Source: Candidatus Aenigmatarchaeota archaeon
GTDB taxonomy: Archaea > Aenigmatarchaeota > Aenigmatarchaeia > QMZP01
DNA length: 64,000 bases
Direction of reading: 5' to 3'
Assembly (NCBI GenBank): GCA_016198585.1
Contig: JACQII010000006.1
Span: 34,296-98,295, forward strand
In this document: positions 1 through 64,000 of the stretch, one piece after another
Numbering within the stretch: position 1 is the first letter of the stretch
Layout: each line of letters starts with the position of its first letter
Made by a program: the position numbers and the translations under genes
The notes under the pieces: generated by a model
Told to the model about the DNA's origin: nothing
Seen by the model: the letters and a program-made list of their open reading frames with translations, nothing else
Database searches by the model: none

Positions 1-2
1 AG

Positions 3-131
3 ACGCCGACCGGGCAGGTCACGGTCGTGGAGTTCGTGGCCGACCGGGCTGGGGAATTTGTCTACTACTGCAGCATGCCGGGCCACCGGCAGAACGGCCA
101 CTGGGGCACGCTGACGGTCGTGGAAGCCTGA
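3..131 (+). CDS. C-terminal fragment of a cupredoxin-like (type-1 copper) protein, 5'-truncated by the window edge
   Basis: Frame-3 translation ...EFVYYCSMPGHRQNGHWGTLTVVEA* ends at TGA 129..131. The Y-C-x-x-P-G-H...G-x-L-T-V pattern resembles the C-terminal copper-ligand loop of plastocyanin/halocyanin/CuA-type cupredoxins. Confidence 0.45.
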   Translation, partial: TPTGQVTVVEFVADRAGEFVYYCSMPGHRQNGHWGTLTVVEA

Positions 132-166
132 TCGGGGTTTAAAAAACTTGTTCCCTATTCGTTCTC

Positions 167-1246
167 ATGCCTTCGGACTACCCGGCATTCTTCGACAAGA
201 TCGCCAGCGCAGCACTCACCCCTCATCCGGAGGACTTTGGAGCGCAGGACATCCCAGACACCCCATTGCACCGCTTCGTTGCCGAACACTGCGGACATGG
301 GGAGAATTGTGAAGTGTTGGAGACCAGGCCGGTCCTTGAAGAGGGAGCAGAGGTCGGCATGCACGCCTTATTCATGGCGGATTTTGACTCACCGCTGGAA
401 TCCGGCCAGCGGCTGTTCACGGTGTCCCGGACAGATCGGCCGGACGGGAGCGTTGAGGAGCACGCGGCAGTCCTGTCGGCGCGGGACGAGATTATCGGGG
501 CGTTGTCAGGGATGCTCGGCAGGCCGGCGGCGACACCGGGGAGACCGGCCATGCAGAAGGCGGTACGAGACTCCATCCAGCGAGAAAAGAGGAATTATGT
601 GTGGCAATATTCCGCAGACGCGACGCCTGATTTCGTGATCGGAGACCGCCAGCGCGAGGTGTGGGCAGTCGACGGGGCTGACCAGACGCAAGCCTATCTC
701 CTGGCAGAGAAGGAAGGGGTGAGCCCCCTGTACACGGTTGACCTGATCGCGGGGAGATTCCGCGGAGAACCCATCGGCGAAGAAGCATTGCCTGACTTTG
801 GAGCGGAATGGTCCCAGGAAGCGGTGTGGATGAACGCGGACGCCGAACCGCTCGAGTTCTCCAGCAAGAACGGGACCGTCCAGGTCCTGCGCAAGGGAAT
901 CCCCGTGAGGGAACGGCAGGCCGAAGTCTACCTCTTCATGGGAGCGCCTGAGGCGACTGACTACGTCATCTCCCAGCACTACCAGCGACTTCCGAGCGTC
1001 GCGCTGGGGCGACAGATGAGCCGACAGCTGCAACCGTATCTGGAACGCGGCGTCTCCGCGGTCGTGGACGCCGCCTCTGCGACGCCCGCCGTCCGGGAGA
1101 AGCTCATCGCGTTCGCGAGCCAGTACGGAGCGCGCGTCATCGGGGTCTACATCCCCGGCAGACCAGGAGACAAAGCAGAACCGCCGACGGCTAGGGAAGG
1201 GTTTTCCGAGCTGCGAACCGTCCTCGACTTCAGGCCCGGCATATAA
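167..1246 (+). CDS. hypothetical protein (359 aa)
   Basis: Long ORF with ATG start and unbiased composition; no motif recognised. Confidence 0.55.
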   Translation: MPSDYPAFFDKIASAALTPHPEDFGAQDIPDTPLHRFVAEHCGHGENCEVLETRPVLEEGAEVGMHALFMADFDSPLESGQRLFTVSRTDRPDGSVEEHAAVLSARDEIIGALSGMLGRPAATPGRPAMQKAVRDSIQREKRNYVWQYSADATPDFVIGDRQREVWAVDGADQTQAYLLAEKEGVSPLYTVDLIAGRFRGEPIGEEALPDFGAEWSQEAVWMNADAEPLEFSSKNGTVQVLRKGIPVRERQAEVYLFMGAPEATDYVISQHYQRLPSVALGRQMSRQLQPYLERGVSAVVDAASATPAVREKLIAFASQYGARVIGVYIPGRPGDKAEPPTAREGFSELRTVLDFRPGI

Positions 1247-1254
1247 GACGGACG

Positions 1255-2499
1255 TCAGACGGTGAAGCGGTCGCCGTTCGCTGGCGCGAAGGCGGGGAAT
1301 CCCAGGTCGGTGACCTCGCGCGCGAACTCCTGCGTCCAGGACCCGTGGCAGAAGATGGTCTTCTTCGGGCGGACCTTCCGGACGAAGTTCAGGATGCCCG
1401 TCCGCCCGGCATGAGCCGACCAGTCCCGGAAGCGGACGTCCAGCAGCGGCTTGACGTCGAGACCCTCATTGACGTAGCGGCCCGTGTCCATGAGAGTCCT
1501 CCCGACCGTCCCTTCGACCTGGTAACCGGAGATGTAGAGGGAGCAGTTCTCCCGCTTGTGGAGGCGCTTGATGTAGTGGGTGATCGGGCCGCCATTGAGC
1601 ATGCCGGCCGTGGTGATGATCACGCCGGGCGTGCCGAGGACCTTGAACCGCTCCTGGGGGTTGCGGACCTTCCGAGCCTTGCCGAAGGCCTTGCGGAGCC
1701 GCTTCGGATCCTTCACCGCCTCCGGATGGTTGGTGATGATCGACGTGGCCTTCATGCCCATGCCGTCGAGCAGGATCGGGACATCCAGGTCGGCGACGAT
1801 CTGGAGGAGTTCTTGGGTCCGCCCGATGGAGAAACACGGCATCAGGACGATGCCGTTATTGTGGACCACGTCGAGGACGTGGTTGACCAGCTCCTCACGG
1901 AGGACCTTGCGATCGGGGTGGTCGCCCTTCGTGTAGGTGGACTCGCAGATGAGCAGGTCGATGTCCTTGAGGTTGTCGTCGGCCCGGTGCATCAGCTCGG
2001 TCTCGGTGAAGTTGATGTCGCCGGTGTACAGGATGCGCTTGCCATCCATCTCGATCAGCGTCGCGGCCGACCCGGGGACGTGGCCCGCGTCGGTGAAGGT
2101 TGCCGTCGCCTGGCGGAAGTGGATGGGCTTCTTGAAGCCGGCCGCCTGGGAGTGGCGTTCGAGGGTGTCGATGTCGTGGGGGGAGAAGAAAGGCTGGATG
2201 GCGCGCTTGTCGTGGACCTTGAGCTCGTCGTCCAGCATCAGCCGCATCAGCTCGAAGGTCGCCGGCGTGCCGTAGGTCTTGCCGGCATAGCCGCGCTTGT
2301 AGAGCTCAGGGGCGATGCCGCAGTGGTCGAGGTGGGCGTGGGACATGAAGACGCCGTCCAGCTGCGCGGGCGGCTTCGCGGGCACGTCCAGGTCCTGGAC
2401 GCTGAGCCCGTAGTCCAGCAGGAAGCGCTGGCTGCCCTCGACTAGGATGGCCGACCGGCCAACCTCGCGGAACCCGCCCAACCCGGTGATCGTCACCAT
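1255..2499 (-). CDS. MBL-fold beta-CASP ribonuclease (aRNase J / aCPSF2-like)
   Basis: 414 aa; HxHxDH motif (MSHAHLDHCG) and later D/H motifs typical of metallo-beta-lactamase beta-CASP RNases. Confidence 0.75.
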   Translation of the reverse strand: MVTITGLGGFREVGRSAILVEGSQRFLLDYGLSVQDLDVPAKPPAQLDGVFMSHAHLDHCGIAPELYKRGYAGKTYGTPATFELMRLMLDDELKVHDKRAIQPFFSPHDIDTLERHSQAAGFKKPIHFRQATATFTDAGHVPGSAATLIEMDGKRILYTGDINFTETELMHRADDNLKDIDLLICESTYTKGDHPDRKVLREELVNHVLDVVHNNGIVLMPCFSIGRTQELLQIVADLDVPILLDGMGMKATSIITNHPEAVKDPKRLRKAFGKARKVRNPQERFKVLGTPGVIITTAGMLNGGPITHYIKRLHKRENCSLYISGYQVEGTVGRTLMDTGRYVNEGLDVKPLLDVRFRDWSAHAGRTGILNFVRKVRPKKTIFCHGSWTQEFAREVTDLGFPAFAPANGDRFTV

Positions 2500-2591
2500 A
2501 CCTGCTATACGCTACCCGCGCTTATAAGGCTGCGACGGGGCTGCATCCTCCCTTTCCAGCAGGAGGGGAACGATTCGGAAGCTGCGCCCGC

Positions 2592-2620
2592 TGATAACGC
2601 CGTTAAGCACATTTATTAGG
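2592..2620 (+). promoter_or_regulatory. palindromic motif TGATAACGCCGTTA plus TATA-like TTTATTA upstream of surface glycoprotein gene
   Basis: 14-nt exact match to 8827..8840. Arms TAACG/CGTTA are an inverted repeat. The ATG lies 27 nt downstream of the TATA centre. Confidence 0.5.
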
Positions 2621-2641
2621 GGTCCAGCATATACTAATAGA

Positions 2642-5600
2642 ATGGGTCTCGGGCGGAAGGGCACCATGGCCTGGGGCATGGTCCTCATCGCAGCCGCAGT
2701 CGTCGTGCTGGTCATGGTCACTACTGGGCCGCGCGAGGCCGCGGCCCAGGAAGGCCCATCGGCCAACTTCTCGTTCTGGGGGTACGTCAAGTACCCGAAC
2801 GGGACCTTCGTCGCCGGGGTGAACATCACCGTCGAGGCGATCAACTTCTCCGCGGCGGTGAACGGCCCGCCGCCGACCGCCCAGGTGATCAGCAACCTCT
2901 CGACCTCGACCGGCTTCTTCAACGTCTCCAACATCCTCGGCGGGCTCAACTACCAGGTCAAGATCAGGAAGTTCAACGGGACCAACGTGACCGTGAGCTG
3001 GATCGGGCCGACCCTGCCGCCGTTCCCGGACGTCTTCCTCAAGAACGACAGCTTCGGCATCGCCAACTCCACCTTCGTCCTCCAGCGCGCGGCGAACATG
3101 AACCTCAGCGTCATCAACGCCAGCGGCCAGCACCGCAACTTCACCTACCAGATCATCGACAAGAAGCTTGGCTTCCCGATCGAGACCCCGGAGTTCAACG
3201 AGAGCAAGTACGCGAACAGCAGCAAGGGCAAGATGGTCGCCGTGCCGTACAACCGCAACTACACGGTCGAGTTCTTCCCGTACCAGTCAGCGCCGCTCGA
3301 GGTCTCGGCTACCAACCTCTCTATCCAGAACACCAGCCCGGACTGCTTCAATGACGACAACTGTGACTACTTCCTGGGCATCCAGGTCAACACCAGCACC
3401 ACGCCGGTCTACGTCCACGGATTCATCAACACGACCGACTTCGGCCAGATGAACCGCTCGACGGCCAACTTCACCAACCTGAGCGTCGTCACCTACCTCG
3501 TCTTCGGCGGGGACAGCGTGATGAGCCAGGCCACCCTGCCCCCGAACATGGGCCAGTTCATCGTTCAGGTGATTGGCGGCGGCCCCAAGGACATCATCAA
3601 CGCGACCGGAACCAATGGTACCACCCCCGAAGGGGGCCCGTTCTACAACATCACCCTCCCCGGGACGACCACCGGCTTCGAAGTCCTGATGGTCTTCTAC
3701 GGCACGAGCCGCTCGGCCCAGAACATCAACGCCACCAACCTCTCCTATGTGGGCTTCCAGAACGTCACGGTCCGCGTCGGCCAGGGCAACATCGAGATCA
3801 ACCAGACCCTCCAGCGCCTCGCCGGAGCCGTGGGCGTGCAGACGTTCTCGGACACGACGATGCCGAGCATCGTGACCAACCTGACCACGATCAATCTCAC
3901 CAGTCCGGATTCCACCTCTGCAGTCGGCCAGGCCCATATGGAGGCCCGACTCACCTACACCATGATCAACACCAGCGCCTACACCCGGCAGTACCGCTGG
4001 TTCATCGAGACTGACCAGACCACCAGCACGGCCAAGATGCCGATCCCCAACACCACGACTGACCTCCGCTTCCAGATCTTCTCCCAGAACTTCGCGCCCA
4101 TCAAGAAGGACATCAGCAACGCCTTGCTCAATAGCAACGGCACGCTGAATATCAAACTCTACCAGATGGACATCAAGGACCCCGACCAAGGGGCCGGGAC
4201 TGGCGGCCTGAAGTCCAGCGTCCAGATGGTCTTCTACACGTCCTCATCGGCCTGTGATGTCCCTACGCCGCTAGCCAACTGCTCGCTGTCGAACTTCGGG
4301 TCGGCCCAGGAGTTCAACCCCATGAAGGCCATGCTCGGTGGGTCGGTGAGCCTGCGCATGACCCAGTCCACCGGCGTGACCGTCCACTACGTGAACGTCG
4401 ACCTCCTGGCGTCGGGCCCGCCCGACGCCTCGATGGACACGGACACCGACATCAACAAGACGTCCGGAACCGGCTTCGGCGAGATCTGGAAATTCGGCTC
4501 TTCCGGCCCGACAGTCTACGACTACGTCCTGATCGGCATCCCCTATACTGACGATCCTGGTGACCTGGAAGACGAAGCGACCGTGAACATCAGCATCCCC
4601 GTCTTCTATGATAACGACTGGGTCGTGATCTGGAACGCCTCGTCCAACGGGACCAACGCGTCGGCCCTCGCGGCCAACTTCACCGACTACTCCTCGAAGG
4701 CCACCGAATGGACGACCCTCATGAACAACAACACCTGCGCCACCACCCTCACCGTCCTCAATGCGACGCAGCCCTGCTTCATCAACACCAGCGAGAACAT
4801 GGTCTGGTTCCGCATCCCGCACTTCTCCGGCACCGGGCCGTCGATCACCGGCGCGACCGTGGAGACGCCGGCGACGCCGGCGCCGTCTTCCGGAAGCTCC
4901 AGCAGCTCTGGCGGTGGGGGCGGAGGCGGGTCCACCACGTCGACCGACCCCAAGGCCACCAAGATCTGGGGAATCATCAACCCGGCGACTGAGGCGACGT
5001 TCGAGATCACTAAGACCGAGATCGGGATCAGCGAGATCGCCTTCAGCGTGGCCAACCCCGCGCAGAACGTCCAGATCACGGTCCAGAAGCTTTCCGACAA
5101 GCCCGCAGCCCTCCCCGAGACCGGGACTTCGGTCTACCAGTACGTCGAGATCACCAAGACCAACCTCGAGGACAGCGCGCTCCTCGGCGCGGCCAAGATC
5201 CAGTTCAAGATCCCGAACAGCTGGCTCGCCGAGAACGGCATCGACAAGGCCGCCGTGGCGCTCCACCGCTACACCAGCCAATGGGACGCACTCCCGACTA
5301 CCCTGCTCTCCACTGACGTGAACTCCACGTCCTACCAGGCCACGACTCCCGGCTTCTCGACCTTTGCCATCGGCGGAACGCCTGCGGCTGCCCCGGTCGT
5401 TGAGTCGTGTGGTGACGGCACCTGCGACGCGGACGAGACGTTCGAAACCTGTCCGGCCGACTGCCCGGCCCCCGCGCCGGTGGCAACGTGCGTGGAAGGC
5501 GAGGTCTCCTGCCTCGGCGAGACCCCCCAGGACTGCACCGCCGGCCAGTGGGTGACACGCGAGCCCTGCACTGGCCTGGACTGCCCGGAGAACCCCTGCG

Positions 5601-5713
5601 CGGCCAGTCCTGAGACCGGCGCCGGGGAACAGATCAACCCGGTCTTCGTCGCCGTGATCGGCGTGATCATTGTCCTGGTCATCGCGGGCGTCTTCCTCTA
5701 CCGCCGCAAGTAA
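2642..5713 (+). CDS. large cell-surface glycoprotein, family A. Signal peptide, dozens of N-x-S/T sequons, Ser/Gly linker, PGF-pre-PGF-like domain, Cys-rich module, C-terminal NPVF-TM-RRK anchor
   Basis: 1023 aa. N-terminal hydrophobic signal (MAWGMVLIAAAVVVLVMV). Extreme density of NxT/NxS. SSSSGGGGGGGS linker. The ...VYQYVEI...TTPGFSTFAI block matches the PGF-pre-PGF domain pattern. CGDGTCDADETFETCPADC module. Ends ...NPVFVAVIGVIIVLVIAGVFLYRRK. TATA ATTTATTAGG about 27 nt upstream of the ATG. Confidence 0.8.
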   Translation: MGLGRKGTMAWGMVLIAAAVVVLVMVTTGPREAAAQEGPSANFSFWGYVKYPNGTFVAGVNITVEAINFSAAVNGPPPTAQVISNLSTSTGFFNVSNILGGLNYQVKIRKFNGTNVTVSWIGPTLPPFPDVFLKNDSFGIANSTFVLQRAANMNLSVINASGQHRNFTYQIIDKKLGFPIETPEFNESKYANSSKGKMVAVPYNRNYTVEFFPYQSAPLEVSATNLSIQNTSPDCFNDDNCDYFLGIQVNTSTTPVYVHGFINTTDFGQMNRSTANFTNLSVVTYLVFGGDSVMSQATLPPNMGQFIVQVIGGGPKDIINATGTNGTTPEGGPFYNITLPGTTTGFEVLMVFYGTSRSAQNINATNLSYVGFQNVTVRVGQGNIEINQTLQRLAGAVGVQTFSDTTMPSIVTNLTTINLTSPDSTSAVGQAHMEARLTYTMINTSAYTRQYRWFIETDQTTSTAKMPIPNTTTDLRFQIFSQNFAPIKKDISNALLNSNGTLNIKLYQMDIKDPDQGAGTGGLKSSVQMVFYTSSSACDVPTPLANCSLSNFGSAQEFNPMKAMLGGSVSLRMTQSTGVTVHYVNVDLLASGPPDASMDTDTDINKTSGTGFGEIWKFGSSGPTVYDYVLIGIPYTDDPGDLEDEATVNISIPVFYDNDWVVIWNASSNGTNASALAANFTDYSSKATEWTTLMNNNTCATTLTVLNATQPCFINTSENMVWFRIPHFSGTGPSITGATVETPATPAPSSGSSSSSGGGGGGGSTTSTDPKATKIWGIINPATEATFEITKTEIGISEIAFSVANPAQNVQITVQKLSDKPAALPETGTSVYQYVEITKTNLEDSALLGAAKIQFKIPNSWLAENGIDKAAVALHRYTSQWDALPTTLLSTDVNSTSYQATTPGFSTFAIGGTPAAAPVVESCGDGTCDADETFETCPADCPAPAPVATCVEGEVSCLGETPQDCTAGQWVTREPCTGLDCPENPCAASPETGAGEQINPVFVAVIGVIIVLVIAGVFLYRRK

Positions 5714-5753
5714 GGTCTCCCGGCCGCTGCTGGGAGCGCGCCGCAGCCTTTTT

Positions 5754-6101
5754 ATGTCACCGCGCGCAGTTCTTGCCATGAAGATCAACCCCAAGCAGAT
5801 CGAGCAGGCTATGAAGAAGATGGGCATCAAGACCGAGCAAGTCGACGCCGAAGAAGTGATCATCCGCTGCCCCGACAAGGAGATCGTCATCGCCAGCCCG
5901 CAGGTCTCGCGGGTGAACATGATGGGCCAGGACACCTTCCAAGTGGCCGGGGAAGTGAGCGAGCGCCGGCGCGGCCCTTCGCCTGAGGACGTGAAGATGG
6001 TGATGGAACAGGCCGGCGTCTCCGATGCAGAAGCCCGCAAGGCCCTGGAGGAGACCGGCGACATCGCCGAGAGCATCATGCGCCTCAGGAAGGAGCAATG
6101 A
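5754..6101 (+). CDS. nac: nascent polypeptide-associated complex alpha subunit (NAC domain + UBA)
   Basis: MKINPKQIEQAMKKMGIKTEQVDAEEV...IVIASP NAC domain and C-terminal UBA-like VSDAEARKALEETGDIAESIMRLR. The track ORF starts further upstream at an alternative start. An oligo-T terminator of the upstream gene lies at 5738..5748. Confidence 0.8.
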   Translation: MSPRAVLAMKINPKQIEQAMKKMGIKTEQVDAEEVIIRCPDKEIVIASPQVSRVNMMGQDTFQVAGEVSERRRGPSPEDVKMVMEQAGVSDAEARKALEETGDIAESIMRLRKEQ

Positions 6102-6631
6102 ACCGGATTTTGCAGATGCTGGTTCGGCCGGCCGCAGGGTTCGCGCGACCGGCCACGAACCGGGAAACGTGGACGACCCTGGCCGGCCTCGCGGTGATCA
6201 ACGCGGCCCTGAGCAGCGCCGTCACTGCCGTAGTCGGGGTGGCGGAACTGGTCGCGCTCTTCTTCCTGACCTCCCTCGTGGGCGGGCTCGTGGTAACCCT
6301 GATCCTGGTCGGCTGGGTCCACGGCTGGAACCTCCTCCTGGGCGGCCGCGGCCTCAGCCACACGTTCCGGGTGGTCGTCTTCGGCTCCACTCCTGGCCTG
6401 CTGCTCGGCTGGATCGCGGTCTTCCCGGGATTCGGGACGACGGCCAGGTTCCTGCTGATCATCTGGAGCTTCGGCCTCTTCGCCCTGGGATTGCAGCACC
6501 TCGGGAAGCGCCCGCCACACCGGGCATGGGCGACCGCGGCAACGAGCCTGGTCTCCGGCTACCTGGTGATGATGGCCTTCACCTACGTGGTGATCACCCG
6601 CGTCATCCCGATGATTTTTGCGCTGTCGTGA
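6098..6631 (+). CDS. polytopic membrane protein (Yip1-like?), hypothetical
   Basis: 177 aa, 4-5 predicted TM helices. Start overlaps the NAC stop (ATGA). Confidence 0.5.
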   Translation: MNRILQMLVRPAAGFARPATNRETWTTLAGLAVINAALSSAVTAVVGVAELVALFFLTSLVGGLVVTLILVGWVHGWNLLLGGRGLSHTFRVVVFGSTPGLLLGWIAVFPGFGTTARFLLIIWSFGLFALGLQHLGKRPPHRAWATAATSLVSGYLVMMAFTYVVITRVIPMIFALS

Positions 6632-6655
6632 TGTCGGGCGGCCAGGGAAACGGTC

Positions 6656-8140
6656 TCAATGCAGCGGTTTCCCGAGCGTTCCCAGGTCGCCGCCGTCGAG
6701 GAAGCGGCGCAGCGCGTCCGGGAGGCGGGCGATCGGCACGCGCACCTGCTGCATTGAGTCCCGGTCGCGGAGCGTCACGTCCTGGTGCTTCAGGGTGTCG
6801 TAGTCGATCGTGACGCAGGCGGGCCCGCCGATCTCGTCCATGCGCCGGTACATCCGCCCGATGCTGCCAGTCGAGTCGTAGAACGTGCTGAACCCGGCCT
6901 GCTCGAGCGCGGCCTGGACCTCGCGCGCTTTCTCCGGCAGGCCGTCCTTCCGGACGAGGGGGAAGATGGCCGCGTCGAACGGCGAGAGCCGTCGGGGGAA
7001 GGCCAGAACCGCGCGGTCCTGCTCCTCGCGGGCGCACAGGTCGAGGAGGGCGTAGATGTTCCGGTCTACGCCCATGCTGATCTCGAGGATGTGGGGGATG
7101 AACTTCCTGCCTTCCCCGACCTCCATGGACTGACCGGAGACCTGCTGGTGGCGGGAGAGGTCATAGTCCGTCCGGTAGTGCAGGCCACCAACCTCCTTCC
7201 AGCCGATTCCCAGCTGCAGCTCGATGTCCCAGTGGAAGCGGTTGTAAAAGGCCTTCTCCTCCCCGGCAAGCTCCTTGAGGCGGAACTTCTCGGGCGGGAG
7301 CCCCAGGGTCTGCAGGAAGAACTCCTGGATCCGGGCCAGGTAGTAGACATAGAACGGAGGCAGGCCGAGCGACGCGACCGCGTCCTGCGCAGTGGTCTCC
7401 TGGACCGCGTGCCGGTGCGCGGCCGGGAGGAGGCGGAGCCTGGCAGTCTCGACGTCCGCGAAGCGGGGATGGGCCGTGATGGTCTCCGGGTCGAAGAAGA
7501 TCTGCAGCTCTGCCTGGGTGAACTCCCGCATCCGGACCAGGGCGTTGCGGGGTGCGATCTCATTCCTGAACGCTTTCCCCACGACCGCCAGTCCCATCGG
7601 CAGCCGCTTCCGCAGGACCTCGAACATCTGCTTGAAGTTGACGTACGCCCCCTGGGCCGTTTCCGGGGTCAGGTAGGCGGTCCGCGCGTCCTTCCCGGTC
7701 CCGGCGGTCACGGGGAAGGTCATGTTCACCAGGGCGACCTCCTCCAGCTGGCCGTGGCAGAGCTCGCAGGTGATCTTGTGCTTCCGGATGAGCGCGTCCA
7801 TTTCCTTCGGCGGGAGGCCCTCGAAGCTCTCCTTGAGGATGCTCTCGAGGATGTGGTCGGCCCGCATCGCGTGGCCACACTTCCTGCACTTCACGATCGG
7901 GTCCACGAAGTGCTCGAGGTGGCCGGACGCCCGGAAGACCTGCTCAGGCATGAGCACGGCCGGGGAGATCTCGTAGAAGGTCTCGCCCAGGCCGAGGAAG
8001 AACCGCCGCCAGGCAGCCTCCCACTTCCGCTTCAGCATCGTGCCCACGTGGCCATAGTCGTAGAATCCGCTGATCGGCCCGTGGATCGCTGAGGATTGCC
8101 AGAAGAAACCCCGGCGCTTTGCGAGCTCGAGCACGTCCAT
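6656..8140 (-). CDS. glyS: glycyl-tRNA synthetase, archaeal/eukaryal class II type
   Basis: Begins MDVLELAKRRGFFWQSSAIHGPISGFYDYGHVG, the canonical archaeal GlyRS N-terminus, followed by class-II motifs and a C-terminal anticodon-binding domain. The track ORF extends 143 codons further upstream through Arg/Ser-rich sequence that is unlikely to be coding. Confidence 0.85.
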   Translation of the reverse strand: MDVLELAKRRGFFWQSSAIHGPISGFYDYGHVGTMLKRKWEAAWRRFFLGLGETFYEISPAVLMPEQVFRASGHLEHFVDPIVKCRKCGHAMRADHILESILKESFEGLPPKEMDALIRKHKITCELCHGQLEEVALVNMTFPVTAGTGKDARTAYLTPETAQGAYVNFKQMFEVLRKRLPMGLAVVGKAFRNEIAPRNALVRMREFTQAELQIFFDPETITAHPRFADVETARLRLLPAAHRHAVQETTAQDAVASLGLPPFYVYYLARIQEFFLQTLGLPPEKFRLKELAGEEKAFYNRFHWDIELQLGIGWKEVGGLHYRTDYDLSRHQQVSGQSMEVGEGRKFIPHILEISMGVDRNIYALLDLCAREEQDRAVLAFPRRLSPFDAAIFPLVRKDGLPEKAREVQAALEQAGFSTFYDSTGSIGRMYRRMDEIGGPACVTIDYDTLKHQDVTLRDRDSMQQVRVPIARLPDALRRFLDGGDLGTLGKPLH

Positions 8141-8165
8141 AAATATTCCCGTAGCAATATACACT

Positions 8166-8822
8166 ATGCGCCCGCGCGTTTTAAAAGTCGATCTGCATCT
8201 CCACTCCTCCCACTCCCCGGATTCCCGGGTCGCGCCCCGCGACCTGGTCGCGGAGGCCAAGCGCCGCGGCCTGCACGCCATCGCGATCACCGACCACGGG
8301 ACGACCGCCGGCGCGCTCGAGGCCCGGAAGGCCGCGAAAGGCTTCCAGGTCCTGATCGGCCAGGAGGTCCGGACCCGCGACGGGGAGGTCATCGTCCTCG
8401 GCCTCGAGGACGACCTGATGCAGGGCCAGGACCTCGCCAAGACCTGCCGCGAAGCCCGCGACCGAGGTGGCCTGGTGATCATCCCGCATCCCTTCGACCC
8501 CCTGCGGCAGGGCGTCGGCAAGCACCTGGGGAACGCGGTCCCGTACGTGGACGCGATCGAGGTCTGCAACCCCCGCTGCTTCTTCGAGCGGTCGAACCGG
8601 AAGGCTGCCGAAGCTGCGCTGGCCCACGGGCTCCCGGGCGTCGCCTCGAGCGACGCCCACCGGAGGGAAGATGTGGGCCGGGCCTATACCCTCGTCCACG
8701 GCACGGACGTCCTCGAGGCCATCCGCCAGGGCAAGGTCCAGGCCGTGGCCGGCCAGGTGGGGAAGCGGGCGCTCCTCACCCGGAAGCTGGCGAAGGCGCC
8801 TCGACCGAAGGGTCGCAGGTAA
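8166..8822 (+). CDS. PHP-domain metal-dependent phosphoesterase
   Basis: VDLHLHSSHSPDS...ITDHGT...IPHPFD...SSDAH polymerase/histidinol-phosphatase (PHP) motifs. Confidence 0.75.
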   Translation: MRPRVLKVDLHLHSSHSPDSRVAPRDLVAEAKRRGLHAIAITDHGTTAGALEARKAAKGFQVLIGQEVRTRDGEVIVLGLEDDLMQGQDLAKTCREARDRGGLVIIPHPFDPLRQGVGKHLGNAVPYVDAIEVCNPRCFFERSNRKAAEAALAHGLPGVASSDAHRREDVGRAYTLVHGTDVLEAIRQGKVQAVAGQVGKRALLTRKLAKAPRPKGRR

Positions 8823-8826
8823 GCAG

Positions 8827-8856
8827 TGATAACGCCGTTATATAGCTATTTAAGCG
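8827..8856 (+). promoter_or_regulatory. palindromic motif TGATAACGCCGTTA abutting TATA TTATATAGCTATTTAAG upstream of the GT2 gene
   Basis: Same 14-mer as at 2592..2605. Confidence 0.5.
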
Positions 8857-8884
8857 GGTGAAGAAAACTAGGGTACAGGTGCCT

Positions 8885-10051
8885 ATGGAGTGGATCATCG
8901 CCGCCTTCTTGTCCCTCGCGCTGGCGTTCAGCGTCCTGGGCTGGCGCTGGGAGCGCCGGATGCGGCGGCCGCCGCTCACCCGGACGCCCCTGGTCTCGAT
9001 CCTGATCCCCTCGTATAACAACCCCCACCTACCCGATGCGGTCGCCTCGGCCAAGGCCCTGGACTACCCGAAGAAGGAGATCCTGGTCGTGAGTGAGGGC
9101 ACGCGCCCGAAGGTCACGGGCGTGCAGCTGCTCCACTCCCCGGTCCGGCAGGGGAAATCCCGGTCGCTCAACCAGGCTGTCCAGAAGGCGAAGGGCGAGA
9201 TCCTCTTCTTCATGGACGCGGACACCGTCGCTGATACAGACACCCTGACCAAGCTCGTCCCCTGGTTCCGCAAGGGCGTCGCGGCCGTCTCACCCAAGTT
9301 CACCGTGCGGAACCGGACCACGCTCCTGACGAAGCTCATCGGCCTGGAGCACCAGTTCATCTCCTCCCTGTTCAAGATCCACATGTCCTTCGGCAGCCTG
9401 ATCTCTTTCCGGGGCTGCGGGATCGCCATCTCCAGGGACGCGTTCCTCCGCCACGGCGGATGGCGGGAGACCGTCATCGAGGACACCGACCTCGCGGCGC
9501 GGATGGTCGCAGCGGGCGACAAGATCCTCTACGACCCGCATGCCGTCGTCCGGACAGTCGAGCCAGACACCTGGGCAGCCTACCGGCAGCAGCGGACCCG
9601 GTGGGGTCGCGGGACTGCCTTCTCCTTCCTGACCCACTACCGCTTCTACCTGAAGAACCCGCAGTTCTCCCTCTACATCTTCCCTTACCTGCTGCTCTTC
9701 CTCGCGATCGGCGGCTTCCTGCTCTACCAGACGAGCCTCGCGCTGCCCGCGGTCTCCCTCTACTTGATCTACACGCTCTCGATCCGCGAGGCCGTCGGCC
9801 TGCTCGCCCTGCTCGCCATCCCCCTCGTGGCGACCTATACCGGGGTCGGCGCCTCGGTCACGGCCGCCAGCATCACCCACTTCGCCATCGTCACGAAATC
9901 CGAACGCACCAGCCTGAAGGACCTGGCCCTCACCATCCCCTACGTGGCCGTGTTCTTCCCAATGACGATCAGCGTCTATGCCCGCGGCGCGCTCTCTGCC
10001 ATCGCGGACAAGCGCAACCGCCGGCCTGAACTCGACCTGCGGCGCTGGTAG
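8885..10051 (+). CDS. family-2 glycosyltransferase with C-terminal multi-TM domain
   Basis: ILIPSYNNPH...DADT (DxD), GT2 fold, then ~4 TM helices. ATG 8885 lies ~30 nt downstream of TATA TTATATAGCTATTTAAG. The track ORF starts at an upstream GTG. Confidence 0.7.
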   Translation: MEWIIAAFLSLALAFSVLGWRWERRMRRPPLTRTPLVSILIPSYNNPHLPDAVASAKALDYPKKEILVVSEGTRPKVTGVQLLHSPVRQGKSRSLNQAVQKAKGEILFFMDADTVADTDTLTKLVPWFRKGVAAVSPKFTVRNRTTLLTKLIGLEHQFISSLFKIHMSFGSLISFRGCGIAISRDAFLRHGGWRETVIEDTDLAARMVAAGDKILYDPHAVVRTVEPDTWAAYRQQRTRWGRGTAFSFLTHYRFYLKNPQFSLYIFPYLLLFLAIGGFLLYQTSLALPAVSLYLIYTLSIREAVGLLALLAIPLVATYTGVGASVTAASITHFAIVTKSERTSLKDLALTIPYVAVFFPMTISVYARGALSAIADKRNRRPELDLRRW

Positions 10052-10102
10052 CGCCTGGCCCGCGAACGTCCATCTTCTTGTCGGCCAACTCCCCAGGAGA
10101 AC

Positions 10103-10681
10103 TTACCGCGCGCGCGCAGTCCGCACCCTGCGGCCCGGCCGCAGGGAGAAGAAGACGTTGAGCGACGACGGGATCCCTGCCTCCTGGACCTGGAGTCCGA
10201 CATCCTGAAAAAGGGACCGCCATTCCCGGACGCGCAGGAAGCTGAGCGGGATTGGCATCCGGTACGCCAGGTTCGCCGCGTAGTCGTAGAGCGAGAGGAG
10301 GGCCTTGCTCACCTGATTCGTGTAGGTGTGGTCGAGGATGATGATGGATCCCTTCGTGACGCGCGCCGCCTCGCGGAGCAGCCGTTCCCGGTCCTGGGCG
10401 TGGTGGAGTATATAGACGAAGAGACAGGTGTCGAAACTCTTGTCCGGGAAGGGCAACCGCTTCCCGTCATAGAGCGCGGTCGGGATCTTCTGGACCCGGT
10501 AGCGGGTGACCTCGACGCCTTCGATCGCGACCCGGAGCCGGTCCTGCAGGAGCCGCTCGATCTCCCCCTGGCCGCAGCCCACGCTCAGGACCCGGCCGCG
10601 CGTGACGTGCGGCGCCAGCAGCCGGAACACCGTCTCCTCGTAATTGAAGACCCGCCGCAGCCGGGTGAATGCCTTCTCCAT
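10103..10681 (-). CDS. class I SAM-dependent methyltransferase
   Basis: VLSVGCGQGEIE glycine-rich SAM-binding motif I and downstream motifs. Confidence 0.7.
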   Translation of the reverse strand: MEKAFTRLRRVFNYEETVFRLLAPHVTRGRVLSVGCGQGEIERLLQDRLRVAIEGVEVTRYRVQKIPTALYDGKRLPFPDKSFDTCLFVYILHHAQDRERLLREAARVTKGSIIILDHTYTNQVSKALLSLYDYAANLAYRMPIPLSFLRVREWRSLFQDVGLQVQEAGIPSSLNVFFSLRPGRRVRTARAR

Positions 10682-10714
10682 GCCCGTTATTAATACCCGC
10701 GCAACATAAAAGGT

Positions 10715-11953
10715 ATGCTCCAGCTGACCGAGGAAGGCCGTCGCTACATCCGCGACGGCCTACCCGAGAAGCGGCTCATCGCGCTGGTCAAGAAACCAAC
10801 TCCGCTGGCCGGGCTGCAGATGCCCGACCTGGGTATTGCCTTGCAGTGGGCGAAGAAGCACGGCTGGGTGGCGATCGAGAAGGGCATGCTCCGGCCACTC
10901 GGCAAACCGCGCGACCTCCCTGAAGAAGCCGGTCTGCAGGCCGTCGCAGCGGGCAAGCCCGTCGACGCCCGGATCGCTGCCGTGCTGATCCAGCGGAAGC
11001 TGGTGCAGGAAGCGCGGGATGACCTCCGCCGGCAGGCCGAACGCCAGCTTGAGGAAGGCGTCGCCACGCTCACCCCTGAACTGATCGCCACCGGGCTCTG
11101 GAAGCAGGCAACCTTCAAGCCGTACAACGTCTCCTCGCCTGGGGCGGCCCGCCATCCCGGCAAGCGCCACCCGTACAACGCCTTCCTGTTCCAGGTGCGG
11201 CAGCGGCTGGTCGAGATGGGCTTCAAGGAGATGACCGGTCCGCTCATCGAGCTCGAGTTCTGGAACTTCGACGCCCTCTTCCAGCCGCAGAACCATCCCT
11301 CCCGGGACTGGACCCAGACCTATTCCCTGGCCTTCCCGACGACCGGCCGGCTGCCGGCGAAGAAGCTGACCGACCAGGTAAAGGCAGCCCACGAAGGCCG
11401 CCTGCCCGGAAGCACAGGCTGGGGCTACCGCTGGAACCCGGAAAAGGCTGCCCGGCTCATGCCCCGGGCGCATGATACGGCCATCTCCCCGCGCTACCTT
11501 GCGACTGGCGTCGAGGTGCCGGGAAAGTACTTCAACATCGTCCGCTGCTTCCGGCCCGACGTCATCGACGCGACCCACGGCGTAGAGTTCAACCAGACCG
11601 GCGGGTTCGTCATCGACCCTGACCTGACCTTCCGCCACCTGCTCGGCCTGCTGAAGGAGTTCGCCACCGAGTTCGCCGGCGCGGAGAAGATCAAGTTCAT
11701 TCCCGATTACTACCCCTTCACGGAACCTTCGATCCAGATGTCAGCGAAGCATCCCGATCTGGGGTGGATTGAGTTCGGCGGAGCCGGCATCTTCCGGGAA
11801 GAGCTGACGCAGGCGCTCGGCGTCCAGGAACCGGTGATTGCGTGGGGCGTCGGCATCGACCGCCTCGCCATGTTCCGCCTCGGCATCCGGGACATCCGGG
11901 AGCTCTTCACTCGGGATTTGCAATGGCTGCGGAGCCAGCCGGTGATCGCATGA
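10715..11953 (+). CDS. pheS: phenylalanyl-tRNA synthetase alpha subunit (archaeal)
   Basis: Class-II core ...FNIVRCFRPDVIDATHGVEFNQTGGFV... with N-terminal winged-helix region. Confidence 0.88.
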   Translation: MLQLTEEGRRYIRDGLPEKRLIALVKKPTPLAGLQMPDLGIALQWAKKHGWVAIEKGMLRPLGKPRDLPEEAGLQAVAAGKPVDARIAAVLIQRKLVQEARDDLRRQAERQLEEGVATLTPELIATGLWKQATFKPYNVSSPGAARHPGKRHPYNAFLFQVRQRLVEMGFKEMTGPLIELEFWNFDALFQPQNHPSRDWTQTYSLAFPTTGRLPAKKLTDQVKAAHEGRLPGSTGWGYRWNPEKAARLMPRAHDTAISPRYLATGVEVPGKYFNIVRCFRPDVIDATHGVEFNQTGGFVIDPDLTFRHLLGLLKEFATEFAGAEKIKFIPDYYPFTEPSIQMSAKHPDLGWIEFGGAGIFREELTQALGVQEPVIAWGVGIDRLAMFRLGIRDIRELFTRDLQWLRSQPVIA

Positions 11954-12180
11954 ACACGGTCGATTTCCCCGCGCTCCTGCAGCAGGCGCAGCGTTGTGCG
12001 AAGGGTGGGGTTCCCTGGCACTTCCACATCCTCACACCGAGCTGCCGGTTCAATGCGAAGAAGGAGTTCACGATCATCTTCGAGAACGAAGCGACGAAAG
12101 AGCAGCTCGCCTCCTCCTTTGCGCAGAAACCGCTCGCGCAAGGGGAGAAGCTGGAAGCGCTCTTCTACGGACGGGTGTAA
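11950..12180 (+). CDS. small conserved-looking protein (76 aa) translationally coupled between pheS and pheT
   Basis: ATGA overlap with the pheS stop and 2-nt gap before the pheT ATG. Composition is AT-codon-rich (K, F, I, N) against a GC-rich background, which argues for selection on coding. MNTVDFPALLQQAQRCAKGGVPWHFHILTPSCRFNAKKEF... Confidence 0.5.
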   Translation: MNTVDFPALLQQAQRCAKGGVPWHFHILTPSCRFNAKKEFTIIFENEATKEQLASSFAQKPLAQGEKLEALFYGRV

Positions 12181-12182
12181 CT

Positions 12183-13832
12183 ATGCCGACGCTCGAACTC
12201 TCGCACAAGGACCTGTGCTCCCTGATCGGGAAGCCAATCCCGAAAGATCAGGTCGCTGACGCGCTGCTCTACGCCAAGTGCGAGCTCGACACCCAGGACG
12301 GGGATGTCCTGCACGTGGACGCGAAGGACACCAACCGACCGGACCTCTGGTCGGCCGAGGGGATCGCCCGCGAGATTGCCGGCCGATTAGGGCGGCCAGG
12401 ACTGCCATCGCACCGCGCGACGAAACCAGTCCAGATCGTTGCCGTGACCGCCGGCGACGTCCACCCGTTCGCGACCGCCGCGATCATTCGCGACGTCACC
12501 CTCACCGAGGCCGCGCTCTCGCAGATGATCCAACTGCAGGAAAAGATCTCCACGAGCTTCGGCCGCGGCCGGCGTGAGATGTGCGCCGGGGCATATGACC
12601 TGGACCTACTGCGCTTCCCTGTCGCGTACACGACCAAGAAGCCGGAGGACATCCGGTTCGTCCCGCTCGGGTTCACACAGGAAATGACCGTCCGCGAGAT
12701 GCTTGCCACCCACCCCAAGGGGAAGGAGTACGGCCACCTGCTCACCGGGGCAGCCCGCTATCCGGTCTGGACCGACGCCACAGGCGCAGTCCTTTCCCTG
12801 GTCCCGATCACCAATGCCGCGGGCCCGGGCACGGTCACAACCAAGACACGGAACCTCTTCATCGAGTGCACAGGGACCTCACTTCCGATGCTCCAGACCG
12901 CGATCACGGTCATGGCGGCCGCGCTTGCCGACCGCGGCGGCACCGTCGAAGCCGTCACCCTACGGGGGCCGGGCAGACCAGTGATCTCACCCGACTTCAC
13001 CCCGAAGCGGGCAGTCGTCGCTCTCGACCAGCTGCGGGTCACCGGTCTCGACCTCTCCGGCACCCAGGCAGTCTCGCTGCTCCGACAAGCCCGCACCTTA
13101 CCGGTCCTAAAAGGACCACGGATCGAGGTCAGCTACCCCGCCTACCGGCAAGACATCATGCACGCCCGCGACCTTGTCGAGGACCTGCTGATCAGCGCAG
13201 GCTACGGTGAGATTGAACCGGTGGTTCCCCGCCTCGCGACACGGGGCGCAGCCGATCGGCGCGAACTGCTCACCGCTCGCGTGGCCGAAGCGGCTATCGG
13301 CGCCGGCCTGCAGGAGGTCATGAGCTACATCCTGACCAACAAGGACGCGCTCTTCTCACGGATGCAGCTGCCGCCGGGCAGGGCGTGCGAGATTGCGAAT
13401 CCCGTCAGCGCGACGTGGAGCGTGTTCCGCACCGGGATGCTGCCGTCGCTGCTTGAGTTTCTCTCGAAAAACAAGCACGTTGAGTATCCGCAGCAGGTGT
13501 TCGAGATCGGCGACTGCGTCCTCCCTGATGACCGGCAGGAGACCGGGACCCTGACGTCGCGGAAGCTCGGCATCGCGCTGACGGACGTGCGGGCCGGCTA
13601 TGAGAGCATCGCCGCAGTCCTGGATGTGATTCTCCGGACGCTCGGCGTACGCTACACCCTCGCGCCCACCAGCCATACCAGCTTCCTTCCCGGCCGGGTC
13701 GCGGCCGTCCTGGTGAACGACCGGCCGGCCGGCCACGTGGGCGAAATCCATCCGCAGGCCCTCAACAACTGGGGCCTGGAGAAGCCCGTCGCCGCCGCCG
13801 AGATCGACCTTGCCGCCCTAGAGACCGCATGA
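12183..13832 (+). CDS. pheT: phenylalanyl-tRNA synthetase beta subunit (archaeal)
   Basis: Starts MPTLELSHKDLCSLIGKPIPKDQV (B1-domain start typical of archaeal PheT); 549 aa. Confidence 0.85.
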   Translation: MPTLELSHKDLCSLIGKPIPKDQVADALLYAKCELDTQDGDVLHVDAKDTNRPDLWSAEGIAREIAGRLGRPGLPSHRATKPVQIVAVTAGDVHPFATAAIIRDVTLTEAALSQMIQLQEKISTSFGRGRREMCAGAYDLDLLRFPVAYTTKKPEDIRFVPLGFTQEMTVREMLATHPKGKEYGHLLTGAARYPVWTDATGAVLSLVPITNAAGPGTVTTKTRNLFIECTGTSLPMLQTAITVMAAALADRGGTVEAVTLRGPGRPVISPDFTPKRAVVALDQLRVTGLDLSGTQAVSLLRQARTLPVLKGPRIEVSYPAYRQDIMHARDLVEDLLISAGYGEIEPVVPRLATRGAADRRELLTARVAEAAIGAGLQEVMSYILTNKDALFSRMQLPPGRACEIANPVSATWSVFRTGMLPSLLEFLSKNKHVEYPQQVFEIGDCVLPDDRQETGTLTSRKLGIALTDVRAGYESIAAVLDVILRTLGVRYTLAPTSHTSFLPGRVAAVLVNDRPAGHVGEIHPQALNNWGLEKPVAAAEIDLAALETA

Positions 13833-13909
13833 AGGCGCTAACGAGCCTGCGGACCACTGCCCTCCGGTCTCTGCGAAAAAGATGAGCGATCCTTACCTGG
13901 GCTGGCCAG

Positions 13910-14653
13910 TCAGAACGGCCAGAACCGCCGTGGCGGCCGGTGAGGAACCCCGGAAAGCCGGGAAGCGATGAGCATGAACTCGCGGGACGCGAGCGACCGC
14001 GGCCGGTGGGTCACGACCGGGGTTTTGCGGGCCAGCGCGCGCTTCACCTGCTCGTCTTCGGGGATCAGCCCGAGGAGCGGCATGCCCAGGAAGTCCGCGA
14101 CCTCGAGCGGCGGGACGTCGTAGCCTTTCCCCCGGTAGCGGTTGACCACCACGCCGAGCGTGATCGCCCCGAACTCCTCGGCGAAACGGCCGAGTTTCAG
14201 GGCGTCGGTCATCGCCGGCAGGTCAGGGTTCGTCACGACGAGGACCTCGTCCGCGGCCTCGATGGCCGCGAGGGCTTCCTTTCCCAGGCCAGCGGCCGTG
14301 TCGACCAGCAGGAAATCAGCATCAGTCACCTTGTAGAAGACTTCCAGGAATTCGTTCGTGTCCGGGATCAGGAGCTTCTCCAGGGAGATGTCGGCCGGCA
14401 TCACGCGGAAGCCGCTGCTGTGGTGGTAGATCGCATCCTTCAACCGGGCCTTGCCGTTGAGGACGTCCTGAATCGTGATCGGGTACATGGGAATCCCGAG
14501 GTGGATGCCCAGGTTCGAAGTGGTGATGTTCGAGTCGACGGCGACGACGCTCTGGCCCAGGGCGGCGAGAGCAGCAGAGAGGTTGGCGACCACGGTGGTC
14601 TTCCCGACCCCGCCTTTGCCAGAAGCGACAGCAATGATCCTCGCCATAGCCAT
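13910..14653 (-). CDS. MinD/ParA-family P-loop ATPase
   Basis: Deviant Walker A IAVASGKGGVGKTT; Walker B LLVDTAAGL; ~245 aa. Confidence 0.8.
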   Translation of the reverse strand: MAMARIIAVASGKGGVGKTTVVANLSAALAALGQSVVAVDSNITTSNLGIHLGIPMYPITIQDVLNGKARLKDAIYHHSSGFRVMPADISLEKLLIPDTNEFLEVFYKVTDADFLLVDTAAGLGKEALAAIEAADEVLVVTNPDLPAMTDALKLGRFAEEFGAITLGVVVNRYRGKGYDVPPLEVADFLGMPLLGLIPEDEQVKRALARKTPVVTHRPRSLASREFMLIASRLSGVPHRPPRRFWPF

Positions 14654-14707
14654 TGTTTAGACAAGAGATATAAATCCTTGCTGACGCGTGCCGCTGAAAA
14701 TCCGCGC

Positions 14708-15232
14708 CTATCGCCTTTCCTCCCCCAGACGGGAGCGGATGTCGTCAGCGACCTCGGCGACCGTTCTGCCTTCCGTCTCTATCGGGATGCCGGCGTCAAA
14801 TGCGGCAGCAAGACGGTAGACGTCCGCCACATCTTTCGGCGTCAGTGACGTCTTCCGCTTCCTGTTCCGTCGGATGCAGGTATCGAGGGATGCGCGAAGG
14901 GAGAACACCTGGTGCCTGAAGGGGAGGCTGCGGATGAGGTGATCCAAATGGGTCGGCCGGTAGAAGCAGGCTTCGATGATCACGACGCGTCCTCGCAGGA
15001 GGCGGCGCTTGACGTCCTCCAGCAGGAGGAGATCACCCGCGATGAAGTTCTCCGCCGGTATGCCTTCACCCACAATGCGGTCCAATCCGTGGTCGGCCAG
15101 GACGGTGTCGAAGTGGACAACATGCGCGTCAAGCAACTTCCCGAGCCGCGAGGCGACCGCGGTCTTTCCCGACGCGGCGGGACCGCGGATAATGAGATAG
15201 TACCCCCTCGGGCCCCGTACCGGTGTGGACAT
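14708..15232 (-). CDS. P-loop nucleotide kinase-like protein
   Basis: MSTPVRGPRGYYLIIRGPAASGKT Walker A followed by kinase-like fold. Start moved to the internal Met so the CDS does not run through the tRNA. Confidence 0.6.
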   Translation of the reverse strand: MSTPVRGPRGYYLIIRGPAASGKTAVASRLGKLLDAHVVHFDTVLADHGLDRIVGEGIPAENFIAGDLLLLEDVKRRLLRGRVVIIEACFYRPTHLDHLIRSLPFRHQVFSLRASLDTCIRRNRKRKTSLTPKDVADVYRLAAAFDAGIPIETEGRTVAEVADDIRSRLGEERR

Positions 15233-15255
15233 AGGAATCCTCTCAAGATGCGCGA

Positions 15256-15353
15256 GCGGACCCGGTGGGGATTGAACCCACGGCCTCTCCCTTAGGAGGG
15301 GAGCGCTCTGATCCAATTGCCCACGCCGTTGGCGGCGTTCTGAGCTACGGGTC
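15256..15353 (-). tRNA. tRNA-Arg (anticodon CCU) with a probable ~22-nt intron in the D-loop
   Basis: Reverse complement GGACCCG-TA-GCTC-[AGAACGCCGCCAACGGCGTGGGCAATTGGATCA]-GAGC-G-CTCCC-CTCCTAA-GGGAG-AGGCC-GTGGG-TTCAATC-CCCAC-CGGGTCC-G. Perfect 7-bp acceptor stem, 5-bp anticodon stem, T33-CCT-A37, canonical T-loop TTCAATC. The D-loop is ~22 nt too long and contains an internal CGCCG-CCAA-CGGCG hairpin. No encoded CCA. Confidence 0.7.
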
Positions 15354-15435
15354 CGTGCTTAACATTGCCGCGGATGGTTTATATTCGGACCTTGCCCCGC
15401 CGGCCCGTTTATTAGTCGGCCGGCTAATACTCGAC

Positions 15436-16104
15436 ATGCAGCAGCTGGCCGCGCTTCTCCTGCTCGTTGCCGTTTCAGGGTGCACCACCTCGGTAACTGG
15501 CGATGCGGCCGCGGAGCCGCGCCCGATCGAGATCCAGGTCGAAACCGTCATCCCTGATCCTTGCGCCAACGTAACCTGCGCCCCTTCCCTCCTCAGCTGC
15601 CCGGACGGCACGACCGCCCGGTGTGACAACGCCTGTGCGGCCGGCAGCTGCTCGGCCTGCACACCGGCCTGCGCGAACCCGGGCTGTGCGGAGGACTGGG
15701 AGTGCACACCCTGGAGCGCGTGCGAGAACGGGACGCAGCAGCGATCCTGCCTTGAGCTGAACGGCTGCGGGACCGCCCTTGCGAAGCCCGGCCTCACCCA
15801 GGACTGCTTCTCCCTCGCGATCATTTCAGTCGACGCCGCCGGCGAGCGCGCCGTCATCAGGAATCTCGGCCTGACGGCGGCCAACCTACAGGGATGGACG
15901 TTGCGGGACGCAGCCGGCCATGTGTTCACCTTCCAGGCCTTCATCCTCCAGCCAGGGAGCGAGGTCGCCGTCGTGAAAGGGACCGGACCAGACACGGCAG
16001 CGACCCTGTCCTGGGGCAGCAACGTGAACGTCTGGAACAATGACGGGGACATCGCGACCTTGGCCGACGCCGAAGGGAACGTGGTGAGCGAACTCGCGTA
16101 CTGA
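15436..16104 (+). CDS. lipoprotein with Cys-rich region and C-terminal lamin-tail-like (LTD) domain
   Basis: MQQLAALLLLVAVSGC lipobox. About 25 Cys within ~90 aa. The C-terminus ...IRNLG..NLQGWTLRDAAGHVFTF..L.PG..VVV..G....W...NVWNNDGDIATLADAEGNVV matches the lamin-tail-domain pattern. The track ORF starts further upstream and overlaps the tRNA. Confidence 0.65.
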   Translation: MQQLAALLLLVAVSGCTTSVTGDAAAEPRPIEIQVETVIPDPCANVTCAPSLLSCPDGTTARCDNACAAGSCSACTPACANPGCAEDWECTPWSACENGTQQRSCLELNGCGTALAKPGLTQDCFSLAIISVDAAGERAVIRNLGLTAANLQGWTLRDAAGHVFTFQAFILQPGSEVAVVKGTGPDTAATLSWGSNVNVWNNDGDIATLADAEGNVVSELAY

Positions 16105-16106
16105 AC

Positions 16107-16649
16107 TCACTCGGGCTGGCCGGCGCAGTCCTCGCAGAGCCACTCGCCGCCCTCGTTCCGCAGGTCATCGGCGTAGCCCTCGCATCCCTCGCAGATGCCC
16201 GAGAGCCGGGTATCCCTGCGCGGTGCAACGCGTTCGACCCGGGCCTTGAGCTTCTCCGAGAGGACGTCGATCATTTCCGGGGCGGTGAGCAGGATCTCCT
16301 TGTCGGTGACGATGCCCTGCAGGCGGCCCTCCTTGACGATGGGGATGCGCTTGACCTTGCTCTTGATCATGAGCTTGACCAGGTCCAGAATCTTCTCCTC
16401 TGGAGAAGCTGAGATGAACCGGCGGCCGGCCAGGTCCTTGACCCGCGCCTGCTTGGGGCTCTCGCCGCGGGCGATGATCCCGACGAGGTCCTCGCTGGTG
16501 ACGATCCCGACCGGCTTCTGGCCGTCCAGGACTACCACCGAGCCGATCCTGTTGGACGACATGATCTTGGCGACCTCGTCCATCGTGAAGCTCGGCTCGA
16601 CCGTGACCACATACTTGCGCATGACGTCCTTCGCGCGGATGGTGCTCAT
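16107..16649 (-). CDS. CBS-domain pair protein with C-terminal zinc ribbon
   Basis: Two CBS motifs (...VVVLDGQKPVGIVTSEDL..., ...RIPIVKEGRLQGIVTDKEIL...) and CEGCEG...CEDC at the C-terminus. Confidence 0.75.
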   Translation of the reverse strand: MSTIRAKDVMRKYVVTVEPSFTMDEVAKIMSSNRIGSVVVLDGQKPVGIVTSEDLVGIIARGESPKQARVKDLAGRRFISASPEEKILDLVKLMIKSKVKRIPIVKEGRLQGIVTDKEILLTAPEMIDVLSEKLKARVERVAPRRDTRLSGICEGCEGYADDLRNEGGEWLCEDCAGQPE

Positions 16650-16703
16650 GAGGAGTCTTAGGCAGCCAGACTTAAATGCGCCGCCCTCTCCGGGGGTCTA
16701 GGG

Positions 16704-16777
16704 ATGGAAAATATATCCATTCTGTGTGAAAAATATTCCATTTTTTGACCGATTCCTTTATATGGATTCCGTCCATA
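16704..16777 (+). promoter_or_regulatory. two inverted repeats ATGGA-N7-TCCAT (16704..16720) and ATGGA-N5-TCCAT (16763..16777) in a divergent promoter region; the second overlaps the TATA/TSS of the 94-aa ORF
   Basis: Read directly: ATGGAAAATATATCCAT and ATGGATTCCGTCCAT. Additional TCCAT/ATGGA half-sites at 16736 and 16786. Confidence 0.55.
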
Positions 16778-16786
16778 GCGACGTAA

Positions 16787-17071
16787 ATGGATGATGATTC
16801 TGAGAAGCAGGAGTCTCTTCTCTTGGATCACTTCAAGGCCATGACCCCAGAGGAGAAGAAAGGCGTCCGCGTCTATTTTAGCCCCAAATACAGCCTCTAC
16901 ATCTTCGAGCACGCGGACGGCCAGATGGGCATCGGCTCCTCCCTGGGAAACGGCCGCGGCTTCATCTATTTCCACCCGCGGCTGGGCAAGCTGGTGACCA
17001 GCCAGCACTTTTCCATGGACAACCTGATTTCGCTCCTGGACCGCGAGAATGTGGTCAAGATCGGGGACTAG
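16787..17071 (+). CDS. small hypothetical protein (94 aa)
   Basis: ATG 25 nt downstream of TATA-like TTTATATGG; unbiased composition; paired inverted repeats upstream. Confidence 0.55.
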   Translation: MDDDSEKQESLLLDHFKAMTPEEKKGVRVYFSPKYSLYIFEHADGQMGIGSSLGNGRGFIYFHPRLGKLVTSQHFSMDNLISLLDRENVVKIGD

Positions 17072-17086
17072 CTCCCTTGGTCTCCG

Positions 17087-20000
17087 TTATCTGCCGTGGC
17101 CTTTCCAGGAGAACCGCTTCCGTTTCCGGTGCAGCGGGTGGTCTGTATGTGGGGTCCGGCGGGGCTTGAGCTTGCCGATGCCCCTCGTGATCCACCGACC
17201 GAGGGCGCGGGGGCTCAGCCGCTCCCGCAGCAGCGAGGCCCGGCGCTGCCTCGTCTCAGTCAGCAGGCTGCGCGTCTTAAGGATCTTGGCCTGGCCCTCG
17301 GTGAGGATCGTGTTGAAGGTGTTCTCGTCGATGATCCGCTTGAAGTACTGCTTCTCGGTTTCCACCCGCGTGTTCACCAGGGTCTTCTCCTCGCGGGTGA
17401 GGCGCATGATCTCCCTACCCATGCGGATGAACGGCGCCAGGATCTCGGCGACCAGGTAGGTCGCCAGGAGGATGACGATCGCCCCGAAGAGGATGATCCA
17501 CCGGTTCTCGAGGAGGAACTTGGTGATGGAGAGTTCAAAGAGTTGGCTCTCAGCTGCGTTGATGGAGTCGGCCGCGTAGTCCAGATTGGCCTCGAGGAAC
17601 CCAGGTTGGTCGGCCGCGATGTTCTTCTTCGCGTCCTCGAGGGCCGCCGCGACCCCGTCGGCGATGCTCTTCAAGCCCTCGACGCTCACGCCCGCTTCCT
17701 CGTACTGGGCGACCGTCTCCTGGAGCGCGGCCAGCTGCTGCTCCAGCTCGGCGATCTGGGGGATCAGCGCGTTCTCGAGGACCGTGACCTTGACTGCCTT
17801 GGTCTGCACGAGGCTCTTGAAGCTGAGGTTGAACGTGACCAGGTAGCTCCCGGTCGATTGGGTGAGCGGAGCCCGGATGGCCACGGCGACATCCACCCCT
17901 GCCTTGGGCAGCAGCTCGAACGCTGGGACTGCGGAAACCTCGCAGCATTGCTTGTCCACGACCGCAACCAGCTGCAGCAGCTGGTCGCCGGTGTTGGCGA
18001 CGCTGAGGATGACGCTCTCATTGCTACCCTGGATGAGCTCCAGCTCCACGGGGAAGGCGGTCAGGTTGAAGTCGAACACGCCCAGGCAGGCCGGAACAGC
18101 GATGCACTGGGAGGTCAGGTTGTTGCAGCCGACCGGGTTACAGACCCTGGTCTGGAACATCTGGTCAGGACTGCAGAGCCCGATCCCGCAGCCCTGGTTC
18201 ACCCATTCGCCGCACGTGCAGCCGGGGACGCCAGCGCCTCCCCCACCCCCGCCGCCTCCGCCCGAGCTGCCGCCTGACGAGGGCGTCGTCGTGGAGAGGG
18301 CAAGGTTCGCACTGCCCGTGTTATTGAAATCGTCTGTTGCATTTGCCGCGAGGACGAAGTTCGCTCCGTTCTCATCCTTCGCCCGGCAGGTCTGGGAGGT
18401 GTTCTGGTAGACATCCCCGGTCCCGTTCGAAATCATGAATGCCACGTTCGGGCACGTCAGGTTCGCGCTCACCAGGTAGGTGAGGTTCTCGTTCCGAACG
18501 TTCCTGATCAGGACCTGCGGGTTCGGGTCGGAAATGATCTGGTTAGCCGAGTAGCTTCCCCCAGCTGCGGGCTGGGTGAACGTCAGGACTAGGGACGCGG
18601 AGACATTGAAGGTGTAATTCAGGGCCAGCGTGCGGCCTTCCTTGCTGATGTTGATCGCAACCGTCCAGTTCCCAGCCGGATCCGAGGGGAGGATGGGCAG
18701 CGAGAAGTTGTTGGCGATCCCGCTCAGGTTCACCACCGAGGATTGATTGAACTTGGTCACGTTGACCGTCCACCTCACCTCAGTGACCGTTCCGTTCAGG
18801 CTGTCGATGACCGTGAAGTTGATGCTCTCCCCACGGTTATAGATCGTCCGGTTCACGGTCACATTGATCTTCTCGATCTCCACGATGCTGAGGTTGGCCG
18901 TGGTTGTATTTGATACTGATGCAGAGTACCAGATACCGGGCTGGTTAGTGATGCTACAATTAAAGCTCACGTTAAAGGTCGTCGAATTCACCAACGAAGT
19001 GGTATCGAGATACAGCCAGGAAGCCAGACCGGAAGAGTTGGTAAGGTTGTATCCAAGCAAGGTGTTATTCTTCCAGAAGCTCACATTGTAGCTCGGAATC
19101 ACCGCCGTCGAGTTCGAGTCTGTGACATTGCAGTATATGGTGACGTTACTGCCGTTAAGTATGCTCGTTGGGGAACTGAACGTGATGTTCCTTGCGTCCG
19201 CGTCCCCCAGGAGGGCAAAGGACTTGGACGCCGATGTTCCATTTTCCTGACCAAAGGTGTCTGTCGCATAGATCGCCGTGATATTGACTATTCCAGCGCG
19301 CGGGAATTGTGTATAGTTCGTGAGATTCAACGTGACATTTGTCCAGTTCCCCGTGAATGACGTGATTACGCTGTAATTCACGAACGTTCCGGTGGCATTG
19401 TGTTCGATTGTGGCGTTCAGCACGTTGTCGGTTATCCAAAGGGCTGAGGCTGTGAGGTTGTCGTTGCGGGTGAAGTTGATTCCATTACTGATGTTCTGTG
19501 TCGTGTCGTTTTTTATAGTGAAATTGAAGACGTTGTGAGGGGTACGATAGGTAATGTTGACGCGCACAAGGTCTATGCGGAGTTGCTTCACCGCTCCAGT
19601 TTGCGTATAGTTAAGTCTTACTGTGATGTTCTCAGTAAGCAACTGGGTTGATGTTATATTTGTAATGTTCAGTTTTATTAGTTCGTCGGTAGTGCCAGGA
19701 CATGTTGTATCATTCACAATATTCCACGAGCCATTAAAGACTTCGATAAAACATTTCGGAGTATTCAATAAGCTCGAGATGGACCATTCAACTTGTAACT
19801 CAACATAGAGAATGACGCTTCCGTTTAATAACTTTGTACTATTGAGTACAACTGTTAGATTTGCTGATCTACTCGATGAAACACTGAGACCAGAATCCGC
19901 ATAGATATCATCGCTAATGTTGACTTGATCGCAAGTGCAGGTTCCTTCTGCTCCAGAGTCGCCACAACTCAGAATTTGTGTGCAGTTTTGAAAAGATTGG

Positions 20001-20092
20001 GGATTTGAAACACCTGGTGATCTGACCAAGACCGCTAGAAACGAAATGAAGAGAAGGATAGATACAAACAATATCCCTCTTCTAATTTCCAT
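17087..20092 (-). CDS. large cell-surface glycoprotein, family B. Signal peptide, >50 N-x-S/T sequons, poly-Gly linker, Cys module, coiled coil, TM helix, ~110-aa basic cytoplasmic tail
   Basis: 1001 aa. The N-terminal ~410 aa are encoded by low-GC DNA. SSGGSSGGGGGGGGGAGVPGCTCGEW linker. Coiled coil IPQIAELEQQLAALQETVAQYEE. TM WIILFGAIVILLATYLVAEILAPFI followed by an R/K-rich tail. Confidence 0.8.
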   Translation of the reverse strand: MEIRRGILFVSILLFISFLAVLVRSPGVSNPQSFQNCTQILSCGDSGAEGTCTCDQVNISDDIYADSGLSVSSSRSANLTVVLNSTKLLNGSVILYVELQVEWSISSLLNTPKCFIEVFNGSWNIVNDTTCPGTTDELIKLNITNITSTQLLTENITVRLNYTQTGAVKQLRIDLVRVNITYRTPHNVFNFTIKNDTTQNISNGINFTRNDNLTASALWITDNVLNATIEHNATGTFVNYSVITSFTGNWTNVTLNLTNYTQFPRAGIVNITAIYATDTFGQENGTSASKSFALLGDADARNITFSSPTSILNGSNVTIYCNVTDSNSTAVIPSYNVSFWKNNTLLGYNLTNSSGLASWLYLDTTSLVNSTTFNVSFNCSITNQPGIWYSASVSNTTTANLSIVEIEKINVTVNRTIYNRGESINFTVIDSLNGTVTEVRWTVNVTKFNQSSVVNLSGIANNFSLPILPSDPAGNWTVAINISKEGRTLALNYTFNVSASLVLTFTQPAAGGSYSANQIISDPNPQVLIRNVRNENLTYLVSANLTCPNVAFMISNGTGDVYQNTSQTCRAKDENGANFVLAANATDDFNNTGSANLALSTTTPSSGGSSGGGGGGGGGAGVPGCTCGEWVNQGCGIGLCSPDQMFQTRVCNPVGCNNLTSQCIAVPACLGVFDFNLTAFPVELELIQGSNESVILSVANTGDQLLQLVAVVDKQCCEVSAVPAFELLPKAGVDVAVAIRAPLTQSTGSYLVTFNLSFKSLVQTKAVKVTVLENALIPQIAELEQQLAALQETVAQYEEAGVSVEGLKSIADGVAAALEDAKKNIAADQPGFLEANLDYAADSINAAESQLFELSITKFLLENRWIILFGAIVILLATYLVAEILAPFIRMGREIMRLTREEKTLVNTRVETEKQYFKRIIDENTFNTILTEGQAKILKTRSLLTETRQRRASLLRERLSPRALGRWITRGIGKLKPRRTPHTDHPLHRKRKRFSWKGHGR

Positions 20093-20940
20093 CTTCGAAT
20101 CCCTCCGTGATTTCCTCGATATATATAATAGGGAGGGATTATTAGAATAGCACAGAAAGATTCAGAGATCTGATGGAAGAGAAAGTTCTAGAAAGGGCTA
20201 ACAGAGGGATAATCGTCCTGAACCTGAAGTCCAATTCCCGGATCCGTATAGAAAGAGTCACAAATCATATCTGAATTGTCATCAACACAGCCTTCCGAAG
20301 ACTCGTCAAAGTTTGACCAGTAGTTGCCACTCTGTCCAGAGATCCAGATATTAGAAGTAGCTGAAGTGCTCAGGTAGACCTGATTCAAACCGTCATTATT
20401 CTCGATGAAGTTATTGCTATAAATAGCGTTCCCAGTAGTGGAAAAAAGCATCTCAAGACCAGCGATAGAATTGAATGTAATATCATTGCTTGCTATTACA
20501 CTATCTTTAACGCCATCAAAGCCCATTCCGCCAGCAAGATTTTCGCTAATAACATTGGAATAGATATTGTTCGTCATTGTGTTTCCACCAAAAACTCCAT
20601 ATCCGTCATTTCCAAAGACATTATTATCGTAAATATTGAATCCGTCTCCTCCTGACCACGAAATTCCGTGTTCTTCGTTACTAAACACTACAAGATTACG
20701 CAAAATAACATTATCTGATCCCAAATCGTCAAATACTCCAACAGCGAAGTCTCTGATGCTGAGATCTTCTACCACGAGTTGCGATCTCCCGTTGAGATTA
20801 ACGCCTACATCCGCATCGTGGTCGTCGTTACCATCAATCGTGAAGCCACCGCCATTGAAGACAACATTGTCCGCGTTGAAAGTGGCGCATGTACCGTCAA
20901 AGTTGTTGATTGTTTGGGTGAGCGTCACTTTGTCAAAATA
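18860..20940. other. ~2.1-kb low-GC (~40%) codon-atypical block spanning the 3' part of the beta-helix gene, the intergenic promoter and the 5' ~1.2 kb of the giant glycoprotein gene
   Basis: Sharp composition shift at both ends inside continuous ORFs. Third codon positions are A/T-rich within the block and G/C-rich outside. Confidence 0.7.
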
Positions 20941-22020
20941 GCCGTTCAGCCTGTCGCTGGCCTCCGTGCAGGAGGCCGCTGTCGCCGTCAGGTAGACCGT
21001 GAAGGGGATTTGGGGGGTGTCGGTGACTTTGCCGGCGAGGTCGACCGCGTGGAAGGTGACCTCGTGGCTGCCGCGCGCCAGGCTGACCTGGACTTCCCAG
21101 GTGTTCCCCGCCTGCTGGACCATCGAGAGGAAGGGACTGCCGTCGACCGAGTAGGTCGCTTGCTCGAGAGGCTCGTTCACGGTCATGGAGAGGGTGACCG
21201 GGGCAGGGGCGACGTTCACCGGCCCGTTGATCACCTGGCCGACTGTCGGGGACGTGGCGAGGATGGCCGGAGCGAGGTCGATGGTGAACAGCCCGACCGC
21301 CGTGGTGGGCTTGCTGGCGAGATCGATCGCCAGGACCTGGACCATGTAGTCGCCGCCGAGGGTAGTCGAGGTGAACATGCCTTCGTACGTGCTGCCGCTC
21401 GGTGTGAGCGTGACCTGGGTGACCGAGAGATCAGGAAGCGTGACCTCAGCCGTGACTGAGGCGATCCCAAAGTTGTCCGTCACCTCGGCGGTGACCGTCA
21501 CCGGTTCGTCCTGCTCGAAGGTCTCCCCGTTCGGGACCAGGACGGTGACTTCAGGGGGGGTCGTGTCAACGACGGCGAACCCGGACAGGGCGATGCCGCT
21601 GGGCGCGTTCAGGATCTTGGGTTTCGCCACGACCTGGAGAGCATATTGGCCGAGCTCGACCGGGTTGAACGTGGCCTCATAGACGTTGCCGTTCTTGAGC
21701 ATCTGCAGGATCTGTGGGCCGCTGGGGGTGTCCAGAGTGGCTTTCACCGAGACCAGGGAACCGGCGTAGGTGACCTGGGCCTGGATCAGGACTTGACCAG
21801 GATATTCTACTTGGAGATCAGGAAGAGGGCTCAGGATGGTTACGATCGGTCCCGGCTGGGAGGGCAAGGTCGTCGGCTTCGGCCGGCCGCTGGTCGCGAT
21901 CGAGGGAGAGCTGGACCCGAGTCCGCTATAGGTAGATAGTTGAGCGGCAGCGAGCTGGGCAATCGCCAGCGTCGACGCTAGGAAGACTCCCATGACCACC
22001 AGGATGACGAGCTTCTGCAT
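20188..22020 (-). CDS. secreted protein with Ig-like domains and a C-terminal right-handed parallel beta-helix (PbH1/CASH, NosD-like) domain
   Basis: Signal peptide MQKLVILVVMGVFLASTLAIAQLAAAQ. Repetitive N.I..N.. units (ILRNLVVFSNEEHGISWSGGDGFNIYDNNVFGNDGYGVFGGNTMTNNIYSNVISEN...) characteristic of beta-helix repeats. The beta-helix part lies in the low-GC block. Confidence 0.7.
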   Translation of the reverse strand: MQKLVILVVMGVFLASTLAIAQLAAAQLSTYSGLGSSSPSIATSGRPKPTTLPSQPGPIVTILSPLPDLQVEYPGQVLIQAQVTYAGSLVSVKATLDTPSGPQILQMLKNGNVYEATFNPVELGQYALQVVAKPKILNAPSGIALSGFAVVDTTPPEVTVLVPNGETFEQDEPVTVTAEVTDNFGIASVTAEVTLPDLSVTQVTLTPSGSTYEGMFTSTTLGGDYMVQVLAIDLASKPTTAVGLFTIDLAPAILATSPTVGQVINGPVNVAPAPVTLSMTVNEPLEQATYSVDGSPFLSMVQQAGNTWEVQVSLARGSHEVTFHAVDLAGKVTDTPQIPFTVYLTATAASCTEASDRLNGYFDKVTLTQTINNFDGTCATFNADNVVFNGGGFTIDGNDDHDADVGVNLNGRSQLVVEDLSIRDFAVGVFDDLGSDNVILRNLVVFSNEEHGISWSGGDGFNIYDNNVFGNDGYGVFGGNTMTNNIYSNVISENLAGGMGFDGVKDSVIASNDITFNSIAGLEMLFSTTGNAIYSNNFIENNDGLNQVYLSTSATSNIWISGQSGNYWSNFDESSEGCVDDNSDMICDSFYTDPGIGLQVQDDYPSVSPF

Positions 22021-22166
22021 GCTTCCCTTCCCTGAACGCCTCTTGATTTTTCGCTTAATAAAGGTGTATCACGGTGTTGTGTTAATTACTTGGTAGTGAC
22101 AGTATTTAAAGCTTTCCAGGCGCCCAAAACCGCCCTTTTAAGGGCCGGAGCGAATATAATATCTGC

Positions 22167-22895
22167 ATGGCCACCGACAGGATCCCGACCGGTGTCACCG
22201 GCCTGGACAGCAAGATGCAAGGCGGGTTCTTCCCAGGCAGCGTCAACCTCATTACCGGGAGGACGGGGACCGGGAAATCCACCTTCTGCTCCTCCTTCCT
22301 GTACGCCGGCGCCCTGAAGAAGGAGCCTGGCCTGTACATCACGACCGAGGAACGCGAGCAGGACATCAAGGGCGACATCCAGGCCATGTTCGGCTGGGAC
22401 TTGGAGAAGCTGGAGAAGCAGAAGCTGCTGAAGTTCATCTCCCTGAAGCCGGTCTTCCCGGGCAAGAAACTGAGCCTGGACGACATCAACCGCCTCATCA
22501 AACTCTACGTGTTCGACGTCTCCGAGCAGCTGGACCAGGGGATCAAGGCCGTCAAGGCCCGGCGCGTGGTGATTGACTCGGTCTCGATCATCGAGATGTT
22601 CATCAAGGATGAGTACCTCTCCCGGACCGTGCTCATGCACATCGTGGAGAAGCTCAAGTCCCTGGGCGTGACGTCGCTCTTCACCGGGACCGTACCCGAG
22701 ACGTCTGAGGGCCTCTCCGGCGGTGGGATCATAGAGTACCTGGTCGACGGCGTGATCAAGCTCGACTTCGTGCCCGTGGCGGAGGAGTTCAAGCGCACGC
22801 TGACGATCCGGAAGATGCGGCGCACGGATCATTCGGTGATGATCCATCCCTTTGACATTGCCAAGACCGGACTGAAAGTTATCGAGATTAAGTAG
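22167..22895 (+). CDS. KaiC-like single-domain RecA-superfamily ATPase
   Basis: IPTGVTGLDSKMQGGF...LITGRTGTGKSTF (Walker A)...GLYITTEE...VVIDSVS (Walker B)...IRKMRRTDH. Confidence 0.75.
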   Translation: MATDRIPTGVTGLDSKMQGGFFPGSVNLITGRTGTGKSTFCSSFLYAGALKKEPGLYITTEEREQDIKGDIQAMFGWDLEKLEKQKLLKFISLKPVFPGKKLSLDDINRLIKLYVFDVSEQLDQGIKAVKARRVVIDSVSIIEMFIKDEYLSRTVLMHIVEKLKSLGVTSLFTGTVPETSEGLSGGGIIEYLVDGVIKLDFVPVAEEFKRTLTIRKMRRTDHSVMIHPFDIAKTGLKVIEIK

Positions 22896-22944
22896 CCCCT
22901 TCTTTGTAGGGAGCTTCTGGAGAACACAAAAAATACTTGCGACC

Positions 22945-23628
22945 TCAGATCTCCGACTGCCGGATGGCGATGCCCTTCTTGCTGATGACCATGGGGTAGA
23001 CGTCCTTCCCATGATCGGTCCGGCGCATCTTCCGGATCTGCAAACTCCGGGAGGTCGAGCCCTCGACACCCAGGTAGCTTAGCACGATGACCGCGTCAGC
23101 CACGAACTCCTCGACCCCGAACATGCTCAGGCCCTTGGAGCCCTCGGGAATGTCGGCCATGAGGAGGGCAGTCGTGTGGCCGGCGCGCTTGATGGTACTG
23201 ATGATGCCATAGAGCTTCTTGCGGATCTGCGCAGGGTTCTCCATGGCGAGGGTCATGACCGACGTCGAGTCGATCGCCAGGCGCTTGGCCCGCGAGCGGC
23301 TGAGCTCGTCGAGGATCACGGTCCCGATGTTGTTGATCTGGGCAGGGTCATGGTAGATGATCTTGCAGAGGCCCTTCTTCTCGTACTTCTGGAAGTCCCA
23401 ACCGAACTGCAGGGAGTCCGCCCGGATGTCTTCAGGGGTCTCCTCCAGGGTGATGTAGAGACCAGGGTCCCCCCGTTCGAGGCCGTGGTAGATGAACTGT
23501 GAAGCCAGGATAGTCTTCCCACACCCGGTCCCGCCGGACACCAGGATGACCGAGTTCTCCACCAGCCCGCCTTCGATGAGACTGTCGAGTCCCGGGATGC
23601 CGGTCTTGACCCGCTGCAGTAGCGGCAT
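22945..23628 (-). CDS. KaiC-like single-domain RecA-superfamily ATPase (paralog of 22167..22895)
   Basis: VKTGIPGLDSLIEGGL...VSGGTGCGKTIL...GLYITLEE...LAIDSTS...IRKMRRTDH; clearly paralogous to the convergent neighbour. Confidence 0.75.
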   Translation of the reverse strand: MPLLQRVKTGIPGLDSLIEGGLVENSVILVSGGTGCGKTILASQFIYHGLERGDPGLYITLEETPEDIRADSLQFGWDFQKYEKKGLCKIIYHDPAQINNIGTVILDELSRSRAKRLAIDSTSVMTLAMENPAQIRKKLYGIISTIKRAGHTTALLMADIPEGSKGLSMFGVEEFVADAVIVLSYLGVEGSTSRSLQIRKMRRTDHGKDVYPMVISKKGIAIRQSEI

Positions 23629-23743
23629 GGTATATTATGGGTCGCGGCCTCTTAAGAGCTTGTGAGACCGGCCAGCGACCGCGAAGAAGCGCGCACAAGA
23701 GCGGTCCTGCAGCTATTTTAAGCTTGCAGCCCCATTGGTGTCC

Positions 23744-24808
23744 ATGGACATCATGGCGTACCTGGACGCCCAGAAGCAGCAGATTGACACCCTCATCCGC
23801 CGCTACCTCCCCCAGACCATGGACGCCAAGGAGGTGGAATGGCTCGCAGGCAAGCCGCGGTTCGCGCATGACCGGGAAGCCATCGCCAACAGCCTCCTCG
23901 TGCCGAGCTGGGACCTGCTCAACCGCGGCGGCAAGCGCTGGCGACCTGCATTGTTCCTCCTCCTCGTCGAGGCGCTCGGCGGCGACGTGAACAAGGTCCG
24001 CGACGTCGCGATTCTCCCCGAGCTGGTCCATAACGGGACCCTGATCATCGACGACATCGAAGACGGCGGCGAGGTGCGCCGCGGCAAGCCTTGCCTCCAC
24101 AAGATCTACGGGATCGACATCGCCATCAACGCGGGCAACTTCCTCTACTTCCATCCCCTCCTGACCTTTGCCAAGCAGGCTGGCCGGTTCGACGACACGA
24201 CCCTGCGTCGCGCCTACGAGGCCTACGCGCAGGAGATGATCAACGTGAGCATCGGCCAGGGGACGGACATCTACTGGCACAAGGGCAAGAAGTCCCGGAT
24301 CAGCGAGGAACAGTACCTGCAGATGTGCGCCTTCAAGACCGGCTGCCTCTCACGGCTGGCTGGCCGGCTGGCGGCCATCTTCGCCGGGGCCGACAAGGCG
24401 GCCGAGGACAAGGTCGGCCGGTTCTGCGAGTCCGTCGGGATCGCCTTCCAGATTCAGGACGACATCCTCTCCGCGACCGCGACGGGCGAGTTTGCCAAGC
24501 GGAAAGGCTACGGCGACGACATCACCGAGGGCAAGCGCTCGCTCCTCGTGATCCACGCCCTCGGGAAGGCCGACCCCGAGGACCGGCTGCGTCTCCTGGA
24601 TATCTTGAACCGCCACACCCGGGAGGAGAAGGCGATTGCGGAGGCCCTGGCGATCCTGAAGAAGTACCAGTCGGCCGAGTATGCCAAGCGCATCGCCCGG
24701 ACCCTCGTCGAAGACGCGTGGGAAGCCCTGGAACCTGAACTGGACGCGTCGCACGCCAAGGAGCTCCTCGCCAGCCTCGTGCGCTTCGCGACTGAGCGCC
24801 AGATCTGA
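23744..24808 (+). CDS. idsA: geranylgeranyl diphosphate synthase (trans-polyprenyl synthetase)
   Basis: First Asp-rich motif LIIDDIEDGGEVRRG and second motif FQIQDDILS. TATA GCTATTTTAAGC 27 nt upstream of ATG 23744. The track ORF starts at TTG 23735. Confidence 0.8.
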   Translation: MDIMAYLDAQKQQIDTLIRRYLPQTMDAKEVEWLAGKPRFAHDREAIANSLLVPSWDLLNRGGKRWRPALFLLLVEALGGDVNKVRDVAILPELVHNGTLIIDDIEDGGEVRRGKPCLHKIYGIDIAINAGNFLYFHPLLTFAKQAGRFDDTTLRRAYEAYAQEMINVSIGQGTDIYWHKGKKSRISEEQYLQMCAFKTGCLSRLAGRLAAIFAGADKAAEDKVGRFCESVGIAFQIQDDILSATATGEFAKRKGYGDDITEGKRSLLVIHALGKADPEDRLRLLDILNRHTREEKAIAEALAILKKYQSAEYAKRIARTLVEDAWEALEPELDASHAKELLASLVRFATERQI

Positions 24809-24857
24809 GAGAAAGGAGACGGCGCAATCTTCTTAAACGCCCGCGCCAATAGCAGGC

Positions 24858-25043
24858 ATGGACATCCGCGGCAGGCTGCGGGACTATCGGCGCGTGCTCC
24901 AAATCGCGCGCAAGCCCACGAAGGATGAGTTCACCACCTCGGCCAAGGTCACCTCGGTCGGGCTGCTGATCATCGGCTTCATCGGCTTCCTCATCTTCCT
25001 GCTCTTCATCGCCAGCTGCAGCATGGCCGGCATCTTGTGCTGA
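24858..25043 (+). CDS. secE: protein translocase subunit SecE / Sec61-gamma
   Basis: 61 aa, ...[33 protein letters not shown] single C-terminal TM. Conserved position upstream of spt5-rpl11. Confidence 0.75.
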
Positions 25044-25055
25044 AATGGGTGGTTT

Positions 25056-25433
25056 ATGCGTTTCTTGGTAAAGAAAATCGTTGTTGATAGAGGCGTAAGT
25101 TTGACGGCGTCGCCAGACTCCACTAAATACGAGTTGAATGATATAAAGCGTGCCTGGGTAGATTGCGAATTAACGAATGGAGAGACCTCTGAGATCACCC
25201 TAATAATTGAAGGAATTAATCGTGGACGATACCTCACGATAAGTATAAAGAAAGGCTCAATTGAAACGCGTCATGCAATGATAATATTACTTAAAGCGCT
25301 TTTTAACCTTCTTCAAAAGAAGCCGTTTAACCCTATTGATTCTTCGGGAAATATTTGTATCTTAAGCGTAGACGAACTGGAAATTCTTGGAGCTTTACAT
25401 AAGATCAAGGATATGGGAGGTCTTGACATCTAA
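25056..25433 (+). CDS. hypothetical protein encoded in low-GC island
   Basis: 125 aa; ~33% GC with AT-rich third positions, in contrast to the flanks. Confidence 0.5.
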   Translation: MRFLVKKIVVDRGVSLTASPDSTKYELNDIKRAWVDCELTNGETSEITLIIEGINRGRYLTISIKKGSIETRHAMIILLKALFNLLQKKPFNPIDSSGNICILSVDELEILGALHKIKDMGGLDI

Positions 25434-25507
25434 CAATCGGTTATGAACTGGATGTATCTCAGGACTTTTTCCAAGAGTCGGTCTTGTTCAATGTTGGGTA
25501 GTTAATT

Positions 25508-25969
25508 TCATCCCATGGTGATTTTTTCGCTAAGAAAGAAGGAGATGAAAAAAAGAAATATGATATATAATAAAGAGAACGTGGTATAAAACAAATAGTC
25601 AGAAACCAACATTTTAGAATATATGAACACATCATGAGCGATGAGTGATACAGAAACACTAGAAGTGAGTAGATTGAAATCTTTTTCTGACAAATAGTTT
25701 TCCTCTCTGACAGTAACCTTCTTTTTGATTCCTAATAGTTTAGTGAGCTTACTAAGAATAACATAGACAGGAAGAGAAAGGTGCTTTATAACAAAGGTGT
25801 AAGACAGAGTTAGTAAGAAGTAAGAGGCAATGGCCATCAGAAAAGGAAAGCTCTGAACAGAGACTTCAATGTTGAAGGAACTCGTGAGGATCTTCGCGAG
25901 AAATCCCACAATCACAGATGTTAAAGCAAGGGAGATTTCGGGCCTCTTTGTGTCATAGTCAATAGACAT
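25508..25969 (-). CDS. hypothetical 4-TM membrane protein encoded in low-GC island
   Basis: 153 aa, several hydrophobic helices, ~30% GC. Confidence 0.5.
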   Translation of the reverse strand: MSIDYDTKRPEISLALTSVIVGFLAKILTSSFNIEVSVQSFPFLMAIASYFLLTLSYTFVIKHLSLPVYVILSKLTKLLGIKKKVTVREENYLSEKDFNLLTSSVSVSLIAHDVFIYSKMLVSDYLFYTTFSLLYIIFLFFISFFLSEKITMG

Positions 25970-26116
25970 CGGATAGTAATTGATAGCTTGCTATAAAGCT
26001 AATGCCATGAGTATTTGTGCTAACTTGATTTTCTATACAAGCCTCTCATGATAACGTTTATAAACCCCCGCGGCAGATATCAACTATTCTTCGCAGCTTC
26101 ACTGGCTAGGGGAACC

Positions 26117-34447: not shown

Positions 34448-36402
34448 GTGGTGAGGAGGGAAGCAAAGGTCTGCCCATATGCCCCGCCAGCGAGGGTGGA
34501 GACCACCCAGTTGGAGCGCACCGACTCGTTGACAAGGGTGGCGCAGTCAGTAGTGCAGGCCACGAAGTCCGGCGCGCACTGGCCCGTGGGCTCGTCTCCC
34601 GGACCGCCAATGCAGAGGAGGGCCTTCTGCAGGAGCTGGTCAGAATCCGGCACATGGACGGTCAGTTCGGCGTCCTGAGGGGGCACCAGGACCGTGGTTG
34701 AGGAGAGCACGATCGTCGGCAGCTTCCCTGGATTGGCCGCTACCAGGGCCGGGTTGGCGACGATGACCTCTGCGCTATATGTCCCTGAAGGGAGGATGGT
34801 CGTGTCCACGGAACTCAGGATGCCCGTCACGTTGCCGAGACAGTCGGCAGCGTTGGCCTCGGTGCACTCCACGTCCTGGCTAGCAGCGGGATCGATGTTG
34901 CTAATCGCCGCGTCCTGGTCGCCGGCGAATGTTGCGAAGACGAACTCCATGTCCACGGGCGAGGCCGCGCAGGTCGGTCCGACCTGCACGAAGTGGAGCG
35001 TCACCGTCGGCTTCTGGTCGAGGGTCAGGGTCGCGCCGTCGAGGCTCGCCGCATCTGTTGCGGCCGTGAGGAACTCGTAGGCTGCGCTCTTGTACACGGC
35101 GACTTCGCCGGATCCGCAGAGGAGGTCGGCCACCACCAGTCCCTGGTCGTTGCTCTCGCCGGCGAAGCAGCCGCCGAAGCTGACCGACGCTCCTTGGACC
35201 GGCAGGCCAAGGCTGTCCACGATCTTGATGGTCGCCAGACACGCGAGGTCATCGCACGGTCCCGGTGCAGCGACAGGGGCGCCGCAGGTGCCAGGTTCCA
35301 TGGACTGGTCGTTCCCCGGGTCGACTATCGAGACCAGCGACGCGACGTTCAGGCGGTGACCAGTGACTTGGTCTTTCACGCTGACGACGACCGGGAAGAG
35401 CAGGTTATACTTCTGGACGTAGCTGATCTCGCAGTTGGGCACTTGAAAAGGAGGGATGAGTGCGAAGTCGACCTCATTGTTCTTGATCATGACCGGTGAG
35501 GAGAAGGAGAACGCGAAGTCATCCGGGAAGTAGAGCCCAGGCGCCAGGTCAGGGTAGGCCGTGCCGCTGACCGTGGGAACAGCAAAGGAGAGGGGCTCGC
35601 CCTTGTCGGTGGACTTGGGCTGCCACCAGGCGGTCGAGGAGAGGGAATGGGCGATCGCCTCCTTGACCGCCGTGGCGAGGAACGCCGGCGACCGGAAGAT
35701 GGTCTTGCCGCACTCGAGGAGGAAACCTGATGTGGGGACCGCAGGTTCCCCATCTGCTGCAGCTTCGGAGAAGTAGAGCGCAGCAAGCGCGTGGTTCTCG
35801 AGGAAGCGGGTCGTCGATGCTTCGGCGGCGAAGTCGCGCGCGAAGCGGGTCACGCGTCCGAACCCCGTGGGCACGGTGAACGTGTAGGGCTGCGGCATCG
35901 CGTAGCCGCCGACTGTGGTCGGGAGCGCGACCTGGAAGTCGATCTTGTCGTCGAAGATCGTCGCATCGACCACGAGCTGGGTCGTGTCGAAGGCGACGTC
36001 CTCGTCAACGGCCAGGGAGCCGAGGGAATCGGCAATCGTCAGCTCGACGCCCCGCTCCAACCAGCCCTCGACCTGGGCTTCCGTAGGAGCGAGGTCGTTC
36101 TCGCATTGCTGCCAGTAGGGGACGCCGACGCCCAGGAAGAGCGTCGCCTCGGGGATCGTGAACGCCTGGTCGGCGAGGATCTGGTCGGTCAGGTAGCCGC
36201 CGTGGAGCTCCATGGTCTCGATGATGTCGTTCGCCGAGGCGGTGGCCGCGCTGAGGAGAGACTCCTTGACCGCCTTCTGCGCCTGGGCGACCGACGAGGG
36301 CACCGGTGACGGAGGGGTCTGGAAGACCGTGGAGAGGATCGCGATGATGGCGAGGACGACGATGCCTGCCACGATGATGATCTCTACCTGCCCGGTCCTC
36401 AT
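34417..36402 (-). CDS. 661-aa surface protein with type-IV-prepilin-like (class III signal peptide-like) N-terminus
   Basis: MRTG|QVEIIIVAGIVVLAIIAILSTVF: short basic leader, G, then Q+1 and a ~22-aa hydrophobic helix (compare haloarchaeal pilin RRG|QVGIGTLIVF...). Followed by beta-rich and Cys-containing domains. First gene of an operon with 31106..34447. Confidence 0.65.
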   Translation of the reverse strand: MRTGQVEIIIVAGIVVLAIIAILSTVFQTPPSPVPSSVAQAQKAVKESLLSAATASANDIIETMELHGGYLTDQILADQAFTIPEATLFLGVGVPYWQQCENDLAPTEAQVEGWLERGVELTIADSLGSLAVDEDVAFDTTQLVVDATIFDDKIDFQVALPTTVGGYAMPQPYTFTVPTGFGRVTRFARDFAAEASTTRFLENHALAALYFSEAAADGEPAVPTSGFLLECGKTIFRSPAFLATAVKEAIAHSLSSTAWWQPKSTDKGEPLSFAVPTVSGTAYPDLAPGLYFPDDFAFSFSSPVMIKNNEVDFALIPPFQVPNCEISYVQKYNLLFPVVVSVKDQVTGHRLNVASLVSIVDPGNDQSMEPGTCGAPVAAPGPCDDLACLATIKIVDSLGLPVQGASVSFGGCFAGESNDQGLVVADLLCGSGEVAVYKSAAYEFLTAATDAASLDGATLTLDQKPTVTLHFVQVGPTCAASPVDMEFVFATFAGDQDAAISNIDPAASQDVECTEANAADCLGNVTGILSSVDTTILPSGTYSAEVIVANPALVAANPGKLPTIVLSSTTVLVPPQDAELTVHVPDSDQLLQKALLCIGGPGDEPTGQCAPDFVACTTDCATLVNESVRSNWVVSTLAGGAYGQTFASLLTTCGLQAVEVA

Positions 36403-36440
36403 ATAAAAGTATACGGCCGCGTATATTAAATACGATCGCC

Positions 36441-39218
36441 ATGCTGACCAAACCCGCGCTGATGCGCGAATTCCAGCAACAGCCAGAAAAGCACTGGAAA
36501 GTCCCGCTCTTCGACCAGGAAGGGTTCTCGCGCAGGGTCTGCGCGCGCTGCGGGAAGCACTTCTGGACGCTCGACCCCGATCGGGTCAGCTGCGCCGATT
36601 CCTCCTGCGAACCCTACGGGTTCATCGGCAAACCCGTCGCAAAGAAGTCCTGGGACTACGTCAAGGCGTGGAAAGAATTTGAGAAGTTCTTCGTCAAGGA
36701 AGGCCACGCCAGCGTCGGCCGCTATCCGGTCGTCGACCGCTGGCGGCCCGACCTCTACTACACCATCGCCTCGATCCAGGACTTCCAGCGGATCGACGCC
36801 GGTTCGGTGGTGATGGAGTTTCCCGCCGACCCGCTGATCGTCCCGCAGGTCTGCCTCCGCTTCTCGGACATCGACAACGTCGGCGTGACCGGCCGCCACC
36901 ACACCTCCTTCATCATGGGCGTCCAACATTCTTTCGGCCGCTACTGGAAAGACCAGTGCATTGACCTGAACTTCCGCTTCCTCACCGAGGTCATGGGCAT
37001 CCCCCCGGCCGAGCTGGTCTACATGGAAGACCTCTGGGCCATGCCCGACTTCAGCCAGTTCGGGCCGTCCCTGGAGACCGTGTCCAGGGGACTGGAATTG
37101 GTGAACTCGGTTTTCTCGCAGTTCACTCGTCGCGGCCAGGGGTTCGCCGAGCTGCCGCAGAAGGTGATCGACGTTGGTTGGGGACATGAGCGGCTGGTCT
37201 GGTTCTCGCAGGGGACGGCGACCGGCTACGATGCCGTCTTCGGGCCGGTCCTGGAAGGGATGCGCAAGTCCTCGGGCCTGAAGGCGCCGCCGCTCTTCGC
37301 CCGGTATGCGGCCCTCGCCGGCCGCATCGACTACGACGAGGCCCGCCATGCGCGCGAGGCCAAGGAGCAGATCGCGCGCGAACTGGGCGTCCCCCTGACC
37401 GAGCTGGCCGCGGCCGTGGAACCGCAGCAGGCCCTCGCGGCCATCGCCGACCATGCCAAGACCCTGCTGTTCGCGGCCGCCGATGGAGGTATCCCCTCGA
37501 ACGTCGGCGGCGGCTACAACCTCCGCGTCATCCTGCGGCGAGCGCTGGCGTTCATCGAGCAGCATCAGCTTCCCTTCACGCTCCCCGAGGTCGCCGCCCG
37601 CCACGCCCGCCACCTGAAGAAGCTCTTCCCTGAACTCGAGGCTGCGCTCCCGCTGCTCGGGCGGATCGTCGAGGTCGAGGCTGACCGCTACCGCAAGACC
37701 CTCCAGAAGGCCGACGCGATCCTGCAGAAGGAACTGGCGCGCGGCGTCACCGACCAGGCCCTGCTGAAGCTCTACACCTCCCACGGCATTGCGCCCCAGA
37801 TGGTCGAGGCCGCGGCTGCCAAGCGCGGCCAATCGGTCCGGGTCCCCGAGGACTTCTACCAGCGGGTTACCGCGCTCCACCTGAGCGGCGAGAAGGTGGA
37901 GAAAGGCCTGGATGTCGACGTCACCGGCTTTCCTGCGACCCGCAAACTCTACTACGAGGACGCGATGAACCAGCAGATGGACGCCCACGTGCTCGGGATG
38001 GTTGGCTCCTGGGCCATCCTCGACCGGACGGTCTTCTATCCGGAGGGCGGCGGCCAGCCCGGCGACGTCGGGACCCTGATGGCTGACGGAGACACCAGAC
38101 CGGTCACGGACACGCAGAAGGTCCAGGACGTCATCCTCCACCAGGTCAGCGGCTCGCTGCCCGTCGGTGCGACGGTTCGCGGCGCCATCGACGGCGAACG
38201 GCGTCAGCAGCTGATGCGCGCCCACGACGCGACCCACATCCTCGTCGGCGCGGCGCGCAAGGTCATCGGGCCGCATGCCTGGCAGGCCGGCGCGCAGAAA
38301 GCCGTCGACGTCTCCCGATTGGACCTCGCCCACTTCCTGCCCTTCACCCGGGAGGAAGTTGCCCAGATCGAGGCCGTGGCCAACGACGTCGTCGCGAAAG
38401 CCCTGCCCATGACGGCCGAGGTCCTGCCGCGCTCCGAGGCCGAAGGCAGGTATGGGTTCGTCATCTACCAGGGAGGCGCGTCCCCGGGCAAGGAAGTCCG
38501 GATCGTCACGATCCCCGGCCACGATGTCGAGGCCTGCGGCGGGACGCACCACCACAACACCCGCGAGGTCGGGCTCATCAAGATCATCCGGACTGAGCGG
38601 ATCCAGGACGGAGTCAACCGCCTGGAGTTCGCTGTCGGCCGCCGGGCAGAAGCGTTCATCAAGGAGATGCAAGACCTCCACGCCGCGGTCACGCGGCTGC
38701 TGGCGCCGCGCGGCATCCCAGGAATCGCGTTCGACCTGGACGATCTGCGCGAGGCCGCAGCGGTCTTCGCCGTGGAGCCGCGCTTCCTGCCCCAGACCGT
38801 GGAGAAGTTCCTCACCGGTACCGATGCGAAGCTGACCGGGGCATCGCTCCATGACGCCTGCGCTTCCCTCTTCGCCGCCTGGAAGTCCGGTGAGAAACAG
38901 CGCGCGCAGAAAGGCCAAGAGCGGTCGAAGACGGTCGCCGCCTCCTTGGTCGGCAAGGGCGACCGGATCAGGGAGGTCGTCTCCGGGACCAGGGAAGACC
39001 TCATCCAGATCGCGGCCGAGATTCTCAAGCAGCGACCGACTGCCACGGTGATCCTCGCCAATCAGGTCGGCGACTTGGTAGGTATGAGCCAATCCGAGGA
39101 CATGAACAAGACCATCCGCGACCTCTGCCACCAAGCCGGGGGGTCGGGCGGCGGGCGGAAGGATTTCGCGCAGGGCAAGGTCGAGATTTCGAAGCTGCAC
39201 AAGCTGCTAGGAAGCTGA
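36441..39218 (+). CDS. alaS: alanyl-tRNA synthetase (archaeal type)
   Basis: 925 aa; N-terminus MLTKPALMREFQQQPEKHWKVPLFDQEGFSRRVCARCGKHFWT with archaeal Zn-binding CxxC, class-II catalytic core, editing domain HxxxH...CGGTH. Confidence 0.9.
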   Translation: MLTKPALMREFQQQPEKHWKVPLFDQEGFSRRVCARCGKHFWTLDPDRVSCADSSCEPYGFIGKPVAKKSWDYVKAWKEFEKFFVKEGHASVGRYPVVDRWRPDLYYTIASIQDFQRIDAGSVVMEFPADPLIVPQVCLRFSDIDNVGVTGRHHTSFIMGVQHSFGRYWKDQCIDLNFRFLTEVMGIPPAELVYMEDLWAMPDFSQFGPSLETVSRGLELVNSVFSQFTRRGQGFAELPQKVIDVGWGHERLVWFSQGTATGYDAVFGPVLEGMRKSSGLKAPPLFARYAALAGRIDYDEARHAREAKEQIARELGVPLTELAAAVEPQQALAAIADHAKTLLFAAADGGIPSNVGGGYNLRVILRRALAFIEQHQLPFTLPEVAARHARHLKKLFPELEAALPLLGRIVEVEADRYRKTLQKADAILQKELARGVTDQALLKLYTSHGIAPQMVEAAAAKRGQSVRVPEDFYQRVTALHLSGEKVEKGLDVDVTGFPATRKLYYEDAMNQQMDAHVLGMVGSWAILDRTVFYPEGGGQPGDVGTLMADGDTRPVTDTQKVQDVILHQVSGSLPVGATVRGAIDGERRQQLMRAHDATHILVGAARKVIGPHAWQAGAQKAVDVSRLDLAHFLPFTREEVAQIEAVANDVVAKALPMTAEVLPRSEAEGRYGFVIYQGGASPGKEVRIVTIPGHDVEACGGTHHHNTREVGLIKIIRTERIQDGVNRLEFAVGRRAEAFIKEMQDLHAAVTRLLAPRGIPGIAFDLDDLREAAAVFAVEPRFLPQTVEKFLTGTDAKLTGASLHDACASLFAAWKSGEKQRAQKGQERSKTVAASLVGKGDRIREVVSGTREDLIQIAAEILKQRPTATVILANQVGDLVGMSQSEDMNKTIRDLCHQAGGSGGGRKDFAQGKVEISKLHKLLGS

Positions 39219-39238
39219 AGGGCAGGAAGCTGGCTCTA

Positions 39239-39796
39239 CTAGGGAGCGGACGTGTTCTCAGAATCGGTTTCGTTCGACGATGCGATCGGCTGCTCGGCCG
39301 GAGGCTCATCCACAACCGCAGGTTCAGTAGCCGGCGGCTGGGTGATGCTCAGGATGACGCAGTCCCGCGGCTGGACCACGGCGAGGCTGCAGAAGAGGGG
39401 GAAGAACTCCTGGGCGTCCTTGTCCGTGAGGTCGACGATCGCGCCGCCGCGGCCAACCAAGTCGAAGGTCGTGAAGCCTTCACCGGTCTCAGTCGCGACC
39501 GATTGCATGATGATGAAGCCGGGGTAGGCGTTCACCAGCGACCGGAGTTGCTGGTCCTTCTCCCTGCAGTCCGTGCAGTCCTTCTGGTAGACCGACCGCG
39601 CGACCACCCGGCCGGCGTTCAGGACGGAGGAGACCTCCTGGGTTCCCAGGAAGCGCTCGACGATCAGGGTCAACTGCGCCTGTTGGGGCGCGGCCGCCGT
39701 GTTGCCGGTGACCCGGAACCCGACCGCGGCGAAGCCGGCGACTGACGTGATCATGATGGCCCCGATCACCGCCGCGAAGATCCGTTCCTTGCGCAT
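39239..39796 (-). CDS. membrane-anchored hypothetical protein
   Basis: N-terminal signal-anchor MRKERIFAAVIGAIMITSVAGFAAV; 185 aa; Pro/Glu-rich C-terminus. Confidence 0.5.
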   Translation of the reverse strand: MRKERIFAAVIGAIMITSVAGFAAVGFRVTGNTAAAPQQAQLTLIVERFLGTQEVSSVLNAGRVVARSVYQKDCTDCREKDQQLRSLVNAYPGFIIMQSVATETGEGFTTFDLVGRGGAIVDLTDKDAQEFFPLFCSLAVVQPRDCVILSITQPPATEPAVVDEPPAEQPIASSNETDSENTSAP

Positions 39797-39858
39797 AACA
39801 TCGATTATTGACGATAGTGGGTCTGCGTATTTAAAAGTTTCGCGGCAAAGGGTAGCCT

Positions 39859-40899
39859 ATGACCTCCCTCGGTATTGTAGGCTACGGCGCATATGTTCCC
39901 CGGTTCCGGATCTCGGTCGAGGAGATCGCCCGGGTCTGGGGCGAGGACGCGGAGACCATCAAGAACGGCTTGGGCGTCCAGGAGAAGAGCGTCCCGGACA
40001 AGGACGAGGATACGATCACGATCGCGGTCGAGGCCGGAAAGAACGCCCTGGCTCGGGCAGGCATCTCCCCCCGCACGGTGGGTGCCCTCTACGTCGGGAG
40101 CGAATCCCATCCCTACGCGGTCAAGCCGTCCGGGACCGTCGTCGGGGAGGCCCTGGACCTGGGGACTGACCTGATGGTCGCGGACTTCGAATTCGCCTGC
40201 AAGGCCGGAACCGCGGCGATGCAGTGCTGCTACGGCCTGGTCAAGGCGGGCGTCATCGACTATGGCCTGGCGATCGGGGCTGATACCTCCCAGGGCCGGC
40301 CGGGCGACATGCTCGAGTACACAGCCTCTGCCGGCGGAGCGGCCTTCGTGATCGGCAAGGACCCGCTCGCTGAGCTGGAGACCACCTGCTCGTACACGAC
40401 GGACACCAGCGACTTCTGGCGGCGCGAAGGGGCTGACTACCCGTCGCACGGAGCCCGGTTTACCGGGAAACCGGCCTACTTCCACCACGTGACCCAGGCA
40501 ACCCAGCTGCTGCTCGGCAAGCTCGGCCTGAAACCGGCGGACTTCACTGCCGCGGTTTTCCACATGCCCAATGGCAAGTTCCCCACGGCTGCGGCTGCAG
40601 GTCTGGGCTTCACGCCCGCCCAGCTGGAGCGGAGCCTGGTCGTCCGCCGGATCGGCAACACCTACTCCGGCTCGTCGCTGCTCGGCCTGACCAACGTCCT
40701 GGACGCGGCGAAGCCTGGCGATCGGATTCTGCTGACGTCGTACGGGTCAGGCGCAGGGTCAGACGCATTCTCGTTCCTGGTCACGGACCGCATCATCGAG
40801 CGCCGCGACAAGGCCCCGGCCACCGAGGCCTACATCCAGGACAAGCAGCATATCGATTACGGGACCTATGTCCGCCTGAGGAGGAAACTGAAGGTATGA
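39859..40899 (+). CDS. hydroxymethylglutaryl-CoA synthase (archaeal type)
   Basis: [28 protein letters not shown]...[11 protein letters not shown] (catalytic Cys)...; 346 aa. First gene of the conserved archaeal HMGCS-thiolase-DUF35 operon. Confidence 0.85.
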
Positions 40900-42062
40900 A
40901 CGTCGCGGTCGTCGGTGGCGGCGCCACCAAGATGGGAGAGCACTGGACCCAGTCGCTGCGCGACCTCTCGACCGAGGCCGGAGCCAAGGCTCTGCAGGAC
41001 GCGGGCATCGAGGGCAAGGACATTGAGGCCCTCTTCATCGGGACCATGTCCTCCGGCCGGTTCATCGGCCAGGAGCACCTGGGCGCGCTGGCCGTCGACG
41101 AGGCCGGCCTCACCCCGATCCCTGCGACGAGGTGCGAAGGCGCCTGCGCATCCGGATCGCTGGCGTTCCGCAAGGCCTACCTCGCCATCCGGTCGGGAGA
41201 ATATGACATCGTCATGGCCGCGGGCGGCGAGAAGATGACCGACATCAAGGGTCCGGAAGCGATCTCGGCCCTCATGGGCGCGGGCGACCAGGAATGGGAA
41301 TCGTCGGCAGGACTGACGTTCAGCGGCCTCTACGCCATGATGGCCCGGGCCTACATGAAGCGCTACGGCCTGACCCGCGAGGAGCTCGCCCTGGTCCCGA
41401 TCAAGAACCACTTCCACGGCCTGAAGAACCCGCTCGCGCAGTTCCAGTTCCCGGTCACGGTCAAACAGGTCATGGAGTCCGCGCTCATCGCCGACCCGCT
41501 CCGGCTGCTCGACTGCTCCCCGATCACCGACGGCGCGGCTGCGGTGATCCTGGTTTCTGACCGGGTCGCCAAGCGGTTCAAGAACCCGATGTGGATCCTC
41601 GGCAGCGGCCAGGCCTCCGACACCCTCGCGCTGCACAACCGGAAGAGCCTCACCGAGATCCCCTCCTCGCGCATCGCCGCGGAGAAGGCCTACGCGCAGG
41701 CCGGCGTCAGCCCAGGGAAGATTGACGTCGCCGAAGTCCATGACTGCTTCAGCATCGAGGAGATCCTCGCGTATGAGGACCTGGGGTTCGCCGAACGGGG
41801 GAAGGGCAAGGACCTGCTCGTGAACAAGGAGACCTATGTCGGCGGCCGGCTGCCGGTCAACACCGACGGCGGGCTCAAGCTCGGCCATCCGGTCGGCGCG
41901 ACCGGAATCAAGCAGATCATCGAGATCATGCGGCAGCTCCGCGGCGACGCTTACACCCAGGTCAAGGGAGCGCGCATCGGGCTGGCGCACAACATCGGCG
42001 GCTCTGGCGCGACCGCCCTGGTGCACATCTTCGGCACCGAGCCAGGAGGACGGCATGGTTGA
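40896..42062 (+). CDS. acetyl-CoA C-acetyltransferase (archaeal thiolase)
   Basis: ...[10 protein letters not shown]... active-site Cys region and C-terminal ...NIGGSGA. Overlaps the HMGCS stop by 4 nt. Confidence 0.85.
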
Positions 42063-42453
42063 ATCCGTCCCGCTCTCCTGGCGGCTGCAGCGCCAGCGGT
42101 ACAACCTGATCGGCACGCGCTGCGCCACCTGCGACGAGCGCTTCTTCCCGCCGCGGAACTTCTGCCCCAGTTGCAGGCGCAAGGGGAAGATCGAGCCGTT
42201 CCAGTTCTCCGGCCGCGGGAGCGTGGAGTCGTTCACTGTCATCCGCGTCGCCCCGAGCGGATTCGAGTCCCAGACCCCGTACGCGGTCGGGATCATCAAG
42301 CTGGATGAAGGCACGAGCATCTCCGGCCAGATCGTCGGCGACGTCACCCGGGTCGAGATGGGGAAGCGCGTGCGGCCCGTGTTCAGGAGAATCCGCGAGG
42401 ACGGCAAGGAAGGCGTCATCCACTACGGCGTGAAGTGGGCGCTAGAAGGATAG
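42055..42453 (+). CDS. DUF35 OB-fold / Zn-ribbon protein (scaffold of the thiolase/HMGCS complex)
   Basis: CATCDERFFPPRNFCPSCRR zinc ribbon then OB fold; overlaps the thiolase 3' end. Confidence 0.8.
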   Translation: MVESVPLSWRLQRQRYNLIGTRCATCDERFFPPRNFCPSCRRKGKIEPFQFSGRGSVESFTVIRVAPSGFESQTPYAVGIIKLDEGTSISGQIVGDVTRVEMGKRVRPVFRRIREDGKEGVIHYGVKWALEG

Positions 42454-42509
42454 GCGACTCATCCCGTTTTTGCGGTCAAGCTTTTAAAGCTGAGCGGCAA
42501 GAGGAGCCT

Positions 42510-43340
42510 ATGAAGAAGCCCGATCCGCTTCCGATGGAGCCTGCGCGACCGGTCGTCAGGGCCCGCCACATCGGTCTCGTCATCGGCGTCATCATTCTCC
42601 TGGTCATCGCCGCGCAGGCGATCGTGATCATCGAGCCCGGGGAGCGGGGCATCCTGCTCCAGTGGGGCCGGGTGACTGGCACCGTGTTCAATGAGGGCCT
42701 CAGTTTCAAGTTCCCGATCGCCGAGACCGTCGACGTGATGGACGTCAAGACGCTCAAGCTGGAGACTGAGGCCTCTGCCGCGTCGAAGGACCTGCAGATC
42801 GTGACCTCCACGATCGCCCTGAACTTCCGCGTCAAGCCGGAGAGCGCCATCTGGCTCCGGCAGAACATCGGCCTCGACTACCAATTCAAGGTGATCGATC
42901 CCGCGATCCAGGAGTCGATCAAGGCCGCGACCGCCCAGTTCACGGCAGAGGAGCTGATCACCAAGCGGCCCGTCGTGCGGGAGCAGATGAAGCTCAACCT
43001 CCAGGAGAAGCTCAGCACGCTCTCCGGGAACAGCATCTTCGTGGAGGACTTCAACATCATCAACTTCGACTTCAGCGACGAGTTCAACCGAGCCATCGAA
43101 TCGAAGGTGACTGCCGAGCAGCTGGCCCTGAAGGCCGAGCGGGACCTCGAGCGGATCAAGACCGAGGCCCAGCAGAAAATCGAGCAGGCCAAGGCAGAGG
43201 CGGAGTCGATCCGGATCCAGTCCGAGGCCCTGAAGGAGAACGCGGACATCCTCCAGCTGCGGTGGATCGAGAAGTGGAACGGCAACCTCCCGCAGTACCT
43301 GGGCAACTCCGAGGGCATTATCCTCAGCCTCCCGAAGTGA
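42510..43340 (+). CDS. SPFH/band-7 (prohibitin/HflK-C-like) membrane protein
   Basis: N-terminal TM (HIGLVIGVIILLVIAAQAIVII), PHB domain, C-terminal coiled coil ...AEQLALKAERDLERIKTEAQQKIEQAKAEAES... Confidence 0.75.
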   Translation: MKKPDPLPMEPARPVVRARHIGLVIGVIILLVIAAQAIVIIEPGERGILLQWGRVTGTVFNEGLSFKFPIAETVDVMDVKTLKLETEASAASKDLQIVTSTIALNFRVKPESAIWLRQNIGLDYQFKVIDPAIQESIKAATAQFTAEELITKRPVVREQMKLNLQEKLSTLSGNSIFVEDFNIINFDFSDEFNRAIESKVTAEQLALKAERDLERIKTEAQQKIEQAKAEAESIRIQSEALKENADILQLRWIEKWNGNLPQYLGNSEGIILSLPK

Positions 43341-43353
43341 GGCCGCTCCTGCG

Positions 43354-44394
43354 CTAGCCGAACACATCCAACGCAGGGAAATCCATGTCCAGCCTGCCCA
43401 GGAACGGGATCCGCTTGATGCGCCGGAACCAGCTGTCGAGGGTGGCATTGTCCATCTTCACGTACATGCCCCGGAACAGCATGCCCGCCCGGATAGTGGT
43501 CCCGATCTTCTTCTTCCACCGCTGGTCATAGCGCTGCAAGAAGGCTGCCGAGAAGTCCTGTTTCGTGAACGCCTCGAAGAGGACGTCGCGCGCGAGGGTG
43601 GCGCAGGTGAACCCGAAGATGATCCCACCGAGCGACCAGGGCTTCACCTGGCCAGCTGCTTCGCCCACGAGGATCGCGCGGTCAAATGCCGTCGGGAAGA
43701 GACCGAGGTTCATGAACGCCGCGCGGCGCTCGTAATCCTTGATCGTGAAGAACGCCTCCAGGTCGCGGTAGTGGACGTTCTTCCCGAGGGCCCCATATTC
43801 AGTCGTGTGGCCGCGGGGGATCTTCCAGAAGAAGCCGTCGCGGATCCTGTCCTTGTCGAAGTATAGGTCGACCTGCGGGTCCAGATTCTTTTCCTGGGTG
43901 ATCGCGATCAGGCCGTTCAGGATCTCCGCGGGCTGGACGCCCAGGTGCTTGCGGACGATGGAAGAAGCCCCATCACAGCCGATCACCACCTTGCCCTCGA
44001 ACGTGCCGGCCGTGGTGGTGACCGTGACCGTCTTCCCGAACGACAGGCCGGTCACGCGCGCCCGCTGCTTCACCGGGCTCTGGACGCGCTTCGCGAGCCA
44101 CGCGGTGAAACGTTCCCGGTCAGCCACGTAGGCCGCGGTCCGGGGCTTCTTCAGCGCGATGACCTCGCCGGAAGGCGCATGCAGGACTGCAGCGCGGACC
44201 TCGTGCTCGACCCACGACCGGTCGATGGGGATGAACTGCTCGAGGTTGGTCGAGTACAGTCCAGAGTCAGCCTTCCGGCCGAAGGCCGCGTTCTTGTCGA
44301 GGACGAGGACGTCCAACCGGGCTTCGAGGAGGTGGGCAAGGTAGAGCCCGATCGGGCCGCCGCCCACGATGATGACGTCGTACATATCCCCCAT
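43354..44394 (-). CDS. geranylgeranyl reductase-family FAD-dependent oxidoreductase
   Basis: MYDVIIVGGGPIGLYLAHLL (GxGxxG FAD fold), ...GCDGASSIVRK..., 346 aa. Confidence 0.75.
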   Translation of the reverse strand: MGDMYDVIIVGGGPIGLYLAHLLEARLDVLVLDKNAAFGRKADSGLYSTNLEQFIPIDRSWVEHEVRAAVLHAPSGEVIALKKPRTAAYVADRERFTAWLAKRVQSPVKQRARVTGLSFGKTVTVTTTAGTFEGKVVIGCDGASSIVRKHLGVQPAEILNGLIAITQEKNLDPQVDLYFDKDRIRDGFFWKIPRGHTTEYGALGKNVHYRDLEAFFTIKDYERRAAFMNLGLFPTAFDRAILVGEAAGQVKPWSLGGIIFGFTCATLARDVLFEAFTKQDFSAAFLQRYDQRWKKKIGTTIRAGMLFRGMYVKMDNATLDSWFRRIKRIPFLGRLDMDFPALDVFG

Positions 44395-44502
44395 TTGCGC
44401 GGCTGGTTAAATACCTTGCAGGCCGCGCAGCGGCAGGGGAAGGCCACGCACTGTCCTGGTGGGCGGTCAAAGCATTAAAAAGACTCGGCTTCTATATGGC
44501 AT

Positions 44503-45315
44503 ATGGTTTCGTACAAGGCGCTGATGGTGATTCCTCTCGCGCTGCTCATCGGGTCGATTGCGATCCTCGTCGCTGGCTACGCCCAGACCGGGGAATGGTT
44601 CCAGCGGAGCATCGACTTGAAGGGCGGGACGCTCATCACGCTTCCCGAAGCGGACCTGGCCGCAGTTGAGGCTGCTCTGCCCGACGCCCGCGTCCGGAGC
44701 ATCGGCGGCTTCGGCGGCCAGGCGGTCCTCGCCGAGCTGGAGGGCGACCCGGCTGCTGCGTTGGCCGCCCTCAAAGCGGCGGGCATCGAGACCGGCGATG
44801 CGAGCGTCCAGACGATCGGCTCGTCCCTCGGCGAGAACTTCTGGGTCCAGGCCCAGATCGGGATCGTGGCCGCATTCGTGCTGATGGGCATCGTGGTCTT
44901 CTTCCTCTTCCGGAAGGTCGTGCCGGCGATCGCCGTGCTCTTCGCCGCCATCACCGACATCGTCGTGACCCTGGCGATGATGCAGGTCTTCAGCATCCAA
45001 CTCTCGCTGGCGGGCCTCGGCGCGATCCTCATGATCATCGGGTATTCGGTGGACACGGACATCCTCACCGCGAGCCGCGTGCTGAAGGAGGAGGAAGGCC
45101 AGACGAAGGAGAAGATCTGGGGGGCGGTGAAGACCGGCCTCACGATGACGCTCACCACCATCGGCGCGCTCGCCGCCGTGATCATCGCTGGGGTCTCCGC
45201 AGTCATCACCCAGATCGCCACCATCCTCCTGATCGGGCTGCTGGTCGACCTCATCACGACCTGGCTGATGAACGCGGGCATGATCCGATGGTATGAGGAG
45301 AGGAGGGGTCACTGA
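44503..45315 (+). CDS. secF: protein-export membrane protein SecF
   Basis: 270 aa. N-TM, periplasmic domain, then 5 C-terminal TM helices with ...IIGYSVDTDIL... motif. Leaderless ATG 25 nt downstream of TATA TTAAAAAG. Confidence 0.8.
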   Translation: MVSYKALMVIPLALLIGSIAILVAGYAQTGEWFQRSIDLKGGTLITLPEADLAAVEAALPDARVRSIGGFGGQAVLAELEGDPAAALAALKAAGIETGDASVQTIGSSLGENFWVQAQIGIVAAFVLMGIVVFFLFRKVVPAIAVLFAAITDIVVTLAMMQVFSIQLSLAGLGAILMIIGYSVDTDILTASRVLKEEEGQTKEKIWGAVKTGLTMTLTTIGALAAVIIAGVSAVITQIATILLIGLLVDLITTWLMNAGMIRWYEERRGH

Positions 45316-47201
45316 TGCTGCGCTACTGGCGGGTCTGGCTCCTGGTGATCATGGTCCTGGCCTCGGTCTTCGCGATCGGGCTGAAGACTTTCCCCTATGG
45401 GAGGGACGGCGTCCAGGTCGTCTACGTCGCTCCCGGGTCGCCGGCGAAGACCCTGCTGACGCCGGGCATGGTGATCACCGAGGTCAATGGCCAGAAGGTC
45501 ATGGGGTTCGACGACTGGATGGAGAAGACCGCTTCCTTGTCCGGGGCCGTGACGTTCAAGGCCAATGGCCAGCCGGTAACGGTCCAGGTCAACGAGACCT
45601 TGGGGGTCAACGCGGTCGCCCTCGACCGGACCAACCTGGACTTCGGGCTGGACCTGAAGGGCGGGACGCGCATCATCCTCCAGCCTGCGGAGAACGTGAC
45701 CCAGGAACTGCTTGACGAAACCGTCTCCGTCCTCGAGACACGGGCCAACCTCTTCGGCCTCCAGGAGATCAAGCTCCTCCCGGTCAAGGCCCTGGACGGC
45801 AGCTTCTTCATCCAGATCGAGGCCGCTGGTGTGGGTGGGGAGGTCGTGGACGAGCTCCTCTCGCGCCAGGGCAAGTTTGAAGCGAAGATGATCAAGCCCG
45901 TGACTGGCACGCTCGAGATCGGCGACCAGAAAGCGAACGTCACCGTCCTGAACAGCTCGATCCTGGTCGGCAACCAGACCGTCCCTGTCAATGGGACGTT
46001 CGTCTTCGGCGGCATCCCCTTCCAGTACCTCAACACCACAAACGGGCAGACCCTGTTGCTGGCCACGGTCTTCGCGGGAGAGGATATTGAACTGGTGTAC
46101 ACCGATCCGCAGCGGTCGGGCATCCTGCCCCAGGGGGATGTCTACCAGTTCTACTTCGGCGTCCTGCTCTCCCAGAAAGGCGCGGAGCGGTTCGCGCAAG
46201 TCACCAAGGGTATCCCGAGCTTCTTCGACACCGGCGTGGGCCAGGAATACCTGGAGACCCCGCTGATCCTCTACATTGACGGTGAGGTCGTCTCCACCCT
46301 CCAGGTGGCAGGCAGCCTGGCCGGCCAGGCCATCCAGGACCCCCAGATCTCCGGTTCAGAGCCGACCCAGGAAGGCGCGATCAAGGAGAAGCTGCGCCTC
46401 CAGACCATCCTGAAGTCCGGAGCCTTGCCGGTGGCTCTGCAGACGGTCTCTGCGGACGTGATCTCGCCGACCCTGGGGAGCGACTTCTTCTCCTCGGCCA
46501 TCCTGGCGGTGGCCTTCGCCGCCCTCGTGGTCCTGGTAATCGTCTACATCCGCTACCGCAGCCTGCGGATCTCCGTCCCTCTCACGCTGGTCGGCATCTC
46601 GGAGGTCATCATCATCCTCGGCATCGCCGCGACCAACGATGCAGGCATCTGGGCCATCGCCCTGGTGGTGAACCTGGTTCTGATTGGGGTCGCCTGGTGG
46701 AAGAAGCACGGCATCGACCTCTACGCCTGGATCGGCGCGATCCTGGTCCCGCTCCTCGGCCTCGCCTCCTGGACTATTGACCTCCCCGCGATCGCCGGCA
46801 TCATGGCCGCGATCGGCGCGAGCGTGGACCACCAGATCATCATCGCCGACGAGGCCCGCCGCGGCAGCCGGCGGCTGGACATGAAAGACCACATCAAGCG
46901 TGCCCTGTTTATCATCATGGGCTCTGCGGCGACGATGATTGCCGCCATGCTGCCGCTGATGTTCATCGGCGTGGGCCTCGTCCGCGGGTTCGCGATCACC
47001 TCCATCGTCGGCGTGTTGGCCGGCGTCCTGGTGACTCGACCGGCCTATGCGCGGATCGTGGAAGGTTGGAATCCATTCCACAAGGAGACTCCGCCGCCAA
47101 CAAAGTCTCCGGAAAAGCCGGAGACACCCGCAAGCGCGCCGGCGACACCCGAGGTCGCAGCGCCGCCCGCAACCCCGCCAGCCGAACAGCCGAAGGCGTA
47201 G
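45315..47201 (+). CDS. secD: protein-export membrane protein SecD
   Basis: 628 aa. N-TM, large periplasmic domain, C-terminal 6-TM bundle ...GIAATNDAGIWAIALVVN...IGASVDHQIIIADE... Confidence 0.8.
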   Translation: MLRYWRVWLLVIMVLASVFAIGLKTFPYGRDGVQVVYVAPGSPAKTLLTPGMVITEVNGQKVMGFDDWMEKTASLSGAVTFKANGQPVTVQVNETLGVNAVALDRTNLDFGLDLKGGTRIILQPAENVTQELLDETVSVLETRANLFGLQEIKLLPVKALDGSFFIQIEAAGVGGEVVDELLSRQGKFEAKMIKPVTGTLEIGDQKANVTVLNSSILVGNQTVPVNGTFVFGGIPFQYLNTTNGQTLLLATVFAGEDIELVYTDPQRSGILPQGDVYQFYFGVLLSQKGAERFAQVTKGIPSFFDTGVGQEYLETPLILYIDGEVVSTLQVAGSLAGQAIQDPQISGSEPTQEGAIKEKLRLQTILKSGALPVALQTVSADVISPTLGSDFFSSAILAVAFAALVVLVIVYIRYRSLRISVPLTLVGISEVIIILGIAATNDAGIWAIALVVNLVLIGVAWWKKHGIDLYAWIGAILVPLLGLASWTIDLPAIAGIMAAIGASVDHQIIIADEARRGSRRLDMKDHIKRALFIIMGSAATMIAAMLPLMFIGVGLVRGFAITSIVGVLAGVLVTRPAYARIVEGWNPFHKETPPPTKSPEKPETPASAPATPEVAAPPATPPAEQPKA

Positions 47202-47304
47202 AGGGTGCTGACCTTGTTTCCTGTGCTCTGGCCCTGTGGGGCCTGGAGAAGAAAGTCGCGACCTGGACTGAGGACGGAGCAGAAAGTTGCTGCCTGCTAG
47301 CGGC

Positions 47305-50300
47305 CTACCGGAACTCGCCGAGGCGGCGCTGGGCTTTCTTCTTCTTGAAGAGCCGGCCGAAGACGCCGCTCTTGGGGGCGGTGTAGCCGCTGGCGGGCTT
47401 GAACCGGTCATAGCCCGACGCGTACTTGGTGATCTTCTCTTCCTTGGCGCGAGGCGGCTTGGGCGACCGTTTGAAGAGGGAGAAGCCCTTCTTCTCCGGG
47501 GAACGGAACCCTTTCCCTGAGCTGAAGCCCCGCCGGGCAGGGAGCATGAGGTAGACTAGGACAGCAGCGACGCCGATGATGACCACGACGATAATGATCA
47601 GCGACGTGTCGAAGGCGAAGGGGAGGCCGCCCGCACCCGAGGGATTGATCTTGCCCTGGATCTCCAGGATAGTCGCCTGCAACTCCTCGATGAGCTCGTT
47701 CGCGGTGATGTAGTCGCCCGCGTCCAGAGCAGCTTGGATTTGGGCCTTGAGGGAGGCCATCTTGTCCACGAGGCCGGTGATCTCGTCCACCTGGTCGGCA
47801 GGGATCTGGCCGGCCGTGATGAGGGCGGCGACCTGGCTCTCCAGCGCATCGGCGGTGGGGGTCAGGTTGGCGTACGCCTCCTGGATCTCGGCCTTCTGCT
47901 GCTCGTTCGGCGCGACCGAGAAAGTGAAGGACTGGGAGGTGGAAGCGTCGGTCGCGAACGACGGGTAGGCCTTGAACGTCCCGTCATAGTGGGCCACCTT
48001 GGTCGTGGCGGTCGTGGTGAAGGTCACGGTGAAGTTGCAAGGAGTCGTGCAGGTCTCATGGTCGATGGACGTGGAGATGTTATCGATGAGAGTCTCCAGT
48101 TTGGTGCTGATCGTCTTCGCGTTGCCCTCGGACACCTTGATGAAGGCGGTCACTGTCTCGCCGGCGACGACCGAGAGGTTGGCGGGGTATTCGTCAATGT
48201 TCACGTCGTAGCCGACGCAGGCGTGGTCCTCGATATACTCAGAGGATGTGCAGTCCAGGGCCGTGCAGGTGCTGGAGACGCATGCCTGGTTGGCCGCGCA
48301 GCCCGCGTTCGTGCTGCAGGTCGTCGAACTGCTCGAGGAACTCGAACTCGTGGTCGATGAGGTGGTGGAGCCTCCGGTTTCCGTCACGGTCAACGTGATG
48401 CCGGTCACGTTGGCGTACGTCGCCCGGGAAGCGGTCACGTTCATGCTCGAGCAGGCGGTCGTGGAGGTGACGTTCTGGGCCGTCAGCTTGAACCGGAACC
48501 AGCAGCCAGTGGGAACCTCCTTTCCGATAGTAAAGGTGAAGGGGTTGTCGTTCGTGATGGATGAGCACTGGGAGCCGCCGTTTTCCACCTGGCCCGATGA
48601 ATCGGCGGTCACGGTGACCGGGCAGTTGCCCTTGTTGAACGTCAGCGTCGCGGCCACGGCAGGTAGCGGTCCGAAGTTGGCCACGGTGACATTGATGAAT
48701 GCCGTGCCGGTAGCCTCATTTATGCTCCCGAGGGTCGGAGTGGTCACGGCGGTGAGGTTGAGGCCGGTCTCGTTGATGACCAGGCTGTCATTCGACCCAG
48801 TGCCGAAGAGGGATGTGGCCGTACTGTTGGACTGGTTGGTGTGCCAGCTGATGTTGGTGTAGACACGGTAGCGGCCGCCTATCGTCGTATTGGGGATGGA
48901 GGCGTTGATGTTGCACACGTTCTGGGTGCTGGCTTCGTCTCCCTCGCACAAGGCGGAGTAGGAGGCCTTGATGTCGGTCAGGGTGACCGAGTAATCGGTG
49001 CGGTTGGTCTCCACGATCCACACGGTGGTGAAGTTGGTCACATTCGCAATGCCTCCTTCAGACGGACCGGGGACGCTGACAAAGGAGCCGTTCGCGAGAC
49101 TCGCCCGTATCTGCAAAGAGATGTTCGCACTCTCGTTCTGTGGGTACCAGACGTATGCGTACAAGGGGTTTCCATCGGTCATCGTGAGGAACCGGGTGCT
49201 GATCTTGCTGATCGTGGTGTTGAGGCGGTCGGTGAGGTTCAGCTCGAAGGAGATGTTGATGATGTCGTAGGGGTAAGAGGAGGCGCTCACGTTCGTGACG
49301 TTCGATGAGTTGATGACGAGCCAGCCCACATACAGGCCGGGGGCCTTGACTGTGCTGTTCATGGTCACGTTGAAGGTCAGATTGATCTGGTTCTGGGAGT
49401 TGGCGTTAACCGTTCCGTTGGGCATGAAGGCGATGCTGACGTTCACGGTCTTGGTGCTGTCTGTGCTAAGGGCGAGCTGCATGGCAAGGGAAGTGATGTT
49501 CGAGGAGGTGTTCGTGAAGTTGATCATGGAACCGCCAGTGTTGTTGAGCTGGACGCTCACCGAGATGTTCTTGTCGTAGCCGATGTTGTCGGTCTTCTTC
49601 AGCGTCGTGCTGTTGGAGAAGTTGCCGTTCACCAGCAGTATCCCGGCAGCCACGTCGAAGGTGAAGGGCAGCTTCACCTTCCAGCCAGACCCATTGGAGT
49701 AGGTGAAGAACCCTTCGTACGTGCCGTTGAGGAGCTGGTAGCGGGGCACGGTGACGGTTGCCGTGACGTTGTGGCTCATGTTATCCGCGTCGGGCCCGAT
49801 GGCCGAGGAGCTGTTGAAAGAAGCGTTGAGCGTGGTGAGGTTGAAGCTCGAGTTGAGCCAGGCAGACTCGCTCAGGTAGACCAGCAGCGAAAGGTTGTAC
49901 GGGTTCAGGGACGAGTCCTGGGAAACGTTGATGACCGACACGTTCCAGATGCCCTGGTTCTCGGGGTGGAACGGCCCTTCGAAGATGATAAACTCCTCGC
50001 GATGCAGGTTGCTTGCGTTCGCGGGTCCAGCCTTTGTCGTGGAGTTGAGCTGTGTGGTCCCGTTCGGACTGGTGAGGAAGAGGTCCCAGTCCGTCGCAAT
50101 CCCACTCACATTGTCCCACTCGAGACGGACCTTGATCTTGGTGGTGAAGTTGGGAACGATGAAGTCGACCTGCTGCGGGCTCGTCTGGTGGAGGAAGCGC
50201 TTGATGTTGTAGATCTCCCTGGTTTCGACTAGGCCCGCCAGCACGACATCGTCCATGTTCTTGAGGCGGAAGAACGATCGATTGGTCTCGTTCGGCTTGA

Positions 50301-51657
50301 GCGGTGCCTCGCCAAACACCAGCTTGCGCACCTCCTTGAGGGTGTTGCTCATGTTCGTGACGTTGATGGTCGCGAAGAAGATGCGACCAGTATAGCTCGA
50401 AGATGTGTTCGCCAACCGGATCTCCCACAGCTTGCCCGTCCCGTTTGCGGGGAGGAAGAGGGTGACCTCCTCGGTGAGACTGCCGTTGTTGATGGACGAG
50501 GCCAAGAATTCCGTGTCGTTGAGGAGGAAGAGATCTACATCACCCGAGAGGCCGGAGACATTGATCGTGACCGTGGTCAGGTTGAGGTTGCTGATGCCGC
50601 TATTCTGGCTCATGTTCGTGAAGAAGAAGAAGCTGTTGTCGCCACCCGAACCGTTCCCCAGGAACGATGCGGTGTTGTTTCCGGGCACGAAGGTGTTGTT
50701 TGCATTGATGCTGATGTGGACGACGATCGGCAGGTGGATGCGCTCCGATTCATTCGTCACGTTGCGGATGGCCACCGTCCCCCGGTAGAGGCCGGGCGGA
50801 CAGAACTCGTTCACGAAGAGGCTGAAGGCGGTGACATTGGTTTCGTTCAGCAGCTGGCTCACGTTGGTCGCGGTGGGGCCGCGGAAGACCGTGAAGTCCA
50901 TGCCCGTGTCCGTTCCGCTGCCGAAGCAGATGACCCGATTCCCGGACGAGAAGCCGGAGAACGCGCTCACCCCGTAGTCGCTGGTCGTGAAGTAGACCGG
51001 CGTCACGTTCGTGGTCTGATTCTCCACAAACACCTGGCTGAAGGTTGCGTTGTTGGTCTCCACGAGAACCGTCCCGTTGGACCAGTTCAGCCGCAGGGAG
51101 TTCGTGTCCGTGGAGAACGACCGGTTGCTCGACGAGACGAGACCAGTGACACGGATGGTGATGACCGAGGTGTTGAGGGCGACCGTGGTGTCATTGTACT
51201 GGGCGGTGATGGTGAGGTTATAGGTTCCTTCACCCGTGGCGGCGATGGCTTTGAAGGAGAAGTTGTGAGTCGCATTAGACGCAATGAGCGCGAGGTTGCC
51301 GCTCGACGTGTTCCAGCTGATATTCTGGCCGTAGGTGGTGAACGTCGTGTTGGCCGGGCCAGTGGTGGTGTTGGTGCCGTTCACGAACGTGAACCCTTCG
51401 GGGAGGGTGATGTTGATGGTGGTGATGTTGAGCCCGAAGACCGACCCGGTGGTCTGGTTGAAATTGGTGATCGAGATGTTGAAGAGGCGGAGCGTCGAGG
51501 GGTAGATCTTCGAGGTGTTGACGGCGAGGGAGCTGTTCAGCTGGGTCGCGGAGAAGGGCACGGCCAGGGTTGAGATCGAGAAATGGATGACCAGCAAGGA
51601 GAGCAATGCCACTGCAATAAGCCACCCTTGCCGAGATCGACCGGAAACCCTCCTCAT
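47305..51657 (-). CDS. giant (1450 aa) cell-surface glycoprotein, family B. >90 N-x-S/T sequons, Ser/Thr/Gly linker, Cys module, coiled coil, TM, ~80-aa basic tail
   Basis: Signal MRRVSGRSRQGWLIAVALLSLLVIHF. TGGSTTSSTTSSSSSSSSTTCSTNAGCAANQACVSSTCTALDC. Coiled coil ...LKAQIQAALDAGDYITANELIEELQATILEIQ... TM LIIIVVVIIGVAAVLVYLML then PARRGF...KKKKAQRR tail. Confidence 0.8.
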   Translation of the reverse strand: MRRVSGRSRQGWLIAVALLSLLVIHFSISTLAVPFSATQLNSSLAVNTSKIYPSTLRLFNISITNFNQTTGSVFGLNITTINITLPEGFTFVNGTNTTTGPANTTFTTYGQNISWNTSSGNLALIASNATHNFSFKAIAATGEGTYNLTITAQYNDTTVALNTSVITIRVTGLVSSSNRSFSTDTNSLRLNWSNGTVLVETNNATFSQVFVENQTTNVTPVYFTTSDYGVSAFSGFSSGNRVICFGSGTDTGMDFTVFRGPTATNVSQLLNETNVTAFSLFVNEFCPPGLYRGTVAIRNVTNESERIHLPIVVHISINANNTFVPGNNTASFLGNGSGGDNSFFFFTNMSQNSGISNLNLTTVTINVSGLSGDVDLFLLNDTEFLASSINNGSLTEEVTLFLPANGTGKLWEIRLANTSSSYTGRIFFATINVTNMSNTLKEVRKLVFGEAPLKPNETNRSFFRLKNMDDVVLAGLVETREIYNIKRFLHQTSPQQVDFIVPNFTTKIKVRLEWDNVSGIATDWDLFLTSPNGTTQLNSTTKAGPANASNLHREEFIIFEGPFHPENQGIWNVSVINVSQDSSLNPYNLSLLVYLSESAWLNSSFNLTTLNASFNSSSAIGPDADNMSHNVTATVTVPRYQLLNGTYEGFFTYSNGSGWKVKLPFTFDVAAGILLVNGNFSNSTTLKKTDNIGYDKNISVSVQLNNTGGSMINFTNTSSNITSLAMQLALSTDSTKTVNVSIAFMPNGTVNANSQNQINLTFNVTMNSTVKAPGLYVGWLVINSSNVTNVSASSYPYDIINISFELNLTDRLNTTISKISTRFLTMTDGNPLYAYVWYPQNESANISLQIRASLANGSFVSVPGPSEGGIANVTNFTTVWIVETNRTDYSVTLTDIKASYSALCEGDEASTQNVCNINASIPNTTIGGRYRVYTNISWHTNQSNSTATSLFGTGSNDSLVINETGLNLTAVTTPTLGSINEATGTAFINVTVANFGPLPAVAATLTFNKGNCPVTVTADSSGQVENGGSQCSSITNDNPFTFTIGKEVPTGCWFRFKLTAQNVTSTTACSSMNVTASRATYANVTGITLTVTETGGSTTSSTTSSSSSSSSTTCSTNAGCAANQACVSSTCTALDCTSSEYIEDHACVGYDVNIDEYPANLSVVAGETVTAFIKVSEGNAKTISTKLETLIDNISTSIDHETCTTPCNFTVTFTTTATTKVAHYDGTFKAYPSFATDASTSQSFTFSVAPNEQQKAEIQEAYANLTPTADALESQVAALITAGQIPADQVDEITGLVDKMASLKAQIQAALDAGDYITANELIEELQATILEIQGKINPSGAGGLPFAFDTSLIIIVVVIIGVAAVLVYLMLPARRGFSSGKGFRSPEKKGFSLFKRSPKPPRAKEEKITKYASGYDRFKPASGYTAPKSGVFGRLFKKKKAQRRLGEFR

Positions 51658-51850
51658 GAAGACCGCTTTGGTGAATGAAATGCGTCGTGGGTGAAAAGAT
51701 CGTGACCGAAGCGCATACCAATCTCTTGCCTGCGAGACTTAAATACCTTGAAACTCCTGCCCGGATGCTGCCGCGTCGCAGCTGGCGCGCAGGCGGCCGC
51801 GAGTTCGCGGCCGAACGTCGCATTTAAGCGTCGGCGACAAGAATAGGCGT

Positions 51851-52294
51851 ATGGTCGCGGTTGAACTGGGAGCGTTCCTGCCCTTCTTCCTGGTCCTCGC
51901 GCTGGTGTACGGGTCGCTTGAGGTCTCGGGAACGTTCAAGAACCGGGGAGTCAAGGCGATCCTCTCGGTCGTCCTGGCGTTCTTCGCCATCACGACCCCG
52001 GCAATTGTCGAGTTCATCACGGCCGTCATGCCCTACGCAGCGTTCTTCTTCATCGCCTTCTTCTTCCTGGGCTTTGTCCTCTCGTTCTTCAAGGAAGGCG
52101 AGAAGGGGAAGAAGGACTACACGCTGATCGCGGTCGTCCTGGTCCTCGTCCTGGTGTTCCTGGCGAGCGACAAGGGCCTGGACATCTTCACCTGGGACGA
52201 CAGCTTCCTGGCCATGGTCGTTCTCCTGGCGATCGCCATGATCCTGTACGCGGCCTACAAGCGGGGAGGCCACTCGGGCGGAAGTGACAGGTGA
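51851..52294 (+). CDS. small polytopic membrane protein, hypothetical
   Basis: 147 aa, 4 hydrophobic helices. TATA ATTTAAG 25 nt upstream. Confidence 0.5.
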   Translation: MVAVELGAFLPFFLVLALVYGSLEVSGTFKNRGVKAILSVVLAFFAITTPAIVEFITAVMPYAAFFFIAFFFLGFVLSFFKEGEKGKKDYTLIAVVLVLVLVFLASDKGLDIFTWDDSFLAMVVLLAIAMILYAAYKRGGHSGGSDR

Positions 52295-52334
52295 CGGGAC
52301 AGAACCGAGTCTACGAAAACGAAAAAGGCAGCAA

Positions 52335-52604
52335 TTAGCGCTGCTGGGCGCGCTTGAATTCCTTCTGGAACTCCTGGGCCTCGTCGATCAGGAGCTGGGC
52401 GGCCGAGGTGAGGGTCTTCTTCGGATCTGCCGACCGGACGATGATCTTGGGGTTCGCCAGGTAGGGATGCTCAAGCATGTACGCTGCTTGGTCGGCCTGC
52501 TCGCGCCAGGCATTCTCCCGGAGCGCGTTCAGCAGGGTGTGATCCTCGCCGACGACTTCGACGGTGAGCTTGTCCTTCTTCTTCTCGATTTTTTTCAGCT
52601 TCAT
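52335..52604 (-). CDS. rpoL: DNA-directed RNA polymerase subunit L (Rpo11)
   Basis: KLTVEVVGEDHTLLNALRE...AAYMLEHPYL..PKIIVRSADPKKTLTSAAQLL pattern of RpoL/Rpb11; 89 aa. Confidence 0.75.
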   Translation of the reverse strand: MKLKKIEKKKDKLTVEVVGEDHTLLNALRENAWREQADQAAYMLEHPYLANPKIIVRSADPKKTLTSAAQLLIDEAQEFQKEFKRAQQR

Positions 52605-53551
52605 ACTTCCCTGATTATCTTCTTGAGGGTATTTATATACTCCACCGGGACAGGGTCGACGCCTTTGGCGACGGCGAGGTGATAGCTCACCAGATCGCCC
52701 AGCAGGAGATGGGAGAGCAGCCGCTCGAGCGGCGTCTTCCCGTGGGCGACGGCCTCGATGACCAGCGCCCGGTCACCGATGTGCTCCTTGAGGAACTCGA
52801 TCGACGCCCGGACCTCTTCCTTCTCGCCTTCCTCGCGGAGCAGGATGACGCTGATGCCCTTTGGGGGAAGCTGCCACGCCACGACCTCGTTGTGGTTCAG
52901 CTCCGGGAAGACCTCGGCCTTGGCGTGGGTTTTCGCGTTCTCGTTCAGCTGGGTCTTGAAGCGGAGTGCGACCGATTCGCGCGTGCCGTAGATGAACGGG
53001 ATCGTGCTGCCGAGGCGCGCGGCGATCTCCCTGGCCTGGCGGTCGATCCCAGGCCTGATCCCCTCGACGAAGTCGGCGATTCCCGGGTCGACCGCGGTCA
53101 TGCCCAGGGTTTCGAAGAAGCGCAGGAGCGCGATCAGCTGGAACGGCAGGGAGACCCGCGGCAGCAGACCGGCCGGCAGCTGCACGTGCGGCTTCCGCTC
53201 CTCGACCAGGAGCTCAAGCAGCTTGCCTCCGGACGTGATGCCGAGGACGCGGCAGTTCTTCTTGAGCGCGGCGTGGTAGGCTTCCACGGTTTCCTTGGTA
53301 TTCCCGGAGTAGGACGTGCAGATGGCCAGGGTCTTCCCGTCCAGGAAGCGGGGCGGGGTGTAGGACTTGGAGAGGGTGATGGGGACCGTGTCGATGAGGT
53401 CGCGGATGAAGTTCCCCGCAATGCCAGATCCACCCATGCCGATGAAGACCACCTCGCGGATGTCCCGGTACGCCTCCGGCCGGACGTGCACCAAGGGGAG
53501 TTCCATGGCGCGCCGGAGGTGATCGGGCAGGCCCATGATCGCGTCGTACAT
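52601..53551 (-). CDS. bifunctional phosphoglucose/phosphomannose isomerase (SIS domain)
   Basis: VVFIGMGGSGIAGNF...ICTSYSGNTKET SIS motifs; 316 aa. Overlaps the rpoL start by 4 nt. Confidence 0.65.
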   Translation of the reverse strand: MYDAIMGLPDHLRRAMELPLVHVRPEAYRDIREVVFIGMGGSGIAGNFIRDLIDTVPITLSKSYTPPRFLDGKTLAICTSYSGNTKETVEAYHAALKKNCRVLGITSGGKLLELLVEERKPHVQLPAGLLPRVSLPFQLIALLRFFETLGMTAVDPGIADFVEGIRPGIDRQAREIAARLGSTIPFIYGTRESVALRFKTQLNENAKTHAKAEVFPELNHNEVVAWQLPPKGISVILLREEGEKEEVRASIEFLKEHIGDRALVIEAVAHGKTPLERLLSHLLLGDLVSYHLAVAKGVDPVPVEYINTLKKIIREV

Positions 53552-53597
53552 ACCTGGACTGGGCGGCGCAGGTTTTTAAGCCTACGCCAGGTTCTGG

Positions 53598-54947
53598 TCA
53601 GGCGCCGTGGAGCGGCACGCCAGCCCCGGCCAGCGTCTCCTCGACCAGGCGACCGATCTCCGCGAACGCGGCCTGGTCCTGGGCCTCCCAGCGGACCACG
53701 AGCTGGGGTCCGGTGTTCGAGGCGCGGATGATGAACCAGCCCCGCTCTAGGATGACTCGCGCGCCGTCGAGGGTGTTCACCTGGTAGCCGGCAGCGGCGA
53801 GCCGCTGCTGGAGGTCGGCCACGACCGTGAACTTCCGCTGGTCCGGGCAAGGCGGACGGAACTCCTCCGAGGTGAGGTAGGTCGCGATCTCGCGCTGGCG
53901 CGCAGAGAGCGGGCCGGCGTTGAGCAGCTCGGCCACTTTGAGGCTGGCGAAGAGGGCGTCATCGTAGCCGTAGTTCTCAGGGAAGTAGTAGTGGCCTGAA
54001 TTCTCGCCGGCGAGGGCAGCCTTCTGCTGGATGAGGGCGGATTGGATGTAGGAATGTCCGACCCGTGAGAGGACTGCACGACCGCCGCAGCGGATGATCG
54101 TGTCTTCGACTGCCTTGGAGACCACGACCTCGTAGACCACCGCCGCGCCTGGCCGCTTGCGGAGGGCCTCCTGGGCGAAGAGGGAGAAGATGACGTTGTT
54201 CTCGACGATCTCTCCCCGGTCGTTGACGACGCCGAGGCGGTCCCCGTCCGCGTCGTAGGAGACGCCGAGGTCGGCCTTGGTCTCGCGCACGCGCTGCTGG
54301 AGGTGGGCGAGGTTCTTCTTCTTGATGGGGTCGGCTTCATGGTTCGGGAACCGGCCGTCGGGCGTGCAGAAGAGCGGGACGACCTCCCACCCGAGGCGGG
54401 CGAAGAGCTTGGGCGCGACGAGGCTGCAGGCGCCGTTCGCAGCGTCGATGACGACCTTCTTCCGGCCGTCGACGGTCACGTGGCCGAGGGCGTGCCGGAT
54501 GAACGCGTCCTCGATGCCCCGCTGCTCGAGGCCGCCATCGCCTTCCCGGAACTCATCTCCCTCGGCGATCTCCTTGATCTGGCTGATGCCGGTTTCCCAG
54601 GAGAGGCAGACCCCACCTTTGCCCACGAGCTTGATGCCGTTGTATTCTTTCGGGCTGTGGCTGGCGGTCACCACGATGCCGCCGTCCAGTCCCTGGGAGC
54701 TGACATAATAATAGACCATCGGCGTCGCGACCATGCCCACGTCGATGACGTTCGCTCCGGTCGAGAGGAGTGCAGCGATCACCCGCTCCTTGAGCGCAGG
54801 GGTCGAGACCCGGACATCCCCGCCGACCGCGACCGTAGCTCCTTCAGGCAGGAACGTGCCAAAGGCTTTCGCGATCTTCTCGGCCAGGTCCTCGTCCAGT
54901 TCGCTCGGATAGATGCCCCGGATGTCATAGGCGCGGAAGACGGTCAT
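53598..54947 (-). CDS. phosphomannomutase / phosphoglucosamine mutase (alpha-D-phosphohexomutase family)
   Basis: MTVFRAYDIRGIY...VVTASHSPKEYNGIKL (active-site Ser loop)...YDADGDR metal loop. Confidence 0.8.
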   Translation of the reverse strand: MTVFRAYDIRGIYPSELDEDLAEKIAKAFGTFLPEGATVAVGGDVRVSTPALKERVIAALLSTGANVIDVGMVATPMVYYYVSSQGLDGGIVVTASHSPKEYNGIKLVGKGGVCLSWETGISQIKEIAEGDEFREGDGGLEQRGIEDAFIRHALGHVTVDGRKKVVIDAANGACSLVAPKLFARLGWEVVPLFCTPDGRFPNHEADPIKKKNLAHLQQRVRETKADLGVSYDADGDRLGVVNDRGEIVENNVIFSLFAQEALRKRPGAAVVYEVVVSKAVEDTIIRCGGRAVLSRVGHSYIQSALIQQKAALAGENSGHYYFPENYGYDDALFASLKVAELLNAGPLSARQREIATYLTSEEFRPPCPDQRKFTVVADLQQRLAAAGYQVNTLDGARVILERGWFIIRASNTGPQLVVRWEAQDQAAFAEIGRLVEETLAGAGVPLHGA

Positions 54948-54970
54948 AGCATCCCTTCTGCCGGGGATTT

Positions 54971-64000: not shown

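Follow-up and report, generated by a model that had tools for sequence, protein, structure and literature searches.

Introduction

O-antigen and capsule loci, as well as the central domains of flagellins, are exchanged through conserved flanks. According to the amelioration model of Lawrence and Ochman, an acquired island of atypical GC slowly drifts to the composition of its host. The hypervariable surface islands exemplified by GI1 of Haloquadratum walsbyi encode exposed glycoproteins, have a variable part between conserved anchors, and show both atypical composition and assembly breaks (PMC4535781). The targets of diversity-generating retroelements (DGRs) in DPANN archaea are about 100–150 bp long and vary specifically at adenines (PMC5758913). 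A link between recombination and base composition was described by Lassalle et al. (2015), who found that recombining genes are higher in third-codon-position GC (GC3) in 11 of the 14 bacterial groups tested (PMC4450053).

Here, we describe an AT-rich tract shared by two adjacent genes in a window of 64,000 nucleotides, by which we mean the whole stretch of DNA analysed. The window belongs to a MAG of the Aenigmarchaeota with a GC content of about 64%, the mean for the phylum being 32–39% (PMC8407114). The tract resembles the H. walsbyi GI1-type islands in all of the features named above. However, its unit, instead of whole genes, is a pair of adjacent domains from two genes plus the spacer between them (about 1.35–2 kb); its content is orthologous, no co-existing alleles were seen, and its compositional borders are kept across lineages about 55% diverged in protein. 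In line with the link described by Lassalle et al., the segment that we propose not to recombine would be low in GC3 and the rest of the DNA, including its non-coding part, is GC-rich. The published effect amounts to a few percent between genes, whereas here GC3 differs by 0.5 within single archaeal genes and with sharp borders.

With a classical acquired island the tract shares atypical GC, GC3, and codon usage, and a truly inserted AT-rich tract lies 5 kb off. In contrast to such an island, the tract is present in relatives, its nearest homologues are syntenic orthologues, there is no tRNA gene or border repeat and no integrase among the Pfam-scanned neighbours, and its composition has not converged in spite of saturating divergence. 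The likeness to DGR targets is limited to a localized sequence anomaly in a DPANN surface protein, as the composition shift found here extends over 1.3–2 kb and positions 16400–26400 contain no repeat pair of the DGR type. Finally, the C-terminal domain of one of the products scores above the Pfam thresholds of NosD/CASH proteins (PF05048 and PF13229). Nothing points to nitrous-oxide reductase maturation; the product is a secreted fusion of Ig-like and beta-helix domains encoded beside a surface glycoprotein.

Domain Organization of the Two Genes

Both genes lie on the minus strand. The NosD-like gene (20188..22020) encodes a secreted protein of 610 aa (MBI4020967.1, Candidatus Aenigmarchaeota MAG) with a signal peptide, Ig-like domains, and a C-terminal right-handed beta-helix. 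The Pfam search assigned Big_7 to residues 156–220, Big_13 to 297–342, NosD to 387–572 (52.6 bits, cut-off 23.6), and Beta_helix to 406–555 (49.1 bits, cut-off 25.9).

The neighbouring gene (17087..20092) encodes a protein of 1001 aa that is predicted from its sequence features to be an N-glycosylated type-I membrane protein. Its features are a signal peptide, tandem beta-sandwich domains, a Gly run (residue 605), a Cys-rich block (625–669), a transmembrane helix (865–888), and a conserved basic cytoplasmic tail. The fold search yielded generic matches to tandem beta-sandwiches (TM score at most 0.24). The 62 sequons include 11 in residues 1–166, 28 in 167–396, and 22 in 397–700. The combination of a signal peptide, dense sequons, and a C-terminal membrane anchor is that of an archaeal surface (S-layer-type) glycoprotein. 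Taken together, the signal peptides, the sequons, the membrane anchor, and the Ig-like, beta-sandwich, and beta-helix domains indicate that both products are probably exposed cell-surface components.

The genes are separated by 95 bp (20093..20187) with a GC of 0.38. In this region, T-rich runs follow the NosD stop codon, a TATA-like run TATTATATATAT is found at 20130–20119, 27–38 nt upstream of the glycoprotein ATG, and GGAGG is present at 20106–20102, which suggests that the glycoprotein gene has a putative promoter of its own. No tRNA gene was found within the window.

Base Composition of the Tract

The GC of 300-bp windows is 0.37–0.45 at about 19400–20900 and 0.59–0.67 on either side. For the examination of GC3, 556 windows of 100 codons from 43 other genes were used as the background (mean 0.876, SD 0.057). 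The maximum-likelihood change point lies at 20938 in the NosD-like gene (GC3 0.84 to 0.43, dLL 58) and at 18902 in the glycoprotein gene (0.53 to 0.87, dLL 73). The steps are sharp, being at most 50 codons wide. An additional change point at 19592 divides the tract into a core and a shoulder. The core (19592..20938, minus strand), in which GC3 falls from a background of about 0.88 to 0.36–0.43, covers the beta-helix repeats (residues ~361–610), the 95-bp spacer, and glycoprotein codons 1–166, that is, the signal peptide and the first beta-sandwich domain. The shoulder (18902..19591, minus strand; glycoprotein residues 167–396) forms a plateau at 0.65. Against the background, z is −8.5 for the beta-helix part, −9.0 for glycoprotein residues 1–166, and −3.9 for the shoulder. 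The remaining parts of the two genes are host-like, with a GC3 of 0.84 for residues 1–360 of the NosD-like protein (20941..22020) and 0.87 for residues 397–1001 of the glycoprotein (17087..18901), both on the minus strand.

These results agree well with the original prediction, made from the DNA alone, which had set the borders at 20940 and 18860 and had placed between them a beta-helix domain, an intergenic promoter region, and a signal peptide with an N-terminal domain. All of these contents hold, both reading frames are uninterrupted across both junctions as claimed, and the codon-usage anomaly (z about −9) was confirmed. The N-terminal domain had been called hyper-sequon; sequons are indeed present but are not confined to the tract, as can be seen from those in residues 397–700. 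Likewise, the block had been said to carry the beta-helix domain; the drop lies in this domain but begins about 50–60 codons inside, past the conserved N-cap. The N-cap block (residues ~351–400) immediately precedes the GC3 drop and shares about 50% identity with its orthologues.

The anomaly goes beyond synonymous sites, as the first and second codon positions and the amino-acid composition of the tract are exempt too. In the host-like part of the glycoprotein, GC1 and the content of Gly, Ala, Arg, and Pro (GARP) follow genome GC: they are 0.57 and 26% in the window's own genome (W), 0.41 and 17% in the relative L001, and 0.34 and 14% in L006 (L-numbers denote the relatives' contigs or lineages used in the comparison). 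Residues 1–166 of W, with a GC1 of 0.39 and a GARP content of 14%, resemble the low-GC relatives. Meanwhile, three other sequon-dense surface proteins in the window (4.5–6.8 sequons per 100 aa) have a GC3 of 0.76–1.00 throughout, and their AAC:AAT ratios range from 69:6 to 118:21 compared with 8:18 and 6:8 in the tract. As these sequon-rich genes keep a high GC3, the low GC3 of the tract is not an effect of amino-acid composition. The tract is also more AT-rich (GC 0.40) than the intergenic DNA of the window (0.58), so that it lies under both the non-coding and the coding background.

Only two long tracts below 0.50 GC were found within the 64 kb, namely the present one and 25001–26200. The second one, 5 kb off, is a true insertion, indicating that this genome does take up AT-rich DNA.

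The Tract in Related Genomes

Synteny with relatives extends over the gene pair and its neighbours, and orthologous domains occupy the same locus in L001, L003, L004, L005/L064, L007, L037, and L060. In every relative with a raised GC the same segment is AT-rich, the GC3 of the trough being 0.10–0.47 against backgrounds of 0.57–0.90. The trough has equal residue borders in L003, L004, the L005/L064 lineage, L037, and L042, and its onset is shared by the closest relative, L060 (81% identity in KaiC). On W residues, the glycoprotein change points are 183 in L003, 203 in L004, 169 in L005, 178 in L037, 170 in L042, and 190 in L043; the inner change point of W itself is at 166, and the low-GC L001 shows a weak one at 176. 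On the other side, GC3 falls at W residues ~400–430 of the NosD-like protein in W, L003, L004, and L064, and begins to fall there in L060. Most members of the family are AT-rich (29–40% GC), as is the phylum, so that low GC is likely the ancestral state.

The beta-helix domain adjoins the 5′ end of the glycoprotein gene in every arrangement seen, although the block itself varies in orientation. It is the C-terminal part of a co-oriented gene in W, L003, L004, and L064, a short co-oriented gene in L037, and the N-terminal part of a divergent gene in L001. In L037, about 95 GC-rich codons next to the spacer break the trough of the beta-helix gene. In L042, the gene upstream is an unrelated divergent HAD-hydrolase gene, and it is low too (GC3 0.41 compared with 0.6–0.7). 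The 0.65 plateau of W is missing in L003 and L037 (0.82–0.96) and weak in L004.

The glycoprotein is 43–48% identical to those of relatives across 90–97% of its length with no jump of identity inside the tract. L003 and L005 are sisters both inside (bootstrap 93.5%) and outside the tract (100%), with identities of 55% and 57%, respectively, and with genomic GC3 values of 0.78 and 0.58. No strongly supported conflict between the trees of the tract and its flanks was observed. The low-GC L001 and L007 group nearer to W than the GC-raised L037, which suggests, at weakly supported nodes, that a rise in GC occurred repeatedly and left the same segment exempt on each occasion. L037 is 41% identical to W inside the tract and 33% outside.

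The most conserved blocks of both proteins flank the module, and these anchors are about 70–77% identical in DNA between lineages. The shoulder is the best-conserved and most sequon-dense part of the glycoprotein (12.2 sequons per 100 aa), and the invariant alignment columns number 30 at residues 195–294 compared with 4 at residues 1–194. The N-terminal Ig-like part of the NosD-like protein has no detectable similarity to most relatives and is 28–37% identical to that of L060. It outpaces the beta-helix in divergence, yet its GC3 is 0.84–0.9; rapid divergence is therefore not sufficient to lower GC. For the L005 lineage, contigs from four samples were compared. The four sequences agree at 99.96% identity or more, also over that part of the tract which they have in common, and no co-existing alleles were seen among them.

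Logan contigs, assembled independently from the same runs, break off at the tract or within it (W 20985 and W 19722), and the contigs of relatives end there too. Nextera XT under-covers low-GC DNA (PMC6796507), which can account for such breaks, and a Nextera adapter is present at the tip of the Logan contig L062. This contig is 100% identical to W 6107–19722 and thereby reproduces both glycoprotein-side change points, whereas none of the retrieved Logan contigs spans 19723–20984.

Search for a Donor and for Mobility Signatures

A phage or another foreign donor had also been proposed. The search with the beta-helix domain against 1.84 billion representatives revealed no donor; the best non-self match reached 43% identity, and the syntenic orthologues made up at least two of the top matches. 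For glycoprotein residues 1–166, the best non-self identity was 36–43%. As synonymous sites are saturated at 36–43% identity, any sampled source must be older than the time of composition equilibration. No match to the tract was found in IMG/VR or among GenBank phages. Positions 16400–26400 contain short repeats of chance level but neither border repeats nor a template/variable pair of the DGR type, and the window holds no paralogous copy of the tract. Thus, atypical composition is the only hallmark of a foreign island seen here, the tract being neither absent in relatives nor, in the searches performed, accompanied by donor or phage homologues or border signatures. Meanwhile, two features of surface islands with cassette exchange are present, namely products with the features of exposed proteins and a variable segment between conserved anchors.

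Discussion

The tract is anomalous in composition, recurs in relatives with homologous borders, is orthologous with a congruent phylogeny, and lacks a donor or mobility signatures in the searches performed. The best reading of its low GC is a segment untouched by the GC-raising process rather than a fresh import. We estimate at roughly 45% the probability that the tract is a vertically inherited two-domain surface module that stayed AT-rich as GC was driven up elsewhere in the genome. The exemption is indicated by the same bounding residues and the same GC3 floor (about 0.1–0.4) whatever the genomic level (0.57–0.9). The module would consist of the NosD-like beta-helix domain, the promoter spacer, and the signal peptide and first beta-sandwich domain of the glycoprotein. 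The drive may be homologous gene conversion between members of the population, namely GC-biased gene conversion (gBGC), which would also act on non-coding DNA. A drive acting on intergenic DNA (0.58) fits conversion better than codon selection. To our knowledge, gBGC has no demonstration in archaea. Each allele of the two physically linked, outward-facing domains would be passed on whole, its parts matched to each other, and would not pair with different alleles; conversion tracts would halt in the flanking conserved blocks, leaving the module to drift towards its AT-biased mutational equilibrium. We infer that the module is exempt because it does not recombine and that its two domains are adapted to each other as parts of the surface or of the contact with the host.

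Several observations count against this exemption. The sharp GC3 steps and the flat 0.65 plateau of W resemble discrete end points of recombination and not a diffusion gradient. Other points against it are the GC-rich codons in the L037 trough, the nearby AT-rich insertion, the fast-diverging but GC-rich Ig-like part, and the lack of co-existing alleles in the L005 lineage.

A bolder form of the exemption, which we advance tentatively and consider rather unlikely, would make the two genes of these DPANN archaea a "supergene", co-adapted and cold for recombination, which would serve surface or host recognition and be spared by the genome-wide GC drive across lineages. If it is true, the mutational equilibrium could be read from the GC3 floor of about 0.3, and the strength of recombination-dependent GC-biased conversion from the remainder of each genome. 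The locus would then serve as an internal control by which the repeated rise from about 35% to 64% GC in these archaea is traced to biased conversion and neither to selection nor to mutation.

Recurrent resetting, in which the module is swapped whole via its conserved flanks from a pool of alleles that are AT-rich like most Aenigmarchaeota, so that each GC-rich lineage carries a fairly recent homologous import still short of the genomic GC, is unlikely. A variable segment lies between conserved anchors and the sharp steps fall at them, as expected for cassette exchange; a two-level profile like that of W (core 0.36, plateau 0.65) would arise if the events differed in age or if the donor had an intermediate GC. 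The GC1 and GARP content of the tract show no GC pressure, AT-rich DNA is taken up nearby, L037 is relatively nearer to W inside the tract than outside, the locus rearranges as judged from the orientation of the block, and the Haloquadratum islands diversify through homologous recombination (PMC4535781). The lack of any donor closer than 43% identity (beta-helix) or 36–43% (residues 1–166) speaks against resetting, as do the sister relationship of L003 and L005, with the same relative identity in the tract as outside, the lack of a strongly supported tree conflict, and the anchors, which at their DNA identity are a poor substrate for homologous recombination across lineages. The shoulder in W, and its weaker form in L004, could be the trace of one exchange of homologous modules among relatives. 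The bracketing by conserved blocks is the layout that an in-frame cassette exchange would have, but the predicted foreign replacement of native domains in this genome is unsupported, as the domains are orthologous and the trough is recurrent.

Selection for AT-rich nucleic acid near the glycoprotein start appears distinctly less plausible. It could act on DNA melting or a protein-free promoter, on weak mRNA structure, or on slow rare-codon translation aiding secretion or beta-helix folding. In W, L003, L004, and L064 the trough extends about 600–750 bp to either side of the spacer, on which it is roughly centred, the unrelated HAD-hydrolase gene of L042 is low too, and even L001 has a weak step at the same residue. 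However, the trough far exceeds any known promoter or start-codon effect in length, the 95 codons beside the spacer are GC-rich in L037, and the three other sequon-rich secreted proteins of W show no dip, their N-termini included. Codon positions 1 and 2 and amino-acid composition are exempt as well, and the floor of about 0.3 is alike in W, a genome with few AT-ending codons, and in L005, where such codons are not rare, while rare-codon selection predicts otherwise.

It is very unlikely that, as originally predicted, DNA of a phage or an unrelated low-GC archaeon replaced the segment in frame in one recent event in this genome. The strong codon-usage contrast, the open frames, and the second AT-rich insertion would suit such an event. 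Nevertheless, at least six other lineages, the closest relative among them, have this trough at the same residues, the domains are orthologous with conserved synteny, no viral relatives or donor were found, and there are no border repeats, tRNA genes, or DGR-type repeat pairs near the tract.

An assembly chimera of reads from GC-rich and AT-rich organisms, suggested by the contig ends at the tract, is scarcely credible given the identity of L062 across the glycoprotein-side junctions, the in-frame position of both junctions within orthologous domains, the lack of common long k-mers by which sequences of GC3 0.9 and 0.35 could be mis-joined, and the same mosaic in the assemblies of other studies (L003, L004, L037, L042, and L064), which apparently come from different assemblers judging by contig names.

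Low-GC patches in GC-rich genomes are routinely taken as recent foreign DNA. For this locus the default is wrong, since the patch and its residue borders persist across genomes with a GC3 of 0.24 to 0.9. In practical terms, metagenome assemblies of these organisms break at such tracts. Provided that the GC drive spares the patch, the locus would offer a rare within-gene control on what sets prokaryotic GC (biased conversion, selection, or mutation), a question barely explored in archaea. In these host-dependent archaea, the beta-helix and the tip domain of the glycoprotein are likely the functional end of the cell surface, and both are candidates for studies of host attachment or virus evasion.

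Composition of the AT-Rich Tract and Its Two Genes

The low-GC tract was located by likelihood analysis of GC at third codon positions (GC3), which put change points at 20938, 19592 and 18902. This delimits a core (19592-20938) and a shoulder (18902-19591) and bears out the original prediction that a low-GC segment lies at about 18860-20940. Relative to a background of 556 windows (GC3 0.876 ± 0.057), the two core pieces have z-scores of -8.5 and -9.0 and the shoulder one of -3.9. GC averages ~0.63 over the window; in 300-bp steps it falls to 0.37-0.45 at ~19400-20900 and is higher again on either side. At 1-kb resolution the only outliers are 19001-21000 (GC 0.43-0.45) and 25001-26000 (GC 0.38); likewise, a 200-bp scan of the whole window found long runs of GC below 0.50 only at 18801-20950 and 25001-26200. 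Intergenic DNA averages a GC of 0.58, and the tract is more AT-rich still.

The tract is covered by two minus-strand genes, the NosD-like gene (20188..22020, 610 aa) and the glycoprotein gene (17087..20092, 1001 aa). The 610-aa protein, identical to MBI4020967.1 from a 98-kb contig of a Candidatus Aenigmarchaeota MAG, carries Ig-like domains between its signal peptide and a C-terminal NosD-type beta-helix (residues 387-572). The 1001-aa protein begins with a signal peptide, bears 62 N-glycosylation sequons and includes a Gly run and a Cys-rich block; a transmembrane helix lies at residue 865, and the basic tail is conserved. The 95-bp spacer contains T-runs, a TATA-like run and GGAGG 5' of the glycoprotein ATG. 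Nearby genes encode two KaiC-like ATPases, a polyprenyl synthetase, SecE, Spt5, a CBS protein and a lamin-tail-domain (LTD) protein; zero tRNAs and zero Rfam matches were found across the window. The protein collection contains the neighbouring 610-aa protein but lacks the 1001-aa sequence that starts at the first ATG; in public annotation, 17087..20092 may have a different start or be left uncalled.

GC3 drops from 0.8-0.9 to 0.26-0.42 in the final ~200 codons of the NosD-like gene. In the glycoprotein gene it is 0.32-0.40 at the start, rises to a plateau of 0.6-0.72 and reaches at least 0.86 past codon ~400. Synonymous choice is reversed: AAC:AAT counts are 8:18 and 6:8 within the tract versus 118:21 elsewhere. 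The window encodes three other giant sequon-rich surface proteins, at 2642..5713 (plus strand, 1023 aa, 46 sequons), 47305..51657 (minus, 1450 aa, 97 sequons) and 57296..59800 (minus, 834 aa, 57 sequons), and their GC3 is 0.76-1.00 starting at codon 1. Since synonymous choices flip and these proteins keep a high GC3, the anomaly is not a by-product of Asn/Ser/Thr-rich sequence, and amino-acid composition was rejected as its cause. The compositional anomaly is robust and somewhat surprising. The three proteins, all of uniformly high GC3, have modules in common: the 1450-aa and 834-aa proteins are 38% identical across ~200 aa at their N-termini, and the 1023-aa and 834-aa proteins 51% identical across 224 aa at their C-termini.

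The Locus and Its Low-GC3 Trough in Relatives

Full-length homologues of the glycoprotein are 43-48% identical to it across 90-97% of its length. In relatives the gene order is LTD, CBS, NosD-like gene, glycoprotein gene, KaiC, KaiC, polyprenyl synthetase, SecE and Spt5, and scans of metagenome and genome collections gave ~50 further loci. Most relative loci have a GC of 29-40% and the phylum averages 32-39% (PMC8407114), so the window's genome (64% GC) represents a derived, GC-raised lineage. The closest relative found, judged by KaiC identity (81%), is contig L060, with a GC of ~0.68, which ends inside the tract.

The two genes are co-oriented towards KaiC in the relatives' contigs L003, L004, L037 and L064. 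In the window and L060 the entire pair is inverted between the fixed neighbours CBS and KaiC, and no inverted repeats flanking the pair were found in the window. In L001, a low-GC relative, the NosD-like gene alone is flipped, so that the genes diverge, and its beta-helix is N-terminal (residues 65-223). The beta-helix domain adjoins the glycoprotein 5' end in every arrangement, L001 included.

In the AT-rich relative L006 (13039-15147), the KaiC-like gene beside the glycoprotein gene contains an intein that includes a LAGLIDADG endonuclease domain. Two contigs with homologues of the DPANN-type glycoprotein, CAZZAX010000116.1 and JAEOTG010000287.1, have been assigned to MAGs named Pirellulales bacterium and Heimdallarchaeota, respectively, which is probably binning contamination. 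The GC-rich relative L038 carries its homologue within one 3442-aa ORF (139..10467), in which a homologue of the N-terminal domain is undetectable and the deep GC3 trough is absent.

The same segment is low in GC3 in every GC-raised relative. In the NosD-like gene, GC3 falls from 0.6-0.86 to 0.22-0.30 in L003, from 0.5-0.7 to 0.26-0.40 in L004 and from 0.4-0.57 to 0.13-0.23 in L005/L064; it is patchy in L037, with 0.20-0.28 mid-gene, and the gene is absent upstream in L042. In the glycoprotein gene, it rises from 0.30-0.32 to 0.82 (L003), from 0.26-0.36 to 0.6-0.8 (L004), from 0.30-0.38 to ~0.6 (L005/L064), from 0.18-0.38 to 0.9 (L037) and from 0.32-0.42 to ~0.7 (L042). The floor is near-constant, mostly 0.2-0.4, against backgrounds of 0.57-0.9.

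The borders recur as well. On a common alignment, the relatives' glycoprotein change points correspond to residues 183, 203, 169, 178, 170 and 190 of the window's protein, whose own inner change point is at residue 166; the weak one of L001 corresponds to residue 176. In the predicted structure of glycoprotein residues 1-420 (pLDDT 66), beta-sandwich domains are arranged in series, and the first of them ends near residue 183. The model is informative only for this boundary, its PDB matches being generic adhesin- or macroglobulin-like arrays. The glycoprotein-side border matches the point where this first domain ends. On the NosD side, GC3 falls at residues ~400-430 (window numbering) in the window, L003, L004 and L064, and in L060 it drops from 0.8-0.9 to ~0.5 at this border, shortly before the contig end.

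Across the glycoprotein's host-like part, GC at first codon positions (GC1) and Gly/Ala/Arg/Pro content climb with genome GC; in residues 1-166 the window's protein resembles AT-rich relatives in both. Synonymous sites are saturated at the divergence of these lineages; because the trough is kept in several of them nonetheless, it must be actively maintained or repeatedly renewed.

Possible Causes of the Trough

The statement best supported by these data is that a conserved module, comprising the beta-helix domain, the spacer and the first glycoprotein domain, does not follow the GC of its genome. For the cause, we place exemption from a recombination-dependent GC drive first, with a probability of roughly 0.45, ahead of repeated module replacement, then selection for AT-rich sequence, and lastly a one-off graft or an assembly chimera. 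The drive would act through recombination, and the exempt module would stay AT-rich. Consistent with this, non-coding DNA is also GC-raised, the module is flanked by the most strongly conserved stretches of each protein, and the two domains remain physically linked across rearrangements. In most bacteria tested, recombining genes have a higher GC3 (PMC4450053). Against exemption, the Ig-like N-terminal part of the NosD-like protein is GC-rich though it diverges faster than the beta-helix, the GC3 steps are sharp, and the window has a flat plateau of 0.65 at residues 167-396 that resembles a discrete event.

The main rival, though an unlikely one, is that the whole module is repeatedly replaced from a pool of AT-rich alleles. 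It is the originally predicted in-frame cassette exchange, narrowed to homologous modules of relatives. Neighbour-joining trees of the tract and of the sequence outside it both pair L003 with L005 as sisters (93.5% and 100%, respectively), and no well-supported conflict between the two sets of trees was found.

Selection for AT-rich DNA or RNA near the glycoprotein gene start is rather less probable again. It is weakened by the GC3 pattern of L037, by the fact that non-synonymous positions are exempt too, and by a floor that is equal despite the differing codon usage among genomes.

A one-off graft of foreign or phage DNA, as first proposed, is improbable and poorly supported. The domains are orthologous to those of relatives and the trough is recurrent. 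An exhaustive HMMER profile search of 1.84 billion representatives gave no non-self match closer than 43% identity to the beta-helix domain, and the top matches include at least two syntenic orthologues. Zero phage or viral relatives were found in IMG/VR scans and by tblastn against GenBank phages, which rules against a phage origin. Identity to the nearest relatives is roughly even along the glycoprotein, at 36-43% (residues 1-166), 50-56% (167-396) and 40-46% (397-1001). Across 16400-26400, the search for repeats at the borders, inverted repeats and DGR-type repeat pairs gave only short chance-level matches, and no silent paralogous copies of the tract were found within the window. Three of four classical tests for an acquired island were negative, as was the DGR test. 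One recent graft of unrelated DNA would not account for the trough.

Assembly Integrity and a Second AT-Rich Tract

Logan contigs, assembled independently from the same sequencing runs, were compared with the window. L062 equals 6107-19722 at 100% identity and crosses the change points at 18902 and 19592, so the glycoprotein-side junctions are independently confirmed. L058 and L059 equal 20985-25499 and 21373-25060; the NosD-side junction at 20938 is spanned by none of the retrieved Logan contigs. An assembly chimera is very unlikely, because the joins preserve the reading frame inside orthologous domains, the mosaic also occurs in unrelated assemblies, and such different codon usage leaves no long shared k-mers.

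Contig ends of independent assemblies cluster in the tract or at its borders: at 20985 and 19722 in the window, ~90 codons into the beta-helix in L060, at the NosD-side border in L064, at glycoprotein codon 168 in L063 and mid-tract in L005/L065. This could reflect either alternative alleles or poor coverage of AT-rich DNA. At its tip L062 carries Nextera adapter (TGTGTATAAGAGACAG), low-GC DNA is strongly under-covered by Nextera XT (PMC6796507), and four contigs of the L005 lineage, from four samples, are at least 99.96% identical in their tract overlap. The breaks were therefore not counted as polymorphism and not accepted as a sign of co-existing alleles.

The second AT-rich tract (25044-26116, ~1.07 kb, GC 0.38) lies between secE (24858..25043, plus strand) and spt5/nusG, whose likely true start is ~26117. 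In L001 and L063-L065 these genes overlap or lie at most 45 bp apart, so this tract is a true insertion in the window's lineage. Its left junction is confirmed by L058; L059 ends just inside it. It contains two orphan ORFs, 25056..25433 (plus, 125 aa) and 25508..25969 (minus, 153 aa, hydrophobic), both with zero Pfam or viral matches.

Relation to Known Cell-Surface Loci

Low-GC O-antigen and capsule loci are comparable to the module in the type of product, the layout of anchors and an atypical composition. The same holds for GI1 of Haloquadratum, a hypervariable cell-surface island (PMC4535781). Unlike these islands, the module is a sub-genic unit across two genes, is orthologous in all relatives, has so far shown no alleles (among the four L005-lineage contigs compared), and has kept its compositional borders through deep divergence and separate rises in GC. 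The locus makes a general question testable, the mechanism being one that we infer.

Follow-up and report, generated by a model that had tools for sequence, protein, structure and literature searches.

A small low-GC islet separates secE from spt5 in a high-GC Aenigmarchaeota genome

Introduction

Small genomic islands and islets gained by horizontal transfer have been widely inferred in DPANN and Aenigmarchaeota genomes (PMC8407114). Published metagenome-assembled genomes (MAGs) of Aenigmarchaeota have GC contents of 25–48% (PMC8407114), and against this background the islet described here has a composition typical of the phylum, while its host is the outlier. The islet (25044..26116) is 1,073 nt long with 37.9% GC and separates secE from spt5 in an Aenigmarchaeota (DPANN) contig. 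The whole 64-kb stretch of this contig that we analyzed, hereafter the window, has a GC content of 62.5%.

Like other horizontally acquired islets, this one deviates strongly in composition from its surroundings, is absent from the orthologous site in relatives, and carries hypothetical genes, one of which (ORF1) has relatives in mobile- and defence-rich regions. It differs from them in its length of only ~1 kb, in the absence of an integrase, a tRNA target, att repeats and IS ends, and in its position inside the highly conserved secE-spt5-rpl11 cluster, which is not a typical island site. It resembles two-gene toxin-antitoxin and abortive-infection modules in being small, in pairing a soluble with a membrane protein, and in lying in foreign DNA. 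Unlike such modules, its two genes (ORF1 and ORF2) are convergent, are not conserved as a pair elsewhere, and match no family.

Results

Gene content and base composition of the locus

The islet and its flanks hold the following genes (window coordinates):
24858..25043, + strand: secE (Sec61-gamma; SEC61-gamma in NCBI, MBI4020971.1), a host gene forming the left flank; Pfam SecE, E = 7e-6; GC3 0.94
25056..25433, + strand: ORF1, a 125-aa soluble protein of a rare five-member family; start ATG at 25056; 38.9% GC
25508..25969, − strand: ORF2, a 153-aa membrane protein with 3–4 transmembrane (TM) segments, recognized from coding statistics and hydropathy and absent from the NCBI annotation
26117..26932, + strand: spt5 (NGN and KOW domains, acidic tail of ~120 aa; MBI4020973.1, 271 aa), a host gene forming the right flank, identified with Pfam and aligned with its counterpart in L001
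26929..27537, + strand: rpl11, a host gene with which the conserved cluster goes on; Pfam L11 N- and C-terminal domains

The flanks carry SecE, Spt5 (NGN + KOW) and L11 domains in the order of the archaeal secE-spt5-rpl11 cluster, and genes for L1 and L10 lie further downstream of L11. The same SecE-Spt5-L11 order was found in L001 and in metagenome relatives. The true start of spt5 is the ATG at 26117, as in the 271-aa NCBI product, and not the ATG at 26048. No tRNA and no Rfam family was detected within the 64-kb window.

The compositional switches at the islet edges were very sharp. The initial annotation had described a segment of ~1 kb with ~32% GC; the length and the low GC content held, while ~32% turned out to be the minimum, reached in 300-nt windows (32–33%), and not the mean given above. 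GC3 was 0.39 for ORF1 and 0.42 for ORF2, compared to 0.82–0.93 in six flanking host genes, which bore out the earlier statement that the codon usage of both genes is unlike that of the host. Both open frames, of 125 and 153 aa, were recovered where they had been placed, with 3–4 TM segments for ORF2 in place of the four first assigned. The open frames exceeded chance: in 5000 shuffles of the whole islet, the longest was reached 17 times and the second longest never.

Only one other sizeable low-GC patch was present in the window (19361-20880, ~42% GC). It covers the 3' end (a NosD/beta-helix C-terminus) of a gene for a 610-aa Big-domain surface protein (20188..22020, − strand), the intergenic gap, and the 5' end of a gene for a 1001-aa protein rich in Asn-x-Ser/Thr sequons (17087..20092, − strand). 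Outside the patch, both genes have ~64% GC. Its appearance suggests either that recombination replaced a segment spanning the two genes or that surface domains rich in Asn, Ser and Thr bias the composition.

Three housekeeping proteins of the neighbourhood bear long low-complexity extensions. Spt5 (26117-26932) ends in an Asp/Glu-rich tail of ~120 aa that is missing from L001 Spt5, L11 (26929-27537) has a low-complexity, Ala/Lys/Glu-rich C-terminal tail, and L1 (28617-29564) has a low-complexity, Pro/Ala/Lys-rich N-terminal extension of ~100 aa. Two convergent genes for single-domain KaiC-like ATPases, 22167-22895 (+) and 22945-23628 (−), lie directly upstream of GGPPS-secE, and one of them is kept at the same place in L001.

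The secE-spt5 junction in relatives

In the GTDB genome L001, whose Spt5 is 65% identical to that of the window, the gene order is KaiC-GGPPS-SecE-Spt5-L11 and the secE-spt5 gap is 7 nt. A metagenome scan with the Spt5 alignment yielded 80 further loci. Among the 75 relatives in which both secE and spt5 were found automatically, 73 had a gap between −7 and +77 nt, compared to 1070 nt in the window, and the earlier premise that secE is normally followed directly by spt5 was thus confirmed. The two exceptions were L080 (220 nt) and L083 (537 nt). By manual inspection, the gaps were ~10 nt in L010, ~75 nt in L009 and ~250 nt in L008, and L084 was found to hold a Nudix remnant. The Nudix sequences at this junction were:
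L083 403-939: an intact Nudix hydrolase ORF between secE and spt5, in a more distant low-GC clade
L080 2801-3020 and L084 1-346: degraded Nudix remnants between secE and spt5, in the clade of L083

A Nudix gene in the window sits after rpl11 instead (27539..28000). The interruptions in L083, in L080 and L084, and in L008 resemble that of the window in that extra DNA is tolerated at the same junction; they differ in their unrelated content and in their host-like composition, which is foreign in the window.

The closest relative was L006 (Spt5 81% identical), whose contig starts 123 nt upstream of spt5. SecE is absent from this stub (L006 1-123), which has 36% GC compared to 53% in the rest of the contig. 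The ~250-nt spacer between secE and spt5 in L008 (31-284) holds no ORF. With the AT-rich stub of L006 and the spacer of L008, the junction is loosened also in the nearest relatives of the window. Homology of the L006 stub or the L008 spacer to the islet did not rise above that of shuffled sequences. Since the 123 nt upstream of spt5 in L006 are low in GC and lack SecE, secE and spt5 may have become separated before the present cargo arrived.

No ORF1- or ORF2-like sequence was found in ~85 related loci. The same two genes with host-like composition, which would indicate an old pair, were looked for in the relatives and did not appear. None of the relatives amenable to inspection has the islet, which bears no sign of amelioration, in agreement with the foreign insertion first proposed.

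L001, with a core of ~55–60% GC, has low-GC islets of its own elsewhere in the same conserved neighbourhood. One, at 6741-8220 between a TM/coiled-coil gene and rpl1, encodes a 162-aa protein with a weak DarG-like match and a 246-aa protein with an acylphosphatase-like domain; the other, at 1-2860 upstream of the KaiC gene, carries a methyltransferase. Low-GC islets thus seem to be recurrent in the high-GC lineage.

Borders and assembly support

The initial annotation had pointed to 25044..25060 and 26040..26116 as places where att-like or short direct repeats might lie, and none was found at the islet borders. The only repeat at the edges was a 10-nt inverted repeat (90% complementary), the right arm of which overlaps a TATA-like box. 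Searches for the hallmarks of an IS element or MITE revealed no convincing terminal inverted repeats, target-site duplication or transposase, and the hallmarks of an integrative element were missing as well, with no integrase in the islet, no tRNA in 64 kb, and no direct repeats at the borders.

Two Logan assemblies gave independent support for the left side. L002, a single-run assembly, matched window positions 20985-25499 at 99.98% and thereby covered the left junction and all of ORF1. L003, from a second run, covered the left junction and reached 17 nt into the islet. The right junction (25500-26593) was seen in the source contig alone, and look-ups of the exact products of ORF1, ORF2 and Spt5 returned no record that would support it.

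We also considered whether the Logan contigs end at the islet edge owing to strain polymorphism, and rejected this. L003 (SRR12113384) starts with AGATGTGTATAAGAGACAG (positions 1-19), an untrimmed adapter in a public assembly that we take to be the Nextera/Tn5 mosaic-end adapter. Because L003 begins with adapter sequence, the contig ends reflect thin coverage and not polymorphism. The islet is probably not an assembly artefact.

ORF1 and its family

The sole database match by identity to ORF1, the NCBI entry MBI4020972.1, was called 3 aa short; the MxFxVK N-terminus, which is conserved in the homologues, places the start at ATG 25056. When 1.84 billion cluster representatives were searched exhaustively with HMMER, two full-length relatives emerged, P0002 (47% identity, E=6e-22) and P0003 (41% identity, E=1.5e-14). 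A profile search added P0004 and P0005, bringing the family to five members in 5.8 billion proteins, with 39–50% identity between ORF1 and its four homologues. ORF1 is a real gene and a bona fide member of this rare, uncharacterised family.

Cys37, Glu38, Cys101 and His115 were among the residues invariant in the family alignment; the two cysteines and the histidine may mark a metal or catalytic site. AF2 modelling with the five-sequence alignment gave a pLDDT of 76 and a pTM of 0.70, with a predicted topology of beta4-alpha-beta2-alpha (from the single sequence, the pLDDT was 37 and the model unusable). Structure comparison of this predicted alpha/beta fold found no known relative. As had been noted from the sequence, neither islet protein belongs to a recognised family: nothing significant was obtained for ORF1 or ORF2 from Pfam, NCBIfam, PADLOC or PHROGs. 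A tblastn search of ORF1 against phage and plasmid records also returned nothing, and scans of IMG/VR with both proteins and of metagenomes with ORF1 gave no relatives and hence no donor.

Other members of the ORF1 family sit, on other archaeal contigs, in variable regions rich in integrase, transposase, antitoxin and defence genes. In L086, the neighbours of the homologue (P0002) include TrmB/HTH proteins, an AAA ATPase and a tyrosine integrase, and a DISARM-like DrmA/DrmB pair lies alongside. In L087, the homologue follows a DDE transposase at a distance of 33 nt, has MazE nearby, and lies in a patch of 35–42% GC that ends right after the homologue and abuts an archaeal core of 56–60% GC (CDC48, histone). 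In L088 and L089, it adjoins NYN, GNAT and acylphosphatase genes. ORF1 is thus related to genes of mobile and variable regions, as expected for the cargo of a genomic islet, while ORF2 has no relatives.

The DrmA (E=2e-79)/DrmB pair of L086 and a further large gene (10028-15628) adjoin the integrase-bearing segment that holds P0002, which has 33–44% GC next to DNA of 24–35% GC. The L087 homologue was also considered as an IS passenger. The only inverted repeat was 19 nt long and 84% complementary with its right arm inside the homologue, and we judged it to be due to chance.

The hosts of L086, L087 and L088 offered no core genes in common with the window host for a comparison of relatedness. 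ORF1-family genes had 36.9–38.9% GC in hosts of ~29, 43, 57 and 64% GC, and this constancy across hosts argues for a shared mobile pool and not for long residence in any one host.

ORF2, a gene-sized frame missing from the annotation

The NCBI accessions of SecE, ORF1 and Spt5 are consecutive, which shows that ORF2 was skipped; the annotated record of the MAG has a gap of ~680 nt where ORF2 (25508-25969, −) lies. The statistics of ORF2 are those of a coding gene. Among 5000 shuffles of the ORF2 segment that preserved dinucleotides, one matched its open frame of 160 codons. Codon position 2 was 46% T and 7% G (a strong periodicity), and the GRAVY of ORF2 was 0.78 compared to 0.21 ± 0.19 in in-frame shuffles. 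In its hydropathy profile, three segments were strongly hydrophobic and one or two others less so.

None of the searches that we ran, PDB sequences included, found a homologue of ORF2, and tblastn against phage and plasmid records gave only sub-threshold matches to UbiA. In several comparisons, residues 7-78 showed a weak resemblance to the stretch of UbiA-family prenyltransferases that follows the first Asp-rich motif, with 38–45% identity to the TKRxR...G segment and the next two helices. Every statistic for this likeness was sub-threshold. The NCBIfam matches (E = 0.057 and 0.076) were far below the cut-offs, tblastn against UbiA genes of rhizobial plasmids gave E = 0.07, and the hhalign probability was 42.5%. 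All four tblastn matches at E <= 10 were UbiA, but they are mutual orthologues, and the Smith-Waterman score of 94, compared to 36 ± 6 for shuffles, is biased in that the subject was chosen as the best hit. Pfam and PDB sequence searches lent no support to the link.

ORF2 also differs from UbiA prenyltransferases in size (153 aa with 3–4 TM segments, compared to ~290 aa with 8–9) and in the absence of both catalytic Asp-rich motifs, NDxxDxxxD and DxxxD; it begins just past the position of the first. No further remnants of UbiA motifs were found around ORF2, other frames included. That ORF2 is a truncated UbiA-like relic is possible, but in our estimate less likely than not.

Putative expression signals

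The promoter and operon assignments given here are predictions from the spacing of motifs. The elements considered were:
25044..25055, + strand: a 12-nt spacer, aatgggtggttt, with a GGTGG Shine-Dalgarno-like motif, preceding ORF1
25434..25507, no strand assigned: the convergent intergenic region between the stops of ORF1 and ORF2, with a T5 run at 25466-25470 on the + strand
25991..25997, − strand: TTTATAG, a TATA-box-like motif starting 28 nt upstream of the ORF2 ATG
26057..26064, + strand: TTTATAAA, a TATA-like motif 60 nt upstream of the spt5 ATG

The spacer aatgggtggttt resembles the GGTG-containing secE-spt5 spacers compared in more than 20 relatives and may be the ancestral secE-spt5 spacer. 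This likeness suggests that insertion took place at or next to the spt5 start, with ORF1 inheriting the coupled slot behind secE. No bacterial-type hairpin terminator was found in the convergent region (25434..25507), and the T5 run could possibly act as an archaeal oligo-T terminator of a secE-ORF1 transcript.

The spacing of TTTATAG weakly suggests the geometry of a leaderless archaeal mRNA for ORF2. Sites of the form TTTATAWA occurred three times in the 64 kb, compared to 0.06 expected; TTTATAAA is one of them, and another, at 56253, lies just upstream of a host gene. TTTATAAA may be a new promoter of spt5-rpl11, now uncoupled from secE. All these motifs count as weak evidence, as AT-rich DNA often contains TATA-like hexamers.

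Discussion

Alternative explanations

A chimeric join of a low-GC fragment from another organism into the contig would account for the very sharp compositional switches, and the source is a metagenome-assembled genome whose right junction is not reproduced by independent assemblies. Against this, the left junction and all of ORF1 recur at 99.98% in a separate single-run assembly, with the junction present in a second run too. The genes on both flanks are correct in order and orientation, which would require two precise chimeric joins ~1 kb apart, and ORF1 starts 12 nt past the secE stop behind a well-formed spacer. We regard such an artefact as extremely improbable. Alternatively, the islet could be decaying junk left over from a mobile element or a UbiA-type gene, in which neither ORF is functional and the frames are open only through recency. 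No mobility genes remain in the islet, NCBI left ORF2 unannotated, the Logan gene caller did not call ORF1 on L002, and ORF2 weakly resembles a UbiA fragment without the catalytic Asp-rich motifs. However, ORF1 is full-length, keeps the N-terminus and the family-invariant columns, and has a start codon and a Shine-Dalgarno-like motif that are correctly placed, while ORF2 combines strong codon-position periodicity, hydrophobicity beyond its composition and a correctly spaced TATA-like element. We therefore consider decay of both genes unlikely.

The initial annotation had likened the pair to a toxin/immunity or abortive-infection module, in which a membrane toxin would be paired with a soluble antidote or the reverse. 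The pairing of a small soluble protein with a membrane protein in foreign DNA fits this idea, as do the neighbourhoods of the ORF1 homologues, which hold MazE, NYN and DISARM-like genes. Yet phmmer and tblastn found no ORF2-like sequence at the loci of the other four ORF1 homologues, and ORF2 is not a conserved partner of ORF1. The two genes (ORF1 on +, ORF2 on −) converge with their stops 74 nt apart and do not form a co-directional operon, no toxin, antitoxin or defence match was obtained from PADLOC, Pfam, PHROGs or NCBIfam, and ORF2 lacks any homologue and may be a truncated relic. The comparison was not upheld by these results, and a module of this kind seems very unlikely to us.

Proposed origin of the islet

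The islet is compositionally foreign, and the junction that it interrupts is tight in nearly all relatives. We consider it likely that the islet is ~1 kb of recently acquired, un-ameliorated DNA, drawn most likely from a low-GC archaeal (DPANN-type) mobile pool and inserted into the few-nt secE-spt5 spacer. A foreign fragment would have landed in this spacer in an unusually high-GC Aenigmarchaeota genome, its cargo being a piece of a larger mobile element and not a self-contained module. This cargo would consist of an intact small cytoplasmic accessory protein (ORF1) and a small membrane ORFan (ORF2), the latter maybe a truncated UbiA-like relic.

ORF1 would now hold the Shine-Dalgarno-coupled slot behind secE that is normally that of spt5, and is probably co-transcribed and expressed with secE, whereas ORF2 would be read convergently as a leaderless mRNA from its own TATA-like element. 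The AT-rich right end may have brought a TATA-like promoter (TTTATAAA) that restored transcription of spt5-rpl11. The fragment would have been tolerated because both essential neighbours remained intact and expressed.

A more far-reaching proposal is that ORF1 founds an undescribed archaeal mobile-element family with a new alpha/beta fold and a Cys/Cys/His set, that the secE-spt5 junction is a recurrent landing site in the subclade (with different inserts in the window, L006, L008 and the L083 group), and that cargo arriving there gains expression from the coupled position after secE and supplies spt5 with a substitute promoter. Taken as a whole, this proposal is improbable in our estimate.

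Significance

Horizontal acquisition of a small islet is a well-known kind of event, and current understanding is unchanged by this one; only its location and the ORF1 family are mildly novel. The recent acquisition at this site is of value mainly as a clean, dated case in which DNA entered an Aenigmarchaeota lineage of unusually high GC content and has not been ameliorated. It also flags a gene-sized ORF (ORF2) missing from the public annotation and an uncharacterised family of five proteins (ORF1) that keeps company with mobile and defence regions of archaea. The islet shows that foreign DNA can be accommodated even in the tightly coupled secE-spt5-rpl11 cluster of a reduced DPANN genome, apparently through a re-wiring of expression in which the cargo takes the Shine-Dalgarno-coupled slot and spt5 may gain a new TATA-like element.
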